Source: Pseudobacteroides sp.
GTDB lineage: Bacteria > Bacillota > Clostridia > Acetivibrionales > DSM-2933
Reading direction: 5' to 3'
Length of the DNA stretch: 64,000 nt
Assembly (NCBI GenBank): GCA_035370245.1
Contig: DAOOVO010000002.1
Span: forward strand, 1-64,000
Below are positions 1-64,000 of this stretch, one piece after another. A program made the position numbers and the translations under genes. Under the pieces are notes generated by a model. That model was not told where the DNA came from. It searched no databases and saw nothing but the letters and a program-made list of their open reading frames with translations. How positions within the stretch are numbered: position 1 is the stretch's first letter; every line of letters starts with the position of its first letter.

Positions 1-40
1 AAAATTTCTCAAAATTTTTATTATAAACTCTTGACTTTAA

Positions 41-949
41 TTAGCTGGTCTTTTTATTATCCGGTAATATATGAGCAATCTTTCCTGTAAACCGAACATT
101 CCCATCCACAGAACTTCCTGCCATTTCGAAAATTCTCCAATTTTTTTCTTGCATATTTAGCAGATTCTTTTTAGTTACGCCACCAGAAACACTAATTTCT
201 CCCTTATATTCAATAGGATTAATAATCTCAGCTTTAACATTCTTCATCCATAAGGTTTCACTATTTTGCCTATTTATTGAATCAATATCATATGCCAAAA
301 TTTGTCCCATCTGTGAAAAAACAACAAGCCACTCTAAAATAGACATACAATTTGAGAACCCACTTCCAATACCTTCAAAAAGAACATCTTCTTTTTCTCT
401 TGATACAGTGCATGTTATTTCATCATCTTCTATCTTTATTCCAAAAATATTATGTTTCATTTTCTTTAAATGCTCAGAAAAATAATTATAGGCATTTTTT
501 TCTAAATTTTGCTTACAATCAACTGGTTTAACATTAATCTTTTTAAATTTCAGTTTCACAACCATACCTTCGACAGCTACTTCAAAATTTGCCTCATTTA
601 AAACAATTTCTTCTTTTCTGATTGTCAACGGAATATCTCTTAAATCCTCAATAGCACCTGTTCCGGATTTAATTTCAAATGCACACAGAAACATATCATT
701 TAACGATTCGATTTTTCTCTCATTTATCATGTGATTTTCAACATACATAACTGATAATATAATTCCGTCAATAGTACTCAAATGTGGTTTTAAAGAACAT
801 CCCATCTTTTCAGACCAACTATTAGTATGTATAATTTCTGCTTTTCCTGATTCTCCTCCCTGTTTTAGTTTATAATTTGTACGCTTATGACCTGCTCCAA
901 AATATCTTGTTTCAAAATCTCCCAAAATTTCATCAGCAAACATAACCAT
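41..949 (-). CDS. hypothetical protein encoded immediately downstream of the histidine kinase/response regulator pair; no family recognised
   Basis: 302-aa ORF; 94 bp downstream of the response regulator in the same orientation; plausible RBS AAGGAG before the second ATG; no recognisable motifs. Confidence 0.45.
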   Translation of the reverse strand: MVMFADEILGDFETRYFGAGHKRTNYKLKQGGESGKAEIIHTNSWSEKMGCSLKPHLSTIDGIILSVMYVENHMINERKIESLNDMFLCAFEIKSGTGAIEDLRDIPLTIRKEEIVLNEANFEVAVEGMVVKLKFKKINVKPVDCKQNLEKNAYNYFSEHLKKMKHNIFGIKIEDDEITCTVSREKEDVLFEGIGSGFSNCMSILEWLVVFSQMGQILAYDIDSINRQNSETLWMKNVKAEIINPIEYKGEISVSGGVTKKNLLNMQEKNWRIFEMAGSSVDGNVRFTGKIAHILPDNKKTS

Positions 950-1043
950 AATCTCCTTTCTTTCGTAGTCCTATGAAAGAATACAATTTATAAAAGAAAA
1001 AAACATCCGTATTTCACGAATATTTTTTTGCACAAATCCACAT

Positions 1044-1640
1044 TTATAATAATTTTAACTTAATTGCTTCTCGAACAATACCAATTCTACTATTCACTTC
1101 CAATTTTCGGCATATATTAGAAATATGACTCTCAACAGTTCTTCTACTAATATACAATTCTTGAGCAATTCTTTCATTTGTATACTCCTCAACAACATAA
1201 CGCAAAACATTTAGTTCTGCCTCAGTTAACATTGGATTAGCATATTGTTCCATTAAAAAATCAGGAATAACATTATTACCTTTTCCCACATTAATAATAC
1301 AACTTATTAATTCTTCATACGAAACCTCCTTTCTCAAAAAAGCCTTTACTCCCATATCCAATGCTCTTTTATGTAAAATTTCTTCATAAAATCCCGAAAT
1401 TAGAATGATTTTTATTTCTTTATCACGTAAATGCTTAATTTTTTCAATCAGTTCAAAACCATGTATTCCTTTTAGCATTAAGTCCATAACTACAATATCA
1501 ACATCTTTATATTTTAAACATAATAACAAATCATTAACTTCTGTATATGCACCAACAATTTCAAAATCAGCTATTGTTTCCAACTTGGCTTGTAGCCCCT
1601 GCAATACCAATGCATGGTCATCAATCAATGCAATCTTCAT
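1044..1640 (-). CDS. two-component response regulator, NarL/FixJ (LuxR-HTH) family
   Basis: N-terminal receiver domain (IALIDDH...VMDLML..KIILISG) and C-terminal LuxR-type HTH (LTEAELNVLRYVVEEYTNERIAQELYISRRTVESHISNICRKL). Confidence 0.85.
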   Translation of the reverse strand: MKIALIDDHALVLQGLQAKLETIADFEIVGAYTEVNDLLLCLKYKDVDIVVMDLMLKGIHGFELIEKIKHLRDKEIKIILISGFYEEILHKRALDMGVKAFLRKEVSYEELISCIINVGKGNNVIPDFLMEQYANPMLTEAELNVLRYVVEEYTNERIAQELYISRRTVESHISNICRKLEVNSRIGIVREAIKLKLL

Positions 1641-3465
1641 TTTTTACTTCTCCTTTTAAATCGAATGGTATTTTCATTGATATAACTGTTTCCGCTTCAA
1701 CCTCCATTACTATTTCTCCATTTAATAACATCACTTTTTCCTTAATTAATTCCAATCCAAAATGTGGTTCTTTTTTTCCTTTTTGATTCTCAAATTTACC
1801 ATTATCTCTAACTCTGAAAAAACAGTATCCCCCTTCTTCCGTAACTTGTAATTCTATCTCAGTTGCTTTTCCATGTAAAATACTATTATTAATTAACTCT
1901 TTAATAGAACGCAAAATAAAATTACTCTTTCTTAACGAAAATCTAAATTCTTCTATTTGTATATTACATGTTATTATCACAGGATGTTTTTTTTCAATTT
2001 GATTAATTACTGCAAGCAAAGCACTCTTTAAACCCATTTCCTGTATCATTAAGGGATAAATATCCGAACACAATTCACGTAAATAAAAGATAATTTCATC
2101 CAATATACGTAATATTTCTTTTTTGTTAATTTTGTCCATAGCTTCAAGTGTCTTCTTTGAATAAATAACATCTTGTATTACTGTGTCGTGAATATATATT
2201 GAAATATTCTCTCTCTCTTCTTCTACCGCCCCAAACAACTGTAACGAATTCATTTGTTGAGTTTTCCTTTTCATCGCAGTCAAAAATTCATCTATCAAAG
2301 GCATAAAAACCAACCAAAAGAAGAAACAATATATAATCAAAATTTGAATCGGAACATATTTGCGTAAAATAATCAACACCGCTACTACCATTGTTATTAC
2401 AGTTGACAAAATCACATAAAAACCACGCTTCGAAACTTTATATCTGTTAGGCACCAATTTGGAAGTGATAAGCAAATGAAAAACAGCCATAATAGGTAAT
2501 ATTATAAAGGGCACAACAAGTACAAATGGTGCATCCCAACGAATTGGAAATAAATATAACAAAAATAATGGTACAAAACTAATCACACAAATCATTGGTA
2601 TATTAACATTCGATACAAAAATTTCTTCTTTCATAACAGTTCTTCTATTATTAACAAATATAAATAATAATAATAATGCTAAAATACCAAATATTCCCTG
2701 AGCCAAATATTCAGATACTAGATATGGTACATCTCCGAAAATGGTAACTATACATACTATTGTATTAAAAACCCCTATTATCATTTCAAACATATAACTA
2801 TTTCTTTTCTCATATATAATTGATTTCTTATATATTTTCAAAAACAGATCGATAAAAAGTGGAAACATTGATACATACAAAACAGTTATCAATCTAGCTA
2901 TATCTACACCCATACTTGAAGGAACAATGGATATTATTAAAAAAATGGTTATAACAATAAAACAATAAAACAACGTTCCACTAAAGCCCACATTCTTTTT
3001 ATTCACATAATAAAACAAAAATATAAAACCTATAAAGCCGATAATCCAAAACACAACATATTTATTTATCGTTATTTTTTCTTCTTCTAGCTTTACCTCC
3101 TGAACTACATTCTCTTTTATTATAGAAATACTTTCTATATTTTCAACAAGAAGCCACTTTTTCAATAACCTATTATCTTCTGGCGCTTTATTATCTATAG
3201 CAACTATCTTATCGCCTACTGACAAAACAGAATTATATGCACTTCCATCGTATTGAATCCTTTTTATATACCAATTCCCTTCCAATTTCTCTGCTCTAAT
3301 TCCTACATAGTCATTTTCATTTACAATGTTAAAATAATATATAGATAATATCAAAAAAAGCAAAAACAAGAACGCATTTATTATCCAATATTTTTTTCTC
3401 CGTCCTATTATATTCATCACTACACCGCCAATAATTTTTTCAAAATTTAGTCTATAATCAACCAT
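1621..3465 (-). CDS. membrane sensor histidine kinase (HisKA_3/HATPase_c; LiaS/ComP-like with multiple TM helices)
   Basis: N-terminal TM helix plus extracytoplasmic domain, ~8 TM segments, H-box 'IHDTVIQDV', C-terminal ATPase 'GKATEIELQV...VRDNGKF'; overlaps the RR start by 20 nt; true start may be the internal MNIIGRRKKYW. Confidence 0.8.
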   Translation of the reverse strand: MVDYRLNFEKIIGGVVMNIIGRRKKYWIINAFLFLLFLILSIYYFNIVNENDYVGIRAEKLEGNWYIKRIQYDGSAYNSVLSVGDKIVAIDNKAPEDNRLLKKWLLVENIESISIIKENVVQEVKLEEEKITINKYVVFWIIGFIGFIFLFYYVNKKNVGFSGTLFYCFIVITIFLIISIVPSSMGVDIARLITVLYVSMFPLFIDLFLKIYKKSIIYEKRNSYMFEMIIGVFNTIVCIVTIFGDVPYLVSEYLAQGIFGILALLLLFIFVNNRRTVMKEEIFVSNVNIPMICVISFVPLFLLYLFPIRWDAPFVLVVPFIILPIMAVFHLLITSKLVPNRYKVSKRGFYVILSTVITMVVAVLIILRKYVPIQILIIYCFFFWLVFMPLIDEFLTAMKRKTQQMNSLQLFGAVEEERENISIYIHDTVIQDVIYSKKTLEAMDKINKKEILRILDEIIFYLRELCSDIYPLMIQEMGLKSALLAVINQIEKKHPVIITCNIQIEEFRFSLRKSNFILRSIKELINNSILHGKATEIELQVTEEGGYCFFRVRDNGKFENQKGKKEPHFGLELIKEKVMLLNGEIVMEVEAETVISMKIPFDLKGEVKNEDCID

Positions 3466-3626
3466 AAATTATACTGCATAGAATATGTATTATCAAGTAT
3501 TTTTCCTATAGCAAAATTTGTTTAAATTTGTATTAAATTTCGAATTCTTAATTTATATGATAGCACACATCAAAAATCTGGATTTTCCCTCAAATGATAT
3601 GTGCCATCCTACATAATTCTTGCTAA

Positions 3627-4409
3627 TTATAAATTTCTGGACTTTGATTCTATTTTCCTATCCTTGTCTGCATCTCTCTCTTCCCTCTTCATCTGCGCTA
3701 CCACCGATTCCAATCTCATAAATTCATCCAGCATATCATCACTATACCGATAAACAACACCGATGGAATCAAGCTTACTTATAAATCTCTGAATAGCCTC
3801 CTGCACGCTGCATTCTGCAATTCCAAGCCATTCAATCTTTTCTTTATCCGTAAGTAATTCGTAGCGTTCCTTCGTCATATCAGATACGACGTAATTCTGT
3901 AAATCCACATATGCTTCTTCCGTAGCTTCATAGAATTCGTTTACTGGCTCATAGGACGATTCGACTACCTCTGGCTCATTGATATCATCATAAAATTCTT
4001 CTTGTAGCGTCACATCCGTTTCTTCCTTGAAAACTTCAACTACAACCGGCTCTGACACTACAACATCCACTTCAGGCAAATCATCATTAATCCCCCGCAA
4101 ATCCGCCTTAGAAATTTCCGCTTCGACACATGACTCTGTATGCTCATCTGTCTCTGCTGTTCTATACTCTTCAACCTCATCATAACCCTCGCTCTCCACA
4201 TACGAAATATCACTTCCTTCAAACTCCGGCACATCCACCATATAAAGATTTTCCACATCCACATCAAGCGGTATTTCCATATGTGAAAAAGTACTCTCAC
4301 TGATACAGCGGTTAATGGTTGCACATTCCCTTTTTGCTTCCTTTCGCCTCTCCTTAAGCTCCGCCAACTGTTCCCTATAATGAGCTTCGTGATACAGATA
4401 AACAGTCAC
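3627..4409 (-). CDS. acidic (D/E-rich) hypothetical protein, co-transcribed with relaxase
   Basis: 260-aa ORF overlapping the relaxase stop by 4 nt; elevated GC; strongly acidic composition. Confidence 0.45.
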   Translation of the reverse strand: MTVYLYHEAHYREQLAELKERRKEAKRECATINRCISESTFSHMEIPLDVDVENLYMVDVPEFEGSDISYVESEGYDEVEEYRTAETDEHTESCVEAEISKADLRGINDDLPEVDVVVSEPVVVEVFKEETDVTLQEEFYDDINEPEVVESSYEPVNEFYEATEEAYVDLQNYVVSDMTKERYELLTDKEKIEWLGIAECSVQEAIQRFISKLDSIGVVYRYSDDMLDEFMRLESVVAQMKREERDADKDRKIESKSRNL

Positions 4410-5521
4410 ATCTCCATCCTTTTCATACTGATACTTGTAGCGGGCATGCTCCTTATAAAGCTCCTTCTTTTTGCATCTATATTAGCAATCCTCTGTTCCG
4501 CCGTCTGCTTTGCCCGGAATACATCCTCCCAACCGTTTATACCCTCACGGTTTAGAAAAAGATACTCCTCCTGCAACTCCTTCATACGGATAAGGTCCTG
4601 CTGATACCTTGTGTACTTGTATTGAAATCGGCATTTCTGCACCACACACATACGATACAGCTTTCCATAATACCGCTGTTGAAAAGCATTAGCCGGTTTC
4701 TTATGCAAAACATAGCCCGGATGATATACTGGCGGCTCCACATACTTATAAGTCTGCTCCTGTTCATAATAAATCTGCAAATTCTGCACTGAAAATTCTT
4801 CATCCAGCGTATCAAGTCTCCTGCTGCGCCTCATCCCTTCGGCTTTTACAGAAATATGGACACCGACTTTAACCTTATAGCCAAGCTTTTCCATAAGAAA
4901 AACAAATTCATCAAAGCTTTCCGCCTTATTTCTGCAATACTGCATATCCCCAGTGATAAAATCGCCCCAGCTCTGCTCCTTTTCCCACTGCTTGCGGTTC
5001 ATATTCACAGGGTCTTTGCTGTATTCTGCCGCAACAATGGACAAACCATATTCCTCACACAGTCTGTTGGTTATGGGTTGTATCACATTCTTCCAGTCAC
5101 CTCTTTTATAGCTGTATTTCCTACCGGTAACCATATTTACACTGTTATATACAAGATGCCCGTGAAGGTGATCCTTATCTGTGTGAACACTGAATACACC
5201 CTCATATTCACCACCCAAAAACTCCTCTGCAAATCGTCTGGTAATCTCATACATCTGCTCCTTGGTTCCTTCTCCCGGCTTTAGGGATATGATAAAATGA
5301 TACCCCTGCCTTCCTCCGGTCTGCCCAAACATTTCCTTTGTGCCTATCATCTGCTCATATGCAAAATCCGGCAGGCAGTTAATACCGCCTACCAGACTTC
5401 CCTTTTCCGTCTTTGCCTCATTACAGATATAAGCTAAGGAATGCTTCAGATGTGCAGCTACATTCCCGTGCTCTGCTGATTTCATACACATAATCTTTGT
5501 TATCGCCATAATCATCGCCAC
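4406..5521 (-). CDS. MOB-family relaxase / mobilisation nuclease (MobA/VirD2-like)
   Basis: N-terminal relaxase domain with histidine triad 'HTDKDHLHGHLVYN' and N-terminal 'MAITKI...' typical of the Relaxase/Mob_Pre family; preceded by MobC. Confidence 0.75.
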   Translation of the reverse strand: MAMIMAITKIMCMKSAEHGNVAAHLKHSLAYICNEAKTEKGSLVGGINCLPDFAYEQMIGTKEMFGQTGGRQGYHFIISLKPGEGTKEQMYEITRRFAEEFLGGEYEGVFSVHTDKDHLHGHLVYNSVNMVTGRKYSYKRGDWKNVIQPITNRLCEEYGLSIVAAEYSKDPVNMNRKQWEKEQSWGDFITGDMQYCRNKAESFDEFVFLMEKLGYKVKVGVHISVKAEGMRRSRRLDTLDEEFSVQNLQIYYEQEQTYKYVEPPVYHPGYVLHKKPANAFQQRYYGKLYRMCVVQKCRFQYKYTRYQQDLIRMKELQEEYLFLNREGINGWEDVFRAKQTAEQRIANIDAKRRSFIRSMPATSISMKRMEM

Positions 5522-5868
5522 CTTTCCACTAACTGTTTCAACAGCTTAAGCACCTCTTCCAGTGCCCGTGTCATCTTAAGCACATCCACATTTCCAAACC
5601 ACTTTGACTCATTACAATGCTTTGCCATCTGATTAATGTTTGTGGCAATTCCGCTAATCTGACGAATAAGGTTTCTTCTGTCCTCTGCGTGGGTTGCATC
5701 CACCCCACCGTGAACAATTAGCTCACGCAGATACCTACTCTCATTCATTCCGGCAGCCTTGGCATCCTCCGACAGCTTGCGAAGCTCATATTCCGACAGT
5801 CGGAAAGTCCGGTTCTGCCTTGCCATACTCTTTTTTGTTATCTGTTTCTCCATATAAAAATCCTCCAA
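5512..5868 (-). CDS. MobC-like relaxosome accessory protein
   Basis: 118-aa ORF with RHH-like N-terminus 'RTFRLSEYELRKLSEDAKAAGMNESRYLRELI', overlapping the relaxase start. Confidence 0.65.
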   Translation of the reverse strand: MEDFYMEKQITKKSMARQNRTFRLSEYELRKLSEDAKAAGMNESRYLRELIVHGGVDATHAEDRRNLIRQISGIATNINQMAKHCNESKWFGNVDVLKMTRALEEVLKLLKQLVERWR

Positions 5869-5991
5869 TCATTCCAATCATTGCTACACTCCTTCTGCTC
5901 ACAGAAATCTCCTTTAACGCAGTGAACAGAATTTCTTTCAGATAAAAACTGCTGCAAGATACGGAAATCGCAATGCGTTTCCAATCTTGTT

Positions 5992-6005
5992 AGGGGACAA
6001 CCCCT
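5992..6005. other. candidate oriT-associated inverted repeat (AGGGG-ACAA-CCCCT)
   Basis: perfect 5-bp IR ~125 bp upstream of mobC in the non-coding gap between mobC and the par genes; position typical of oriT. Confidence 0.25.
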
Positions 6006-6275
6006 AAAACCCCGATATAAGTAGCTATTTATTACAGAAATTCATCCTTACAGATGTATTTCTGTAAAACAAAAGGCAGGACTACCAGTGAAAATGTAAT
6101 ACACTTTCTGCCAATATCCCGCCTCTTGTTATACAAACCGTTATACGGATAAAAGGGCAATAAAAAAACTGTCAAACACATCCGGCTCATCTGAACCATT
6201 TTGTTTCACAGTTTTTACTTATTTTTGCTATTCTGTTTTACGGTTTGTTTGACAAAACTTGTCGCCTGCCACTTC

Positions 6276-6794
6276 CTAATCTTCCTCATCATCTCCAAAC
6301 AGAGCAGACAAAGAAGCCAATGCCCCATCATCCAGCGGCTTATCAGACAGCTCCAGATTATTTTCCGGTGATTCCTCCACAACTTCTTTCACCAGTTCTG
6401 TTGGCTCTGCTGGTGTCTTAGACTGCACAGGCATCATATTCATCCCTTGCATCTGCATCATGGCAGGAACAGCCACATATCCACCTGCCTGCTGTCCCAT
6501 TGCACTGATAATGGTTGCCAAAATCCTTGTAACTGCATCCTGCATGATTTGCTCATTGTCCGCCTTACTCTGCTTGGCAAAATCCCTGACAAACTCCTGC
6601 ATAAGCTCCATGGTACTCATCTCCTCCCGAAATCGGATTTCTCCACGGGCAAAACACAGAATCGCCCACTTTACAGCCTCCGTCAGAGAATCATAATACT
6701 CACCCTCATAGACCACTTGATCCAGCCACTCCATGATTTCCTTATCCTCCCGGTTCTTATCATTCAACCGGAATGCAATCGTTCTTGTTGCCAT
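6276..6794 (-). CDS. hypothetical protein downstream of ParM-like gene (possible ParR-like adaptor); Met-rich C-terminus
   Basis: 172-aa ORF 4 bp after the actin-like ATPase gene; no family recognised. Confidence 0.4.
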   Translation of the reverse strand: MATRTIAFRLNDKNREDKEIMEWLDQVVYEGEYYDSLTEAVKWAILCFARGEIRFREEMSTMELMQEFVRDFAKQSKADNEQIMQDAVTRILATIISAMGQQAGGYVAVPAMMQMQGMNMMPVQSKTPAEPTELVKEVVEESPENNLELSDKPLDDGALASLSALFGDDEED

Positions 6795-6797
6795 AGA

Positions 6798-7772
6798 CTA
6801 CACCTCCAGATTCTGTGCTAAGTACTGATAACCGAGAGCATTGGCACGGACATCTGTGACATATCGCACATTTTCCCCGGTACAACTGCCAAAACGCCTC
6901 ATAACTCCGGCTCCTCCACCAACATACACTACATTGGTAAAATCAAAGTCTATTTTCAATTCACGAAGCTTTGCTTCCACTTCAAGGGCATATCTTTTCA
7001 GCCCTGCATTGATGGTATCCATAATGGATTCCTTATTCTTGGCAATGGCTTTGGTATCTCCCGTTTCAATCACTTCATTGATGATATACTCTGGCACTTC
7101 CTTACCATACTTTGCTATGCACTCCTTCTGAATACGGTCAATGGCTGTAATCAGTCCCTGCTGATAAGTATGGCACTCGTCAAGGACGGGAACCTTATTC
7201 ACCACCGACATAATATCCAGTGTCCACGAACCACAATCCACCGCTGTCAGTCTGTCCATGCCTTCCATTCGGTTGGCAATCGCCGCATGGCACTGTGCAA
7301 ATACCCTTACCTTGCCAAAATGCACCACATATCTGACCCCTTCATAGTGAAAAGACACTTTGTCATTGGCACGAAGATAATTCTTAAATTCCTTCTTCTC
7401 TTTTCCATAAAGGGTAAGCGGAACACCCACCGCAAGATTTACCTTTACAGTTTTCGCTCCCGTGCGTCCTTTTAACTCCTTTGCAATGGCAGCCAGTGTC
7501 AGAAGATAATAATTTTCATTCTCTGTCTTGGTCTCCTGCTTACCCATTCTGCCCTGACCGATAACAAATTTTCTGCCTCTAAATTCAAGCAGGTTATCCT
7601 TGGTGGCTGGCATTGTCTGCAACTCCGTAATTCCATTCTCGAAAATGATATTTGGCGTTTTAATGGAACTCCAGCCGTGGTCAATGGCAATCAAAAACTC
7701 AGGAAGTACATCCATATAATTTCTGCCTTCTGCATTATTCAAGTTACTTTCTTTTCTCATAATCTCTGTCAT
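6798..7772 (-). CDS. actin-like ATPase of the ParM/StbA plasmid-segregation family
   Basis: phosphate-1 'IAIDHGWSSIKT', phosphate-2 'VDCGSWTLD', adenosine motif 'VYVGGGAG'; start placed at MTEIMRK (RBS AAGAGG), longer ORF extends to 7862. Confidence 0.7.
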   Translation of the reverse strand: MTEIMRKESNLNNAEGRNYMDVLPEFLIAIDHGWSSIKTPNIIFENGITELQTMPATKDNLLEFRGRKFVIGQGRMGKQETKTENENYYLLTLAAIAKELKGRTGAKTVKVNLAVGVPLTLYGKEKKEFKNYLRANDKVSFHYEGVRYVVHFGKVRVFAQCHAAIANRMEGMDRLTAVDCGSWTLDIMSVVNKVPVLDECHTYQQGLITAIDRIQKECIAKYGKEVPEYIINEVIETGDTKAIAKNKESIMDTINAGLKRYALEVEAKLRELKIDFDFTNVVYVGGGAGVMRRFGSCTGENVRYVTDVRANALGYQYLAQNLEV

Positions 7773-7874
7773 AAATACCTCTTTCTCCGGCAATCCGGGT
7801 GCCGGTCCCTTACATAATCTTTTCCTACTGTAAAAGGTGGCAGCCAAGCCACCACCTTCCATAAAAACAATTCA

Positions 7875-8255
7875 CTAATGATACTGATACACAATATCCA
7901 TAAGTACCGTTTCTTCCGCCACGGTCTTTGCCTGCTCCCTTAACTTCCACATCTCCATGGTGGAACCGGGATGCTCCGGCGGATGCTTTCTCATATGCTG
8001 ACTAATCATTACATCCAACATTTCATAAGCTTCCTCATTGACCTTATGCGCCGTCCGATTAGCACAGCCAAGTCTGGTAAGCGTCCGAAATCTTCCTTTG
8101 TGATTTTCCTTCATATAGGATAACCACAGCAGTCCGTACTTTCCCACTGCCGACAACTTCATGTCAGCAGGGATAGTCAGTAACGGATACAACATACCGT
8201 CCTTTTCCACATAGGGAATATCTATTTTCCCCAAGCTTGTCGCCTCCTCTCTCAA
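7875..8255 (-). CDS. hypothetical protein (mobile-element associated)
   Basis: 126-aa ORF in the higher-GC block, 13 bp upstream of the parM-like gene. Confidence 0.4.
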   Translation of the reverse strand: MREEATSLGKIDIPYVEKDGMLYPLLTIPADMKLSAVGKYGLLWLSYMKENHKGRFRTLTRLGCANRTAHKVNEEAYEMLDVMISQHMRKHPPEHPGSTMEMWKLREQAKTVAEETVLMDIVYQYH

Positions 8256-8264
8256 ATATTCTGC

Positions 8265-9155
8265 CTAACGATAGCAACGGAACTCATAGAACACTACACT
8301 GTTACCTTGATAAATTCCGGCACACTCAATGTAAAAAAAAGGTTCTACTTCCAGCACCATCATTCCAGCTATGTAATCTGCAATCTCTTCCTCACTGCAA
8401 AGCCTTTCCCCACTAATGGTGGAAGCAAGGTTTAGATTTGTTTCCACAAATACGGAATAGTAACCACAACCATCATAGGGATAATACTCGTTGTATTCTT
8501 CCTGCGTAATCTTCCCTTCTGCAAGCAACCTGTCCAGATTTTCGGGAAGTGTTATCATTCCTGCGGCTTTGCACTTCTCTACCGCAAGCCTAGCCACACG
8601 GTCTGCATCATATCCAACATACTCTGCCTCCGATATGTTGAAGGTAATCTCCAAAACCAGACTTCCGTCAGCAGGATTGCCTCTGTCATCTGTGGCAGGT
8701 GGGGTACCCTCTTCCGTAGCAGGGGCTTCTGTGGATGGTGCTGTCTGCTCCGGCGTGGTTGGTTGTGTTTCTGCCGGTGGTGTCGTAGGTTGAGTGGTAA
8801 CAGTTTCCGGTTCACTCGGAGCCTCTGTGGTTGATGACTCAACATCCACTTCCTTTGTATCATCATCTGTCGGTCCATTTGAAGTTGAAACTTCCACAAT
8901 AGAACCCTCTCCACTCTGCTCCTCAATCTCAGATGTTTCGACCTGCTCTGCCTCCACAGATGCATCAGAATTTCCTATTACATTAAACTCAGCTTCCAAA
9001 CTTACATCTGCTTCCAAATCCTCTATCTCATCCATTTCAGAACTCTCTACTTCTGAAACAACATTGCACACCACATCTTCTTTCTGTTTACCGGAACATC
9101 CCGAAACCATCAAAACACTCCACAACACCAACATAAACCATATTTTCTTTAACAT
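8265..9155 (-). CDS. lipoprotein with Thr/Pro/Glu-rich low-complexity linker
   Basis: signal peptide with lipobox 'LMVSGC'; long T/P/E-rich region; structured C-terminal domain. Confidence 0.6.
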   Translation of the reverse strand: MLKKIWFMLVLWSVLMVSGCSGKQKEDVVCNVVSEVESSEMDEIEDLEADVSLEAEFNVIGNSDASVEAEQVETSEIEEQSGEGSIVEVSTSNGPTDDDTKEVDVESSTTEAPSEPETVTTQPTTPPAETQPTTPEQTAPSTEAPATEEGTPPATDDRGNPADGSLVLEITFNISEAEYVGYDADRVARLAVEKCKAAGMITLPENLDRLLAEGKITQEEYNEYYPYDGCGYYSVFVETNLNLASTISGERLCSEEEIADYIAGMMVLEVEPFFYIECAGIYQGNSVVFYEFRCYR

Positions 9156-9636
9156 AGAAATCGCTCCCTTCTGATACTACTGTGGTACTGCCGCTTTTAC
9201 AAAAATCAGAAAGACCCTTGCCACCAGTACAAATAACAACAAAAACAACTTTGTTCCATAAAGAACTGCCTTTAAAATAAAAAGCACACTCTTCAAAAGA
9301 AACTTCACTACTGCAATTAAAATGCTTCCTAATCCCATACAGGACCTCCTTTCCGGGCATTTCCCCTACAAGTGACCAAACTTAAGGAAATGCCATCACT
9401 ACTTGCTCCAATGCAGCCACGCATCGAAAGGATAAAAAAATTCACCATCCCAAACCTGCTTCTTACCGAAGCCTAAGCTTAAGATGGTGTAGTCCATACC
9501 CATTCTTGGTTTCATATTCAGTTTTGCTGGTGCCTTTCTCCACCAATTTTACCGTAACTGATTAAAAAGATATATTTGGACTAACCTCTGAAACGCCCTA
9601 TTTATAAGGCTTTCTTAAGCTTGTCACTATTATATC

Positions 9637-9765
9637 TCAATCCCCAGTTTCCCAACGTGATACAGTTCTTCCGGAAACATTTAACTGTTCTGCTAATTGT
9701 TCCTGTGTAAGATTCTTTTCTTTTCGAAGCTCTTTAAGAAAGCTTCCGACTTTCTGCTGGTCCAT
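9637..9765 (-). CDS. XRE-family HTH protein, truncated (42 aa)
   Basis: 'LTQEQLAEQLNVSGRTVSRWETGD' HTH preceded by RBS GGAGGA; ends right after helix 3, so likely a truncated remnant. Confidence 0.45.
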   Translation of the reverse strand: MDQQKVGSFLKELRKEKNLTQEQLAEQLNVSGRTVSRWETGD

Positions 9766-10114
9766 TTGATTCCTCCTTTCATCAATAGATTAGTTTATTT
9801 CGTCCATAACAAACACGACACAAAGCGAGAAAATGTGTTTTTTTATATAGACACCTTTGTCTAATCCCTTATTATACACAATTATACACTAAAGTTTTAA
9901 AAATAATGAACATATTTTACACTACATGCTAACAGGAATGATAGTCTAATGCTATAACATGAGATACATATATAATAATAAATAATTACTACCCTTAATA
10001 TATTATTATTGATATAATTAAGATAGCATAGATTGATAAAATCATTCATTTATCAACTCCTATTTATACATAATTCATCACAACTCTTAACACGAAGGGA
10101 GGAAAACACTTGAT

Positions 10115-10855
10115 ATGGTCATTGTCTATTGGATAATTTTTATTGTGGGTGTACTGTACACTTTTGTATCCCTCATTATTAACGGAATCTCCGGAGCATT
10201 GCATATAGGACATGGTGACATTGGTGGACACGTTGACGTTGGTGGACATGTCGACGTTGGGCATGTTGATGTTGGGCATATTGATGCTGGTCATATTGAT
10301 GTTGGGCATGTCGATGTTGGCGGACATGTTGATGTTGGTCATAACCACTTGCATGTTGGAGACTTAGTTGGTCATTCGGTAGATGTAAATGGCAATACTC
10401 ATTCCGGACACCACGTTAGTACACATCATTCACTTTTTTCATGGTTTTCGGTATTAATCAACCCACTTGTTGCCGTATCATTTTTAACTGTATTTGGTGG
10501 AATCGGTATATTAGGTACTGAGTATTTTAAATGGACTGCCGTATTGGTATTTCTTATTGCATTAGCCCTGGGTGTAATTGTTTCATCCTTGCTTTACAGA
10601 TATGTAGCTATACCCTTATACAGATCCGAGAATTCCAGTGATGTATCAAGAAAGGATTTAATAGGTATTCCTGCTGAAGTAGTTTCCCCTATAATTAAAG
10701 ACGGGTTTGGTAAAATAAGATACGTTGTAAAAGATTTAAGGCATACAGCTCCGGCTAAGCATATTGAAGGTAAACCGGTGGAACAGGGAAAACGAGTAGT
10801 GATTTGCAAATTGGAGGACAGTATTTTTTACGTTTCAGAAGTTGAAGAAATTTAG
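10115..10855 (+). CDS. NfeD-family membrane protein with His-rich (G)HVDVG tandem repeats
   Basis: TM segments, C-terminal NfeD OB-fold region, immediately upstream of flotillin gene; N-terminal repeats GHVDVG/HIDAG x~9. Confidence 0.75.
   Translation: MVIVYWIIFIVGVLYTFVSLIINGISGALHIGHGDIGGHVDVGGHVDVGHVDVGHIDAGHIDVGHVDVGGHVDVGHNHLHVGDLVGHSVDVNGNTHSGHHVSTHHSLFSWFSVLINPLVAVSFLTVFGGIGILGTEYFKWTAVLVFLIALALGVIVSSLLYRYVAIPLYRSENSSDVSRKDLIGIPAEVVSPIIKDGFGKIRYVVKDLRHTAPAKHIEGKPVEQGKRVVICKLEDSIFYVSEVEEI
10215..10345 (+). repeat. in-frame 12/15-nt tandem repeats encoding His-rich (G)H(V/I)D(V/A)G units
   Basis: repeated 'catgttgatgttggg'-like units readable in sequence. Confidence 0.6.
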
Positions 10856-10916
10856 CAGTTGGATCAAGGAATAATTGGAATATAATTGAATTTATTTATG
10901 TAAAGGAGAGGATCAT

Positions 10917-12404
10917 ATGTCAGATTTTTCATTAATTCCAATAATACCCTTTCTAATAGTAGCTGTAGTTTTCATTTTAATATTCAGTCTTTTTTCAATG
11001 TATCGAAAAGTACCACAGGACAAAGCATTGGTAGTCACAGGATTTAGAGGTAGAAGAGTAATCACCGGCGGTGGTGGAATTGTTATACCTTTGTTGGAAA
11101 GAACAGATATTATTTCACTTGAAAATATGCAGATTGATATTCGTATTGACGGTGCATTGACATCCCAGGGTGTTGGTATTTTAGCTGACGGTGTTGCAGT
11201 TGTCAAAGTTAAATCCGATAAAGAGTCAATACTTTCAGCAGCCGAGCAGTTCAACACTTCAAAGGGTTTAGATCACATGCTGGCTGTTATATCCAAAACA
11301 ACTCAACAGGTTCTTGAAGGTAAACTTAGAGAAATCGTATCAAGAATGACTGTTGAGGAGATTTATAAAGACAGGGAAACATTTGCTTCACATGTTCAGG
11401 GAGTTGCAGCAACCGAGCTGGAGAATTTAGGACTTGAGTTAAAAGTTTTGACAATCAAGGATATAGCCGATAAAAACGGATATTTAGAAGCCCTTGGAAA
11501 ACCAAGAATTGCAGAAGTTAAAAGAGATGCTCAAATCGCTGAGGCTAATGCAACAAAAGAAACCAAAATTAAAACAGCTGAAGCAACCAGAGAAGGTGAA
11601 GCTGCCAGAATCCAGGCAGAAACCCAAATCGCTGAAGCTAACAGGGATAAAGAGCTCAAAGTACAATCCTATATAAAGGATCAACAGACCGCAAAAGCAG
11701 AAGCGGACTTGGCTTACGATATAAAAGCAAACATAGTTAAAAAAGATGTAGCTGAAACCGAGATGCAAGTTGAAATCGTAAGAAAACAAAAAGAAATTGA
11801 GCTTGCCGAACAAGAAGCCATCAGAAAAGAAAAAGAACTTGAAGCCACAGTTAAAAAACATGCTGATGCAGAAAATTACAAAGCTACAAAAATTGCTGAT
11901 GCAAACAGATATAAGCAAGTTGCTGAGGCTGAAGCAAGGGCACGTGCAATAGAAATAGAAGGTGAAGCTAAGGCTAAGGCAAAAAGGGCTGAAGGTATGG
12001 CCGAAGTTGAAATAATTAAAGCAAAAGGTGAAGCGGAAGCTTTAGCTATGGCTAAAAAAGCAGAAGCATTTAAAATGTACAACGATGCGGCTGTCACTCA
12101 GATGATAATTGAAAAATTGCCTGATATCGCTCAAGCAATTGCAAGTCCTTTGGCTAAGACCGAAAAGATTGTAATCGTTGATAACGGAAACGGCGACGGC
12201 AACGGAAAAGGAGCATCCAAGGTTACAGGATATGTAACCGATATAATGTCACAGCTTCCGGAAACAGTTAAGGCTCTCACAGGTTTGAATGTTCTGGATT
12301 TATTGAAGAAGGATTCTTCTAAAAAGGTACAGCCGGTAAGGGAAAGCGAAGCCAACTCCGACGATTCTCAATCTCTTGAAGAAGTTAGTGCAACTAAAGA
12401 ATAA
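10917..12404 (+). CDS. flotillin / SPFH (band 7) domain protein
   Basis: N-terminal TM, SPFH domain, long Ala/Glu-rich coiled-coil (EA repeats); strong RBS AAAGGAGAGG. Confidence 0.85.
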   Translation: MSDFSLIPIIPFLIVAVVFILIFSLFSMYRKVPQDKALVVTGFRGRRVITGGGGIVIPLLERTDIISLENMQIDIRIDGALTSQGVGILADGVAVVKVKSDKESILSAAEQFNTSKGLDHMLAVISKTTQQVLEGKLREIVSRMTVEEIYKDRETFASHVQGVAATELENLGLELKVLTIKDIADKNGYLEALGKPRIAEVKRDAQIAEANATKETKIKTAEATREGEAARIQAETQIAEANRDKELKVQSYIKDQQTAKAEADLAYDIKANIVKKDVAETEMQVEIVRKQKEIELAEQEAIRKEKELEATVKKHADAENYKATKIADANRYKQVAEAEARARAIEIEGEAKAKAKRAEGMAEVEIIKAKGEAEALAMAKKAEAFKMYNDAAVTQMIIEKLPDIAQAIASPLAKTEKIVIVDNGNGDGNGKGASKVTGYVTDIMSQLPETVKALTGLNVLDLLKKDSSKKVQPVRESEANSDDSQSLEEVSATKE

Positions 12405-12417
12405 TAAATAAAATGCT

Positions 12418-12460
12418 GTGGGCCCAAAGAAGCTAAATCAGTTTCCCGGGCCCACTTTTA
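12418..12460. terminator. bidirectional Rho-independent terminator between convergent flotillin gene and the 9-gene operon
   Basis: GTGGGCCC...GGGCCCAC stem followed by TTTTA. Confidence 0.6.
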
Positions 12461-12475
12461 ATTTGCCAAATTTCA

Positions 12476-13690
12476 TCAATATTTCCTATCACTCTTTTTC
12501 AACTTTTGTGCCAATTCGTTTAAGTCATTTCCCTTTAAAGCGCCTTCCAATAACTGAGGTAAAAGCGTTGGAGTGCAGGCAAAGCAAGGTATTCCGATAT
12601 GGGCCAGTCTTCTTGATAGCCCTCCATCATATGAAGGTATGCCTTTATCGGATAGAGCCAGAAGGCATATTACCTTGACTCCCGACTCATGCATCTCAGT
12701 TATCCTTCTTACAAGTGAAGCTTGATTGCCCCCTTCATAGAGGTCAGAGATCAATATAAAAAGAGTCTTTTTAGGATCTGTTATAAACTGGCTGCAATAT
12801 GCCACCGACTTGTTTATATCAGTACCCCCTCCCAACTGGATTCCAAAAAGCATATCCACAGGATCATTGCCGCATTGCTCTGTAAGATCCACCACCTCTG
12901 TATCAAAGGCAACTATTCTTGTGTTAAGTGCCGACATGCTTGAAAAAATGGAACCGGCTATGGATGCATATATGACCGACTCGGCCATGGAACCGCTCTG
13001 GTCAATATCCAATATGACATTCCATTGGTTTGAACGCTTTGCACGGTCAAAGAAATAAATCCTCTCGGGAATAATCTTATTATATTCCTTGTTATAGTTT
13101 TTGAGGTTACGGTTTATTGTGTACTTCCAATCTATACTTGAAGCACTTGGTATAGGTGAATGATTGCGTTTGTTTAATGCACCCGTTACAGCTTTCCTGA
13201 TGTCATTTTCCAGCCTCTTGTTTATATCCTCAACAACCGTTCTTACCAACTGCCTGGCAGTTTCCTTGGTCCTTTCAGGGATTTTTCCCTTTAATGCCAT
13301 AAGGGTAGCTACCATTTCTATATCAGGCTTTACATTCTTTAGAACCTCAGGTTCAAAAAGCAGCTGCTTCAAGCCCTTTCGCTCAATTGCATCAGTCTGA
13401 ATAACCGAAACAATATCCTCAGGGAAACAAGTTCTTATATCGGTAAGCCATTTTGCCAATTTAGGTGAGGAATGGCCTTTTCCTGCCGAACGTGAACCTT
13501 TAGACCCCTGACTTGCCAAGTCTCCTTCATCACCCGAAGTTTCATCATAAATTGAGGCTAAAGCTTCATCCATAATAAGCTCATCCTGGTCCAGACAAAT
13601 GCCTTCCTTTGAATATGTATCCAACATTTCACTGCCTTTTTCACCTAAAATCAGTCTCCATCGTTTAATAAGCTTTGTATCCATCATCAT
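12476..13690 (-). CDS. von Willebrand factor A (vWA) domain protein (YehP-like)
   Basis: MIDAS motif 'DIDQSGSM'; last gene of operon; overlaps upstream gene by 4 nt. Confidence 0.8.
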   Translation of the reverse strand: MMMDTKLIKRWRLILGEKGSEMLDTYSKEGICLDQDELIMDEALASIYDETSGDEGDLASQGSKGSRSAGKGHSSPKLAKWLTDIRTCFPEDIVSVIQTDAIERKGLKQLLFEPEVLKNVKPDIEMVATLMALKGKIPERTKETARQLVRTVVEDINKRLENDIRKAVTGALNKRNHSPIPSASSIDWKYTINRNLKNYNKEYNKIIPERIYFFDRAKRSNQWNVILDIDQSGSMAESVIYASIAGSIFSSMSALNTRIVAFDTEVVDLTEQCGNDPVDMLFGIQLGGGTDINKSVAYCSQFITDPKKTLFILISDLYEGGNQASLVRRITEMHESGVKVICLLALSDKGIPSYDGGLSRRLAHIGIPCFACTPTLLPQLLEGALKGNDLNELAQKLKKSDRKY

Positions 13691-15972
13691 ATATCTCCAA
13701 AATCAAATTCGTTAATATCTTCAAGCACTTTTTGTTCCTCTTCTTCAAGCTCCCTGTTTAAGATGTCGCTGGCTTCTTCGCCTCCAACACCCCATATCTC
13801 ACCTAATATTTCACAGACGTTTCTCTTTTCTGAAGGACCAAAGCTGCTGAAAGCCCTTCTTAAAAAGACAAGAGCACGTTTAAATCCATCATCCTCCAAA
13901 GATTCTACATAAAGAGATATCTGCTCCCATAAGGCAGTTCTTGCAAGGAGTGCATATTTATTCCTTAAAGACAATCCCTCAAACCAGCCTGCTCCAATAT
14001 CAGCTTCAATCCCGGGTGAAAGTCTTCTGGTAACCTCAGCGGAAAGTCGGTCGTTATCCATAAGATTTCTTTCGAGGAGTATGGAACAAGCATATCCTGA
14101 GAGCTTGGGGTTCCTGTCGTCAAGGCTTGCAAGCTTTTTAAGCTCTTCGAGCCATGTCTCTTCATTCACCAGATTATAATGTTCTAAAGAAATGGAGTTT
14201 AAACTGTTTATTGATTCAATTACACTCTTAGCCGCTTCGTTATCGCATCTTGCAGCTTCAACCAGCAGCAAGGCTCCACGCAAAAACAACTGGCTAAGAA
14301 GTGGAATAAAGTGGCTTGTATCAAACTTCCTTATGTCTCCATAACTTATAACAATTGCCAAATCTTTTGCTGCAGCTGCAATCTCATTAAAAGCTCCCGA
14401 ATCCACTGCAAGTCTTTGAAGCTCTTTCCTGGCCATTTCCATTGCATCGACCAGTCCGCACATGCATGCCTCCCTGATAACTGCGGAAGCTTCTTCAACC
14501 CTCTCGCATTTTTCCAGCATATCTTTTAATGCATAAGCTGAAGCAAGCTCTATAGTCTCTCCCTTTAGAGTAGACTCAACCAACTCAATTTCAGCCTCAG
14601 GTGTCCACCTTAAAGTCCAGGCTTCCGCCCATGTAGCTGACTGCTGAGCACGGGGCTTATATTTCTGAAAGCTCACTCCCAAAACCCTTAATCTATGCAG
14701 AAAGAATGACCGATTTAAATCAAGGTAGGCGGCATCCTTTGATTGCACCCTTCTGTTTTCCCTCAAGTCCAGCTCAATATCCATTGCAACGGCGGACCTG
14801 TATTTATCCAACTTAAGCCTTTTGAGCTCCCTGTAAAAATCATCCTGTATTGATGTTCTGCTCACCCCTTCAGGTAAAGAACCTATTCCAGTCCCAATCT
14901 CAATACGGGCAACCGCTTCCGAAACTGCAGACAGTTCACCATAACCAAGGCAAACAACAGCTGCATCCCTCAAATCCTTCAATACAGGCGCCGTTCCCCC
15001 TCTCATGGCTGACACTGCATTAGCAAGCCTCACTCCCTCAATGACTTCTGCCGATGAGCGATGAGTACCGCTTTCCCTCATGCTTCCTGCAATCCCTGAT
15101 AAATAGAGTGCCGGAAGTCGCTTTAGGTCATTTCTCCTCATACAGTTCCACATGTATTCAAAATACTGAGGTGCACTATTACCCGCACCATAGCCTGATC
15201 TGGAAGAAAGCTTGTAGTATGAGTAGGGCATAAGTGTCAGCTTGGTTTTTACCCTTGGAAGGCTTTCAAACTCTTCATCAGTCATTGGTGGCAATTCCGG
15301 TCCAAGCACTGAAGAATGGTAAGCCCCTGTTACTACAACCACTTTTTGGGCCGAATGGCCTTTATCTATAGTTTCCCTGATTTTCTTTCTCATATAGGCT
15401 TCCCTGACAAGATTCTGAGCCATATGGGATGGCGATTCTTTAGACAGCTCCCTTAAACCTTTTCCAAACTCATAGACTCCCAGCCTGTATGAATCCGTTG
15501 AAAGGTTATGCTCAAAGTTTCTCTCCCAGTATGATTCATGATCCTCTTCCCCTGCCGCTTCTGCCCATTTCTCATAAATACTTTCACCTTGAGGCTGTAC
15601 TTCACTGTCACCTATATCCCCTGTTCGCAGGTATTCGAGGGTTAAAAACACATCAGATGGCAAATCTATAAACTCTGCAAGAACACCGTTATTGTTTGCC
15701 CATACCAATGCCTGGTATTCAGGTGAATATTCAGCCATTGGGTATAAAAGGGTCTTTATTGGCAGCTCTTCGGTGTATGCAAGCACTGCAAAGGGCGGCT
15801 TAGTACCCGGTGCCGTAAAATATTCTATTTGGGAATTTGCATCCGAGAGGCCTTCAATCAATACTGCAGTGGGCTTCACTTCATCTAAAAATTTAAGAAG
15901 GTGATAAGCCCCGCCTGGAGACAAATGCCTTATACCGAAAAAATGAGGCGTGTATTTTTGCATTCTACACAT
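13687..15972 (-). CDS. large hypothetical protein (761 aa), YehM/DUF5682-like by size and position between MoxR ATPase and vWA genes
   Basis: operon position and length match E. coli yehM (assignment from memory, unverified); no catalytic motif recognised. Confidence 0.5.
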   Translation of the reverse strand: MCRMQKYTPHFFGIRHLSPGGAYHLLKFLDEVKPTAVLIEGLSDANSQIEYFTAPGTKPPFAVLAYTEELPIKTLLYPMAEYSPEYQALVWANNNGVLAEFIDLPSDVFLTLEYLRTGDIGDSEVQPQGESIYEKWAEAAGEEDHESYWERNFEHNLSTDSYRLGVYEFGKGLRELSKESPSHMAQNLVREAYMRKKIRETIDKGHSAQKVVVVTGAYHSSVLGPELPPMTDEEFESLPRVKTKLTLMPYSYYKLSSRSGYGAGNSAPQYFEYMWNCMRRNDLKRLPALYLSGIAGSMRESGTHRSSAEVIEGVRLANAVSAMRGGTAPVLKDLRDAAVVCLGYGELSAVSEAVARIEIGTGIGSLPEGVSRTSIQDDFYRELKRLKLDKYRSAVAMDIELDLRENRRVQSKDAAYLDLNRSFFLHRLRVLGVSFQKYKPRAQQSATWAEAWTLRWTPEAEIELVESTLKGETIELASAYALKDMLEKCERVEEASAVIREACMCGLVDAMEMARKELQRLAVDSGAFNEIAAAAKDLAIVISYGDIRKFDTSHFIPLLSQLFLRGALLLVEAARCDNEAAKSVIESINSLNSISLEHYNLVNEETWLEELKKLASLDDRNPKLSGYACSILLERNLMDNDRLSAEVTRRLSPGIEADIGAGWFEGLSLRNKYALLARTALWEQISLYVESLEDDGFKRALVFLRRAFSSFGPSEKRNVCEILGEIWGVGGEEASDILNRELEEEEQKVLEDINEFDFGDI

Positions 15973-17053
15973 TCAACTCCCTACATGCATTATAAAGGTC
16001 CCTCCACTCGGCTCCACGCCTTTTTAAAACATTATCTATATATTCACGCCATACAAGCTTATCCTTTTCCTCGTCCTTTACAACTGCTCCCTGCAGACCT
16101 GCAGCCAAATCATGGCTGGTTATACTGCCATCCCCAAAGCTTGCAGCAAGTGCCATGCTGTTTGCAAGCAATGAAATAGCTTCAGCTGTTGACATAACAC
16201 CACTTGGCGACTTTACTTTTTCCTTGTTGTCCAATGTACTGCCGGTCCTTAATTCCCTGAAAATAGTAACAATCTTTGCCACCGAATCCTCGGCAGGAAG
16301 GGCAGCTTGAAGCTCAAGATTCTCAGCTAATTCTCCCACCCTTTTCCTTACTATTTCAATTTCAGTATCTATGTCCCCCGGCGTTGGCAGGACAACTATG
16401 TTGAAACGTCTTTTTAGTGCCGCTGACATGTCATTTACGCCACGGTCTCTGGTATTGGCCGTTGCAATAAGATTAAATCCCCTTACAGCAGGTATTTCAA
16501 GCCCGAGCTCCGGCACGGATATTCTTTTTTCTGACAATATGGATATCAATGCATCCTGAACCTCCGATGCACATCTGGATATTTCCTCAAATCTTACAAT
16601 CCCGCCTTCCTCCATACACTTTAAAACAGGACTTTTTACAAGTGCCTCCATAGACGGGCCATTGGCAAGAAGCATTGCATAATTCCACGAATACCTTATG
16701 TGTTCCTCGGTTGTACCGGCTGTTCCCTGCACCACCTGGGTGGAATTTCCGTTAATCGCCGCTGCAAGATGTTCCGACAACCAGGACTTTGCCGTTCCTG
16801 GATCACCGATGAGCAAAAGTGCCCTGTCAGTCACAAGGGTAGATATTGCAATTTCTACCAATCTCTTGTTTCCTATATATTTAGGTATAATATCAACACC
16901 CTTAACCTTGCCTCCTGTTATGTATGTTAGTACCGACTGGGGAGACATTTTCCAGCCTGCAGGTATTCTGTTCTCTTCTGCTGAAATTAAAGCCTCTATT
17001 TCCTTTTCATACTGTATTTCAGCAGGTAACCTTAAAACACTATTATTTGACAT
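15965..17053 (-). CDS. MoxR-like AAA+ ATPase (AAA_5; YehL-like)
   Basis: Walker A 'GDPGTAKS', Walker B-like 'GIVRFEEISR', sensor/arginine-finger region typical of MoxR family. Confidence 0.8.
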   Translation of the reverse strand: MSNNSVLRLPAEIQYEKEIEALISAEENRIPAGWKMSPQSVLTYITGGKVKGVDIIPKYIGNKRLVEIAISTLVTDRALLLIGDPGTAKSWLSEHLAAAINGNSTQVVQGTAGTTEEHIRYSWNYAMLLANGPSMEALVKSPVLKCMEEGGIVRFEEISRCASEVQDALISILSEKRISVPELGLEIPAVRGFNLIATANTRDRGVNDMSAALKRRFNIVVLPTPGDIDTEIEIVRKRVGELAENLELQAALPAEDSVAKIVTIFRELRTGSTLDNKEKVKSPSGVMSTAEAISLLANSMALAASFGDGSITSHDLAAGLQGAVVKDEEKDKLVWREYIDNVLKRRGAEWRDLYNACRELNV

Positions 17054-17111
17054 ACATTATGCTCCTTCATTATTAATATATTTTCTTCAATATTATTGTC
17101 TTCGTAATAAT

Positions 17112-18995
17112 CTAAATTAACTTCTTCAAATATTCACCCGCTTCAATGAGCTTAAATGCACTATCATGATCGCATTTCTTTGCATATTCCAAAATAACAT
17201 CGGCATTTTCAGGGGGTAAAAGCTTTATCAATTCTGCAAGCTGATCAATGTAGTAACCAAGGTAGTACCTTTTGCTTTTTATATTAAAGTCCAACAATTC
17301 AATTACAACCTCTGCAGCTTTAGGATATCCCGCTTGTATAAGCCCCTTAACCTTAGGGATCGCTTTATATAAATCACGGCCGTTGTCCTTTTTAAGACAT
17401 TCGAGAAGATGATTTATCGTTACATCGTCTCCCCTGCTTGTTAGCAGAGCGGCAAGATCGCTTTCACCGACTTTAGACAATACAGGTGCCCACCTTGTAT
17501 CAACTGCTATACACCCCTTATCTATGCTGACCGGCTTAGTGTTGGTTGACGGATCAGCGGCCGATATAACCTTTACCGCATTTAAATTACAAAGTCTTCT
17601 TAAGCTACCGATAATGATTTTTGATTTGGCAGTATTTCCACCGGTCAAAAATCCTGAATATGTCTCAAACACCTGAGCCGGAGGCTTTATATATACGGCT
17701 GCTTCAAATGCATAATTTAAATAAAGGCCATTATGTTCATTTCCTGCCTCAGCAAGCAGTTCATAAGCATTCACAGTTCGCATTTTTAAAAGCAGTCCTG
17801 CAGCCATTTGGGCTAAAGTAGGATATTGTCCAAAATCTACATCCCGAAGCTTTATCCGGCTTAGCTCCCCGGTGTGCTCCATGCACTTTTTTAAGAACTG
17901 GAAAATACCCTCATCTTTTCTTCCTTCCATACATGAAAGCACATTATAAAAGTGCCCAACTTCCTGCTTATCAGCAGGTTCATCTTTTGGAGAGTCTCCC
18001 GATTTTAATACTGCAAGAATATTTTTTAAGCCAACTTCAGCTTCATTAAGAAGATAATTTACAATCTCCCTGGAAGGATTTACCTTCATAGTTTTCAGTA
18101 CTGCGGTCTTATCCTTTCCCTTGAATATTTCAATAAGCCTGTTTACAACTTTAGACGCATCTACAATCTCTGCCGCTTCTAAGGCAGCTTCTCTTATTTC
18201 CTTCTTCTTATCCTTTGTGAGTTCTATAAACATATCATCAAATTCGGGAAAATTCTTTAGTATTTTTATGGCACTGACTCTTACAGCGGTACTTCCCTTT
18301 TCGTTTGCCAGGAAAAACAGCTCTTTTTCTTCTTCTCCCGACAAATCCCAAATCAACTCAAGTATTCTGGCATCACCTTTTCCGCCTTCAAATGAAAAAT
18401 GTTTCCTTAATACCTTTGCAATACCCTTTCCATATCCTTTCAGTATTTCAAATGCCAGGTCGGCCACTTCATAATACTGCTCATTTAAAGCACTAATCAA
18501 AGGATATAAAAGCCTTAAATCACTAAATATCCCCTCTTTTTGAGCCTCACGAATTATTTCCAATCTTCCCTGTCCTTTATTAAGAAGGGCATTGGCCACA
18601 GGCTTGAGCCTTCTAAATGAAATATCGGTATTGACATCGAGGCATTCCGGTTCAATATCTTTGAAATCTCCTTTAATACCCGTTTCACCCTGAGTATACA
18701 GCACAGCATTTACAAGTCCTGCCAGCTCCAAAAGCTTGTCAGACGCTTTCCCATCCTGGGGCTCAATAAGGGCTTCAAGCATGCCGGAAATCCTAGCAAA
18801 AACAGGTGCAGTCTCACCGGCTTTCTTAAGCTGAGGTAAAAGCTTTTTAAGCCTAAAATCACCTATTGCAAGCTCCGAGCCTGCTATCATAAGTCTTCTG
18901 ACCTCACCTTGCAAATCATATAGTAACGAAATACTCATATTCTCACTCCATTTATACATATTTCCGGAATTCAGCAAAATCACATTAGAATCCAA
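17112..18995 (-). CDS. alpha-helical (HEAT/ARM-like) repeat protein, function unknown
   Basis: 627-aa ORF overlapping SWIM gene stop by 11 nt; helical-repeat character inferred from composition only. Confidence 0.45.
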   Translation of the reverse strand: MDSNVILLNSGNMYKWSENMSISLLYDLQGEVRRLMIAGSELAIGDFRLKKLLPQLKKAGETAPVFARISGMLEALIEPQDGKASDKLLELAGLVNAVLYTQGETGIKGDFKDIEPECLDVNTDISFRRLKPVANALLNKGQGRLEIIREAQKEGIFSDLRLLYPLISALNEQYYEVADLAFEILKGYGKGIAKVLRKHFSFEGGKGDARILELIWDLSGEEEKELFFLANEKGSTAVRVSAIKILKNFPEFDDMFIELTKDKKKEIREAALEAAEIVDASKVVNRLIEIFKGKDKTAVLKTMKVNPSREIVNYLLNEAEVGLKNILAVLKSGDSPKDEPADKQEVGHFYNVLSCMEGRKDEGIFQFLKKCMEHTGELSRIKLRDVDFGQYPTLAQMAAGLLLKMRTVNAYELLAEAGNEHNGLYLNYAFEAAVYIKPPAQVFETYSGFLTGGNTAKSKIIIGSLRRLCNLNAVKVISAADPSTNTKPVSIDKGCIAVDTRWAPVLSKVGESDLAALLTSRGDDVTINHLLECLKKDNGRDLYKAIPKVKGLIQAGYPKAAEVVIELLDFNIKSKRYYLGYYIDQLAELIKLLPPENADVILEYAKKCDHDSAFKLIEAGEYLKKLI

Positions 18996-20421
18996 GCCTT
19001 ATAATTCTGTTGTCCGTTATCAAACTGAGGGGAGCTGCAATCAATCTCCTCTTATCCATATCATGCCAAAACCTTAAAAGCATAACCTGATCCTTCAACA
19101 TTTGAGGTTTTAAAAGCTTTAATATGTTAATGCCTTCAGGCAAATACTCATTTTCCGGTTTTTCGAGAACCAGCCTTTGTCCTGCCTGATCTTCTATAAC
19201 AAACTCATCATCCACCATTCCAAACCTTGAGAATCTCAAAAGCATGACAGGTGATTTATCACTTAATGGATTTTTTATTTGATTTTTAATCAATTTGACA
19301 GCTTCAGAAAAGGATTCTTTTGCAAAGGATCTTATCTTTAGAAAATCTTCCAAGCATGCATCTCTCATATCGTTGTTTTCCCAACGCACCCTACAATTGA
19401 GATCTGTGGTAGGGTATGTGTAAAGTTCTTTTATCATCAGTACTTTTGAAACGGAATCATCTTCACGAATATATTTAACAGCTTTGAAGGGACGGAAATT
19501 GTATGTATTGTACACTTCACCGGAAATAAGGTTAAACCATATTCCGTTATCCACATATTCACCTCTAGGTATACTTGTGAATGACGTAAATGCAAGCTGT
19601 ATTAACTCAATATCGTTTTTGACAAGTCCCTGATTTTTAAGTTCATTAAGTTGCCACGTATAGCCAAGAGATTCCTCTATTGAGGAACTGGAATCAGGTG
19701 CTAAGTCACCCGATTCCAGCTTCTTTAAAAGATGCTCCTTCCCCTTTTTGCATAACGCATATAACCTGCTCAACAAATCCGAAGCATGGGTATAAACCTT
19801 CTCATGATTTTCATCTTCCGTAAAAAGGTATATAAACTCTCTCAAAGCTGCCTGAGAGCCCGAAAGATAATAATTTCCAAGCTGTTTTGCCTGATCTTCT
19901 AGAAGAGCAACAGTTTTCTTATTTATGGTTCCAAGGCCGTTTTGAACAATGCTGCAAATGAGCTTTTCTAAAATCTCAAGACCTTCAACCTGGGTTTTTA
20001 TTTTTTTCTTAAGTGCGGAAACGTTTACCTTCTTAGGCTCAGGCTGCTCCTGTTCTTTTTCCTTTTTCTTCTGTTCCTTTTTTTCAATCTTTTCACGCTT
20101 TTCCAAGATATCTTGAGGAACTTCCGCTTTTTCAAAGCTTTTGCCGCTTACATAGGCATACATAAGTCCTAATGCATGCTTGCACGGAAATTGCCTGCTA
20201 GGGCATGAACACCTGAAAACAGGACTTTCGGGCTTTATAAAGTCCGCAGATGTATTGTAATTGCTGCTTCCGCTTCCAGAACATTCACCGAAAATAATGG
20301 TCCCATCTTCCGATATGTTAAGCTTAACAAATTTGTTTTTCTTAACCAATCCCCACCCGTTCGTTACGGCACTCTGGTTAGGGGCTAACTGGTTTATATA
20401 TTCTTCGTTAATATTAATCAT
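18985..20421 (-). CDS. SWIM zinc-finger protein (YehQ-like)
   Basis: CxCxnCxH signature 'CSCPSRQFPCKH'; RBS AAGGCAGGG. Confidence 0.75.
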   Translation of the reverse strand: MININEEYINQLAPNQSAVTNGWGLVKKNKFVKLNISEDGTIIFGECSGSGSSNYNTSADFIKPESPVFRCSCPSRQFPCKHALGLMYAYVSGKSFEKAEVPQDILEKREKIEKKEQKKKEKEQEQPEPKKVNVSALKKKIKTQVEGLEILEKLICSIVQNGLGTINKKTVALLEDQAKQLGNYYLSGSQAALREFIYLFTEDENHEKVYTHASDLLSRLYALCKKGKEHLLKKLESGDLAPDSSSSIEESLGYTWQLNELKNQGLVKNDIELIQLAFTSFTSIPRGEYVDNGIWFNLISGEVYNTYNFRPFKAVKYIREDDSVSKVLMIKELYTYPTTDLNCRVRWENNDMRDACLEDFLKIRSFAKESFSEAVKLIKNQIKNPLSDKSPVMLLRFSRFGMVDDEFVIEDQAGQRLVLEKPENEYLPEGINILKLLKPQMLKDQVMLLRFWHDMDKRRLIAAPLSLITDNRIIRLGF

Positions 20422-20440
20422 AACAACCCTGCCTTTAATT

Positions 20441-21880
20441 TTATTCTACCTTAACCCAACCTTTTTTTATATTTTCCGTCATAAACTTATTGAGCAGCTC
20501 AAATATCTGCTCCCTGTTGTTTGATACCCTCATATCACGTTGAAGAGGTTCCTTCCTGTCTGAGCTGAAATTGGTATAATGCAGTACATATGCCGGGTAT
20601 CTGTCGTCAATCTCTTCCTTGTTTGTTTTCCAAACAACAAACTTCTGTACCATGAGCTTGCCCTTGCTCTCTTTTTTATAGACTTCCCTGAACTGAAGCT
20701 CGCTTTTAGGCAGCTCCGCTCCACTGTCTTCCTTCCCCAATTCAGGCAAATAAGTGACATCCGATAATTGTGAGAGTCTTAAGTTTTGCGGGTCAGCGGT
20801 TTTATCATGTCTTAATCTTACAAAAATGGGATAAATAAAGCTAATGCCTTTATTAAATGACTTGAGCTTATATTTTCCATCACTGATTTCAAGCATTGGG
20901 TTTGTTATTAATGTATTTCCCGATTCAAACAAAACATCATTGTAGCTTATTTCAATTATCGTTTCAGGTTTAACCATCCTGAATGCCACATGATTGGAAT
21001 CCGTTTCAATATAGTCGGAATCAATCACCATGTCCGACAGCTTAGAGAGTAATTCTTTTTTAAGCTCTTCACTAAAGCCGTTTCCTGTCTTTCCTACAAT
21101 CTGATACTCGTTATCTCCCGTCATAAGTGCAAGAAGCAGTGTCCTTATCTGGCCTTTACTGTCACCTACACCTTCAGTGTAGCCCACTATTACAACATCA
21201 ATATTATGCTTTGGCTTAATCTTATATACAAGGGGAAGATCTGATCTTACAACAAGACCTTCGGAGCAATCCTCCTCCACCCACTTTTTATATACATCCT
21301 TCAGCTCAGCTTTGGAAGCTGCCTCTTTATATGCTACAGGCTTTACATTAGCACCATCCTTAAATATTTCAGAAAGCTTTTCATGTATTTCATTGTAGCC
21401 CTTAACCTTTGGGGAGGCACCATCTATCTCAATAATATCAAAAGGTGCCAGTTTAAGCTTTCCTATTTCCGCCTCCTTTGCAAGTGTGGACAGCACATCA
21501 AAGACCCTTGTTCTGCCTTCGTCCTCGCAAAGATAAAGCTCGGCAGGAATTATTGCAGATGATATGCCTGCACTTTTTAAAAGCTTTCCGGCTTCCTCGG
21601 TACATGGAAGACCATATCTTAGAGTCCCGCCTGTATTAACAATAAAAGTGTCTTCGCCGTTGTAAAATATAACACTCATTTCACCGTCATATTTTCTTGT
21701 GATATAAAATTTCTCTCCTGCAACCCTGAAATCTATTTGCTCAGGGTTTATCGCTATAAAGTTTTTACATACATTTTTCTTGTAATCGGAAGCAACCTTT
21801 GCAGTTGCCTCATCAACTGCATTTACTGAACCCTCTAAATAGCCGTAGCTTTTATTGAGCTTGGATTTATCCAGTATCAT
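20441..21880 (-). CDS. ATP-dependent DNA ligase-like nucleotidyltransferase
   Basis: motif I 'RKYDGE' (KxDG), motif III 'PAELYL', motif IV 'EGLVVRS', motif V 'DVVIVGYTEGVGDSKGQIRTLLLA'. Confidence 0.65.
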   Translation of the reverse strand: MILDKSKLNKSYGYLEGSVNAVDEATAKVASDYKKNVCKNFIAINPEQIDFRVAGEKFYITRKYDGEMSVIFYNGEDTFIVNTGGTLRYGLPCTEEAGKLLKSAGISSAIIPAELYLCEDEGRTRVFDVLSTLAKEAEIGKLKLAPFDIIEIDGASPKVKGYNEIHEKLSEIFKDGANVKPVAYKEAASKAELKDVYKKWVEEDCSEGLVVRSDLPLVYKIKPKHNIDVVIVGYTEGVGDSKGQIRTLLLALMTGDNEYQIVGKTGNGFSEELKKELLSKLSDMVIDSDYIETDSNHVAFRMVKPETIIEISYNDVLFESGNTLITNPMLEISDGKYKLKSFNKGISFIYPIFVRLRHDKTADPQNLRLSQLSDVTYLPELGKEDSGAELPKSELQFREVYKKESKGKLMVQKFVVWKTNKEEIDDRYPAYVLHYTNFSSDRKEPLQRDMRVSNNREQIFELLNKFMTENIKKGWVKVE

Positions 21881-21882
21881 AC

Positions 21883-22578
21883 CTATACCCCCTTAAGTTC
21901 CATGTTTGTGAGATGGAGTATGAGGCAATACTTATCTCCATCAATCCGACCTTCTAAAAATCCCCTGTAAGGCACTCCTCCAGTTGTAAGAACAACAGGA
22001 TCGATACCCTTCTTTCCTCCTCCAACAAACATGAGGGAGTTGGACTCATGAAGGCTCTTTGCCATATCATACAGATAATCATATGTAAGACCGTTAACAT
22101 GCTTTATCTGATATTTTCTTGTAAAAACGAATTTTCTTATTGCCTGTTCCTTTGGAAACTTTTTACCCGTCCATTGAAGGGGAATTTCTCCCAATATATT
22201 GGCTTCCGTCTTTGAAAGATCCCTTCTCAATTTCTCGGTACCGTCAGGGTTCTTTACAACTTCAACAAGATTAACCCTGTATACTATTTTATTGTCCTTG
22301 CCTATGTATAATTTCTTTGTCCCGCTTACAAATCTGCCTGTCCTTTCCATATCTATTTCGGGATCGCCTTTAATAATCTCTTCCCCAAGTTTCACAAGGT
22401 CTCCGTATTTTTCTACAAGATACTCCTCACTTATTTCCAAAAGACCTTTTAATATCTTCACAGTTTTCTTTGGAGACCCATCCTTCAGCACATAATTTAT
22501 TTTGCTTTTTCTAGGAGTATTGTCCATGCCGACTACAGCGTCTCTCTTTTTCTCGTTAGATATATTTAATGACCTCAT
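21883..22578 (-). CDS. hypothetical protein (231 aa), second gene of operon
   Basis: ORF 3 bp upstream of ligase-like gene; no family recognised. Confidence 0.45.
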   Translation of the reverse strand: MRSLNISNEKKRDAVVGMDNTPRKSKINYVLKDGSPKKTVKILKGLLEISEEYLVEKYGDLVKLGEEIIKGDPEIDMERTGRFVSGTKKLYIGKDNKIVYRVNLVEVVKNPDGTEKLRRDLSKTEANILGEIPLQWTGKKFPKEQAIRKFVFTRKYQIKHVNGLTYDYLYDMAKSLHESNSLMFVGGGKKGIDPVVLTTGGVPYRGFLEGRIDGDKYCLILHLTNMELKGV

Positions 22579-22592
22579 ATATTAAGTCCTCC

Positions 22593-23204
22593 TCACATCA
22601 TACTAAAGTCGATATCCAGTTCTTCGGAGAATTCTTCGTCCTCTTCCACCGCATCCAAATAGCCGGCTTGTTCAAGGCCTATAAAGGCAAACTCGCAAGG
22701 CGACCCCACCAGAACAAATGCTTTTCCGTCATTTTGGAGTATGAATGCCTGACTGCTCTCATATCCGTCACGATAATTGAATGAAAATGTATATATTTTA
22801 TCTGATATTTCTTTAATAAAATCTGGATTTTCGTCTGCTCCACAAAGTTCATAAACTGTAGTTATCTGGTAGTCTAAAAACTCTTCTACTGTCACTGTTT
22901 CCGCCAACTCGATTACACCGGAAAAACTTGATGGAATAAGAGTTGCAGGATTGCCGTCACTATCTACTGCAACAAGTTCAGACCTTTCTACCCATTCATT
23001 TGACTGGTTTAAAATCCCTAGTCCTATGCAGCCTTTCGGAATTATGGCCGTACCTGATTCATCAACGCTAACCAGCTTGCATTCATTTCCGTCATCATCC
23101 AATGCAACAGTCTCCGTCCATCCATAAATCTTCTTTCTATCCACCTTATCTGGAGAGAATGAATATACACTGTCTCCCAGTTTAAACTGAAGTTCCCTTG
23201 CCAT
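22593..23204 (-). CDS. acidic hypothetical protein (203 aa), first gene of operon
   Basis: ORF 15 bp upstream of next gene; preceded by ~250-bp AT-rich promoter region. Confidence 0.45.
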   Translation of the reverse strand: MARELQFKLGDSVYSFSPDKVDRKKIYGWTETVALDDDGNECKLVSVDESGTAIIPKGCIGLGILNQSNEWVERSELVAVDSDGNPATLIPSSFSGVIELAETVTVEEFLDYQITTVYELCGADENPDFIKEISDKIYTFSFNYRDGYESSQAFILQNDGKAFVLVGSPCEFAFIGLEQAGYLDAVEEDEEFSEELDIDFSMM

Positions 23205-23373
23205 TACTTGGCCCCCTTTAATCTCGCATGATATATATTATTTTAGCAGTATGAACTGCAGTCTGTAAATAAGAGGTAGAGGAATTTACCCTTGACAATA
23301 CCTTTTACAAGACTGGTATAATTATATATAAATTTATTCATTATTCATGCATATTAAATGCGATAAATCTTTT

Positions 23374-23413
23374 ACAGTTATCTTCTGCTAATTGTATGAT
23401 TAAGAACGTATTT
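23374..23413. promoter_or_regulatory. conserved palindromic promoter/operator-like motif, copy 3 (ACAGTTA-TCTTCTGC-TAATTGT-ATGATTAAGAACGTATTT)
   Basis: one of three near-identical ~40-bp elements in the window; divergent region between 9-gene operon and arsC-like gene. Confidence 0.4.
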
Positions 23414-23459
23414 AATATACATATAAATCTATTAATTTTTCATACAGGAAAGGAAATTT

Positions 23460-23798
23460 ATGAACATACAGATATATGCCTTAAGAAAATGCTTCGATAC
23501 ACAAAAGGCGGAGCGGTATTTCAAGGAAAGGAAAATAAAATACCAGTTAATAGATCTTGCAAAATACGGTCTTAGTAAAGGTGAATTTGAGAGCGTAAAA
23601 AAAGCTGTAGGACTTGCAGAGCTTATTAATGACAAATGCAAGGAATATGAAACATTAAACATGCAGAGGCTTGGGACGGGCAAAGTAGCTGAAGAAGTAC
23701 TTTTTAAAAATCCCAAGCTCTATAGATCTCCAATAGTAAGAAACGGAAAACAAGCAACCGTTGGATACAAACCCGAAGTTTGGAAGGATTGGGAATAA
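23460..23798 (+). CDS. ArsC/Spx/YffB-family thioredoxin-fold protein
   Basis: 112 aa, N-terminal 'IQIYALRKCFDTQKAERYF' single-Cys ArsC-family signature; RBS AGGAAAGGAAA. Confidence 0.65.
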   Translation: MNIQIYALRKCFDTQKAERYFKERKIKYQLIDLAKYGLSKGEFESVKKAVGLAELINDKCKEYETLNMQRLGTGKVAEEVLFKNPKLYRSPIVRNGKQATVGYKPEVWKDWE

Positions 23799-23822
23799 GG
23801 CTATGGGCACCAGCGACTCCTC

Positions 23823-25079
23823 TCAATACCCTGCAAGCAAATCATCCAAAGTATCCCTTCTCCTAATAAGCCTGTCTGAACCATCTTGGCAAATAAGGAC
23901 TTCCGCTGGTCTAAGTCTTAAATTATAGTTGGAGCACATGGAATATCCGTAAGCTCCGGAATCTAGAACCGCCATAATATCCCCTTCAATAATGTCATCA
24001 GGGATTTCTCTGTCCTTTGCAAGTATATCCCCTGTCTCGCATATATTTCCAACAATTGTTGCAGTGCTATTTTTCCCTTTATCAAGCAATTTTCCGTTCC
24101 TTAAAAATTCAATTTCATGATATGAATCATACATTACCGGCCTCATGAGTACATTAAATCCTATATCCGTTCCTACGTACCTCTTACCGTAGTTTGTTTT
24201 AATGCTGTGGACCGTTCCCAATAAAACACCGCACTCGGCAGCAATATACCTTCCCGGCTCTATTTTTATTTGTACTTCTCTGCCATAATCCTTCATCCAT
24301 TCAATTAATATACTTTCCAGCTCATGTGATACCGAAGAAATGTCAAGTCTCTTTTCCTGACTTTGCTTTCTATAAGGTATTCCAAAGCCTCCACCCATAT
24401 CGACAAACTCAAGATCCGGAAACTTTTCGGCAATAGCCAGCAATGATTTAACCCCTTCTATATAAGGCTTCCCGTCTAAGAATAAGGATCCTATATGTTG
24501 GTTAACTCCTACAATCTTCAGTGAGTATTTTGCCGCTATTTGCTTTACTTCCTCTATATAAGAGCTGTCAATTCCAAACTTTGTTTTGTTTCCTGCCGTA
24601 ACTACTTTTTCATGATGGCCCGCACCTACTCCGGGATTGAACCTCAATGAAACCCTGCCTCCCTTATTTATTTTCCCGAATGTCTCAAGCTGGGATAATG
24701 AATCCACACTGACAAGTACGCCGTTATCTACGGCAAATTTCATTTCATCAGCAGATACATTGTTGCCCACATAAAAAATTTGAGAAGGCTTAAATCCTGC
24801 CTTTAGCAGTACATAGATTTCTCCCGGAGACATGGCATCCGCATTGAGGCCCTCATCCCTTACAATCTTCAAAAGTTCTAAATTGGAATTGGCCTTAATT
24901 GAATAGTTTGCAACAAACCAGGGATACTTCAAAAAGTTTTTCATTTCCCTGCATCTGTTTCTAAGAGTCCTTTCATCGTATATATAAAGAGGGCTCCCAT
25001 ATTTTTCGATGAGCTTTTGCACATCAACACTATTGTAAAAATCGTAATCAAACATTTCATTTGAATAATTATTGTTCAT
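23823..25079 (-). CDS. PLP-dependent Orn/DAP/Arg-family decarboxylase (diaminopimelate decarboxylase-like)
   Basis: PLP-lysine 'YSIKANSN', 'GGGFGIPY', 'CETGD' substrate-loop motif; RBS GGAGATAAGGAAA. Confidence 0.75.
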   Translation of the reverse strand: MNNNYSNEMFDYDFYNSVDVQKLIEKYGSPLYIYDERTLRNRCREMKNFLKYPWFVANYSIKANSNLELLKIVRDEGLNADAMSPGEIYVLLKAGFKPSQIFYVGNNVSADEMKFAVDNGVLVSVDSLSQLETFGKINKGGRVSLRFNPGVGAGHHEKVVTAGNKTKFGIDSSYIEEVKQIAAKYSLKIVGVNQHIGSLFLDGKPYIEGVKSLLAIAEKFPDLEFVDMGGGFGIPYRKQSQEKRLDISSVSHELESILIEWMKDYGREVQIKIEPGRYIAAECGVLLGTVHSIKTNYGKRYVGTDIGFNVLMRPVMYDSYHEIEFLRNGKLLDKGKNSTATIVGNICETGDILAKDREIPDDIIEGDIMAVLDSGAYGYSMCSNYNLRLRPAEVLICQDGSDRLIRRRDTLDDLLAGY

Positions 25080-25806
25080 TTTCCTTATCTCCTTCCGCTC
25101 TCAATTCAACTCCTACTCCCAGCTGTGCAAGCTTAATTTCATTTTTCAAAGAATCCTTTATGAGCTCAACCAACGGCTTGTTTTTAGAATAAAGGCAGGT
25201 ATCATTCTCACTTTCGGTTATGCTTCCCGTTAAGACATTGGCAGAATCTGCAATAATCCTGATTTGGCCGGGAGCTTTGGCTTTATGATGAATTATAGTC
25301 CCATCAATATCAAGCTTTCCCGATGCTATAGCCACCACCTTGACTCCTCTTTTCACGGCATTTTGAATCTCATTTATAATGTAAGCAAACTCATTGTCGC
25401 TCATTGATATATATACTCTTTCCTTTGCTTCATCAATTATGTTTTTCATTTTGTCCAGTATATGCTTAAATCCTGTAATTGTTATATATGGTTCATAGGG
25501 CTCCGGACCTTTAGGGCATTCCCTTTTTATGATTTCTATAACCTCTTCCATATAACTTAAAACATTTTTACAATATTCATCTACCGGCATGGATATATAA
25601 TGGGGGACGCTTCTCTCCACCAGGTATGCAGCACCCTTTTCAACAAGAGCCGCCAATGCCTGGTACGCATTAGCCCTCGGTATCCCTGTTACCTTTGCCG
25701 CTTCATATCCTGTAAGCTCACCTTCCCTGCAAAGGGCTATGTAAAGCTCGGATTCATGCCTGGTTAATCCTGTTTTCATAAGGCATTCTATTAAATTCAA
25801 TTTCAT
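25069..25806 (-). CDS. TrmB-family HTH transcriptional regulator
   Basis: N-terminal winged HTH 'LTRHESELYIALCREGELTGYEAAKVTGIPRANAYQALAALVEKG'; overlaps decarboxylase start by 11 nt; ATG start chosen over upstream TTG. Confidence 0.55.
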   Translation of the reverse strand: MKLNLIECLMKTGLTRHESELYIALCREGELTGYEAAKVTGIPRANAYQALAALVEKGAAYLVERSVPHYISMPVDEYCKNVLSYMEEVIEIIKRECPKGPEPYEPYITITGFKHILDKMKNIIDEAKERVYISMSDNEFAYIINEIQNAVKRGVKVVAIASGKLDIDGTIIHHKAKAPGQIRIIADSANVLTGSITESENDTCLYSKNKPLVELIKDSLKNEIKLAQLGVGVELRAEGDKENEQ

Positions 25807-25818
25807 CACCCTTGGCAA

Positions 25819-25849
25819 GATAATAGTAGTATTAATTACTACTACTATC
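25819..25849. promoter_or_regulatory. 31-bp near-perfect palindrome GATAATAGTAGTA-TTAAT-TACTACTACTATC abutting the TrmB-like gene start
   Basis: 12/13 matching arms; position consistent with an autoregulatory operator. Confidence 0.5.
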
Positions 25850-25990
25850 TTATCAAATATATATTCAAAATGTCAATAATATATGGCAAACATAGAACTT
25901 TAGTAATTAGACCTTTACCTATAGTAAATAATATATTATAATTAAATTATCCCATATTCTCTATATATTTGTATAAACTTTACGTAATTA

Positions 25991-26773
25991 ATGATTAAAT
26001 TTGAGCATGACCCTGCAAACAACCAATGGGGTCAGGCAAAAATACTTGATTATTCCTGCTTAGAAAGCGGCATTTATGAAGGATATAGCCTTTATATATC
26101 AAAAGGAGGGTATTTAGCATACTCTACATCAGACAGCAAAGGAACAAAATGGACAAACATCAAATCTCCAAGCCCTTTGTCTCCCTATGACTGGCATCAT
26201 GTAGCAGTAACTTATGGTAATAATTCAATTAACTTGTATGTCGATGGCGTTAAGGTTAATAGCATAACATATACAGATGGATATAAAAAACCGGCAGGTA
26301 AAGTTCATATCGGAAGTCAGTTAAGGAAAAACGGAGAAGTTTACTGTCCTTACACAGGATTATTGGATGAGGTTTCATACTATCATGATATATTGACTGA
26401 CAATGAAATCAAAAGAGATTATGAAGCATTTAAAACTAGATGTATTGTTTCCGATGACTCAACAATAGGCACTGTTCCATACTCTGGTGGATATTATGCA
26501 TACTCAATGATTAAAACAAATACCGCACGTCTTTATAACTATGGAGTTTTAGAAATGGTAACCACAACTAGAAAAGCATGTCCTGTGTCAATGCTTGTCG
26601 TTTCTTCAACAAACTATGCTGAAATATTGGATGCTGCGGGTAACGTAATTTATACAACTGCAAGAAAAATATATGTAGTAGGAACACCGGAAATGAGTGA
26701 AAGAACAGATACATATTATGAAAACATTCCTGCAGATATTTTATCAAAGGCAGTTTATGTCAGAGCATATTAA
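25991..26773 (+). CDS. LamG/concanavalin-A-like lectin domain protein (no signal peptide)
   Basis: 'WHHVAVTYGNNSINLYVDGVKVNS' laminin-G_3 type core; followed by terminator. Confidence 0.55.
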   Translation: MIKFEHDPANNQWGQAKILDYSCLESGIYEGYSLYISKGGYLAYSTSDSKGTKWTNIKSPSPLSPYDWHHVAVTYGNNSINLYVDGVKVNSITYTDGYKKPAGKVHIGSQLRKNGEVYCPYTGLLDEVSYYHDILTDNEIKRDYEAFKTRCIVSDDSTIGTVPYSGGYYAYSMIKTNTARLYNYGVLEMVTTTRKACPVSMLVVSSTNYAEILDAAGNVIYTTARKIYVVGTPEMSERTDTYYENIPADILSKAVYVRAY

Positions 26774-26806
26774 GCTTATTTAAGTATACTCAAAAACAAG
26801 ACAAGG

Positions 26807-26856
26807 GTGTTGCAAAACTACTTAAAAAAGTAGTCGAACAACACTCTCTTTTATTG
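26807..26856 (+). terminator. Rho-independent terminator after LamG-like gene
   Basis: GTGTTGCAAAACTACTT-aaaaa-AGTAGTCGAACAACAC then TCTCTTTTATT. Confidence 0.55.
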
Positions 26857-27153
26857 CTATAAAGTAAAACTGACACCGAAAATCCATTTTTTATATTAAT
26901 TTTCCGTATCGCTCCTAATTTGGAGTACACTTAATAAACCTATATACTTTTTCGGAAAAACTAAGCCGATTTTACTTGATGAAGATCATTGCAACAGCCC
27001 TTTTAATAATGGTATCTACAACTACCTGTGTTTATTCATCTATAAGCTCTCTTTTTTTACCCTTTCCATTTTTCAATTGCCCTATAGACTTCAATAATTC
27101 TTTATAGTATTTGGGATTACTTCTTACATATAAATCACCTCAATATTATATAT

Positions 27154-29808
27154 CTAAACTAACTTTAGAGTCTTTGACACCTTTTTCTCAATTTCCATAA
27201 CAATAAATGTTCCCACACCTATTGCAAATATCTTGAGCCATATATCGCCTGAAAGAGGTGATGTTTTAAATGCACTGTTCATAAACGGCAGGTATATGAA
27301 CGCCCATTGCAAAACCGCCATTACGAAGATACCTAAAAATATAAACTTATTTGAGAAAAAACCTATTTTCAAAAGACCTACATGCAGTGAACGGCTATTT
27401 ATGAGATATGCCGCTTCTATAACGATAAAAACCGTTACGGCTGTAGTTCTTGCTGTTTCTATGCTGCTTCCCTTTGCCAATTCATAATTGAACATTAAGA
27501 ATGACGCTGCAAGAAGAATTATACTCACAATACCAATCTTCGCCATGAGACCTTTGGTTAAAAGGGGCTGTGCGGGATCCCGCGGTTTCCTCTGCATTAT
27601 ACCCGGTTCATTAGGCTCAAAAGCAAGCATAAGTCCAAGGAAAACTGCTGTGGTCATGTTAATCCATAAAATCTGTGTCGGGGTTATAGGTAGTGTTATA
27701 CCGAGGAAGATGGCCAGAAGTATTACCAGGCCTTCACCTAAGTTGGTTGGAAGGGTCCATGTAATAAACTTTGTAAGGTTGTCAAACACTCCTCTTCCTT
27801 CCTCAACAGCATTTTCTATTGTGGCGAAGTTATCGTCCATGAGTATCATATCTGCCGAATCCTTGGCAACTTCAGTACCGGTAATACCCATTGCAATACC
27901 GATATCCGCTTTCTTTACCGCAGGTGCATCATTTACACCGTCACCTGTCATTGCAACAACATGACCAAGTGCCTGCAGCGCCTTAACAAGCCTGAGCTTC
28001 TGCTCGGGAGTAACCCTTGCAAAAACATTATTTGAAGAAGCCACATCCTTTAATTCATCATCACTTAACTTTTCAAGTTCAATACCTGTATAAACCCTGC
28101 TTTCCTTGTCTTTCGGAGCAATCCCAAGCTGCTTTGCGATTGCCAATGCAGTAACAGCGTGATCTCCAGTAATCATTTTTACAATTATACCTGCTTCATG
28201 GCATTTTTTGATGGCAGCAATAGCTTCTGCCCTAGGCGGATCTATCATGCCCTGCAGACCTAAAAATGTAAAACCGTCCTTTAAATCATCCTCAACTATT
28301 TTTTCATTTGATGTAACCTTATATGCAAAAGCAAGTACTCTAAGACCTTCCGATGCTATACTGCCATAAGCTTTTGTAACATCGGAGCCTGCATCGCTTA
28401 TTTTCCCTATTTTTTCCATAGAACCTTTCAAATAAAGCCTGTTTTCACCGTTTTCCATCTTTATAAGTACAGCCATATACTGTCTTTCAGACTCAAAGGG
28501 TAAAACCTCCAGCCTGGGGTTGTTTTGTACAAGAAGGTTACTGTCAATACCTGCTTTGGCCGCACTTACAAGCAAGCTTATCTCAGTGGGGTCACCCTGT
28601 ATTTCGCAGCCATCGTTTTTGAAATTAATTGAACTGTCATTGCAAAAAACACCGCACTTTAAGCACTCCAACAGATTTTGATCATCATCGATATTAATGG
28701 CCTTTCCGCCAAATAAAACACTTCCATCCTTGTTGTAGCCCTGTCCGGAAACTTCGTAATATCCTTTATTCGTCCATATTTTTTTAACTGTCATTCTGTT
28801 TTCCGTCAGTGTTCCTGTTTTATCGGAGCATATAACGGTAGTACTTCCAAGTGTTTCAACTACCGGTAACTTTCTTATAATGGAATTCTTTTTCGCCATT
28901 CTTGACACACCTATGGCAAGTGTAGCCGCCAACGCAGCAGGAAGTCCCTCAGGAATAGCACCTACAGCCAGTGCTATTGCCGCTTTAAACATTTCAAGCC
29001 AGCTCTCTCCTCTGAAAACGCCTACAGCAAACGTCACTACCGCCAGGGCTCCTATTATGTACATCAACTGCTTACTGAATCCCGCGATCTTCTTAATAAG
29101 AGGTGTTTCCATCCTGACTGTCTCCTTGAGCAAGTCGGAAATCTTACCTACTTCTGTTTTCGTTCCAGTAGACACAACAATTCCATAGCCCTGACCGAAT
29201 GTTACAAATGTAGACGCATAAGCCATATTCGTTCTGTCACCTAAAGAAACATTTTCCTCAATAGTTTTGTCGCTTTTCTCAACAGGAACCGACTCACCTG
29301 TCAAAGCAGCTTCCTGTATTTTTAGCTGATTTGTCTGAAAAAGTCTCAAATCTGCCGGCACCTTATCTCCGGATTGTACAAATACAATATCTCCTGGAAC
29401 CAATTGTTTACTGGAAATTTTCATTTTCCTTCCGCTTCTGATAACTGATGCTTCCGTTTCAATGGTTTCTGCAAGGGATTCGAGGGCTTTTACTGCTTTT
29501 GCTTCCTGAGCAAAACCAATAATGCCGTTTAGAATGACTACGGCAAATATTACCAATGAATCCACATGTTCTTTCATAATCAGAGTAACAATAGCTGCAA
29601 AAAGCAAAACATATATCAACGGCTGATTATACTGCCTTAAAAAAATAATTAAAAGGCTATCCCTTTTAACTTTTGCAATTTCATTGGCTCCGTATTTTTT
29701 AATCCTTGCAGCAGCTTCCTCATCTGTTAACCCTTTTTCCTTACTGGTTGTAAGTACTTCTTCCACCTGGTCGTCAGGCATCATAAAAGCATTTTGTAAG
29801 TCGGTCAT
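27154..29808 (-). CDS. P-type cation-transporting ATPase (P2-type, Ca2+-ATPase-like)
   Basis: 'CSDKTGTLTENRM' phosphorylation site, 'TGDGVNDAPAVKKADIGIAMG', 10 TM; start set at MTDLQ with RBS GAGGATG (ORF extends to 29877). Confidence 0.9.
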   Translation of the reverse strand: MTDLQNAFMMPDDQVEEVLTTSKEKGLTDEEAAARIKKYGANEIAKVKRDSLLIIFLRQYNQPLIYVLLFAAIVTLIMKEHVDSLVIFAVVILNGIIGFAQEAKAVKALESLAETIETEASVIRSGRKMKISSKQLVPGDIVFVQSGDKVPADLRLFQTNQLKIQEAALTGESVPVEKSDKTIEENVSLGDRTNMAYASTFVTFGQGYGIVVSTGTKTEVGKISDLLKETVRMETPLIKKIAGFSKQLMYIIGALAVVTFAVGVFRGESWLEMFKAAIALAVGAIPEGLPAALAATLAIGVSRMAKKNSIIRKLPVVETLGSTTVICSDKTGTLTENRMTVKKIWTNKGYYEVSGQGYNKDGSVLFGGKAINIDDDQNLLECLKCGVFCNDSSINFKNDGCEIQGDPTEISLLVSAAKAGIDSNLLVQNNPRLEVLPFESERQYMAVLIKMENGENRLYLKGSMEKIGKISDAGSDVTKAYGSIASEGLRVLAFAYKVTSNEKIVEDDLKDGFTFLGLQGMIDPPRAEAIAAIKKCHEAGIIVKMITGDHAVTALAIAKQLGIAPKDKESRVYTGIELEKLSDDELKDVASSNNVFARVTPEQKLRLVKALQALGHVVAMTGDGVNDAPAVKKADIGIAMGITGTEVAKDSADMILMDDNFATIENAVEEGRGVFDNLTKFITWTLPTNLGEGLVILLAIFLGITLPITPTQILWINMTTAVFLGLMLAFEPNEPGIMQRKPRDPAQPLLTKGLMAKIGIVSIILLAASFLMFNYELAKGSSIETARTTAVTVFIVIEAAYLINSRSLHVGLLKIGFFSNKFIFLGIFVMAVLQWAFIYLPFMNSAFKTSPLSGDIWLKIFAIGVGTFIVMEIEKKVSKTLKLV

Positions 29809-30045
29809 ATTTACATCCTCTCTATTCTTAATAAATTCTATGTTTCCATGCAACCGCCTATTACAGCATAATAGCAATACAATATAGAAATAAAATCTAT
29901 AAGTATAATACTATTTTCTTCTAATTGATTCAATATATTCTTAAACAAATTGTTAGTGCTGCAAGAGTAGAATGGCATGTACTACAATACCGACAAAAAA
30001 AGAAAAGTCCCATTCAGGACCTATATTAAATACACCATTAATCTC

Positions 30046-30083
30046 ACATTTAGCAGAAGATAAATGTAAGATTAATCATATTT
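30046..30083. promoter_or_regulatory. conserved palindromic promoter/operator-like motif, copy 1 (ACATTTA-GCAGAAGA-TAAATGT-AAGATTAATCATATTT)
   Basis: divergent region between P-type ATPase and M23 peptidase genes; spacer is the exact reverse complement of the copy-3 spacer. Confidence 0.4.
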
Positions 30084-30311
30084 AATAAAATAGACAATTA
30101 AAGTTATAGAATCAGTTAGCCATAGTAAAATTATACCAGACTTTTTACCAGTTTATACATAAAACATGATAAAATACTGTTAAATAATAATTACAATAAA
30201 AATCGGTTGTACTATTTTATCGAGTTTTAGTATATAATAGAAAAAAAAGAAGTTTTATTTCTATCATTTATATTATCATGAGATTAAGTGTATAAATTTT
30301 GGAGTTTTATT

Positions 30312-31259
30312 ATGAAGTCGGAAATGAGAAAGGCAAAAATTAAAAAGCGTAAAGAATATCTTTCCATAATGCTTATACCCCATTCTCAGGATAGAGTCAG
30401 GGTTATAAAGATATCGTCCTTTTACTTTAAAGTCTCTTTGCTGTTTGCTGCATTGCTCATTTTTGTTTCAGGTCTCATAGTAATGAACATTAAATTATCA
30501 AATCGAAATAAATCACTTGAATCACACATAGAAGGTCTTTCCAGGCTAAATGTAGAGCAAAAAAATATGATTGATGAAAAGGCAAATACCATTAAAAACC
30601 TTGAGGAAAGAGAAAAGTCAATTAATGCCAAAATCGACCAATTTACAGAAAAATATAAAGATATGGCAGAGAAATATTTATCGGGCGAATCCCGCAGCAA
30701 GACCAGCAGATCGGACGACAGGACAGAAAGAACATTTGTTGATGACATCTCAATATTAAAAGATAAGTTGGATGAACTGATAAATGAAAAAAGTCTTCAT
30801 AGTGAGGATATATCGGGGTTACAACAAACAGAAGAAAAGCTTAAGAAGTACATGGCTACCATACCTACCCTATGGCCGGCTTCAGGAAGGGTCAGTTCCA
30901 ACTTTGGACAACGCGAGGACCCCTTTAACAGTTCGGAGCGGTTTCACGCGGGTATTGATATTGCTGCTGATTATGGCTCTGATATAAATGCTGCAGCAGA
31001 CGGCACTGTAATAACATCGGGTACTCTTGCCGGTTATGGCAAAGCAGTAATTATATCCCATGGAAATGGTCTTACTACTCTGTATGGACATATATCTTCA
31101 GCTATCGCCAAAGAAGGCCAGAAAGTAAAAAAGGGTGATCTGATAGCAAGAGTTGGAAGTACAGGCAGAAGCACAGGACCTCATCTTCACTTTGAAGTCA
31201 GGATCAATGATACTCCTGTTGATCCCTTAAAATACCTAGATAAGAAAGACAGCAAGTAA
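30312..31259 (+). CDS. M23 (LytM-type) metallopeptidase with N-terminal TM helix and coiled coil
   Basis: 'HAGIDIAADYGSDINAAADGTV' and 'GPHLHFEVR' zinc-ligand motifs; start set at MKSEMRK with RBS GGAG. Confidence 0.8.
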   Translation: MKSEMRKAKIKKRKEYLSIMLIPHSQDRVRVIKISSFYFKVSLLFAALLIFVSGLIVMNIKLSNRNKSLESHIEGLSRLNVEQKNMIDEKANTIKNLEEREKSINAKIDQFTEKYKDMAEKYLSGESRSKTSRSDDRTERTFVDDISILKDKLDELINEKSLHSEDISGLQQTEEKLKKYMATIPTLWPASGRVSSNFGQREDPFNSSERFHAGIDIAADYGSDINAAADGTVITSGTLAGYGKAVIISHGNGLTTLYGHISSAIAKEGQKVKKGDLIARVGSTGRSTGPHLHFEVRINDTPVDPLKYLDKKDSK

Positions 31260-31304
31260 TTATGAGCATTTTTAAACACAATATTATACTAAAGGAGGCC
31301 CAAA

Positions 31305-31673
31305 ATGTTCGGCAAAAAGGAGTTTGATGCAGTTGACAGATTTGATACATTAATAGGTGCAGGAACGGTTTTTGAAGGAAATATAAAATCAGACGGTACA
31401 ATACGTATTGATGGAAAAATTGTAGGCGATCTTACCATAAACGGGGATGTATACATAAGTCCCGGTGCCAATATAAAAGGAAACATAAATGCAAACAACA
31501 TACACAATGCAGGCACAATTGAAGGGAACATACAGGCTAACGGAACATTAAGACTCCTACCCACATCCAAAATAAACGGTGATATAACTGTTGTAAGCTT
31601 CATAGCTGATGAAGGAGGAGTTTTTAACGGCAAATGCATAATGAAGACGGAAAATAAAAGTGCCAAATCATAA
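31305..31673 (+). CDS. bactofilin (DUF583) cytoskeletal protein
   Basis: beta-helical repeat 'GTIRIDGKIVGDLTINGDVYISPGANIKGNINANNIHNAGTIEGNIQANG'; RBS AAAGGAGG. Confidence 0.8.
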   Translation: MFGKKEFDAVDRFDTLIGAGTVFEGNIKSDGTIRIDGKIVGDLTINGDVYISPGANIKGNINANNIHNAGTIEGNIQANGTLRLLPTSKINGDITVVSFIADEGGVFNGKCIMKTENKSAKS

Positions 31674-31676
31674 ATT

Positions 31677-31710
31677 AAAATGGGGCTGTTGCAACGGCCC
31701 CATTTTAATT
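31677..31710. terminator. bidirectional Rho-independent terminator (bactofilin / MATE convergent)
   Basis: AAAATGGGGC-tgttgcaac-GGCCCCATTTT. Confidence 0.7.
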
Positions 31711-31744
31711 ATCTATTGCAAAGTAATGTCATATATGACAAATA

Positions 31745-33100
31745 TCACACCATATTCTCCCTTGTAATATTCTTTACCCATTTAAATTTCATATAGTGCT
31801 TGTAAACAGCCGGTATCTTTACAAATTCGTCGAGTGTGAGAATAAATGCAACAGCCAATACGGGCAGCTTCAACAAAAATGCACCTATCATTCCTAATGG
31901 AACAACCACACACCAAAGAGTTATTACATCGCACCACATACCGAACCGGGTATCTCCACCTGAAGGGAAGATTCCGGCTATTATCGTAGAGTTGAGGGAA
32001 TTGCCGATGATATAATAAGCTGCCATGAACATCATGTATTTCAAATAATACTGTGCCTGCGGTTCAAGTTGAATGAAATATAGAACAAGCGGAGTTATGG
32101 CAAGTATCACTAACCCCGAAGCTACACCTATCAATATTGAAAAGCGAACAAAACTGCCTCCTGCCTTTTTTGCTTCTTCAAGTTCATTTCGTCCAAGCAT
32201 ACCGCCTAATATGATACCGACGCCAGCGGCAATACCCCAGCACAGGCTTGCTATTATACTGCGTACTATGCTTGCAATGGAATTAGCAGCCACTGCATCA
32301 GAGCCGAGATGTCCCATTATCACAGAATACATCGTTACACCGCCACCCCAGCCAAGCTGGTTTATCAGCAGAGGAACGGTATATTTCCAATAGTCCTTGT
32401 GAAGCTCTTTGTTGTTCAAACGGAACATAAGTCCGATATGGAGAGGAGGACAGCGTTTTCTCGCCACTGCGATGATGACCATTATCGTTTCAAATACCCT
32501 TGAAAGAACCGTTGCAAGTGCCGCACCCTCTACCCCCATTTTAGGAAAAATACCGATACCGAAAATCAGAAAACTGTTCAGTATAATATTCAACACCACA
32601 GAAAGCGAACCTATTACAGTGCTGAGCTTTGCTCTATCACAAACCTTCATCATTCCAAAGTATGCCTGTGTGAAGCCTGTCAGCAGATAAGACAGAGATA
32701 CCATCCGCAAATAATCTGCTCCTTTTGAAATCAGGATGCTGTCGGAAGTGAATATTAACATAATCTGTTTTGGAAAAAAAGCAGTGCCCAGTGTGAACAC
32801 AAGCCCCACAAGCAGAGAATATCGCATTGTTATTGCGAGTACTTCTTCCGTAGTTTTATTATCGCCCTTGCCCCAGTACTGTGCCGCAAGTACGGTCAGT
32901 CCGAACACGAATGCACCAAAAAACAGGCTGAATACAAAAGCTATCTGCCCTGCAAGAGATGCTGCCGAAAGTGAATCCTGATTGAGAAAACCAAGCATAA
33001 AAGCATCACTTGCCGTGACAAGCGATGCCATAAGGTATTGAAACGCTATTGGTGCAACAATACCGGACAGTTTTTTATAAATTGTTTTATCGTATACCAT
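31745..33100 (-). CDS. MATE-family multidrug/efflux transporter
   Basis: 12 predicted TM helices, MatE-type repeats ('LGMIGAFLL', 'GQIAFVFSLFFGAFVFG'). Confidence 0.8.
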   Translation of the reverse strand: MVYDKTIYKKLSGIVAPIAFQYLMASLVTASDAFMLGFLNQDSLSAASLAGQIAFVFSLFFGAFVFGLTVLAAQYWGKGDNKTTEEVLAITMRYSLLVGLVFTLGTAFFPKQIMLIFTSDSILISKGADYLRMVSLSYLLTGFTQAYFGMMKVCDRAKLSTVIGSLSVVLNIILNSFLIFGIGIFPKMGVEGAALATVLSRVFETIMVIIAVARKRCPPLHIGLMFRLNNKELHKDYWKYTVPLLINQLGWGGGVTMYSVIMGHLGSDAVAANSIASIVRSIIASLCWGIAAGVGIILGGMLGRNELEEAKKAGGSFVRFSILIGVASGLVILAITPLVLYFIQLEPQAQYYLKYMMFMAAYYIIGNSLNSTIIAGIFPSGGDTRFGMWCDVITLWCVVVPLGMIGAFLLKLPVLAVAFILTLDEFVKIPAVYKHYMKFKWVKNITRENMV

Positions 33101-33237
33101 ACGTCTCCTTTATATTCAGCAAAATTTTCTTTCGTTGAAATACTTTTTGAAATAATACATTTATCAATGGCATTATGTTAATTTTTTCAGCCATCTCCAA
33201 TTAACAGCCATATTATTGACAGCTATATTATTATGCC

Positions 33238-36200
33238 TTAAATACCTAAATAGCTGCCGTTTTGCTTTAATCTGCCATCCTTCAGCATTTCATCAACTAT
33301 TTTATCCATATAAACTTTTATATCCTCATTAACTCTTTGAAATCCCAGCTTCTGGCATGATACTGTTGCCACCTGAGACCTTTCCAAACCGAATGATTCT
33401 TTTATAGAGCTTATTATAGCCTCAGCAATTTCTTCCTTTGAAATAAGCTCAATCTTTCTGCTGGCAGAAGGTAAGTCGCTTCTATCCCTTACTACGGGCA
33501 CTTTCATTGAAGCACACCATAGAAAATCGCCATTTATCACTATCCTGCCATCCCTTGACAAAATAGCACAAGCGTCATTTACAGATCTCTGGATAGAGCT
33601 TCCTGTCTTAGTAAGCTTTGAATTACTAATGACTCTTCTTGTAACTTCAAGAATATGAACCGGGCTTTCAACTTTAACTATTTTCTCAATGTACGGCACA
33701 AGCTTTTCAGGTTTATATATTTCTTCCTCATCAATAAACGGAATTTCTGCTACCACATATCTGTTTACAGTTTCCTCTTTATTTGAAACGCTGTTGTCAG
33801 ATCTTTCAATAACAATTGTATCGGCAACATCTGATTTATTCTTTAGCCCTACAACTTTAGCTTTCTCAATTGCCTCTATAAGCCTTTTCAATTGATCCTT
33901 GGGATTTCTGAACCAATCGGTACTCCAGACCCTAATTATATTCCATCCCTTATCCTCCAGAACAGACTGCCTGAGTCTGTCTCTATCCCTTGCCGATCTG
34001 GCACTATGGTAGGAAGCTCCGTCACATTCTATTCCAAGGATGTATCTGTTGTTATCTTTTGGATCAACTACAGCCAGGTCAATATAGAAGCCCGCACATC
34101 CAACCTGTTTCCGTACTGAATATCCCAAATCTGTTAAACTCTTGTACACTTCTTCTTCAAAGGGTGAATCGGATTCCCTGCCGGTCTCTATAGGTATATT
34201 TAAATTACCGTCCCTTGCATAAGTAAGGAATGTCTTTAATGCTTTTACACCTCTTGCATTGGTCCTTGAAAGATCTATATCCTCCGGTGCAAGGTTTGTA
34301 AACACTTCACACCTTAGCCTTGCTCTACTTATTAAAACATTGAGCCTTCTTTCTCCGCCATCATTGTTTAAAGGTCCAAAGTTCATGGCCAGATAGCCTT
34401 CTTTTGTTTTGCCGTACCCAACGCTTATAAATATTACATCCCTTTCATCCCCCTGTACATTCTCAAGATTTTTTACAAAAAACGGTTCATGGGGATGCAT
34501 ATTGAAGAACGGCTCAATTGACAGATCTTTCCTTCTCAAAAGTTCTATCTCGTCTATTATGGCCTGCATCTGTGACATACTGAAGGCAGCAACCCCCAGT
34601 GTCAGCTCGGGGCTGCTTTTGAAATGCTCAATCACTCTCTGGGCTACAAGCTTTGCTTCCGGCAAGTTAACCCTTGTGTTGCTTCTATCATAAGCCCCAT
34701 CCTTTACAAAGTTATATACAAGTCCCATTTTTTTGCTTGTATTATGGGGACTGGGGAATACCACCAGCTTGTTGTCATAAAACTCATAGTTCGAAACTGC
34801 TATAAGAGACTCATGGCGGCTTCTGTAGTGCCATCTCAGCATTCTTTGAGGTGCCTTCTGTGCTTCAAACAGAGCAAGTATGCTTTCTACATCTGCCGTT
34901 GAGTAATCATCGTCATCTTCTCCCTCAGGAGTTACCGTCTGTTCAAAAAAGCTTGTTGGAGGCATCTGCTTGCTGTCTCCCACAACAACCGCCTGCTTTG
35001 CCCTCATCAATGCGCCAAATGCCTCTACCGGCCTAACCTGGCTGGCTTCGTCAAATATAACCAGATCAAACCTAAGCCCTTCAGGGGGAAGAAAATTGGC
35101 AATGGATATGGGGCTCATCATAAATACAGGCTTTATTGCCTGAATGGCATTACCTGCTTTTAACATCAGCTTTCGAATAGGAAGATGCCTGGACTTTTTC
35201 TGAAACTCCCACAAAAGCACTCCTAACTGGCCGGTGTCTCCGCTGCCCTTGGGCATGTTGTCCCAATGTTTTTTGGCAAGCCTGATCTGATTGTGCTTTA
35301 TAAGTAATCTGTCATAATCCTGAAACCTTTTTACTACGCTCTCGTGTTTATCCTTTGCAAACTCTGCAATAGCAGGCCTTTCCCTAAATGCTATGTTTAA
35401 AAGGCATTCATACCAGTTATGCTGAAGTATTATATCAAGGCTCGTTCCATGTGGTTCGACATTAAGGGAGTAATCTACCAGCCCCTCTAATGACTCCTTT
35501 ATCAGAGCATCATTCATATGGTTAAAAACAACCATATCCTGGGTCTTTGACAGATTTCCCTTCCACAAATCAATACGGTCTTTTTGAGCAGTAAAATCAA
35601 TTTCCTTCAAATCGCCTGAAGGCGGAAAGGACTTAATGGTATCAAGCTCTAAAAATATTGAAAGGTTATTCATAGAATCAATAAACTTTCTTAATAAGCT
35701 TTCCAGCTTATCTGTCACAATGTCCTTGATTGCCAGCCAATAAGCTCTCTGCATGATTAGATCCGAAGGAACCGTCCCATCCTGAACATTCCTGTATAAG
35801 GAAATTATCCAGTCGGCTTTTGTCTTAATATCCTCCCAGCTCGACTCTTCACCTTTAAAGAGGCTACCGAAGAGAGACTTAATGTTATCCTTTTCTCCAT
35901 CTATTATTTTAATATTTATTTGATACTCTATAATTGCATCACAAATTGAAATCCATTCATTATAATTTTGAGGAAGTCCATTTTGGCAAAGCCCCATTAA
36001 AGTTGACTTTGCCCTTCTGTATTTTCCCGATAAAAACCTCCACCACTTGCCTCTATATATGTTCAATATCTGACGTACCTCGGAGACATTACTGTTCCAT
36101 GCATGAGGGATTATTGTGTTCCCATACTCTTTTTTAATTTTTTGTATCATCAATCCTGCATTAATGGTTTTATTTATCTCATATTCATTTATTTTCCATA

Positions 36201-37965
36201 GTTCATTGTTTATTTCAATTCCGGCTAAATCAGGTGCTTTAGATAAATAGGAAACTGCCGCCGCCAGTTTTTTTGCAGTATCAATGTTGTGAGGTGCTTC
36301 AAGATTTAATAACCTCGCAGTATTCTCACTTTCGGTAATCAATGCATCAAGATTCTTTTGTGCATCACTAATAAGCTCATTGAGTTTGGGTTCTTCAGTG
36401 GGAAGATAGGATTTTCTCTTACTTCCCCAAAAGGGATGCTTTACAGGCATTCCCATGGCCTTAAGATGAGCATCATAATCCTTTACAAGGGATTCTTTTC
36501 TAATATAATCATCCTTTTTCCAATTCTCAATATCTCTAAAATTGATATTAGGAAATGTTAAGTCGGGATATTCTCTCTTTAACCGCAAAAATGCACCGAA
36601 AAGCTGTATGGGTGTCATATAGCTTTCTCTTACGGGAGTGTTTAATGCTTCGCTGTATGCATTGAGTTTATCCCTGCTTTCTAAAAGAATGTTTCTTTCA
36701 GAGCTTATATCGTCCAGCTTAGGTTCACCCAACCCATACACTCTCTTTAGCTCAGCTAAAAGTGCCTTTTTATTTGATTTCTGGCTGTGAAGCTCCAAAC
36801 AGGCATCCCCTAAGCCTATTTTATCCAATCTCCTTTTAACCACTTCCAAAGCAGCCATCTTTTCCGACACAAACAGCACTTTCTTACCGGCATCAATGGC
36901 ATCAGCTATTATATTTGTAATGGTCTGCGATTTTCCTGTACCGGGTGGCCCTTGTATAACAAGGTTGTGACCTGCTTGAACATCAGTCAACGCCAATATT
37001 TGGGTACTATCGGCATCCACAACATGGTTTATTTTTTCAGGACTTAAAAACTTATCAATTTGCTCGTTCTCTGAAATTCTGTTGCCATCATCCTTAAAAC
37101 CTGATCCAAGCAAAGCACCTAAAATACTGTTGGCATCAGGCTTTAAGTCATCAGGCCATAAATCCGGATCAAGATCCTTATACATAAGGTATTTACCAAA
37201 AGAAAAGAATCCAACACATATAAAGTCAGATTCTATTCTCCATTCCGGAAATCTTTGGATAGCCTGGCCCATACTTTTCATATACTCCAAAATGTCCAGG
37301 TCTTCAAAATCCTCTAAAGATGGAATTGTAATTTTATATTCAGTCGAGAGCTTTTTAACAAGGGACAGATTCTCTTGAATTTCTTCGCCTGTATATCTGA
37401 GCCTGAAAAGCTCTCGACCATTAGTTCTTACCAGTTCAACAGGTACAAGTATACAGGGTGCACAAAGCTCCTTGCCGTTACTTCCGTCTTCTTTATACCT
37501 GAGCATACCTAATGTAAGAAAAAGGTTGTTTACTCCCTGCTCTTCAATAAAAGTCCTGGCAGCATAAAATGTGTTTAACAGCCTTGTTTGGAGCTCCTTT
37601 TCAGCATATGGTGTTTGAAGCCTGTTATCCTTTAAAGTCTCTTGCTGAGAATCCTGTTTTGATTCTCTTTCTTCATCCTGACGAGTCTCACTATCCTTTT
37701 CAAGCCTAATTCTGTAAGGTTTCTCCTTTTCTGATTTATCCTTATCAATGAATTTATCAAATCCATCTTTTGCAGGATCAAACAGCAATGACTTTTCTTC
37801 TTTTACAATGATATTATATATCTCTATCGATTGCTCATTAATTATTTCAACGCCTTTTGATTTAAGCGGTCGATAATTTAAAAAAGGATTCTTCAAGCTT
37901 AAGTCCAACAACTCAATTCTTGACTCTTCAAGCTTTCTTCTTACAGCTTCTGCCACTAATGTCAC
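33238..37965 (-). CDS. 1575-aa Upf1-like SF1 helicase (AAA_11/AAA_12) fused to Vsr-like DUF559 endonuclease and DUF3320-like C-terminus; DUF4011-type N-terminus
   Basis: Walker A 'GPPGTGKSQT', motif VI region 'GERRLNVLISRARLRCEVF', nuclease core 'GFYIDLAVVD...ILGIECDGASYHS...DRLRQSVLEDKGWNIIRVWSTDWF'. Confidence 0.8.
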   Translation of the reverse strand: MTLVAEAVRRKLEESRIELLDLSLKNPFLNYRPLKSKGVEIINEQSIEIYNIIVKEEKSLLFDPAKDGFDKFIDKDKSEKEKPYRIRLEKDSETRQDEERESKQDSQQETLKDNRLQTPYAEKELQTRLLNTFYAARTFIEEQGVNNLFLTLGMLRYKEDGSNGKELCAPCILVPVELVRTNGRELFRLRYTGEEIQENLSLVKKLSTEYKITIPSLEDFEDLDILEYMKSMGQAIQRFPEWRIESDFICVGFFSFGKYLMYKDLDPDLWPDDLKPDANSILGALLGSGFKDDGNRISENEQIDKFLSPEKINHVVDADSTQILALTDVQAGHNLVIQGPPGTGKSQTITNIIADAIDAGKKVLFVSEKMAALEVVKRRLDKIGLGDACLELHSQKSNKKALLAELKRVYGLGEPKLDDISSERNILLESRDKLNAYSEALNTPVRESYMTPIQLFGAFLRLKREYPDLTFPNINFRDIENWKKDDYIRKESLVKDYDAHLKAMGMPVKHPFWGSKRKSYLPTEEPKLNELISDAQKNLDALITESENTARLLNLEAPHNIDTAKKLAAAVSYLSKAPDLAGIEINNELWKINEYEINKTINAGLMIQKIKKEYGNTIIPHAWNSNVSEVRQILNIYRGKWWRFLSGKYRRAKSTLMGLCQNGLPQNYNEWISICDAIIEYQINIKIIDGEKDNIKSLFGSLFKGEESSWEDIKTKADWIISLYRNVQDGTVPSDLIMQRAYWLAIKDIVTDKLESLLRKFIDSMNNLSIFLELDTIKSFPPSGDLKEIDFTAQKDRIDLWKGNLSKTQDMVVFNHMNDALIKESLEGLVDYSLNVEPHGTSLDIILQHNWYECLLNIAFRERPAIAEFAKDKHESVVKRFQDYDRLLIKHNQIRLAKKHWDNMPKGSGDTGQLGVLLWEFQKKSRHLPIRKLMLKAGNAIQAIKPVFMMSPISIANFLPPEGLRFDLVIFDEASQVRPVEAFGALMRAKQAVVVGDSKQMPPTSFFEQTVTPEGEDDDDYSTADVESILALFEAQKAPQRMLRWHYRSRHESLIAVSNYEFYDNKLVVFPSPHNTSKKMGLVYNFVKDGAYDRSNTRVNLPEAKLVAQRVIEHFKSSPELTLGVAAFSMSQMQAIIDEIELLRRKDLSIEPFFNMHPHEPFFVKNLENVQGDERDVIFISVGYGKTKEGYLAMNFGPLNNDGGERRLNVLISRARLRCEVFTNLAPEDIDLSRTNARGVKALKTFLTYARDGNLNIPIETGRESDSPFEEEVYKSLTDLGYSVRKQVGCAGFYIDLAVVDPKDNNRYILGIECDGASYHSARSARDRDRLRQSVLEDKGWNIIRVWSTDWFRNPKDQLKRLIEAIEKAKVVGLKNKSDVADTIVIERSDNSVSNKEETVNRYVVAEIPFIDEEEIYKPEKLVPYIEKIVKVESPVHILEVTRRVISNSKLTKTGSSIQRSVNDACAILSRDGRIVINGDFLWCASMKVPVVRDRSDLPSASRKIELISKEEIAEAIISSIKESFGLERSQVATVSCQKLGFQRVNEDIKVYMDKIVDEMLKDGRLKQNGSYLGI

Positions 37966-38040
37966 TCCCCAAAAATAAGGTTATATTATCTATAAATTAT
38001 ACTACATGTTGGGGAATGATTAAAGAATTACGGCAACAAA

Positions 38041-40562
38041 TTATTCAGTTTGCATATAACCAAATTTTCGTGCCAGTTTTATTATATCCGACATATTAAC
38101 GGTACCGTCTAAGTTTATGTCACATTTCTTATCAAAGCCTTCATCATTCTTAGTTAAGCCAAATACTTTAGCTATAAGAACAACGTCAGCCATGTTAACC
38201 GACCCGTCCTTATTGATATCTTCAATAATTGATTCATTTATTAGCTCTGAAACATCAAGATAATATGTAACCCATGACAATGCTGCATTTAAATTTATTT
38301 TTACTTCATTGGTAGACCAGGATTCCACATCATCTACATAACATTTCTGTGCTGGTGCACGATTTTCTCTTAGCTTTCTAGCAATTTCATCCTGACATCC
38401 CGAGTTTGGCCCACCTGTTAGAAAACCTGGCGGTACCGGAGGAAATGACTCGTCATACTGATTACAGAAAAACCTATGGTGAGGATTCTTTAACGTATTT
38501 TCTCCATATCCCGACACATATGACTTAATCATTGGATTACGTCCTAAAAGATAATCCATGCACTCAACCATTCCGTTAAAATACTTTTCATCACCGCATA
38601 ATTCATATGCATACGCCATTACAATTGCTTTATTAATAATATAAGAGTTGGAATCTATTGGATATCCTGTTATTCTATCATCATTACCGAAAAATTTATC
38701 AATATACTCAGTTTCAACTAAGGGTATCCTATAACCTTCTTTTTCCTGTATCTCAATACAGTCATCTGCTGCCTCCCTTATACTTGCAACTGCTTGAGGG
38801 AACTCCTGCCCCTTATGAAGAGCAAGTGTAAGAGTGCCCAATCCCCCTGTAGCACATCTGTCAAAGCACCCGCTCAAACCTTCAAATTCACCTGTAAGTA
38901 CAACGGGCATCTTTTGGCTTTCCTCATAACCTTCAAGATCTGTAAGATATTCTTCTTCTCCGGTTGTAACATACAATTCACAAGCGGCCCAGTAGAAGTC
39001 ATCTTCAACATAGTTATCGCCATATGATAATGAACCTTTCTCAGCACTATATGGATAGAATATTGCCGGATTTGCCTTGGCAGCCTCGTAGGCTCTCTTG
39101 GAAGCATTCAAACATTTAGCGGAAAATTCAGCATCAATGTCTTTCCATATGCGTGCAGCCTGGGCAGCACATGCAGCTAGATTTAGTGTTGCCGCTGTTG
39201 TGGGAGCATAGTATAACCTTTTCTCGGTATCCTGATCAGGGCGGATCGCCAATGAAGTCCAATTTTCATCTCCCACCTTATGGATTGCCATCCCTGCTCT
39301 GTCATATCCTTCAGGAATTTGCATCTTAAGCATCCATTCCATTTCCCAGCGTGTCTCATCAAGTAAATCGTTAATTTTGTTTCCGCTCTCAGGAATATTC
39401 AGCCTACCGTCACCAAAAATATCATCTACACCGTATTTTTTACTGTGCTCATATTGGTTCTGAAGTATCCACAAGGTTAAACCGCCATTTACCATATACT
39501 TGCCATGGTCTCCCGCATCATACCAGCCACCGGTAGCATCAATGCTTTTAGGCCCTGTATAGTCTTTCACAGAGGCAGGTACAACTATATCTTCTTTATG
39601 TCCTGCCGGCCTGGACCAAACACTCTCCACACAGTACGGCATTTTTATCTCCAAACCGCTTCTTGCATGATAAAAATATTTCAGTGCATCATACTTCATA
39701 TTTGTATATATATATCAGTTCCTATGTCAAATGGAAAACTTTCAGCATTTCCTGCTACCAGATAGTAATCTTTACCAGGTATTGTATAGCTGGAAAAATC
39801 GATTATTTGAACATATTCACCTGCTGCATGGTCTGGTCCAAATACTGTTGTATTTCCGGAAGCAACAACATTTCCATCCTTATCCATTAAGTCCCATTTT
39901 TGAGGTTCTCCTGGGGTGCCATAAACCTTCAAAACAGCCTTTTTTGTTGCATTAGGAAGATACCCCAACTGATTGACACGGATATCCTTAACAAGCGGTG
40001 TTGCCGTGGGATTTGGTGTACGACATGTATAATCATCCAATGACATGGATATAAACTTAACTTCAATCGGTAGAGATAGAGAATTTATCAGCTCTCCCCC
40101 AAGCTGGAAAGCAAACTCAGCATCTTTATATGTTTTGTCAGCAATAAAAGTATCTTCCACTGTAAATACCTCGCCAGCTTTAATAGAAAATGTATTTCAT
40201 TTGTTATTCCAAACTTCTTCATATGGCTCACCGACGTCACCTATTTTTACATAAATCTTGGTATCCTTATCGGCTGTTACAGAGAATTTAACTCTATACT
40301 GGTAGCCCGAATAAATGGTTAAATCTCTGTGTCTTATCTGTACATCCCTTCTATTAGTGCCCTTGTTATCGATATGAACAACAAAATTTCCATCCTTGAT
40401 AGAGGCAGTAGCATTAGCTTCATCAGATTGGCTCAATTGCCAAGGCAGACTTACACCTCTTTTAAAATCTGTTGTTTGAAGCATTTCTGCTGCATTGCAT
40501 GATACCTTTAACACAAGCATCACCAGAAACGTCAAGCCCATTACAACTAACTTTTTATACAT
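38041..40562 (-). pseudogene. family-9 glycoside hydrolase (signal peptide-CBM-Ig-GH9-dockerin) disrupted by an in-frame TGA and a (TA)n frameshift
   Basis: three consecutive ORFs: SP+CBM-like (40197-40562), Ig-like (39696-40160), GH9 catalytic 'GGWYDAGDHGKY' ... 'WSTNEVKINLNAA' plus type-I dockerin (38041-39699); ORF1 and ORF2 are in the same frame, separated by TGA at 40197-40199; ORF2/ORF3 frames differ across (TA)5. Confidence 0.7.
39705..39715. repeat. (TA)5T dinucleotide run at the Ig/GH9 frame break
   Basis: removing one TA unit fuses the Ig and catalytic ORFs, giving '...GTDIYTNMKYDALKYFYHARSG...'. Confidence 0.6.
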
Positions 40563-40770
40563 ATAAATTCCCCCTTACTTTATTTATATATAAAGTTTAT
40601 ATTTAAGCTTAAGTATTGTTTATTATATAATTCAAAGACATTGTCCCAAAATGCAAAAAAAGTCGAATAAATGCTAATTTCACATTTATTTTATCAATTC
40701 ATAAAATTCAAATCAATTGCATAATTGGTTAATAAGTTACAATTATTGTTGAAATAAAAATAAAAATAAA

Positions 40771-40808
40771 AAGACATTTGCTAATATTTAATATCTAGGA
40801 AATGTCTG
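40771..40808 (-). terminator. terminator-like hairpin (copy A of duplicated intergenic segment)
   Basis: AGACATTT...AAATGTCT stem with A-run on plus strand (U-run on minus transcript). Confidence 0.45.
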
Positions 40809-40886
40809 TTATAATAGCATTTAAAAAATTAACAACAAATGAGTAATAATGTATTTTATATAAAGTTGATATATTTATATTTAAAC

Positions 40887-41141
40887 TTAAGTCTCGATCA
40901 CATCTCCAAAGCTTAGAGCCAGTTTAACTATATCAGACATATTAATTACACCGTCATTATTTAAATCACATTTGTTATCAAACCCGGATTCACCATTTGA
41001 TAAGCCGAATACCTTCGCCACCAATACAACATCTGCCATATTAATTGAACCATCTTCATTTATGTCCTCAATAACTATATTAGGAGAATAATTTTCTATT
41101 GAATCAATAAAAAATGTAACCCATGCCAATGCTGCATTCAC
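40887..41141 (-). pseudogene. dockerin-encoding 3' remnant of a tandemly duplicated cellulase paralog
   Basis: 84-aa ORF ~80% identical to the C-terminus of the GH9 gene; 41131-41177 matches a 47-bp internal piece of the CBM-coding region; promoter and SP-coding part deleted. Confidence 0.55.
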
Positions 41142-41245
41142 CAGATTCGCTCAAATGCCAAGGCTGACTTACTCCACCCGTAAAAAAACAATTGCATAAT
41201 TAGTTAATAAATTACAATTATTGTTATAATAAAAATAAACATAAA

Positions 41246-41290
41246 AAGACATTTCCTAATATTTTTAATATCTCGGAAATGCCTTTTATT
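41246..41290 (-). terminator. Rho-independent terminator of tyrS (copy B of duplicated segment)
   Basis: GGCATTTCC...GGAAATGTC stem followed by UUUUU on minus strand. Confidence 0.6.
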
Positions 41291-41325
41291 ATGGTATATT
41301 TATAAAATTATACAATAAATAAGTA

Positions 41326-42549
41326 TTAATCTATCTTAATTTTTGCAAATTTTCTTTTTCCTACCTGAATTACATCGCCATCTTTTATTTCGATATCTCC
41401 ATTGGCCTGATCATACTTTACCTCGTTAATCTTGAGTGAACCCTGTGAAATAAGCCTTCTCGCCTCACTATTGGACGGTGCAAGTCCGGTTATTGCAAGA
41501 AGCTTTGGTGCCCATATCTTGCCGTCTGTAAGATCCGACGACTTTATAATTACCTCTTCAATATCATCAGGAATGGCACCTTTCTGGAATACCGATTTAA
41601 AGTGCTCTTCAGCCTTCAATGAAGCTTCATTTCCATGATATAGAGCCACAATCTCCCTTGCAAGCTTCATTTTAAGATCTCTTGGATTTACCGTATTGTT
41701 ATTAAGCTGCTGTTTCATAACCTCAATTTCATCGGGGTGAACATCTGTAACCAGCTCATAATATCTTATAATCAACTCATCAGGAATTGACATTGTTTTT
41801 CCGTATATATCATTAGGCTCTTCATTGATACCTATATAGTTGCCTAGACTCTTGCTCATTTTCTTTACGCCATCGGTACCTTCAAGTATGGGCATGAATA
41901 AACCTATTTGCACATCGTTTTGGCCGTATTCCTTCTGGAGTGTTCTGCCCATAAGTATGTTAAACTTCTGGTCGGTTCCTCCAAGCTCTACATCTGCCTT
42001 AAGCTCAACAGAATCATAACCCTGCATCAAAGGATAGAAAAATTCATGAATGGATATGGGAAGATTGGATGTAAATCTCTTTTTAAAATCCTCCCTTTCA
42101 AGCATTCTTGCAACAGTGTATTTTGCAGAGAGCTTTATGACATCAGCAAAGTTCAATGGCTCCAGCCATTCACTGTTGAACCTCACAATTGTCTTTTCCT
42201 TGTCTAAAATTTTAAAAATCTGCGACTTGTATGTTTCTGCATTTTTTAGTACTTCTTCCCTGGTAAGCTGTTTTCTTGTTTCGGATTTTCCTGTAGGGTC
42301 TCCGATCATACCTGTATAGTCACCGATTATTATAATCACCTGATGACCAAGATCCTGAAATGCTTTGAGCTTTCTCAGCACTACGGTATGTCCTAAATGT
42401 ATGTCCGGTGCGGTTGGATCGAGACCTAATTTTATGATAAGAGGTTTATTTTCCTTCTCCGATTTTTTGAGTTTTTCCAAAAGCTCATTTTCACTGATTA
42501 ATTCAGCAACACCTTTTTTTATAATTTTCAACTGCTCATTAACATCCAT
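41326..42549 (-). CDS. tyrS: tyrosine--tRNA ligase
   Basis: class I HIGH 'DIHLGH', 'KMSKS', C-terminal S4 domain; 407 aa. Confidence 0.9.
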
Positions 42550-42673
42550 AGCTTAATAAGTCCTCCCGAAATCATATGTATTAAATAAAATCAATTTCTC
42601 TATATTTTATCACTTAAGCCATTTAAATTCCAGTATTTTTCCCTGAAATTAATCATTCTCTGTATCTATAGAC

Positions 42674-43771
42674 CTATAACCTGCAATCTGAATTAATATG
42701 TCTAAAGTCAACAATCAATTGCTCACGTATTCTTTTTAAGCCTTCCTTTATAGCCCTGGCCCTTATCTCACCTATTCCTTCAACAGTATCAAGTTCATCT
42801 GAAGAAGCTTTTAAAATACCCTGCAGATTCATAAACTTTTCTAAAAGTTTATTCATAATGGCCATAGGCAATCTGGGTATCATGCTCATAATCCTGAAGC
42901 CTCTGGGTGTGACATTCATGGCAACTGTGCTATCTTTGTACCCAAGCTTAGTGTATATGTTTGTCAGGTCTAAAAGCTCATCGTCATCAAACATCCTGAT
43001 GGTAGCCAGTATATCATCTGAAGTTTTTGTCGGATCATTTCTAACCATATAATCTTCTATAACCATGCGAGCATCTTCTTCAACATTAACAAGCAGTTCT
43101 TCGAGCTGCATCCTTATTAATCGTCCTTCATTTCCAAGCTCGCAAATATACCTGTCAACTTCATCCACTATCCTCATAACCATTTCCGTTCTCTGTATAA
43201 CATAAGCTACATCATCCAATGTAACATTGTCTTCAAACTCAAGCACACTTAAATTTCCCAATGCATTGATGAGTACGGAGTTATATTTTTCCAGGGTCTG
43301 AAGGGCTTGATTGGCTCTTGCAAGCAGCATGGACGTATCTTTGAGCACATACTTGCAGTCTCCTTTAAAAAGAGTAATGAGACTCCTCCTCTGGGATATG
43401 CATATTACAATTTCTCCTGTCTGTTTCGCTACCCTTTCCGCACTCTTATGCCTTGTACCTGTTTCATTTGTAGGAATAGAGGGGTCGGGTATTAAAAGTG
43501 CGTTAGCATATAGAATTTTCTTAGCATCCTTGCTTATTATTATTGCACCATCCATTTTGGCAAGTTCATAGAGATGTGCCGGCGAATATTCCTTATTGAT
43601 ATAAAACCCGCCATCAACAAGGCTCAAAACATCATAAGAATCACCAATAACAATTAGTGCTCCCGTTCTCGCCTTTAAAATGTTTTCCAATCCATCTCTC
43701 AAAGGTGTTCCCGGTGCAATAATCTTCAAAATCTCCATAAGCTCGTTATCTTTCAATCTGTCTTCCCTCAT
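42674..43771 (-). CDS. disA: DNA integrity scanning protein DisA (diadenylate cyclase)
   Basis: DAC domain 'DGAIIIS...TGTRHKSAERV', linker, C-terminal HhH 'GIGEIRARAIKEGL'. Confidence 0.9.
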   Translation of the reverse strand: MREDRLKDNELMEILKIIAPGTPLRDGLENILKARTGALIVIGDSYDVLSLVDGGFYINKEYSPAHLYELAKMDGAIIISKDAKKILYANALLIPDPSIPTNETGTRHKSAERVAKQTGEIVICISQRRSLITLFKGDCKYVLKDTSMLLARANQALQTLEKYNSVLINALGNLSVLEFEDNVTLDDVAYVIQRTEMVMRIVDEVDRYICELGNEGRLIRMQLEELLVNVEEDARMVIEDYMVRNDPTKTSDDILATIRMFDDDELLDLTNIYTKLGYKDSTVAMNVTPRGFRIMSMIPRLPMAIMNKLLEKFMNLQGILKASSDELDTVEGIGEIRARAIKEGLKRIREQLIVDFRHINSDCRL

Positions 43772-43816
43772 TATTCCATCCTCCTATGGCTTAACCGCCA
43801 GGTTATTTGAAATAAT

Positions 43817-45178
43817 TTATAAAAGCAAATCCAATGCTTCTTTTACATTTTCAACTGTTTTTATTTGTATACCTTCAAGTTCCTTCATCTTCTTTATCAT
43901 ATTTTTATTTCCGGAAGGAATTATACATGTTTTAAAGCCTATTCGCTTAGCTTCCATAATCCTTTTATCTATATGGCTTACAGCCCTAACCTCACCCGTA
44001 AGGCCTACTTCACCGATCAAAACACTATCCGGATCAACTATCCTGTTTCTGAAGCTTGAAGCTATTGCTATTATTAATGCCAAATCACAGGCAGGTTCAT
44101 CAATTTTGATACCGCCTACAACATTTACATAAGCATCGAAATTGCCAAGCTGCATGCCTACCCTTTTCTCCAAAACAGCCATAAGCAATGTTATTCTGTT
44201 ATAATCGGTACCGGTTGCCATCCTTCTAGGCATACCGAAGTTTGTGGGGCTCACCAAAGCCTGTACTTCAATAAGCATTGGCCGAGTTCCCTCAATACTT
44301 GCCACCACCACCGATCCCGGAACATTTACCGGTCTTTCAGCCAGCATAACCTCTGACGGATTATCTATCTCAGCAAGGCCTGTATCCCTCATTTCAAAAA
44401 TGCCCAACTCGTTTGTTGAACCAAACCTGTTCTTAACAGATCTTAACACCCTGTATGTCATATGCCTGTCGCCCTCAAAGTACAAAACAGTATCCACCAT
44501 ATGCTCTAAAACTCTTGGTCCTGCAATCGCTCCCTCTTTTGTAACATGCCCAACAATGATTATGGATATTCCGTTGTCCTTTGCAATTCGCATAAGTTTT
44601 GCCGTTACTTCACGAACCTGACTTACACTTCCCGGAGCCGAAGTTATATCCTCGCTGAACATTGTCTGAATTGAGTCAATAATAACCAATCCGGGCTTTT
44701 CTTTTAATATCACCGATTCGATTATATTAAAGTTTGTTTCCGACACCATCAAAAGCCTGCTATTATTCACAGAAAGCCTGTCGGCTCTTATTTTTATCTG
44801 ACCTATGGATTCCTCACCTGAAAAATACAATATATTTGAATCAATGACTATACTGTTACATATCTGGAGAATCAGTGTAGATTTGCCTATGCCCGGATCC
44901 CCTCCAACAAGTATTAGAGATCCCTTAACCAGACCGCCTCCCAAAACCCTGTCAATTTCCTTGAAGCCAGTATGATAACGTTCCTCTGCCTGAGAATTGA
45001 CATCATTAATACTGACAGGCTTTATATCTCTGATATCCGAATTGGCATTCTTATATCCGCTTTTAATAATTTCTTCGACGAATGTATTCCACTGACTGCA
45101 AGCGGGACATTTACCCAGCCAGCCTGAAGACTCGTATCCGCATTCCTGACAAATGTACACTGACTTATTTTTTGCCAT
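43817..45178 (-). CDS. radA: DNA repair protein RadA (Sms)
   Basis: N-terminal C4 zinc finger 'CQECGYES...CPACSQW', Walker A 'GGDPGIGKST', 'KNRFG' motif, C-terminal Lon-like domain. Confidence 0.9.
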   Translation of the reverse strand: MAKNKSVYICQECGYESSGWLGKCPACSQWNTFVEEIIKSGYKNANSDIRDIKPVSINDVNSQAEERYHTGFKEIDRVLGGGLVKGSLILVGGDPGIGKSTLILQICNSIVIDSNILYFSGEESIGQIKIRADRLSVNNSRLLMVSETNFNIIESVILKEKPGLVIIDSIQTMFSEDITSAPGSVSQVREVTAKLMRIAKDNGISIIIVGHVTKEGAIAGPRVLEHMVDTVLYFEGDRHMTYRVLRSVKNRFGSTNELGIFEMRDTGLAEIDNPSEVMLAERPVNVPGSVVVASIEGTRPMLIEVQALVSPTNFGMPRRMATGTDYNRITLLMAVLEKRVGMQLGNFDAYVNVVGGIKIDEPACDLALIIAIASSFRNRIVDPDSVLIGEVGLTGEVRAVSHIDKRIMEAKRIGFKTCIIPSGNKNMIKKMKELEGIQIKTVENVKEALDLLL

Positions 45179-45330
45179 CCAAAACTCCCTCGCATCAAAA
45201 TTCTATAGTATAATTATCGGCATTCAGGCAAAAGAATATATAGGTATATATTGATTTTTACCCGAATTATTATACCACAAATATTTATAATATTTTATTA
45301 AATATTTTCAATCATTAAGCACAAAATAAT

Positions 45331-45364
45331 AAGGTTGAACCGAATTGTTCAACCTTTGTTTATC
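45331..45364 (+). promoter_or_regulatory. perfect 10-bp-arm palindrome/hairpin (AAGGTTGAAC-cgaatt-GTTCAACCTT + T-rich) in the 5' leader of the GT2 gene
   Basis: lies ~26 nt upstream of the RBS of the TTG-initiated glycosyltransferase gene; could be operator or leader attenuator. Confidence 0.35.
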
Positions 45365-45389
45365 ATATATTATACTGGAGGAATAAACG

Positions 45390-46643
45390 TTGTCCATATT
45401 TAACAGCTTTTTGTATCTATCAACTCAGATTATTCAAATTCTGATATTTATAGCAGGCTGCTATTACTTCGGTATATCAGTTTTCGGTTGGATAAAAAGG
45501 AAAGAGGATTCATGCAAAAATTATAGCCCTGTAAAGAAATTTGCATTGGTTATTGCTGCTCACAACGAAGAACTGGTTATTGCACATATCATAGACAGCT
45601 TGAAGCTGCAAAATTATCCAAAGGAGCTCTATGATATTTTTGTAGTCGCAGACAATTGCACGGACAATACGTCAAAAATTGCACAAGAGCATGGTGCAAT
45701 CGTATATAATCGTACAAACAATGAGCTAAAAGGAAAAGGCTTTGCCCTCGAATGGATGTTTGAAAAAATATTCGAAATGGAAACAAATTATGATGCCATC
45801 AGTATATTTGATGCTGATAATATTGTTTCCTCAAATTACCTGGCAGAAATGAACAAACAGCTATGCAAGGGACATAAAGTCGTTCAAGGCTACATAGACA
45901 GTAAAAATCCCTTCGATTCATGGATAACATGCTCTTATTCAATAGCTTTTTGGCTTTCCAACAGGATTTTTCAACTGCCAAGGTACTATTTGGGCTTAAG
46001 CTGCGGTCTTTGCGGTACCGGCTTTTGTGTTGAAACATCGGTTTTAAAAAAGATAGGCTGGGGTGCCACATGCCTTACCGAAGATCTTGAATTCACCATG
46101 AAGCTTGCTTTAAACGACATGAAGGTGGCCTGGGCACATAATGCCGTTGTTTATGATGAAAAGCCTCTAACTCTAAAGCAATCCTGGAACCAGAGAAAAA
46201 GATGGATGCAAGGCCACGCCGACTGTGCCTCAAGATTCTTAGGTGCTTTGTTTAAAAAAGCCATCAAGGAGCAAAACCTTGTGGCTTTCGACTGTGCATT
46301 ATACCTTTTTCAACCAATCAGGTTTATATTCATAGGTTTAATTACTGTCATGATGTGGATACAAATGCTTTATCCTACATCACCGTTTTTCAGTCTCAAA
46401 TACGTTTTCCCGGTCGAGGTCTGGAACATCTTTGTAATTCTCCAATTTTTTTACGGACCCCTTGTTATACTTTCTGAAAAAAAATTTAACGCCAGAATTA
46501 TACTGGGTTTCATATTATACCCATTTTATTGCCTGACATGGGTACCCATTACAATTGAAGGTTTTTTAAGTAAAGATAATAAGGAGTGGGACCACACTGT
46601 CCACACCAGAGAAATCACCATCAATGATCTGGAGGAAGCCTAA
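45390..46643 (+). CDS. membrane-bound processive family-2 glycosyltransferase (PgaC/cellulose-synthase-like, QxxRW)
   Basis: 'DNCTDNT' (DxD region), 'CLTEDLEF', 'QRKRWMQGH' (Q-x-x-R-W); N- and C-terminal TM helices; TTG start with RBS GGAGGAA. Confidence 0.75.
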   Translation: MSIFNSFLYLSTQIIQILIFIAGCYYFGISVFGWIKRKEDSCKNYSPVKKFALVIAAHNEELVIAHIIDSLKLQNYPKELYDIFVVADNCTDNTSKIAQEHGAIVYNRTNNELKGKGFALEWMFEKIFEMETNYDAISIFDADNIVSSNYLAEMNKQLCKGHKVVQGYIDSKNPFDSWITCSYSIAFWLSNRIFQLPRYYLGLSCGLCGTGFCVETSVLKKIGWGATCLTEDLEFTMKLALNDMKVAWAHNAVVYDEKPLTLKQSWNQRKRWMQGHADCASRFLGALFKKAIKEQNLVAFDCALYLFQPIRFIFIGLITVMMWIQMLYPTSPFFSLKYVFPVEVWNIFVILQFFYGPLVILSEKKFNARIILGFILYPFYCLTWVPITIEGFLSKDNKEWDHTVHTREITINDLEEA

Positions 46644-46691
46644 AGTTTCTCTTTCCTCCAGACATAGTAATATTTATATTTATAGTTTGAA

Positions 46692-48998
46692 TCAAAAAGC
46701 CTGCCTGTTTTCACCGTTCACTTTTATTCTATAGTATCTATTCCCGTCTTTGTAATTTTTGTAATAAATATAATCTCCCAATATCTCAATATCGTTACTA
46801 TCTTCCACAAAATCGTCGCTTATTTTGATTTTTTCCGTTCCGTCAATTTTTACTTTATAAATGCTGTTTAAGTCACTTTTATTTACAAAGTATATCCATC
46901 CATCCAATATATGCTCGTTATGAGCGTACCAAAAATCCACATTTGTATTATTGTTGGAGACTATAAATCCTGCAGGCTCATCGCTTATAATATCCACACT
47001 GTTTAAATTATTCAGATCTGTTTTCTTTAGCCTTGCACCCCTGTCAAAATTAAAAACTTTATATAAAAGATCATTTCCTTCAATAAATATCCATGATACA
47101 GCATCATCATGGTTTAACTGGATCTTTCCCTCGCCTTCCGATCCGACCTTATGGATTTTATAATCGGAAATATAATATATGCTGTTATTGTCGGTGTCAA
47201 TCTCATAAACTCCTGTATTGCTGAGCTTTGTCTTTGATGTTCCGTCTGTTTTTACTTTATACAGAGTGTTATTATCATCCATATTTATATAATATATGTA
47301 ATCTCCCATCATGACTATCTGGTAAGCCTTATCCCGTGCAATTTTAAAAATATTGCTGCCATCATGGTTTTTACTCTCTATACCTCCATTAGGACTGATA
47401 TAGTAATACTTATCTTCCGTTATAACAGTATTCTTTCTTTCTCTGGCCGAAAGATCAAAAAACTTACTATCTTCGGTACACTGGGGGTAAGCATCTCTAT
47501 CCCAACTGTGGTCCACTCCCATTTGTTTATCCGATATATTAAAAAACTGGTGGCTAATCAAATCTTCATAATCAGATACCGGATCGTCAGCAGTGACATC
47601 AACATGATAATAAGCATTGTTTATCCTGACAATGTTCCATGCGTGCTTCCAGTTTCCTACATCAGGATTCACCGAAGCCAATGTACCGTTTAATGATTCA
47701 AAATCCCCGACAACCATAATGCATTCAATTCCAACTGCATTGAGCAAGATCTGAAAGCTTCTGGCATAACCGTCACAAACTGCAACTCCTTTGATTAATG
47801 CACCATAAGGATGATGCGACTCATCGGGCAATGTGTCTTTTACAAAATTTTCCTGGTCATATCTTATATTTGCCACCAAATAGTCGTGGAATGCCAATTC
47901 CTTTTCATATTCGGTCATTTCCGGTTTAATCACAGTATTGACTATCTCATTGACCTTTCTTGATAATTGATCATACTTTTCAAAAATTTTATTAAGATCG
48001 TCCCCGTCGGAATCAATCAAATACAATTTTTTAATGGAACTCATGCTCTTTAAAACACTTATATCTGTTATGGGATTGCTCATGAGATTGAGCACCTCTA
48101 ACTTTTTTAGATTCTTGATAGGTGAAATGTCAAAAATCTCATTTTGTCTCAGTTCGAGTCTTTCCAAATCGGTTAATCCGCTTAAAGGAGATATATCTTT
48201 AATCTGATTTCCCTGCAGCATCAATACCTTTAGACTTGTTAATCCCTTTAAATCATTGATATCCGATATAAGATTATACGGAATATAAAGATAATATAAA
48301 TTTTTAAGTTCCGAAAGCTTTTTAATATCACTGATCTTGTTATATGCCAGATTAAGTTCCATCACAGAAGATAAATACTCTATCCCTTCAATGCTCTTAA
48401 TATCCTTTTCTGAGGCATCAAGATTGGTAATTTTCTTCACATCAATGTTTAATATATCTCCTACAGGCTTATTAATTTTTGATCTTATAACCGCTTCAAG
48501 ATTGCTGTCCGGAAAATTTATCACTTTAGGGGTGGTAACTATGACCAATTTATTTTTGCTGTCCCACTCTACATCAGTACCGAGACTCTCTGCCACAAAC
48601 CTTGCAGGAACTAAAGTCCTGCCGTTTATTATCATAGCCGGGGCATCAATTGATGTTACCTTGCCGTTTATAAAAGCATTCTTCTTGTTTATAGTCAGCT
48701 CAACAGTTATTCCATCTTTAATTCCCGTAACGGTTTGTGTTTTGGCATTCCACTTAACCTCAGCTCCTAAAGACTCGAATATGGCTCTTAAAGGTACAAG
48801 TGTCCTTCCTGAAACAATAGAAGGTGCCACATCAAGTTTCAGTTCCTCGCCATCCACAACAACTTTTATTACATTTGCATTTTTTAAAGAATTATCAGCA
48901 AGAGCATATGTATTGATAATAAAGAATGAACAAAAAAGAGAAACAATAATTGATACTAGTGATAAGCCGAGCTTAAATTTTCCAAATCTATTGGGCAT
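46692..48998 (-). CDS. secreted multidomain protein: signal peptide, Cu-amine-oxidase-N1-like repeats, leucine-rich repeats, transglutaminase-like Cys-protease core, DUF5050-like beta-propeller
   Basis: signal peptide; two 'GRTLVP(L/A)R...' repeats; ~9 LRRs of 22 aa ('LxxLxxLxLxxNxIxDIxxL'); 'VAVCDGYARSF...WKHAWNIVRI...YHVDVTADD' Cys-His-Asp core. Confidence 0.65.
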   Translation of the reverse strand: MPNRFGKFKLGLSLVSIIVSLFCSFFIINTYALADNSLKNANVIKVVVDGEELKLDVAPSIVSGRTLVPLRAIFESLGAEVKWNAKTQTVTGIKDGITVELTINKKNAFINGKVTSIDAPAMIINGRTLVPARFVAESLGTDVEWDSKNKLVIVTTPKVINFPDSNLEAVIRSKINKPVGDILNIDVKKITNLDASEKDIKSIEGIEYLSSVMELNLAYNKISDIKKLSELKNLYYLYIPYNLISDINDLKGLTSLKVLMLQGNQIKDISPLSGLTDLERLELRQNEIFDISPIKNLKKLEVLNLMSNPITDISVLKSMSSIKKLYLIDSDGDDLNKIFEKYDQLSRKVNEIVNTVIKPEMTEYEKELAFHDYLVANIRYDQENFVKDTLPDESHHPYGALIKGVAVCDGYARSFQILLNAVGIECIMVVGDFESLNGTLASVNPDVGNWKHAWNIVRINNAYYHVDVTADDPVSDYEDLISHQFFNISDKQMGVDHSWDRDAYPQCTEDSKFFDLSARERKNTVITEDKYYYISPNGGIESKNHDGSNIFKIARDKAYQIVMMGDYIYYINMDDNNTLYKVKTDGTSKTKLSNTGVYEIDTDNNSIYYISDYKIHKVGSEGEGKIQLNHDDAVSWIFIEGNDLLYKVFNFDRGARLKKTDLNNLNSVDIISDEPAGFIVSNNNTNVDFWYAHNEHILDGWIYFVNKSDLNSIYKVKIDGTEKIKISDDFVEDSNDIEILGDYIYYKNYKDGNRYYRIKVNGENRQAF

Positions 48999-49145
48999 AG
49001 CATTTTCTCTCCTTATGTCTACAAATTAATCATTCCTATTCAGTTTATCATCTTTTAAATATTCCTACAATAATAAAGAAGAAGCCCCATAATCAGTGCT
49101 AAAACTTGAATTGAAGCTTCCTCTTATTTATTTACCAATGATTAC

Positions 49146-51602
49146 TTATAGTATTGAGCTTTTCTCCGTTACCTTTTTTGTAAAGGTAAGATTTTCCCCA
49201 TCGAAGTCAACCACAACACTATCTCCCGATTTAATCTTTCCTTCTAAAATTTCCTCCGCCAGCTTATCCTCAACATCGCTTTGAATCGCTCTTCTTAACG
49301 GTCTTGCACCATAAATCATGTCATAGCCTTTGTTGGCAAGATGATCTACCGCTTTATCGGATACTTCAAGCTTGATATCGTTAGATTGTATCCTTTTTGT
49401 AAGGCTATCCAGCATGAGCCTTACTATTTGCTTGATATGTGTCTCTTCTAAAGGATGGAATACAATTATCTCATCAACCCTGTTAAGGAACTCAGGTTTA
49501 AATGTATTCTTCAATTCACCCATAACATTGTTCTTCATGTCCTGATAGCTCTTGGACTTTTCTTCATTAGGCGATGCAAAGCCAAGTCTTTTCGGTTCGG
49601 TGATCATTCTCGCACCAACATTGGATGTCATTATTATTACAGTATTTCTAAAATCCACTGTTCTTCCCTGTGAGTCTGTCAGACGTCCATCTTCCAATAT
49701 CTGGAGCAATATATTGAACACATCCGGATGTGCCTTCTCCACTTCATCAAACAAAACTACCGAATAAGGCTTTCTTCTCACTTTTTCAGTAAGCTGCCCA
49801 CCTTCATCGTAACCTACATATCCCGGAGGTGAACCTACCAGCCTTGATACGCTATGTTTTTCCATGTACTCAGACATGTCGATTCTAACAATAGAGTTTT
49901 CTTCTCCAAACAAGGCTTCGGCCAATGCTTTACATAATTCTGTCTTACCAACCCCTGTAGGTCCAAGGAAAATAAATGATCCAACAGGTCTCTTAGGATC
50001 CTTAAGTCCTACTCTTCCTCTTCTAATAGCCTTAGATACTGCCTTAACAGCTTCCTCCTGTCCGATAACCCTCTGATGCAGTACATCTTCCATCTTCATA
50101 AGTCTTTCAGTCTCTTCTTCCGCAAGCTTCTTGACAGGTATACCGGTCCAACTGGCAACCACTTCAGCTATATGTTCTTCAGTAACAGTATCGGTCTTAA
50201 CCTGACTCTTCTGATACCATTCGTTCTTAGCCTTTTCCAGCTCACTCTTTAGCTTTTGCTCTTCATCCCTTATTCTGGCTGCCTTCTCAAATTCCTGTGA
50301 TCTTATGGAATCTTCCTTTTCTTTCCTAAGCTTCTCAAATTGCTCCTCCAGCTTTTTAAGATCGGGAGGTGCTGTGAATGATTTAAGCCTTACCTTTGAA
50401 CCGGCTTCATCAATCAAATCTATGGCTTTATCCGGAAGGAACCTGTCTGTTATATATCTGTCGGAAAACTTGACAGCGGCAACAATTGCTTCGTCAGTTA
50501 TTTTTACCCTATGATGTGCTTCGTATTTATCACGAACCCCTTTTAATATTCCTATAGCCTCTTCAACCGTAGGCTCTCCTACTGTTATAGGCTGGAATCT
50601 TCTTTCAAGGGCAGCATCCTTTTCAACATGTTTTCTGTATTCATCAAGAGTAGTTGCACCAATAACCTGTATTTCTCCTCTTGCAAGGGAAGGCTTCAAA
50701 ATATTGGATGCATCTATGGCACCTTCTGCTGCACCGGCACCTATAATAGTATGCATTTCATCTATGAATAAAATAACGTTTCCTGCTTTCCTTATTTCTT
50801 CAAGGGCCTTTTTAAGACGCTCCTCAAATTCTCCCCTGTACTTTGCACCGGCAACCATTGACGACAAGTCCAAAGTTACAACCCTTTTATCCTTAAGAAT
50901 TTCAGGTATATTACCTTCAACTATCTTTTGTGCCAGGCCTTCTGCAATAGCAGTTTTTCCCACTCCCGGCTCACCGATAAGGCAAGGATTGTTCTTCGTT
51001 CTTCTGCTGAGGATCTGTATAACCCTTTCAATCTCGTTATCACGACCTATTACAGGGTCAAATTTACCTTCTCTTGCCATTTCTGTCAAATCTCTACCAA
51101 ATTGATTAAGTGTAGGAGTGTTTGAATTGGCACTATGGCTCTTAGGCTCTCCGGCAGCACTCGGTGCTTCTTCTGTGAGCATCTTGCTTATCTCACTGAT
51201 AAGTTTCTGAGGATCAACCCCTAAATCTATAAGTATTCTAACAGCTACACTTTCGCCCTCTTTCATAATACCAAGAATCAAATGTTCCGTTCCTATATAA
51301 TTCTGACCCATTCTTCTTGCTTCCTTAAAGCTTAGCTCAAGAACTCTTTTGGTCCTTGGTGTAAATCCTAAAGGCTGTTCTCCTGTTTGCTCTCCTTTAC
51401 CTATGAGTTCTTCAATTTCTCTAATAACTTTTTCTTCAGTTACTCCTTGACTTTGGAGAACTCTCGCAGCAATTCCTGTTCCTTCTCTTACAAGACCAAG
51501 CAAAAGATGTTCTGTTCCAACATAATTATGACCAAGCTGCATAGCACTTTCCTGAGAATGGGTTATAGCTTTTTCTGCCTTTTCTGTAAATCTACCGTAC
51601 AT
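49146..51602 (-). CDS. clpC: ATP-dependent Clp protease ATP-binding subunit ClpC
   Basis: two Clp_N repeats, two AAA+ modules (GEPGVGKT / GPTGVGKT), UVR coiled coil between them; 818 aa. Confidence 0.9.
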
Positions 51603-51607
51603 TCAAA

Positions 51608-52660
51608 TCACTCCTTTGTCTTGTTTAATTTTTTGCGGATTATTTCAGCTCTTCCAACATCTCTTTCCAATTGCCCCGTAGAGTTCGGCAAAAGCACTTG
51701 CAAACTTCCGGGCTTTATAACATCTGTCAGCTCATTTATCGTCTTAATATCTATATCCTTTATAATTCCCATATCTATTCCAAGTCTAACATCGGATAAC
51801 AACTTATAGCTTTCTTCCGATGTTAAAACACGAGCATTCTTTATTATACCAAGAGATCTGAATATTTTATCCTCAAACATGAATGTGTTCTGCTTATAAA
51901 GGTCATCCCTCAATGCTCTTTCCTGATTGATAATTTGCCTTGTTATATTTTTAATGTTATAAACAATTTCTTCTTCCGACTGACCTAATGTAACCTGATT
52001 TGAAACCTGGAACATATTTCCCAATGCCTCTGTGTTCTCACCATACAAACCTCTCACTGTTACACCAATCTTGCCGCATGCTTCCAATATGCCTTTCAAG
52101 TATCCCGACATTGTAATTGCCGGCAAATGCATCATTACAGATACTCTTATTCCAGTTCCTACATTGGTTGGACAGCTTGTGAGATATCCTATATTCTCAT
52201 TATAAGCATACTCAACCTTTTCACTGATCATATCATCGGTTTTATTGCACAAATCAAAAGCTTCATCAAGCTGCATGCCCGGAAACATGGCCTGTATCCT
52301 TAAATGATCCTCTTCATTTATCATAATACTGACCTTTTCATCCTTGCTTATTATTGCAGCACTAAATCTTCTATTATCCGTAAGCTCTTTACTGATCAAA
52401 TGCTTTTCCACCAAAACCAATTTCTCAATATTGCTTAATTTTTGAAGATCAAAAAACAGGAAATCTTTTGATGAATTATTATCTTTATTGAATATTATTT
52501 CTTTGATCTTATTTATAACAAAAATGCTTTGATCATAATCCATTCTGACCGGAAAAGGATATTCATTAATATTTCTGGCCATCCTCACTCTGCTTGTCAT
52601 TACAATATCCGACTCGGGTATTTTTTTAGCTTCATTTCCGAACATAAACTCCCCTCCCAT
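51608..52660 (-). CDS. mcsB: protein-arginine kinase McsB
   Basis: phosphagen-kinase-like ATP:guanido phosphotransferase domain; operon position between mcsA and clpC. Confidence 0.85.
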   Translation of the reverse strand: MGGEFMFGNEAKKIPESDIVMTSRVRMARNINEYPFPVRMDYDQSIFVINKIKEIIFNKDNNSSKDFLFFDLQKLSNIEKLVLVEKHLISKELTDNRRFSAAIISKDEKVSIMINEEDHLRIQAMFPGMQLDEAFDLCNKTDDMISEKVEYAYNENIGYLTSCPTNVGTGIRVSVMMHLPAITMSGYLKGILEACGKIGVTVRGLYGENTEALGNMFQVSNQVTLGQSEEEIVYNIKNITRQIINQERALRDDLYKQNTFMFEDKIFRSLGIIKNARVLTSEESYKLLSDVRLGIDMGIIKDIDIKTINELTDVIKPGSLQVLLPNSTGQLERDVGRAEIIRKKLNKTKE

Positions 52661-52708
52661 TTCAGTATAATTTGTCTATATCATCCATATTAAATTCAAT
52701 TAATATTT

Positions 52709-52748
52709 TACATTTATCTCTGCTAAATGTAAGATTAATAACATATTT
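52709..52748. promoter_or_regulatory. conserved palindromic promoter/operator-like motif, copy 2 (ACATTTA-TCTCTGC-TAAATGT-AAGATTAATAACATATTTT) in the mcsA-mcsB intergenic gap
   Basis: 15-nt identity 'TAAATGTAAGATTAAT' with copy 1 plus identical palindrome arms; read on the minus strand it gives TTACAT-N16-TAAAAT. Confidence 0.4.
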
Positions 52749-52799
52749 TATATAAGTACCTCAATATATCGGCATTATCGTTTGCAATCTAAAGTACAA

Positions 52800-53288
52800 T
52801 TATTCCAGACTTTTAATCTTATCCCTAATTTCAGCAGCCTTTTCATACTCCTCTTTTTCTATAGCCTGCTGCAATTGTGCCTTTAGTCTTTCAATTTCCT
52901 TTGATATGCTATGGGTCTCAGCCATCAGCTTAGGTGACTTACCATGATGTTCAATGCTTCCATGAAGCCTTCTAAGCAAAGGTTTTATGCCGTCTCCATA
53001 CATTTCATAACACTTTGAACATCCAAATTTCCCAACTTTCTGAAACTCATCGTAACTCATGCCGCATTTATCACAAACCATCTTTACATGTCCAGGATTG
53101 TAATAAGGTGAACCGCCTCCCATACCGAATAAACCCTTTAGAAAATCATTTACATCTATTGTCGAACCAAAGCTTAGATGTCCCTTTTCCTTTGCACACT
53201 GCTTACAGAGATGCATTTCCACTTTTTTATTGTTGACAACCTGGGTAAAGTGTACACTAGCAATTCTCTCTTTACATTTTTCACACAT
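52800..53288 (-). CDS. mcsA: McsA (zinc-finger activator of McsB)
   Basis: CxxC pairs 'CEKCKE...CKQCAKE', 'CDKCGMS...CSKCYE', C-terminal UVR motif; start at MMCEKC with RBS AAGGTGGTG. Confidence 0.8.
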   Translation of the reverse strand: MCEKCKERIASVHFTQVVNNKKVEMHLCKQCAKEKGHLSFGSTIDVNDFLKGLFGMGGGSPYYNPGHVKMVCDKCGMSYDEFQKVGKFGCSKCYEMYGDGIKPLLRRLHGSIEHHGKSPKLMAETHSISKEIERLKAQLQQAIEKEEYEKAAEIRDKIKSLE

Positions 53289-53318
53289 CATAATTAACAC
53301 CACCTTAATATAGTATAA

Positions 53319-53795
53319 TTATTCCTTATTTCCCGATGCTGTAATAAGACTCATTAACATATTTTTCAAAATCACTGCACGTAAATAATCTCTATCCTTA
53401 GGATTTACACTGCTTAAAGTCTTGTCGCTTATTGCTGCTTTTATAATCAGGCCCTCTTTTTCAGTAACCATTTCATATCCTACAAAATTGTTTATAAATA
53501 TTTCCGCATTTTGCTGTGATATACTATTTCCCATTGATGATATTATATGCATGAGATATGCACTCTGATTAGTCATATTGATTCGCCTAATTCGAATATG
53601 ACCTCCACCGCCTCTGCGGCTTTCAACATAATATCCTCTTTCCGTTGTAAACCTGGTATCAATAACATAGTTTATTTGAGACGGCACACAATTAAATTGA
53701 TTCGCAAGTTCATTTCTCTGTATCTCAATAACACCATTCATTTCGATCATTAATTGTTTTAAAAACTCCTCAATTAAATCACTCATTCTCGCCAT
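53319..53795 (-). CDS. ctsR: class III stress-gene repressor CtsR
   Basis: N-terminal HTH 'SDLIEEFLKQLM...', glycine-rich 'RRGGGGHIRI' loop characteristic of CtsR; start at MARMSDL (RBS GAGGTGA), longer GTG-initiated ORF to 53804. Confidence 0.85.
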   Translation of the reverse strand: MARMSDLIEEFLKQLMIEMNGVIEIQRNELANQFNCVPSQINYVIDTRFTTERGYYVESRRGGGGHIRIRRINMTNQSAYLMHIISSMGNSISQQNAEIFINNFVGYEMVTEKEGLIIKAAISDKTLSSVNPKDRDYLRAVILKNMLMSLITASGNKE

Positions 53796-53813
53796 CCAAA
53801 TCACCTCATTGAT

Positions 53814-53830
53814 TTTGACTATCTTTGACT
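53814..53830 (-). promoter_or_regulatory. CtsR operator (tandem heptad AGTCAAA-GAT-AGTCAAA)
   Basis: matches CtsR box consensus (A/G)GTCAAAnAn(A/G)GTCAAA, ~20 bp upstream of ctsR start. Confidence 0.7.
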
Positions 53831-53920
53831 ATTAATATTATATCCAATCTTTATGGTAAATTCAAGTTATTAGACGAAAAATTTTTGAGACAAGAGGTTG
53901 GGAGTTAGAGGTTGGAAATC

Positions 53921-53958
53921 GAAAAAAAGGATTCAGATCTCTCGGTTCCTGAATCCTT
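53921..53958 (-). terminator. Rho-independent terminator of the EF-G-like gene
   Basis: AGGATTCAG...CTGAATCCT 9-bp stem, A7 on plus (= U7 on minus transcript). Confidence 0.6.
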
Positions 53959-53991
53959 TCTTATTATCATATATTTTATTCAAACTGTATT

Positions 53992-56079
53992 TTATTCAAA
54001 ATCATCAGAATCTGCCATATTCTTTTTAGCTTCCTCAATGACCTTTGCACTTACTGGTGGTGGTGCTTCTTCGTAGCGTTCGAACCACATTTTGAAATAT
54101 CCTCTGCCCTGTGTCATTGACCTAAGGTCTGTAGCATATTTGAACATTTCAGCCTGAGGAACTTCCGCAACTACCTGCTGGATGCCCTTATCCTGCGGAT
54201 TCATTCCCAATATCCTGCCTCTTCTTTTGTTCAAATCACCGATGATATCCCCCATGTAGCTTTCCGGCACATATACCTCCAGATGGTAAATAGGCTCTAA
54301 AAGGACAGGATTCGCCTGTACCAATCCTTTTTTATATGCGAGATGAGCAGCAACCTTAAAAGCCATTTCCGATGAGTCTACAGTGTGATATGATCCGTCT
54401 ACTAAAGTAGCCTTCAGATTAACAACAGGATATCCTGCAAGAACCCCTTTTAATATGCTCTCTCGTAAGCCTTTTTCAACTGCAGGGAAATATTGCCTTG
54501 GCACGGCACCTCCGAATATTTTTTCTTCAAATATAAGATCTTCAGTATCACCATGTTCGAACTCAATCCAAACATGCCCATACTGACCATGACCGCCTGA
54601 TTGCTTCTTGTGCTTTCCTTCAACCTTTACCTTTTTCCTGATAGTTTCCCTATATGGAATCTTCGGATTGGTAAGGTCTACAGAAACATTGAATTTTGCC
54701 TTGAGTTTACTTACTATTACATCAAGGTGCTGTTCTCCAATACCTGAAATTATTGTCTGATGAGTTTCAGTATTAAGAGAAACTTTAAAAGTAGGATCTT
54801 CATCCTGAAGTTTATGCAATCCCGAACTTATTTTTTCCTCATCGCCTTTGCTCTTTGGCTCAACCGCCATTGAAATCGCTGGCTCCGGAAATTCAATTTT
54901 ATCAAGTATTATGTTCTTTCCGGATTCACATAATGTGTCATTTGTATTGGTATATTGCAGTTTTGCAACTCCACCGATGTCACCGGCAATAAGTTTGTCA
55001 ACAGGTATATGTTTTTTCCCTCTCATAACAAAAAGCTGACCAATTTTCTCAGCTTTTTCCGCTCCTGTGTTATATACTGTTGAATCAGTTTTTAAAGTTC
55101 CGGAATATACCCTCAACATAGATATTTTACCAACAAAAGGATCGGCAATTGTTTTGAAAACAAGCACCGACAAAGAAGACGCAGGATCAACTTTTAATTC
55201 AATTTCCTGATCGTTTGTGTTTTTTGCTTTTATCACTTCTTTATCCACGGGGGAAGGCATATAATTTACAATTGAATCCATAATATATTGTATACCTAAA
55301 TTGTTTATTACCGAACTGCAAAAGACAGGAGTAATAGATGCGTCTGAAATACCTTTTTTAAGACCTTTTAATATTTCGTCATGAGTAAAATCTTCACCGT
55401 CAAAAAATTTATTCATTAAATCTTCATCAGTTTCTGCAACAGCTTCCGCTATCAAGTCTTTTATTTCTTTAACTTTATCGGAAAGGTTTGCCGGAACCGG
55501 TATATCTACAAGCTTATCCTTTTCAAACTTTTTTGCCTTAAGATCAATCATATCTACATAGCCGGTAAATTTTCCATTTTCCATTATTGGAAGTTGAATA
55601 GGAATAACGCTTTTGCCGAAAACATCCTTCATTTTATCCAACACACCAAAAAAATCCGCATTCTCTTCATCAATCTTGGTTACTATAAACATTACAGGGA
55701 TTTTCTGTTGCTGTGCATAATCCCAAGATTTTTCCGTTCCAACAGCTACGCCACTTTTACCGGAGACAAGAATCAATGCACTATCGGCAACCCTTATGCC
55801 CTGCTTAACCTCCCCTACAAAGTCAAAATATCCGGGTGTGTCTATCAAATTGATCTTTGTATCTTTCCATTCGCAGGGTGCTAATGCAGTGCTTATTGAA
55901 ATTTTCCTCTTTATTTCTTCGGGGTCATAATCACATATGGTAGTTCCATCTGCAACTTTTCCAAACCGGTCCAAAACCCCGGTATTGAACATGATAGCTT
56001 CAGCAAGAGTAGTTTTTCCTGAGCCGCCATGACCCATAAGACAAACATTTCTAATCTTATCACTTGTATACTCTTTCAT
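53992..56079 (-). CDS. elongation factor G-like translational GTPase (EF-G paralog)
   Basis: G1 'GHGGSGKTT', G3 'DTPGYFDF', G4 'TKID'; five-domain EF-G architecture, 695 aa. Confidence 0.85.
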   Translation of the reverse strand: MKEYTSDKIRNVCLMGHGGSGKTTLAEAIMFNTGVLDRFGKVADGTTICDYDPEEIKRKISISTALAPCEWKDTKINLIDTPGYFDFVGEVKQGIRVADSALILVSGKSGVAVGTEKSWDYAQQQKIPVMFIVTKIDEENADFFGVLDKMKDVFGKSVIPIQLPIMENGKFTGYVDMIDLKAKKFEKDKLVDIPVPANLSDKVKEIKDLIAEAVAETDEDLMNKFFDGEDFTHDEILKGLKKGISDASITPVFCSSVINNLGIQYIMDSIVNYMPSPVDKEVIKAKNTNDQEIELKVDPASSLSVLVFKTIADPFVGKISMLRVYSGTLKTDSTVYNTGAEKAEKIGQLFVMRGKKHIPVDKLIAGDIGGVAKLQYTNTNDTLCESGKNIILDKIEFPEPAISMAVEPKSKGDEEKISSGLHKLQDEDPTFKVSLNTETHQTIISGIGEQHLDVIVSKLKAKFNVSVDLTNPKIPYRETIRKKVKVEGKHKKQSGGHGQYGHVWIEFEHGDTEDLIFEEKIFGGAVPRQYFPAVEKGLRESILKGVLAGYPVVNLKATLVDGSYHTVDSSEMAFKVAAHLAYKKGLVQANPVLLEPIYHLEVYVPESYMGDIIGDLNKRRGRILGMNPQDKGIQQVVAEVPQAEMFKYATDLRSMTQGRGYFKMWFERYEEAPPPVSAKVIEEAKKNMADSDDFE

Positions 56080-56580
56080 AAAAATACCCCCTTAGATTTT
56101 TATAAAAACAAAAACGCATTGCGTCTTTTGTGTCCCATTGAGGTAACTAAAGCCAGTCCTTATGCCTATACAAATTGTAGTTTTTAATTTTAATACTGTA
56201 AAAGCCGGATACTGCCGTGTATACAACGATTATAATGTTATTTTTAATCTTAATGGTGTCCGCGAGAAATTGTGGCATAGATTGCACCATAATTTTCTAG
56301 ACATCAACAATATAAATACATCACTTGACAATAAATATGTTAAACTCATAGAAATAATGCTATATTAATAATTATATATTATAATTTATTAAAGTCAATT
56401 AAAGTATCCATTTTTATCTAGTGTATTGCCCAAATAATTTCTTGACAATTCTGGTTTTAGTATTGTAAATTTAAACTAACAATCAAGCGGAATTGAACTT
56501 TTATTTATGCAAATTATACAAAAAATACGATAAAAAATGTTTTTGAAATATCTTCATATTTTGGAAAGGATAGATATGCT

Positions 56581-57606
56581 ATGGTAATAGTAATGCGGCC
56601 TGGAGCTAACGAGGCTGAAATAAATGAGGTGTCTAAAGTTCTTGAATCTCTCGGACTTGGCATCCATATATCAAAGGGAACGGAAAGAACTATCATTGGA
56701 GTTATTGGGGATAAGAGGCTTTTAAACGATGTTCCCCTCGAGTTGATGACAGGCGTGGAAAAACTTGTTGCCATTGCAGAGCCTTATAAATTGGCCGGTA
56801 AAACATTCAAGCCCGAGCCTAGCGTCATAGATGTCGGAGGAGTTAAAATCGGGGGTAAGGAAATTGTCATAATGGCAGGCCCCTGTGCCGTCGAGAATCG
56901 CCAGCAAATATTAGAGGCAGCACATGCAGTTAAGAAATCGGGTGCTCAGGTATTAAGAGGAGGAGCTTTCAAACCCAGAACCTCGCCTTATGCTTTCCAG
57001 GGGCTTGAGGAAGAAGGACTTAAGTATCTTAAAGAAGCAAAGGACGAAACAGGTTTGCTTCTTATAACCGAAGTTACAAGTGAGAAAGCTGTTGAATCTG
57101 CTGCAGGATTTGTAGATATTTTTCAAATAGGTGCAAGAAATGTTCAAAACTTTCAACTATTAAAAGAGGTTGGCCGCTCAAAGAAACCTGTCCTACTCAA
57201 ACGCGGTCCATCCACTACAATTGACGAATGGCTCAATGCAGCTGAATATATAATGAGCGAAGGCAATTATGATGTTATATTATGCGAAAGGGGCATCCGC
57301 ACATTTGAAACTGCAACAAGGAATACCCTTGACATAAGTGCTGTTCCTGTTTTGAAAAGTCTTAGCCATTTGCCTGTATTCGTAGATCCAAGCCATGCTG
57401 CAGGAAAAGCACATTATGTTCCATCTTTGTCAAAAGCTGCAATAGCTGCAGGTGCTGACGGACTTATAATTGAAGTTCATCCAAATCCGAAATGTGCTCT
57501 ATCGGATGCTGCACAACAACTTACTCCTTCAGTTTTTGACGATTTATGTAAAGATATTTCTAAAATTGCCGAAATACTAGGGAGAGAGTTTAAATATGAC
57601 AAATAA
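56581..57606 (+). CDS. 3-deoxy-7-phosphoheptulonate (DAHP) synthase, type I-beta with N-terminal regulatory domain
   Basis: KDO8P/DAHP synthase I-beta core ('GPCAVEN', 'KRGPSTTIDEW', 'DPSHAAGK'), ~70-aa N-terminal ferredoxin-like extension. Confidence 0.85.
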   Translation: MVIVMRPGANEAEINEVSKVLESLGLGIHISKGTERTIIGVIGDKRLLNDVPLELMTGVEKLVAIAEPYKLAGKTFKPEPSVIDVGGVKIGGKEIVIMAGPCAVENRQQILEAAHAVKKSGAQVLRGGAFKPRTSPYAFQGLEEEGLKYLKEAKDETGLLLITEVTSEKAVESAAGFVDIFQIGARNVQNFQLLKEVGRSKKPVLLKRGPSTTIDEWLNAAEYIMSEGNYDVILCERGIRTFETATRNTLDISAVPVLKSLSHLPVFVDPSHAAGKAHYVPSLSKAAIAAGADGLIIEVHPNPKCALSDAAQQLTPSVFDDLCKDISKIAEILGREFKYDK

Positions 57607-58693
57607 AAAAGTTACAATAATAGGCCTTGGACTTATAGGCGGTTCACTGGCAAGAGCTCTTAAGGAACGAGTAGGAATCACCGACATAACCGCTGTAAAC
57701 AGGTCCTTACGGTCAGTTGATGCAGCACTTAAAGATAAAACAATATCACGTGGATTTAGCGAATTAAACCAATACGTGTACGACTCGGATATAATATTTA
57801 TTTGTACTCCTGTAAGACGTGCAATAGAATATATTGAGTTGTTGAAAGATAAGGTTAAACCCGGCTGTATATTAACAGACGTCGGTAGCACAAAATCAGA
57901 GATAATATCATATATTAACAAAATGGATAATCCCCCTTTATTTATAGGAGGACATCCGATGGCCGGTTCAGAAAACACCGGTTATGAAGCAGGCTTTACC
58001 CATTTATTTGAAAATGCATTTTATATTTTGACACCAAGTAAAACAACCACAGATTATTCAATGGACCTTTTGACTAAGATTGTTGAAAAAATTGGAGCTA
58101 TACCTGTTAAAATAGATGCCAAAGAACACGATAGGGCTACAGCCTGCATAAGCCATGTACCTCATATTATTGCTTCTACACTTGTGAATATGGTAAAGTT
58201 TATGGATTCAGAGGATGGCAAAATGAAACTCTTAGCAGCAGGAGGATTCAAGGACATTACAAGAATTGCATCTTCAAGTCCTGAAATGTGGGAAAATATA
58301 GTTTTGAGCAATAAAGAGCAAATTGGAGGAATTTTAGACGCATATGTCGAATTACTAAAAAAGTTTGCGGCATCCATGAAACACGATGATTCTGAAGCTA
58401 TTTTGGACTTTTTCAGATCGGCAAAGGATTACAGGGATACATTTTCAAGTCGCAAACGGGGATTATTTACCCCAGAATATGACATATTGGTAGACATTGT
58501 TGATGAACCTGGAATTTTAGGTGAAATCGCCACATTATTGGGTAAAAATAAAATAAATATAAAAAATATGAATGTTTTAAACAATCGAGAATTCCAACAA
58601 GGCTGCTTAAAGGTTACATTACCTGATCCCGAAAGCCTTGATGCTGCACATAAGATTCTCGTTGAGCACGGTTATAAGGCTACTTGCATTTAA
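57596..58693 (+). CDS. tyrA: prephenate dehydrogenase with C-terminal ACT domain
   Basis: Rossmann 'IIGLGLIGGS', PDH catalytic region 'GGHPMAGSE', C-terminal ACT ('ILVDIVDEPGILGEIATLLG'); overlaps aroG stop. Confidence 0.85.
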   Translation: MTNKKVTIIGLGLIGGSLARALKERVGITDITAVNRSLRSVDAALKDKTISRGFSELNQYVYDSDIIFICTPVRRAIEYIELLKDKVKPGCILTDVGSTKSEIISYINKMDNPPLFIGGHPMAGSENTGYEAGFTHLFENAFYILTPSKTTTDYSMDLLTKIVEKIGAIPVKIDAKEHDRATACISHVPHIIASTLVNMVKFMDSEDGKMKLLAAGGFKDITRIASSSPEMWENIVLSNKEQIGGILDAYVELLKKFAASMKHDDSEAILDFFRSAKDYRDTFSSRKRGLFTPEYDILVDIVDEPGILGEIATLLGKNKINIKNMNVLNNREFQQGCLKVTLPDPESLDAAHKILVEHGYKATCI

Positions 58694-58842
58694 AAGCCAT
58701 ATTATAGCAATAAATAACTTTGTTACTTTGCAATTTTGGCATTGTCATGAGAAATTGTGATGTATCGTACAGAACAATTTTAATAAGCCATCGCTTACTT
58801 GACATCAGATAGCCAATTACTAAAAGAACGGGGGAATGCAAA

Positions 58843-60123
58843 ATGTTGATCGAGCAAAGAGATTCTCTGAGGGGAGAAATCACTGTACCAGGTGATAAAT
58901 CCATATCCCATAGAGCCATTATGTTTGGTGCACTTGCTAAAGGTACCACTGAAATCGAAGGCTTTTTAATGGGAGAAGATTGCCTAAGCACCATTGACTG
59001 CTTTAGAAAGATGCAGGTTGGAATTGAAATTCTACCTGGCAACAAAGTAAAGGTTCACGGCAATGGTTTATACGGCTTAAAGCCCCATCCGGCAAATTCC
59101 CCTTTAAACACTGGTAAGTCAGGTACCTCCATAAGACTCTTACTTGGTATACTGGCTGGTCAACCATTCAATTCAACTGTTATAAGGGATGAATCTGCAC
59201 AGAGAAAGCCTGTTGGAAGAGTTGTTAAACCGCTTCGTCAGATGGGAGCAAACATAATAGGAAGGGAGGATGGAAATCTCTGTCCATTAATAGTATCTCC
59301 TTCCAAACTTAAAGGAATTAAGTATGAGCTTTCCTTTGTCAATAATGAAATCAAGTCTCCTGTTTTGGTTGCAGGGCTTTATGCCGAAGGTGAAACAACT
59401 GTTGTACAGAAAGTAAAAACAAGGGATCATACCGAACTCATGTTGAATTACTTTGGTGCCGACATCAAGGTTGATGGCTTAACAGCTACAAGCCATAGAA
59501 TAGAAAACCTTTATGCCCAAAAGGTTGAAATTCCGGGAGACATATCCATAGCTGCTTATTTCATTACAGCCGGCTTGCTCACTCAAAACTCAGACATAAC
59601 AATTAAAAATGTTGGATTTAATCCTACCAGAACCGGTTTTATTGATGTATACAAATCCATGGGAGCAAAGATAGAAATATTTAACGAAAGAATGGCAGGT
59701 AATGAAAAGGTTGCCGACATAAGAGTTGTCTCATCGGATTTGAATGCTTGTGATATTGAGGGCGATATCATTCCACGTCTCGTAGACGAGATACCTATTA
59801 TTGCTGTAGCCGCAACAAAAGCTAAAGGAACTACAACAATAAAAAATCTCAAAGGCTTTAAGATCAAAGAATCCGGCAGGGTTAAGGCCATCGTTACGGA
59901 GCTTTCAAAAATGGGAGCAACTATACGCGAAACTGACGACGGCATTATTGTTGAAGGCGGTAAGCCATTACGCGGAACTATTATCGAAAGCTACAACGAT
60001 GCTTCCATTGCAATGTCGATGTCCATCGCAGGTCTTATTGCGGACGGTGAAACCATGATTAGAAAAGCACAGGTAGTAGATCTGGCTTTCCCGGACTTCT
60101 TCCCGCTTTTAAACAATTTATAG
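58843..60123 (+). CDS. aroA: 3-phosphoshikimate 1-carboxyvinyltransferase (EPSP synthase)
   Basis: 'PGDKSISHRAIMFGALA', 'LGNSGTS'-type 'NTGKSGTSIRLL', 'RVKESGR' motifs; 426 aa. Confidence 0.9.
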   Translation: MLIEQRDSLRGEITVPGDKSISHRAIMFGALAKGTTEIEGFLMGEDCLSTIDCFRKMQVGIEILPGNKVKVHGNGLYGLKPHPANSPLNTGKSGTSIRLLLGILAGQPFNSTVIRDESAQRKPVGRVVKPLRQMGANIIGREDGNLCPLIVSPSKLKGIKYELSFVNNEIKSPVLVAGLYAEGETTVVQKVKTRDHTELMLNYFGADIKVDGLTATSHRIENLYAQKVEIPGDISIAAYFITAGLLTQNSDITIKNVGFNPTRTGFIDVYKSMGAKIEIFNERMAGNEKVADIRVVSSDLNACDIEGDIIPRLVDEIPIIAVAATKAKGTTTIKNLKGFKIKESGRVKAIVTELSKMGATIRETDDGIIVEGGKPLRGTIIESYNDASIAMSMSIAGLIADGETMIRKAQVVDLAFPDFFPLLNNL

Positions 60124-60188
60124 AATTAAGTAATAAATTATGGCATTTGTTCGCTTTTTACAATAAATCAAAAAAGTAAAATAAAAAA

Positions 60189-60236
60189 GTAATCGGTGAT
60201 TATAAATAAAATTTTACAATCATCGGTTACTTTTGT
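60189..60236. terminator. bidirectional terminator between convergent aroA and rex
   Basis: 13-bp stem GTAATCGGTGATT...AATCATCGGTTAC (with G-U pairs), A-run upstream and TTTTGTTT downstream. Confidence 0.6.
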
Positions 60237-60283
60237 TTATAAATCTCATTAATTATTACTGTTCATAACCTAGGCTATTAACT

Positions 60284-60949
60284 CTAATTGCCTTTTTTTC
60301 TATTTTCCCTGTTAAAATCAAACTTCTCATTAAGCTTATATCCTAAAACCATAAGGCCATCACTTAAGTGGACATTTTCTATGATGACATCATACGGTAA
60401 CTTGAGATCCATCGGTGAATAATTCCAAAGTCCTTTTACTCCTAGCTTCGCAACTCTTTCTGCTACTGCTGGTGTTTGCTCAAAGGGTACCGCCAGCATT
60501 GCAACATCAACATAATTCTCACTAATAAAGCTTTCAAGCTCATCCATATGCCTTATAGGAATACCTCTTATCTCTGTACCGATTAAATTGGTATCAATAT
60601 CAAAAATACCAATAATTTTGAAGCCTCTTTTTTCAAAATTGGTATAATTGGCAAGTGCTCGCCCCATATTACCTGCTCCGATAATTATAGCCTGATAATT
60701 GTTATTCATCCCAAGAATATTTCCTATTTCATTAAACAAGTATTCGACATTATAACCATAACCCTGTTGTCCAAAGCCTCCAAAGCAATTTAGGTCCTGT
60801 CTTATTTGAGATGCAGTAATACCCATTCTGCTGCTTAGCTCTTGAGAAGAAATTCTTTTAATATCCATCTTCAGCAAATCAGCCAAATATCGGTAATATC
60901 GCGGTAAGCGTTTCACAACTGCAAGAGAAACTTTTTTCTTTGAGTCCAT
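60284..60949 (-). CDS. rex: redox-sensing transcriptional repressor Rex
   Basis: N-terminal winged helix 'VKRLPRYYRYL', Rossmann NADH-binding 'IIGAGNMGRAL'; 221 aa. Confidence 0.85.
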   Translation of the reverse strand: MDSKKKVSLAVVKRLPRYYRYLADLLKMDIKRISSQELSSRMGITASQIRQDLNCFGGFGQQGYGYNVEYLFNEIGNILGMNNNYQAIIIGAGNMGRALANYTNFEKRGFKIIGIFDIDTNLIGTEIRGIPIRHMDELESFISENYVDVAMLAVPFEQTPAVAERVAKLGVKGLWNYSPMDLKLPYDVIIENVHLSDGLMVLGYKLNEKFDFNRENRKKGN

Positions 60950-61170
60950 CTTTACACCTCAAAAAATTAATAAATAATGTAATTCAACCATGCAAATATG
61001 ATTATATTCCATTGTTATTTTTTTGTCAATATTGTTGACTAGAGTTTAGGCAATCAACTAACATATCCATTATTATAAATTGCTTTATATAAAAGAAAAA
61101 TTGCTGTAACAAAGGAATTTTGGTACAATTCTATATAAAGAAAATGACTAGATAGAAATTAGGTGTATAT

Positions 61171-63084
61171 ATGATAATTTTAAACTGCAATAATATTTGC
61201 CACTCATATGGCATGAATACAGTATTAAAGGATATATCCTTTAGTATACATGAAGGTGATAAGGTAGGAATAGTTGGCGTCAATGGTGCCGGTAAATCTA
61301 CCCTGCTTAATATAATAAACGGAGAAATTCAGTGTGACAGCGGTACAATAAATATCTCCAAGAATAAAAAGATTGGATTTCTTCATCAAAACACCGGCCT
61401 TGACAGCGAAAATACAATATTTGATGAAATGCTCTCAGTTTTTGACGAGCTAGTAAAAAAAGAAATACGTCTTAAAGAGCTTGAAAAAGAAATCAGTAAT
61501 GCCTCTGAAGATAAATTGGCTGCATTAATGAAGGAATATTCAAGGCTATCGGATGAGTATTCCATAAACGGCGGATATGAATACAGAAGCAGAGTACGCG
61601 GAGTTCTTAAAGGTCTTGGCTTTAATGAAGAAGAGTTCGATACAAAAATTCACATATTAAGCGGAGGTCAGAAAACCAGACTTGCTTTAGCCAAATTGCT
61701 GCTGTACGAGCCTGATATCATGCTCCTTGACGAGCCTACAAACCATCTGGACATTGAGGCCATAATGTGGCTCGAAGGCTTTTTAAAGGCTATGAAAAAA
61801 ACAGTCCTTATTGTCTCTCACGACAGATATTTCCTCGATTCGGTGACCACTAAAACGTTAGAACTGGAGAATAATTCATCTAAGCTGTATAATGGCAATT
61901 ACACCCAGTATATAAAGCAGAAGGAAATAGACAGGGAAATTCAACAACGTCATTATGAAAATCAGCAGCGTGAAATTGAGAAAATGGAAGCCTTTATCGC
62001 TCAGCAAAAGCAATGGAACAGAGAAAGAAACATAATCGCTGCAGAGAGCAGACAAAAGGCCATCGACCGCATGGAAAAAATTGAAAAACCTAAAGACTTA
62101 CCCGGAAAAATTAATATAAAGTTCAGAAAAAGCATGATAAGCGGAAACGATGTATTATTTGTGGAAAACCTGTCCAAGTCTTATCCTGGAAAAACTCTTT
62201 TTTCCAATATAAACTTCAAGATCAGAAAAAATGAAAGAGTATTTCTGCTTGGTCCAAACGGCTGCGGTAAATCCACTTTGGTAAAGATACTTATATCAAA
62301 ACTGCAAGCTGATTCCGGAGTAGTAGAATATGGCCATAAAGTGCAGGTAGGTTATTATGATCAAGAGCTTTCCGATCTTGATGAAAATAAAACAATTTTG
62401 GAAGAGCTGATAGACTCAAATAACGACCTTACTCTTACTCAAATAAGAACATTGCTTTCTTCATTTCTATTTAAGGGTGAAGATGTGTTAAAACCCATTT
62501 CAGCTCTAAGCGGCGGTGAAAAAAGCAGGGTGGCTTTAGCCAAGCTCATATTATCATCATCCAATTTTCTAATACTGGACGAACCTACAAACCACCTTGA
62601 TATTAATTCAAGAGAGGTTCTCGAAGATGCTTTGGCAAATTATGAAGGTACCATACTATCCATATCACATGACAGGTATTTTATCAATAAACTGGCAACA
62701 AGAATCCTTGATATGGATAACTGTTCTCTTTTGGATCTCGAAGGTGATTATGACTTCTTTATAGATTATAAAAATAAAATAAAAAAGTCTTCTTCGGATG
62801 AATCAAATAAAGCCCAGATATCACAATCAAAGCTTGATTATAAAGCCGAGAAGGAAGAAAGGGCCAGAATAAGGAAACTGGAAAAACGGTATTCTGAAAT
62901 TGAAACCAAAATAGCAGACACTGAAGACAGATTAAAAGTTATTGAAAAGGAAATGTTTGATGAAGATATCGCTTCGGACCATTCCAAGCTTACAGATCTT
63001 CTTAACGAACAAACAAGTCTCAATAGCCTGCTTGAAGAACTTTATAACGAATGGGAAAGCATTTGTAAAGAGCTTGGACTATGA
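61171..63084 (+). CDS. ABC-F family ATPase (two ABC cassettes, no TMD; Uup/EttA-like)
   Basis: two Walker A (GVNGAGKST, GPNGCGKST), two signature motifs (LSGGQKTR, LSGGEKSR), inter-domain linker and C-terminal coiled coil. Confidence 0.85.
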   Translation: MIILNCNNICHSYGMNTVLKDISFSIHEGDKVGIVGVNGAGKSTLLNIINGEIQCDSGTINISKNKKIGFLHQNTGLDSENTIFDEMLSVFDELVKKEIRLKELEKEISNASEDKLAALMKEYSRLSDEYSINGGYEYRSRVRGVLKGLGFNEEEFDTKIHILSGGQKTRLALAKLLLYEPDIMLLDEPTNHLDIEAIMWLEGFLKAMKKTVLIVSHDRYFLDSVTTKTLELENNSSKLYNGNYTQYIKQKEIDREIQQRHYENQQREIEKMEAFIAQQKQWNRERNIIAAESRQKAIDRMEKIEKPKDLPGKINIKFRKSMISGNDVLFVENLSKSYPGKTLFSNINFKIRKNERVFLLGPNGCGKSTLVKILISKLQADSGVVEYGHKVQVGYYDQELSDLDENKTILEELIDSNNDLTLTQIRTLLSSFLFKGEDVLKPISALSGGEKSRVALAKLILSSSNFLILDEPTNHLDINSREVLEDALANYEGTILSISHDRYFINKLATRILDMDNCSLLDLEGDYDFFIDYKNKIKKSSSDESNKAQISQSKLDYKAEKEERARIRKLEKRYSEIETKIADTEDRLKVIEKEMFDEDIASDHSKLTDLLNEQTSLNSLLEELYNEWESICKELGL

Positions 63085-63117
63085 TCTATAATCATAAAAT
63101 TCAACATTCAAGATAAA

Positions 63118-63154
63118 GAAATAGCATAATTGACTTAAGTCAATTATGCTATTT
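63118..63154. terminator. bidirectional terminator after ABC-F gene
   Basis: AAATAGCATAATTGAC-ttaa-GTCAATTATGCTATTT. Confidence 0.6.
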
Positions 63155-63195
63155 GATTATATCTCAGATTAATTGTATCTTAGATTGATAGCTAA

Positions 63196-64000
63196 TTAAT
63201 AGCTTTTTCCAAAGTTCTGAGCAACGATTATTACGTCTGACATGTTTATAACTCCGTCTTTGTTCAAATCTGCTTCAGGTTTAGCACTAGCATCCTTACC
63301 GAAAACTCCGGCAATAGCTATAGCATCAGCCATGTTAACAACTTTGTCACCATTTACATCGCCTGGATAATTGCTGCCACTTGATGGTGATGGTGATGTA
63401 GTCTCACCTGGATTTTGAACTTTTTCATCTGGGAACAATGTTGCAAACGCACCCATAGCCATACCTATTTCAACTTGATGCCAATATCTGTGATATGTAA
63501 ACTTAGGACCTACACCTGCATTATATGCAGCTTCAAGTTTTGCGTAATCTGGGTCTTTCTTGTAATCAGGACGCATATCTATGAACTTCATACCGTTCTT
63601 AAGCTCAGCACCCTGTGCATTTTTACCAGACCATCCAGATGGAATATAAACTGTCTGATCGAAGAAACGTGAATAGTCTCCTCTTTGCTCTTCTTTAGTG
63701 AAACCTTTATCGCCATCCTGACATCCTAATATTACACAGTCAAGGAGTGATTTAGCTATATCATGTGCTTCTTTATCATATGTATGCCATTTCTGAGTAC
63801 CTGCTGCATAATGAGCCAACAAGTTTGCAGTTGAACCGGCTACACCTATGTCTTGTCCCATAGCTGTGATTGTAACATGAAGACCTGAGTTACCTGTGTA
63901 TTTTCCATCCCAGGTATCTGGTTGACCTTCCCACTCAAGATCTGATGGGACTTCAAATTCACCAGGACCAGTAACCTTTATGTTTGGTTTTACCCATTCT
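63196..64000 (-). CDS. type-I dockerin-containing cellulosomal protein (N-terminus beyond window end); enzymatic domain not recognised
   Basis: C-terminal duplicated Ca-binding dockerin segments 'GDVNGDKVVNMADAIAIAGVFG' and 'ADLNKDGVINMSDVIIVAQNFG'; reading frame stays open to position 64000. Confidence 0.6.
   Translation of the reverse strand, partial: EWVKPNIKVTGPGEFEVPSDLEWEGQPDTWDGKYTGNSGLHVTITAMGQDIGVAGSTANLLAHYAAGTQKWHTYDKEAHDIAKSLLDCVILGCQDGDKGFTKEEQRGDYSRFFDQTVYIPSGWSGKNAQGAELKNGMKFIDMRPDYKKDPDYAKLEAAYNAGVGPKFTYHRYWHQVEIGMAMGAFATLFPDEKVQNPGETTSPSPSSGSNYPGDVNGDKVVNMADAIAIAGVFGKDASAKPEADLNKDGVINMSDVIIVAQNFGKSY

Follow-up and report, generated by a model that had tools for sequence, protein, structure and literature searches.

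The locus examined here raises the question of whether a DNA ligase gene, two neighbouring genes described as unknowns and a MoxR-type AAA+ ATPase/vWA gene set form one system or several. It lies on the minus strand of the window, a 64,000-nt stretch of Pseudobacteroides sp. DNA (contig DAOOVO010000002.1). A preliminary description had read it as a single nine-gene system, in which the ligase and the two unknowns were joined to a Yeh-type system as known from Escherichia coli. The reading preferred here, with a probability of roughly 0.64, is a composite operon of an NHEJ-like Ku-ligase cassette (module A, g1-g3) and a YehLMP-like module (module B, g4-g8), which would be co-transcribed and whose cooperation would be optional.

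Extent and transcription signals of the cluster

The cluster at 12476-23204 comprises eight co-directional ORFs (Table 1) and its limits agree exactly with those reported before; the nine genes announced in the title of the preliminary description were at variance with its own list and with the sequence, which both give eight. From g1 through g8 the intergenic distances are +14, +2, +19, -11, +58, -8 and -4 nt, in agreement with the earlier range of 0-59 bp gaps or overlaps. The ORF of g5 opens with TTG; its more probable start is an ATG some 36 nt farther downstream. The promoter region, described before as AT-rich and about 250 bp long, was recovered as a spacer of 255 bp with 26.7 % GC (23205-23459). 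It contains the top minus-strand match of the promoter scan, and both hexamers are kept in the homologous spacer of a relative, locus L034. At the other end a terminator had been placed at 12418-12460, where a hairpin with stems at 12455-12448 and 12425-12418 and a T-rich tail were seen. This hairpin was not listed by the automatic scan because of its long loop, and it is common to the cluster and the convergent flotillin gene. Terminators were not found at any gene boundary within the cluster, and the ligase-to-SWIM gap of 19 nt carries a ribosome-binding site (GGCAGGG) before g4. With one strong promoter-like site and one terminal hairpin for the whole cluster, these sequence signals indicate that all eight genes almost certainly constitute a single transcription unit in this genome, as had been proposed.

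Table 1. Features of the gene cluster, with positions in the window
Feature	Position	Strand	Description	Domain match
g1	22593..23204	-	203-aa Ku-fold protein, predicted; disordered acidic C-terminal tail	
g2	21883..22578	-	231-aa Ku-fold protein, predicted; second, better conserved Ku-like subunit	
g3	20441..21880	-	479-aa minimal ATP-dependent DNA ligase	Pfam DNA_ligase_A_M + DNA_ligase_A_C
g4	18985..20421	-	478-aa SWIM zinc-finger protein, opens the MoxR/vWA module	Pfam SWIM E 1.7e-5
g5	17112..18995	-	HEAT-like helical-repeat protein, ~615-627 aa	Pfam HEAT_2 E 6e-6
g6	15965..17053	-	362-aa MoxR-type AAA+ ATPase, YehL homologue	Pfam AAA_5 E 9e-38
g7	13687..15972	-	761-aa DUF5682 protein, YehM homologue	Pfam DUF5682 E 1e-138
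g8	12476..13690	-	404-aa CoxE-type vWA protein, YehP homologue	Pfam VWA_CoxE E 1e-47
Promoter-like site	23240..23269	-	TTTACA, 18-nt spacer, extended -10 TG-TAAAAT; 5' of g1	
Terminator-like hairpin	12405..12455	-	GTGGGCCC...GGGCCCAC, then T-rich tail; read directly from the sequence	

Separate distribution of the two modules

Another 20 loci have the genes in the order g1-g2-ligase, spaced by about 0-110 nt. Clostridia, Planctomycetota, one betaproteobacterium and Treponema were identified as hosts, and the source names of homologues point to Bacteroidales and others in addition. About 20 cassette loci from several phyla have no MoxR, vWA, DUF5682 or SWIM gene in the sequence covered, which extends at most 10 kb to either side, thus the two unknowns belong with the ligase and not, as assumed earlier, with the Yeh-type system. 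Locus L034 is flanked, like the cluster in the window, by ArsC, flotillin (89 % identity) and NfeD-like genes, but has the cassette only, the five genes of module B being absent. The five-gene module without a ligase was present in several metagenomic lineages as well as in Deinococcus, Rhizobium and Fusobacterium; of this module, E. coli has retained the MoxR-DUF5682-vWA core. The fusion of cassette and module is kept in Pseudobacteroides and one further, more distant Clostridial lineage; the loci that show it are L005, L006 and L035. Conserved synteny of the whole cluster holds within one Clostridial clade, where the eight-gene order is kept, and not outside of it. Judged by its gene neighbourhoods, the cluster consists of two operons that are conserved separately and have been joined in one lineage of Clostridia; a single nine-gene system is not supported.

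All eight genes may nevertheless form one system, in which MoxR and the MIDAS-bearing vWA protein, targeted by g4, g5 and g7, would remodel the Ku-like ring or the ligase, or strip it from the DNA after joining. A ring that stays caught on the DNA after repair has to be removed actively. Analogues are p97, an AAA+ protein that extracts Ku80 in eukaryotes, and the AAA_5 protein Rea1, which removes factors in a MIDAS-dependent manner; eukaryotic Ku subunits even carry vWA domains. The colinear fusion, with ligase-to-SWIM gaps of 12-68 nt, persists from the window as far as L035, whose ligase is 66 % identical to that of the window, and modules A and B diverge in step across L005, L006 and L035. 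A second arrangement was observed in Limnoglobus, where the SWIM operon and an MMPL-g2-ligase string point away from each other, their starts 84 nt apart; two unrelated juxtapositions of uncommon operons are, by a rough and informal estimate, improbable by chance. However, the Limnoglobus adjacency is looser, as an unrelated transporter gene intervenes and g1 is missing. In most lineages one module occurs without the other nearby, L034 does without module B between the same flanks, and E. coli has the Yeh genes without a Ku. A single integrated system of all eight genes is considered rather unlikely. Since cassette and five-gene module are found apart, cooperation is possible, but facultative.

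The ligase and the putative Ku-like proteins

The domain content and motifs of g3 are those of a bona fide ATP-dependent DNA ligase, as had been recognized before. The protein has adenylation and OB domains only, plus a C-terminal domain of some 90 aa that is basic and conserved; POL or PE domains are not present. All six ligase motifs are invariant in 38 sequences (K63-x-D65-G66, E114, E207-G208, K220/K222, R355/R357/D359/K360). PDB profile matches were obtained to archaeal ligases, LIG1 and LIG4 (E 1e-17 to 1e-9), and the best NCBIfam match was the NHEJ ligase domain, below the cutoff. The C-terminal domain had no PDB, Pfam or WGR support; its retention in loci without g1 argues against a sole role as receptor of the g1 tail.

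For g1 and g2 the structure predictions, themselves of moderate confidence, suggest a Ku fold. The monomer models have pLDDT values of 65 and 78, and Foldseek alignments to Ku reach TM-scores of about 0.4 with a high rmsd over the arms. The Pfam Ku model did not match either protein, thus a sequence-level link was not obtained, and a similarity between g1 and g2 was not detectable. The tail of g1 ends in a conserved motif, (I/L)DFSM(M/F). Limnoglobus and Akkermansia loci keep g2 and the ligase, but have no g1, hence a heterodimer is not universal; in four Limnoglobus loci, only the ligase is present. With both unknowns predicted to adopt a Ku fold, the DNA-directed activity surmised earlier gains weight.

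The likeness to Ku may alternatively reflect a shared barrel. In that case g1 and g2 would be SPOC-like beta-barrel adaptors and the ligase would work in another pathway, for instance in RNA repair or in sealing nicks during excision repair. SPOC-type barrels score almost equally on the core, the putative ring-forming segments are low-confidence parts in both, some ligase homologues have faint RNA_ligase Pfam matches, and the missing Pfam Ku match fits this explanation as well. Against it, Ku chains came first in every structure search with about 45 residues more aligned than for SPOC domains, the strict pairing with an ATP-dependent DNA ligase is a classic Ku signature, motif VI of the ligase (RxRxDK) is typical of DNA ligases, and some family members carry basic tails of the DNA-binding type, with PAAKK repeats. 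SPOC-like adaptors are therefore regarded as improbable, and the Ku fold is kept as the preferred assignment.

Bacterial two-component NHEJ systems (Bacillus subtilis YkoV/YkoU, Mycobacterium tuberculosis Ku/LigD) likewise are chromosomal and have a Ku-fold gene beside an ATP-dependent ligase with all catalytic motifs; the lysine-rich, histone-H1-like tails of some family members are similar to the long C-terminal extensions of Ku from actinobacteria. In contrast to the Ku homodimer with LigD, the cassette has two different Ku-like genes, neither matching Pfam Ku and one with an acidic instead of a basic tail, and its ligase has the novel C-terminal domain and no polymerase or phosphoesterase domain. 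A pair of different Ku-like subunits, probably co-transcribed and suggestive of a heterodimer, is a feature shared with eukaryotic Ku70-Ku80 and with Ku3-Ku4 of Sinorhizobium meliloti, for which genetic evidence for a heterodimer was presented, the only earlier bacterial proposal found (PMC6379672). Ku3 and Ku4, as paralogues, both belong to the canonical Pfam Ku family, whereas g1 and g2 are unrecognisable by sequence and mutually dissimilar; compared to Ku70/Ku80, they are without a fused vWA or SAP domain. Archaeal NHEJ is encoded by separate genes, for example Ku, Lig, Pol and PE in Methanocella paludicola. The stand-alone ligase beside Ku-like genes resembles this organization rather than the multidomain LigD, but in all loci examined no polymerase or phosphoesterase gene is located beside the cassette.

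The YehLMP-like module and the proposed function

Pfam searches bore out the domain calls for ligase, SWIM, helical-repeat, MoxR AAA+ and vWA proteins, the HEAT_2 score of g5 falling just below the gathering score. Of two domains of unknown function expected in the cluster, DUF5682 was present in g7 and DUF4132 was not found in any of the proteins. The E. coli protein lengths given earlier (362/759/378 aa) were verified in NC_000913.3, and the core resemblance proved real: YehL, YehM and YehP are true homologues of g6 (40 % identity, full length), g7 (24 %, about 745 aligned columns) and g8 (34 %). Across phyla g6 is conserved with 66-81 % identity. Its Walker A motif, GDPGTAKS, was read directly from the sequence, as was the intact MIDAS of g8 (DxSxS...T...D; DIDQSGS, GGGTD, ISDLYEGG). 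In g7 an N-terminal Tiki/TraB-like region (GxxH...E...GxxH) precedes a helical domain; a weak match to the Tiki-superfamily ChaN model was obtained (E 0.023), the motifs GIRH, IEG and GAYH are common to g7 and YehM, and the PDB search yielded no relative.

The yehLMPQ gene order is mirrored in part only: MoxR-DUF5682-vWA is conserved, but the SWIM gene is at the opposite end of the module. In E. coli it lies 3' of the core, and YehQ resembles g4 solely in the zinc finger. Further counterparts are the SWIM-DUF5691-AAA-DUF5682-VWA operons annotated in Deinococcus and Rhizobium; like E. coli yehLMP, they encode MoxR, DUF5682 and vWA proteins homologous to those of module B, in the same order and of near-equal lengths. 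As in these units, the SWIM protein belongs to the module, and g4 is homologous to the SWIM protein heading the Deinococcus module (hhalign 98.9 %). The HEAT-like g5 occupies the position of DUF5691, but had no BLAST similarity to the Deinococcus DUF5691 protein, YehI or YehQ. It is kept after the SWIM gene in L005, L006, L016, L019, L022-L025, L027, L028, L030, L035 and L044. Unlike the E. coli, Deinococcus and Rhizobium units, the module stands behind a Ku-ligase cassette only here and in a few relatives.

An AAA_5-type ATPase with a MIDAS vWA partner is likewise found in CoxD/CoxE, RavA/ViaA, CbbQ/CbbO, NorQ/NorD and Rea1/Midasin. The vWA domain of g8 is of the CoxE Pfam type, and the mechanism expected is that of the CoxD/CoxE group, an ATP-driven remodelling of a MIDAS-captured client. 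In contrast to these systems, no metalloenzyme or other known client gene is nearby, and three dedicated proteins of module B (DUF5682, SWIM and HEAT-like) come in addition and are missing from CoxD/CoxE-type systems. MoxR-vWA pairs also are the cores of multi-gene units predicted to be NTP-dependent conflict systems, in a paper that names neither SWIM, YehL nor ligases (Kaur et al. 2020, PMC7159879). That ligase and Ku-like proteins act on invading DNA in an anti-phage or anti-plasmid system, the anti-mobile-element function suggested earlier, is very unlikely despite a weak bpMoxR Pfam match (29.5 bits, cutoff 27), PHROG families matching the vWA and DUF5682 proteins and a DUF5682 gene on one unannotated 'Bacteriophage sp.' contig, for PADLOC gave no meaningful matches on the cluster, the defining third components (VMAP, inactive STAND, FtsH, beta-propeller) and effector domains were not found, the flanking genes have housekeeping or metabolic roles both in this genome and in its relatives, the Ku-like gene was absent from phage, plasmid and viral collections, and the base composition is uniform across the cluster.

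In the composite operon favoured here, module A would represent a divergent, previously unannotated NHEJ-like DNA end-joining cassette. Its two unrelated-looking Ku-fold proteins would most likely assemble into a ring-shaped complex, possibly a heterodimer, which binds DNA ends, holds the broken ends and recruits the adjacent minimal ligase to seal them. Since polymerase and nuclease domains are missing from module A, joining would be limited to ends that can be ligated directly. Candidate docking elements are the acidic tail motif of g1 and the basic C-terminal domain of the ligase. Module B (12476-20421) would be a YehLMP-like machine, in which a MoxR AAA+ hexamer and a MIDAS vWA adaptor remodel, driven by ATP, a client held by the DUF5682, SWIM and HEAT-like proteins; the DUF5682 protein may contribute its Tiki/TraB-like region and a helical scaffold. 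Module B is located directly 3' of module A in Pseudobacteroides and in a related lineage of Clostridia, where both would be transcribed together from the promoter 5' of g1, and a functional cooperation of both modules, possibly facultative, may take place.

Layout of the eight-gene cluster

The preliminary description counted nine genes in a single operon; the sequence gives eight minus-strand open reading frames, whose lengths in order (203, 231, 479, 478, 627, 362, 761 and 404 aa) are those listed in that description. They are named g1 to g8 here: g1 and g2, two putative Ku-fold proteins, and the ligase g3 make up the cassette, and g4 (SWIM protein), g5 (HEAT-like), g6 (MoxR-type AAA+ ATPase), g7 (DUF5682) and g8 (vWA) the five-gene module. 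The domain calls made earlier from the sequence alone were borne out by Pfam, with matches to ATP-dependent DNA ligase, SWIM, HEAT_2 (just below threshold), AAA_5, DUF5682 (E 1e-138) and VWA_CoxE (E 1e-47). Apart from the gene count, the observation thus essentially stood. The intergenic distances from g1 to g8 are +14, +2, +19, -11, +58, -8 and -4 nt; the 19 nt between the ligase stop and the SWIM start contain a ribosome-binding site, and the base composition is even throughout the cluster. The spacer upstream of g1 has a GC content of 26.7 % and contains a promoter-like site, a terminator-like hairpin follows g8 (see table), and terminator-like sites coincided with none of the internal gene boundaries. 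An Rfam scan of the whole window gave no family at or over its threshold.

Outside the cluster, beyond the flotillin and NfeD-like genes, a block of higher GC content (0.44 vs 0.38 for the window) resembles an integrated element, mobilisable or derived from a plasmid. The host is a Pseudobacteroides species, since NCBI gives that name to a protein identical to g2. The dockerin of a GH9 cellulase elsewhere in the window fits a cellulosome-producing Pseudobacteroides host.

Coordinates of features in the window and in loci sampled for comparison
Feature	Sequence	Coordinates	Strand	Remark
Cluster g1-g8	window	12476-23204	minus	eight open reading frames
Promoter-like site	window	23269-23240	minus	best minus-strand match of the region
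GC-rich hairpin with T-rich tail	window	12455-12405		3' of the last gene, g8
Higher-GC block	window	4000-9200		outside the cluster
MobA/VirD2-type relaxase	window	4406-5521		in higher-GC block
ParM/actin-like segregation protein	window	6798-7862		in higher-GC block
AvrD-like protein	window	41-949 or 38041-39699 (pair, listed first)		side gene
GH9 cellulase with dockerin	window	41-949 or 38041-39699 (pair, listed second)		
1575-aa helicase-nuclease-like protein	window	33238-37965		
1663-aa helicase-nuclease	L041	13623-18614		2 kb from a Ku-ligase cassette, beside a PC4-domain protein
Split g2	L021	7824-8463		56-nt deletion, at ~22105-22161 of the window
yehLMPQ and preceding genes	L001 (E. coli K-12)	6475-13912		
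Two successive ~620-aa HEAT-like genes	L023	11447-15228		between SWIM and MoxR
Two successive ~620-aa HEAT-like genes	L024	4860-8686		between SWIM and MoxR

Fold and distribution of the g1-g2-ligase cassette

Neither g1 nor g2 had any match in Pfam, NCBIfam or PHROGs, and the Ku model PF02735 did not match either protein in Pfam searches with E-values up to 5. For g2, a PDB profile search found no Ku and merely chance uS7 matches, PADLOC returned one chance-level match (Cas7b model, E 0.004), and in a large representative search all of the best 150 matches listed were members of its own family. Sequence similarity was detectable neither between g1 and g2 nor between these proteins and Ku; as recognisable paralogues g1 and g2 were rejected by profile-profile comparison. 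Their structures were predicted as monomers after alignment of homologues, and both models show a putative Ku-core beta-barrel with extended arms. With the g1 model (pLDDT 78) the best 50 Foldseek matches were all Ku chains, the top one with an E-value of 1e-4; the TM-scores are modest (~0.4), values to be expected when a protein whose arms take shape only on dimerisation is modelled as a monomer. The g2 model has a pLDDT of 65 overall and of 75-90 over the C-terminal half, and SPOC barrels, which have only the barrel in common with Ku, align with it over ~100-108 residues. We estimate a probability of roughly three in four for the joint reading that g1 and g2 are Ku-fold proteins and that the cassette is an end-joining unit.

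At its C-terminus g1 has an acidic, disordered tail, whose last residues are a conserved (I/L)DFSM(M/F). The g2-type family comprises 2135 clusters at 90 % identity and 578 at 50 %, with source names including Clostridia, Bacteroidales, Treponema and Planctomycetota. Basic tails of the PAAKK type typify the extended C-termini of actinobacterial Ku. Long proline/alanine/lysine repeats of this kind, assigned by Pfam to the histone-H1-like HC2 family, occur in some distant g2 relatives (P0400, P0409 and P0361 were noted), one of these three having a SAM domain instead; the family has thus gained different C-terminal appendages. On a same-species metagenomic contig (L021; 97.7-100 % protein identity over the eight genes) a deletion splits g2 into two open reading frames; the contig is misassembled at this point or represents a naturally occurring knockout.

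The ligase carries all of the nucleotidyltransferase motifs I, III, IIIa, IV and V and motif VI of the OB domain. In an alignment of 38 family members with identities of 38-81 %, the residues K63-x-D65-G66, E114, F147, E207-G208, K220/K222 and R355-x-R357-x-D359-K360 are invariant. In the PDB, the family profile found archaeal DNA ligases as well as human LIG1 and LIG4. Adenylation and OB domains were the only ones detected by Pfam in g3, and LigD-type NCBIfam models stayed far under their cutoffs and covered the ligase domain alone; hence the enzyme is not a LigD. [quoted passage not shown] Neither these nor an N-terminal DNA-binding domain was found in the cassette ligase. A basic C-terminal domain of ~90 aa is kept throughout the family, and PDB profile and Pfam searches (28 members) revealed no relatives of it. 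A WGR domain had been considered for its KKGW ending, resembling the KKGY of WGR, and because E. coli YehF is a WGR protein; the candidate was rejected for want of support, with an hhalign probability of 1.7 % against YehF, no relevant match in the PDB profile search and no Pfam match.

The tight order g1-g2-ligase was found in 20 further loci by ligase-anchored sampling. The hosts include Clostridia, Planctomycetota (Pirellulales, Fimbriiglobus), a betaproteobacterium and Treponema; by name, homologues are further attributed to Bacteroidales, Azoarcus, Peptococcaceae and others. Directly upstream of the ligase lies g2, in the window and at each of the 24 other loci that have it, and the cassette is flanked by ordinary genes, different at each locus. 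Akkermansia and some Limnoglobus loci have g2 and ligase without g1, and in four Limnoglobus loci the ligase is the only cassette gene, so the requirement for partners differs by lineage. The ligases accompanied by g2 alone or by no partner (L014, L015, L018 and L020 of Limnoglobus, L017 of Akkermansia) retain the C-terminal domain. At one locus (L041) a large helicase-nuclease is encoded near the cassette, which may be a coincidence; a similar protein of the window combines DUF4011, an SF1 helicase (AAA_11/AAA_12), an MTES_1575/DUF559 endonuclease and DUF3320.

The Yeh-type module and its association with the cassette

To our knowledge, no function is known for the Yeh-type operons, though they are present even in E. 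coli K-12. The protein lengths given beforehand for that organism proved correct (YehL 362, YehM 759 and YehP 378 aa; YehQ has 614 aa), and g6, g7 and g8 are 40 %, 24 % and 34 % identical to YehL, YehM and YehP. The order MoxR AAA_5, DUF5682, CoxE-type vWA recurs in seven sampled loci (L001, L023, L024, L035, L040, L043 and L044). A Walker A motif in the g6 ATPase and a complete MIDAS motif in the g8 vWA protein can be read from the sequence. A GxxH...E...R-E...GxxH pattern common to g7 and YehM, together with a weak match to a Tiki-superfamily model, suggests that the DUF5682 protein consists of a helical scaffold bearing a head that resembles a hydrolase. Orthology of g4 and YehQ found no support, the zinc finger being the only part that aligns; g4 is clearly homologous to the SWIM protein encoded in the module of Deinococcus (hhalign 98.9 %). 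For g5, relatedness to DUF4132/YehI, YehQ or DUF5691 was discarded in the absence of BLAST similarity.

SWIM-anchored loci and annotated records revealed that SWIM, HEAT-like or DUF5691, MoxR, DUF5682 and vWA genes, in this order, form an operon of their own in Deinococcus, Rhizobium, Fusobacterium and several metagenomic lineages, and a ligase was not present in these stand-alone operons. An alternative partner cassette 5' of the SWIM gene was also considered and dismissed; unrelated housekeeping or metabolic genes occupy that position in other module loci. One metagenomic lineage has two HEAT-like genes in place of one (L023, L024). E. coli keeps the MoxR-DUF5682-vWA core, but a different SWIM protein follows it, and yehLMPQ is preceded there by yehF (annotated PF05406, a WGR protein), the pseudogene yehH and yehI (DUF4132). 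Counterparts of these three genes were found neither in the window nor in the Deinococcus and Rhizobium modules.

A single system of ligase, unknowns and Yeh core, as proposed initially, is not supported, since the cassette and the five-gene module each occur alone: about 20 cassette loci contain no MoxR, vWA, DUF5682 or SWIM gene within up to 10 kb per side. The eight-gene synteny itself recurs in P. cellulosolvens (78-96 % identity), a related MAG and L035, a more distant cellulolytic Clostridial contig, and in most sampled loci the modules lie apart; the idea of one new nine-gene system was only partly right. The most telling comparison is with L034. At this locus the ligase (73 % identical) is followed directly by the convergent flotillin gene, without the module, and the locus has the promoter hexamers of the window and the same flanks (ArsC-family gene 76 %, flotillin 89 %, NfeD-like gene 61 % identity); thus the five genes represent a clean insertion or deletion. 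L035 has a ligase 66 % identical to that of the window and the closest module outside Pseudobacteroides (SWIM 57 %, MoxR 81 %, DUF5682 66 %, vWA 76 %), a pattern that would fit a long shared inheritance, the module having been lost in L007, L034, L008 and L036. In Limnoglobus (Planctomycetota), a SWIM operon is divergent from a string of MMPL transporter, g2 and ligase, with 84 nt between the starts. As a rough argument rather than a formal test, chance is an unlikely source of two unrelated juxtapositions of two uncommon operons. The two modules are very probably separable. Since separation is the majority pattern, any cooperation would be facultative, and a direct functional coupling appears unlikely.

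The suggested role against mobile elements was not substantiated: the best PADLOC match (E 5.7e-4) is generic for AAA proteins, and the neighbours are housekeeping genes without a defence island. PHROG matches were confined to proteins of the five-gene module, in families of unknown function. Carriage of the cassette by mobile elements was discarded as well, g2 being absent from viral contigs, phage records and plasmid records. The cluster does not belong to the MoxR-vWA ternary conflict systems described by Kaur et al. 2020 (PMC7159879); the eight proteins contain no VMAP, inactive STAND, FtsH, beta-propeller or effector domain, and a marginal bpMoxR match on the g6 ATPase is the sole trace of such systems.

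Proposed mechanism and significance

By analogy with Ku/LigD and the separate-gene archaeal NHEJ, the Ku-fold proteins would attach to DNA ends and bridge them for sealing by the ligase. The presence of two dissimilar, probably co-transcribed Ku-like genes suggests that the modelled proteins g1 and g2 form a heterodimer. Heterodimeric Ku has so far been a eukaryotic hallmark. For bacteria it was proposed solely by genetics, for Ku3-Ku4 of S. meliloti (PMC6379672). The acidic tail of g1 and the basic domain of the ligase are candidate contact elements; their pairing is only a guess, because the ligase keeps its C-terminal domain in loci without g1.

MoxR-vWA pairs are established as ATP-driven remodellers of a client caught via the MIDAS site (PMC7159879), and this is the mechanism that we adopt for the five-gene module, which would remodel a captured client at the expense of ATP. 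In the fused arrangement the client might be the Ku-like ring or the ligase, either of them on DNA after end joining; the module would then be a bacterial counterpart of the p97-driven removal of Ku. We regard it as improbable that the Yeh-like MoxR/vWA/DUF5682/SWIM machine is a DNA-associated protein-extraction device, unloading a topologically trapped Ku-like ring or recycling the ligase, with the cassette as a second, eukaryote-like (heterodimeric) bacterial Ku lineage.

What emerges above all is a large Ku-like/ligase family without annotation, fused in this lineage to a Yeh-type MoxR-vWA module. The cassette would be a variant of NHEJ; the module joined to it was already known but uncharacterised. 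The Pfam Ku model served to identify Ku in at least one survey of end joining in bacteria (PMC11936186). Since the Ku-like family lies outside this model, Pfam-based surveys are blind to it, and end joining may be undercounted. If the cassette joins ends, the spread of NHEJ-like repair in bacteria has been underestimated, Ku made of two subunits would cease to be essentially a eukaryotic trait, and a compact three-gene unit with a small ligase would be open to genome-engineering tests. As to what Yeh-type operons act on, the fusion offers a first hypothesis that is concrete and testable, and protein extraction, if true, would be the first function for these long-uncharacterised operons.

Follow-up and report, generated by a model that had tools for sequence, protein, structure and literature searches.

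A cryptic three-gene cassette linking an ATP-dependent DNA ligase to a putative Ku-fold protein in Pseudobacteroides-like Clostridia and other bacteria

The basic bacterial NHEJ machinery consists of Ku and an ATP-dependent ligase, as outlined in PMC5124664. In a census of complete prokaryotic genomes, 20.2% carried one ku gene and another 3.5% had two or more, and a lysine-rich basic C-terminal extension is frequent in canonical bacterial Ku (PMC4889933). WGR domains, described as the DNA-binding domains of bacterial MolR-like proteins (PMC7824862), have also been annotated in bacterial ligases, i.e., the NT-OB_2-WGR cluster of delta-proteobacteria and Planctomycetia and a P. marinus ligase with an N-terminal WGR. 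The relevant sections of Williamson & Leiros (2020, PMC7470946) note these enzymes as uncharacterized, report RNA binding for WGR domains, and make no mention of a Ku-like partner of WGR ligases.

Here, we analyzed a 64,000-nt stretch of Pseudobacteroides sp. DNA (contig DAOOVO010000002.1, positions 1 to 64,000; referred to as the window) and propose that its ATP-dependent DNA ligase probably acts as the enzyme of an NHEJ-like cassette, cryptic and spread horizontally, whose three genes encode an acidic protein, a Ku-fold protein, and a ligase with a WGR-like domain. Like the Ku (PF02735) and LigD systems of M. tuberculosis and B. subtilis, the cassette appears to encode a Ku-fold protein of ~230 aa beside a PF01068/PF04679 ligase, and its presumed job is likewise to bind DNA ends and ligate them. 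Unlike those systems, it includes a third conserved gene, for the acidic protein, that has no canonical counterpart. The cassette genes and the domains of the ligase are as follows:

22593..23204, (−) strand: cassette gene 1 (unk203), a 203-aa acidic protein with a pI of 4.05 (gene order, alignment).
21883..22578, (−) strand: cassette gene 2 (unk231), a 231-aa basic protein with a pI of 9.46 and a predicted Ku-type fold (structure model).
20441..21880, (−) strand: cassette gene 3, an ATP-dependent DNA ligase of 479 aa (Pfam, NCBIfam, PHROGs, PDB sequences, alignment).
21215..21730, (−) strand: adenylation (nucleotidyltransferase) domain of the ligase, residues 51–222 (Pfam PF01068; invariant residues).
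20801..21157, (−) strand: OB-fold domain of the ligase, residues 242–360, with motif VI residues R355, R357, D359, and K360 (Pfam PF04679; invariant alignment columns).
20444..20701, (−) strand: predicted C-terminal WGR-like domain of the ligase, residues ~394–479 (structure model, fold match; conserved motifs).

The ligase ORF runs from ATG to stop at the position given in a preliminary description of this DNA, which had left its (−) strand unstated. Judged by its conserved residues, the encoded enzyme is an ATP-dependent DNA ligase, catalytically intact, with a minimal adenylation and OB core. Specifically, residues 51–222 match Pfam DNA_ligase_A_M (40.2 bits; cut-off, 26.2), residues 242–360 match DNA_ligase_A_C (38.2 bits; cut-off, 27.5), PHROG_114 (ATP-dependent DNA ligase) matches at 1.1e-17, and the closest solved relatives among PDB sequences are archaeal ligases and human LIG1 (E-values of 4e-17 to 1e-14). 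Across an alignment of 52 sequences spanning ~38–90% identity, invariant residues were found in motif I (K63-x-D65-G66, where K63 is the catalytic, adenylatable lysine), motif III (E114), motif IIIa (F147), motif IV (E207-G208), and motif V (K220/K222), as were all four of the listed motif VI residues. Like minimal LigC and LigB/Lig1-type cores, the cassette ligase combines adenylation and OB domains with all six motifs; unlike the Lig1/LigB-type enzymes, it has no N-terminal DNA-binding domain and instead carries a conserved segment of ~50 aa ahead of the adenylation domain, as well as the putative WGR-like domain within the C-terminal ~118 residues that fall outside the Pfam matches. It also differs from LigD in scoring far under the cut-offs of the LigD models (TIGR02779, 63 versus 227.75 bits; TIGR02776, 50.9 versus 373.2; NF007210, 51.2 versus 989), as it does for all NCBIfam equivalogs, and in having, by Pfam, no polymerase/primase or phosphoesterase domain, with the WGR-like domain instead; among the genes around the ligase, no conserved neighbor of either kind was found.

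The peptides on which the preliminary description had based its ligase call are all present (ITRKYDGEMSV at residues 60–70, IIPAELYL at 110–117, EGLVVRS at 207–213, and DVVIVGYTEGVGDSKGQIRTLLLA at 228–251). The last of these, which had been read as motif V, is the first strand of the OB domain, and the true motif V is LVYKIKPK (217–224). An N-terminal extension of ~110 aa had likewise been described in error, because K63 is the motif-I lysine and the adenylation domain begins at approximately residue 51. The call itself, for which matches to RNA-ligase or capping-enzyme families or a missing motif-I lysine had been named as grounds for doubt, is upheld, since the window protein matches DNA-ligase families and neither of the other two, and K63 is present and invariant. 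An RNA-ligase or RNA-repair activity is also very improbable. Such an activity would fit the RNA binding reported for WGR domains (see above), the capacity of eukaryotic Ku to bind RNA, and the precomputed PF09414 (RNA_ligase) match of some family members; however, the matches of the window protein in Pfam, NCBIfam, PHROGs, and PDB sequences are all to DNA-ligase families, its OB domain is of the DNA-ligase type with motif VI, and there is no end-healing kinase/phosphatase partner as is typical of RNA-repair operons.

We explored the gene neighborhood of the ligase in 98 related loci, using testable loci as denominators (75 for the ligase, 81 for unk203, and 47 with enough flanking DNA). The ligase gene directly follows the Ku-like gene on the same strand in 70 of 75 loci and lies within 0.8 kb of it in 3 more; in 76 of 81, the acidic gene comes right before the Ku-like gene. 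This arrangement spans Clostridia, Bacteroidales, Treponema, Betaproteobacteria, Planctomycetota, and Akkermansia. The constant partners of the ligase are these two upstream genes, not the downstream ATPase-vWA genes, and the earlier view of a stand-alone ligase with no obvious partner was mistaken, as the upstream "unknown gene" encodes a protein of predicted Ku fold that almost always accompanies it. In locus L003, an 81%-identical relative, an intrinsic terminator lies right after the ligase gene, which indicates that the cassette is an autonomous unit. Two other sets of candidates were set aside: the large recurrent neighbors in Limnoglobus (MMPL, nitrite/sulfite reductase, and PSCyt2/PSD1) are housekeeping genes and not cassette members, and a vWA identity for the N-terminal extension of ~210–250 aa in the ligases of L083, L086, and L091 found no support from Pfam, phmmer against PDB, or hhalign against the window vWA family.

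Identities of 50–65% between distant phyla, together with variable genomic neighborhoods, argue that the cassette has spread by horizontal transfer. This pattern would also fit a conflict system (anti-phage defense or mobile-element counter-defense) whose end binding and ligation protect or reseal DNA under attack, as would the occasional position of the cassette beside a MoxR-vWA module, a type of module that occurs in conflict systems. We nevertheless consider this reading highly unlikely, since the three cassette proteins have no significant PADLOC match, the neighboring genes are housekeeping genes rather than defense islands, and neither a toxin nor a nuclease effector is present. In addition, a tblastn search with unk231 returned no match in 50,697 phage or 72,556 plasmid records, which leaves a phage or plasmid origin of the cassette unsupported.

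The unk231 protein is predicted to have the Ku three-dimensional fold, with a beta-barrel core and arms in the structure model, and may be the DNA-end-binding partner of the ligase. Its family comprises 576 representatives at the 50%-identity level, with no Pfam domain and annotated only as "hypothetical protein." Unlike canonical Ku, it shows no detectable sequence similarity: there was no Pfam match for the window protein at E ≤ 10 or for 43 members at E ≤ 1, no Ku was among the matches of the family profile to PDB sequences (hmmsearch), and hhalign against two canonical Ku alignments gave a probability of <1%, which is weak negative evidence because these Ku profiles are shallow (2 and 6 sequences). 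Neither unk203 nor unk231 had a match in PADLOC, PHROGs, NCBIfam, or Pfam, and in profile searches of PDB sequences, the WGR-like ligase tail, the Ku-like family, and unk203 gave chance-level matches only (CotH, 0.013; ribosomal uS7, 0.075; Nova-1 KH, 1.1). Canonical Ku was not found by tblastn in the window or in the cassette loci searched, a result that counts for the NHEJ-like cassette. The Ku homolog that the preliminary description had suggested seeking elsewhere in the genome appears, by fold and with no sequence match, to be the gene immediately upstream of the ligase.

Like canonical Ku, some Ku-like members (P0362, P0400, P0409, and P0361) have long basic C-terminal tails, here rich in Lys, Ala, and Pro, and one tail of the family gives a histone-H1-like HC2 match; the window protein has no such tail. 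In contrast to the acidic cores of canonical Ku (mean pI 5.5), that of the Ku-like protein is basic, which counts against the Ku reading, and the neighbor survey found no conserved polymerase or nuclease end-processing partner next to the cassette, which counts against end joining. It is conceivable, albeit unlikely, that the Ku likeness has been over-read from a mediocre model and that unk231 is a SPOC/Ku-type beta-barrel for peptide or protein binding (e.g., of the acidic tail of unk203), in which case the cassette would consist of a ligase and two regulatory subunits acting in nick sealing or another DNA transaction that is not end joining. Counted for the NHEJ-like cassette are P0436, in which a Ku-like domain is fused to a WGR-like domain, and the charge complementarity between the Ku-like protein (pI 9.5) and WGR-like tail (pI 9.4) on the one hand and unk203 (pI 4.05) on the other.

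The confident model of the ligase tail, a basic domain (pI 9.36) of four predicted beta-strands and one helix, fits the PARP-type WGR domains that sense DNA breaks. Compared with the WGR domains of PARP1, PARP2, and PARP3, it lacks the classical W-G-R signature, in place of which YTNFSSxR and NIKKGW are conserved, and it is joined to a ligase rather than to an ADP-ribosyltransferase. No Pfam WGR (PF05406) match was obtained for this tail or for 30 homologous tails. The cassette ligases resemble the NT-OB_2-WGR and P. marinus ligases, as far as these are covered in the sections cited above, in fusing a bacterial ATP-dependent ligase core to a WGR-type domain; the ligases described there have an OB_2-type OB domain and a Pfam-recognizable WGR, whereas the OB domain of the cassette ligases is of the PF04679 type and their WGR-like domain escapes Pfam. 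By analogy, the tail might bind DNA breaks.

The acidic protein ends in a conserved acidic run followed by an invariant (I/L)DFSM(M/F) tip, in which D199 and F200 are invariant and M202 is near-invariant. None of its 116 homologs is named, and PDB sequences, like the four databases above, contained no match to it. A KH-like "IIPKGG" resemblance is weak and was not relied on. The protein may serve as an adaptor or a regulator and dock on a basic partner.

Downstream of the cassette, the window contains a five-gene module. Its genes and the elements bounding the putative transcription unit are as follows:

18985..20421, (−) strand: SWIM zinc-finger protein, 478 aa, first module gene (Pfam PF04434).
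17112..18995, (−) strand: HEAT-repeat-like protein, 627 aa (weak HEAT_2 match just under the cut-off).
15965..17053, (−) strand: MoxR-type AAA+ ATPase, 362 aa (Pfam AAA_5 at 9.3e-38, bpMoxR).
13687..15972, (−) strand: DUF5682 protein, 761 aa (Pfam PF18934 at 1.1e-138).
12476..13690, (−) strand: vWA (CoxE-like) protein, 404 aa, last operon gene (Pfam PF05762 at 1.1e-47).
12403..12455, (−) strand: possible terminator 3′ of the vWA gene, a GTGGGCCC...GGGCCCAC hairpin with a large loop, then a T-rich run (read from the sequence).
23240..23269, (−) strand: best promoter-like site, TTTACA-18-TAAAAT with an extended −10 TG (consensus scan, 10/12 matches).
23460-23798, (+) strand: ArsC-family gene, opposite in strand to the cassette and bounding the intergenic region.

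The Limnoglobus homolog of the HEAT-repeat-like protein likewise matches HEAT_2. The possible terminator sits between the convergent vWA and flotillin-like genes and was omitted by the terminator scan because its loop exceeds 8 nt. The promoter-like site falls within the 255-nt intergenic region upstream of unk203, where such sites are no more numerous than in shuffles, and is at most suggestive as a candidate operon promoter. Gene spacing is nearly as first described (20 and 3 bp): the SWIM gene begins after a 19-nt gap beyond the ligase stop, and 2 nt separate the ligase start from the end of the upstream gene. Co-transcription of the ligase and SWIM genes, which had been called almost certain, is plausible given the 19-nt gap and the lack of a terminator-like site between them on that strand.

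These observations bear on whether the ligase is a working part of the SWIM-MoxR-DUF5682-vWA system, serving its nucleic-acid transaction, with the upstream genes incidental. The ligase and SWIM genes share a strand in the window, L001, L002, and L061, where 19–70 nt with no terminator-like site separate the ligase stop from the SWIM start, and Limnoglobus (Planctomycetota), with a ligase 39% identical, has the same module 3–4 kb from the cassette; chance alone is unlikely to have brought the two together twice independently. However, the module is present at only 5 of the 47 loci with enough flanking DNA, i.e., in the window's clade and one Planctomycete genus, so that the cassette occurs without it at ~90% of loci. 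It was not found beside the cassette in Betaproteobacteria, Treponema, or other Clostridia, while the upstream genes are linked in >90% of loci, and it is cleanly absent from the otherwise syntenic L003, where the terminator follows the ligase. We therefore regard a ligase dedicated to the module as quite unlikely, and the preliminary framing of a ligase inside an ATPase-vWA operon fails; the link between cassette and module in Pseudobacteroides-like Clostridia is secondary and lineage-specific. The five genes carry the same domain set as other SWIM/MoxR/DUF5682/vWA clusters, among which we take E. coli yehLMPQ, close to the gene for the WGR-containing MolR/YehI, to belong, and a WGR theme may connect the cassette with the module. 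A literature search of incomplete coverage found neither a function for the module nor any description of the cassette, an absence that is not proof of novelty.

The Ku-like fold of one constant partner makes the NHEJ-like cassette, which occurs in many anaerobes, look like an unrecognized bacterial break-repair kit. In such a kit, the basic Ku-like protein, presumably dimerizing into a ring as Ku does, would bind broken DNA ends and hold them, and the ligase, adenylated on K63, would be positioned on the break by its WGR-like domain, by analogy with PARP WGR domains, and would then seal the strand. The SSB-like acidic tail and hydrophobic tip of the acidic protein would dock on, or regulate, one of the basic DNA-binding modules. 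The cassette would thus represent a non-canonical counterpart of bacterial Ku-LigD end joining without the LigD polymerase and phosphoesterase domains, and in the window's lineage, it would have been joined with the SWIM-HEAT-MoxR-DUF5682-vWA module into one transcription unit.

A bolder version, which we offer as speculation and consider improbable, is a new end-joining machine made up of a sequence-cryptic Ku ring, a ligase with a PARP-like WGR, and an acidic adaptor, widespread in anaerobes (Clostridia, Bacteroidales, spirochaetes, and Planctomycetota) that Ku/LigD searches do not flag as NHEJ-proficient, in which the MoxR AAA+/vWA module would load the Ku-like ring or extract it from sealed DNA. 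The p97/VCP-dependent removal of Ku in eukaryotes offers an analogy for such ring extraction, and the vWA domain built into eukaryotic Ku70/80 would be echoed by the vWA module.

Our analysis corrects the first reading of this locus in that its unusual feature is the hidden upstream partner of the ligase and not the downstream operon. Ku and PARP (WGR) modules belong to separate pathways in eukaryotes; the cassette, if interpreted correctly, would bring a Ku-like end binder and a WGR break sensor together in bacteria, and its compact set of ligase, Ku-like protein, and adaptor might find use in genome engineering in Clostridia. If the Ku-like protein is a functional Ku, the phylogenetic reach of bacterial end joining would have been underestimated, particularly among gut and digester anaerobes.

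We analyzed the ligase gene together with the two genes immediately upstream of it, which form a candidate three-gene repair cassette encoded as follows.

22593..23204 (−): 203-aa acidic protein
21883..22578 (−): 231-aa Ku-like protein
20441-21880 (−): 479-aa ATP-dependent DNA ligase

The ligase ORF proposed in the preliminary description kept its span and its 479-aa length, begins with ATG and lies on the minus strand, and all of the peptides quoted from it were found in the product. Its assignment as an ATP-dependent DNA ligase was borne out by two Pfam ligase domains above curated thresholds, and the other matches were likewise all ATP-dependent DNA ligases, namely, PHROG_114, NCBIfam models (every score far under the equivalog cut-off) and solved archaeal, LIG1 and LIG4 structures; neither RNA ligases nor capping enzymes were among the matches of the window protein. 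Alignment of 52 relatives (38-90% identity) revealed that each of the six motifs, motif I with its lysine included, has invariant catalytic residues, indicating an intact active site. Since this lysine is already residue 63, the ~110-aa N-terminal extension described earlier had to be dropped, and the segment then read as motif V is instead the beginning of the OB domain.

Domains (Pfam, curated thresholds passed) and motif residues (invariant among 52 relatives) of the ligase
DNA_ligase_A_M: residues 51-222
DNA_ligase_A_C: residues 242-360
Motif I: K63, D65, G66
Motif III: E114
Motif IIIa: F147
Motif IV: E207, G208
Motif V: K220, K222
Motif VI: R355, R357, D359, K360

The C-terminal ~118 residues of the ligase returned no match in any sequence library searched, and in the 52-relative alignment their conservation equals that of the catalytic core. 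AlphaFold modeling from 27 tails gave a confident structure (pLDDT ~95 across residues 394-479) with four strands followed by one helix. The domain is basic (pI 9.4), and we describe its modeled fold as WGR-like. A search for WGR family membership by sequence gave neither a Pfam match nor the W-G-R signature, in place of which the ligase tails conserve YTNFSSxR and NIKKGW. One report notes bacterial ligase-WGR fusions as never characterized, and those it covers have another type of OB domain and a Pfam-visible WGR, unlike the window ligase (PMC7470946). Separately, a divergent 607-aa DUF4116-repeat protein adjoining the cassette in a metagenomic locus (L086:3220-5043, −) has ~80 initial residues that appear WGR-like by eye.

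Using the window operon proteins as tblastn queries against 16 related genomic loci, we found both upstream genes with the ligase in lineages ranging from Clostridia to Planctomycetota and Akkermansia, whereas the downstream SWIM-HEAT-MoxR-DUF5682-vWA genes do not travel with it. Gene order was kept on annotated contigs of a betaproteobacterium, Treponema and two further Clostridia, where products of about 200, 235 and 478 aa are encoded among unrelated housekeeping genes. A linkage census was then extended by 80 metagenomic loci, counting for each test the loci with enough DNA.

Linkage census of the cassette
Ligase directly 3′ of the 231-aa gene, same strand: 70/75 loci
203-aa acidic gene directly 5′ of the 231-aa gene: 76/81 loci
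At least 2 SWIM-module genes in the locus: 5/47 loci

Three of the five loci without an adjacent ligase have one 0.7-0.8 kb off, because the ligase itself has an N-terminal extension. Cassette ligases of 676-722 aa occur in three metagenomic relatives (L086:6470-8500, L083:1991-4129 and L091:1032-3200), the added length being a conserved N-terminal extension of ~210-250 aa; a vWA identity, proposed by eye, gained no support from Pfam, from a phmmer search of the PDB or from hhalign comparison with the window vWA family. In one of the two loci with no ligase downstream (L053:5-706 and 839-2938), low-complexity sequence comes after the Ku-like gene, and next to it a 699-aa protein, which resembles a CHAT-type protease by eye, is encoded convergently. 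Four Limnoglobus MAGs (L010, L011, L014 and L016) contain a second copy from this ligase family (39% identity to the window ligase), which stands alone, without a Ku-like or acidic gene, beside nitrite/sulfite reductase and PSCyt2/PSD1 genes. Identities between phyla are 50-65% and genomic contexts vary, which implies horizontal spread; no cassette copy was found in the phage and plasmid collections searched.

The 231-aa family has 2,135 matches in the clustered database, none of which is named or has a Pfam domain; clustering at 50% identity leaves 576 representatives, and the family is more conserved than the ligase. None of the sequence methods used linked it to Ku. The AlphaFold model was moderate (pLDDT 65 overall, 72-92 across residues 130-227), and both structure aligners returned Ku and little else; specifically, the top 50 Foldseek hits were all Ku chains (E ~1e-4), with alignments reaching ~250 columns and TM-scores of 0.3-0.4. 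The predicted fold is Ku-like, and this reading is independently supported by domain architecture. Longer members add Lys/Ala/Pro-rich basic tails, one matching a histone-H1-like HC2 model, and so have the layout documented for canonical bacterial Ku, a core with a basic, extended C-terminus (PMC4889933). P0436 (381 aa) joins the Ku-like domain straight to a ligase-type WGR-like domain with no catalytic core between, being either a natural fusion or a deletion product or assembly artifact. Against the Ku reading stand the negative sequence results and the 231-aa core, which is basic (pI 9.5), unlike canonical Ku cores. The protein is likely a Ku-fold DNA-end-binding partner, a likeness in modeled fold and context, not Pfam-level membership. 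Unusually for bacteria, another member, P0361 (460 aa), combines a Lys-rich linker with a SAM (sterile alpha motif) domain at the C-terminus.

The 203-aa protein is acidic (pI 4.05), with no match in any library searched. Its C-terminus (window 22593-22670) displays a conserved acidic run and an (I/L)DFSM(M/F) tip, with D-F invariant and M near-invariant among 42 homologues from several phyla (alignment A5), an arrangement that recalls the docking peptide at the C-terminus of SSB. The protein may bind one or other basic module as an adaptor or regulator, which is the weakest part of our model; some lineages in the census (Limnoglobus and Akkermansia) lack it wholly.

The five module-bearing loci represent two lineages, the window's clade (L001, L002 and L061) and Limnoglobus (L012 and L015). 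L003, with an 81% identical ligase and the same flotillin-like flanking gene, lacks the 8-kb module and has a textbook intrinsic terminator 3′ of the ligase stop; therefore, the cassette is an autonomous unit, for which the module is dispensable in about 90% of loci. In the window, 19 nt separate the ligase stop from the SWIM start, with no terminator-like site there on that strand, and the cassette is joined to the MoxR-vWA operon by a lineage-specific junction. That the module recurs beside the cassette in two phyla far apart suggests a functional link of some kind; a speculative role is the AAA+-driven loading, or removal, of a ring trapped on DNA. On the two Limnoglobus contigs, a Ku-like gene and ligase have the module close by. 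L061 (JGI contig Ga0255341_1000887, 46 kb) encodes Ku-like and SWIM-to-vWA proteins 98-100% identical to the window's and probably derives from the window's organism or one nearly identical to it; among named genomes, Pseudobacteroides cellulosolvens is the closest (L001; ligase 90% identical).

The window surroundings are no recognizable defense or repair island, the flanks being ordinary (lysA, TrmB, ArsC, a flotillin-like Band_7 protein, a P-type ATPase, an M23 peptidase and MatE). Two further genes were recorded.

33238-37965 (−): 1575-aa large helicase-nuclease (DUF4011, SF1 helicase domains AAA_11/AAA_12, MTES_1575 restriction-endonuclease-like domain, DUF3320), about 11 kb from the operon
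6798-7862 (−): actin-like ALP/ParM-type protein (ALP_N, MreB-like_C and ParM matches), in a chromosomal-looking context

The searchable literature yielded no description of the cassette, and its three proteins are named hypothetical or plain "ATP-dependent DNA ligase" in databases. The nearest known system is bacterial Ku-LigD NHEJ, with which the cassette has logic and folds in common, although it falls outside that system by sequence-based membership tests and its accessory parts differ. We propose that DNA ends would be bound by the Ku-like protein and that the ligase, once adenylated at K63, would seal the break, on which its WGR-like domain would position it, with assembly modulated by the acidic protein. 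Overall, the cassette may constitute a non-canonical NHEJ-like pathway that works without LigD polymerase or nuclease domains.
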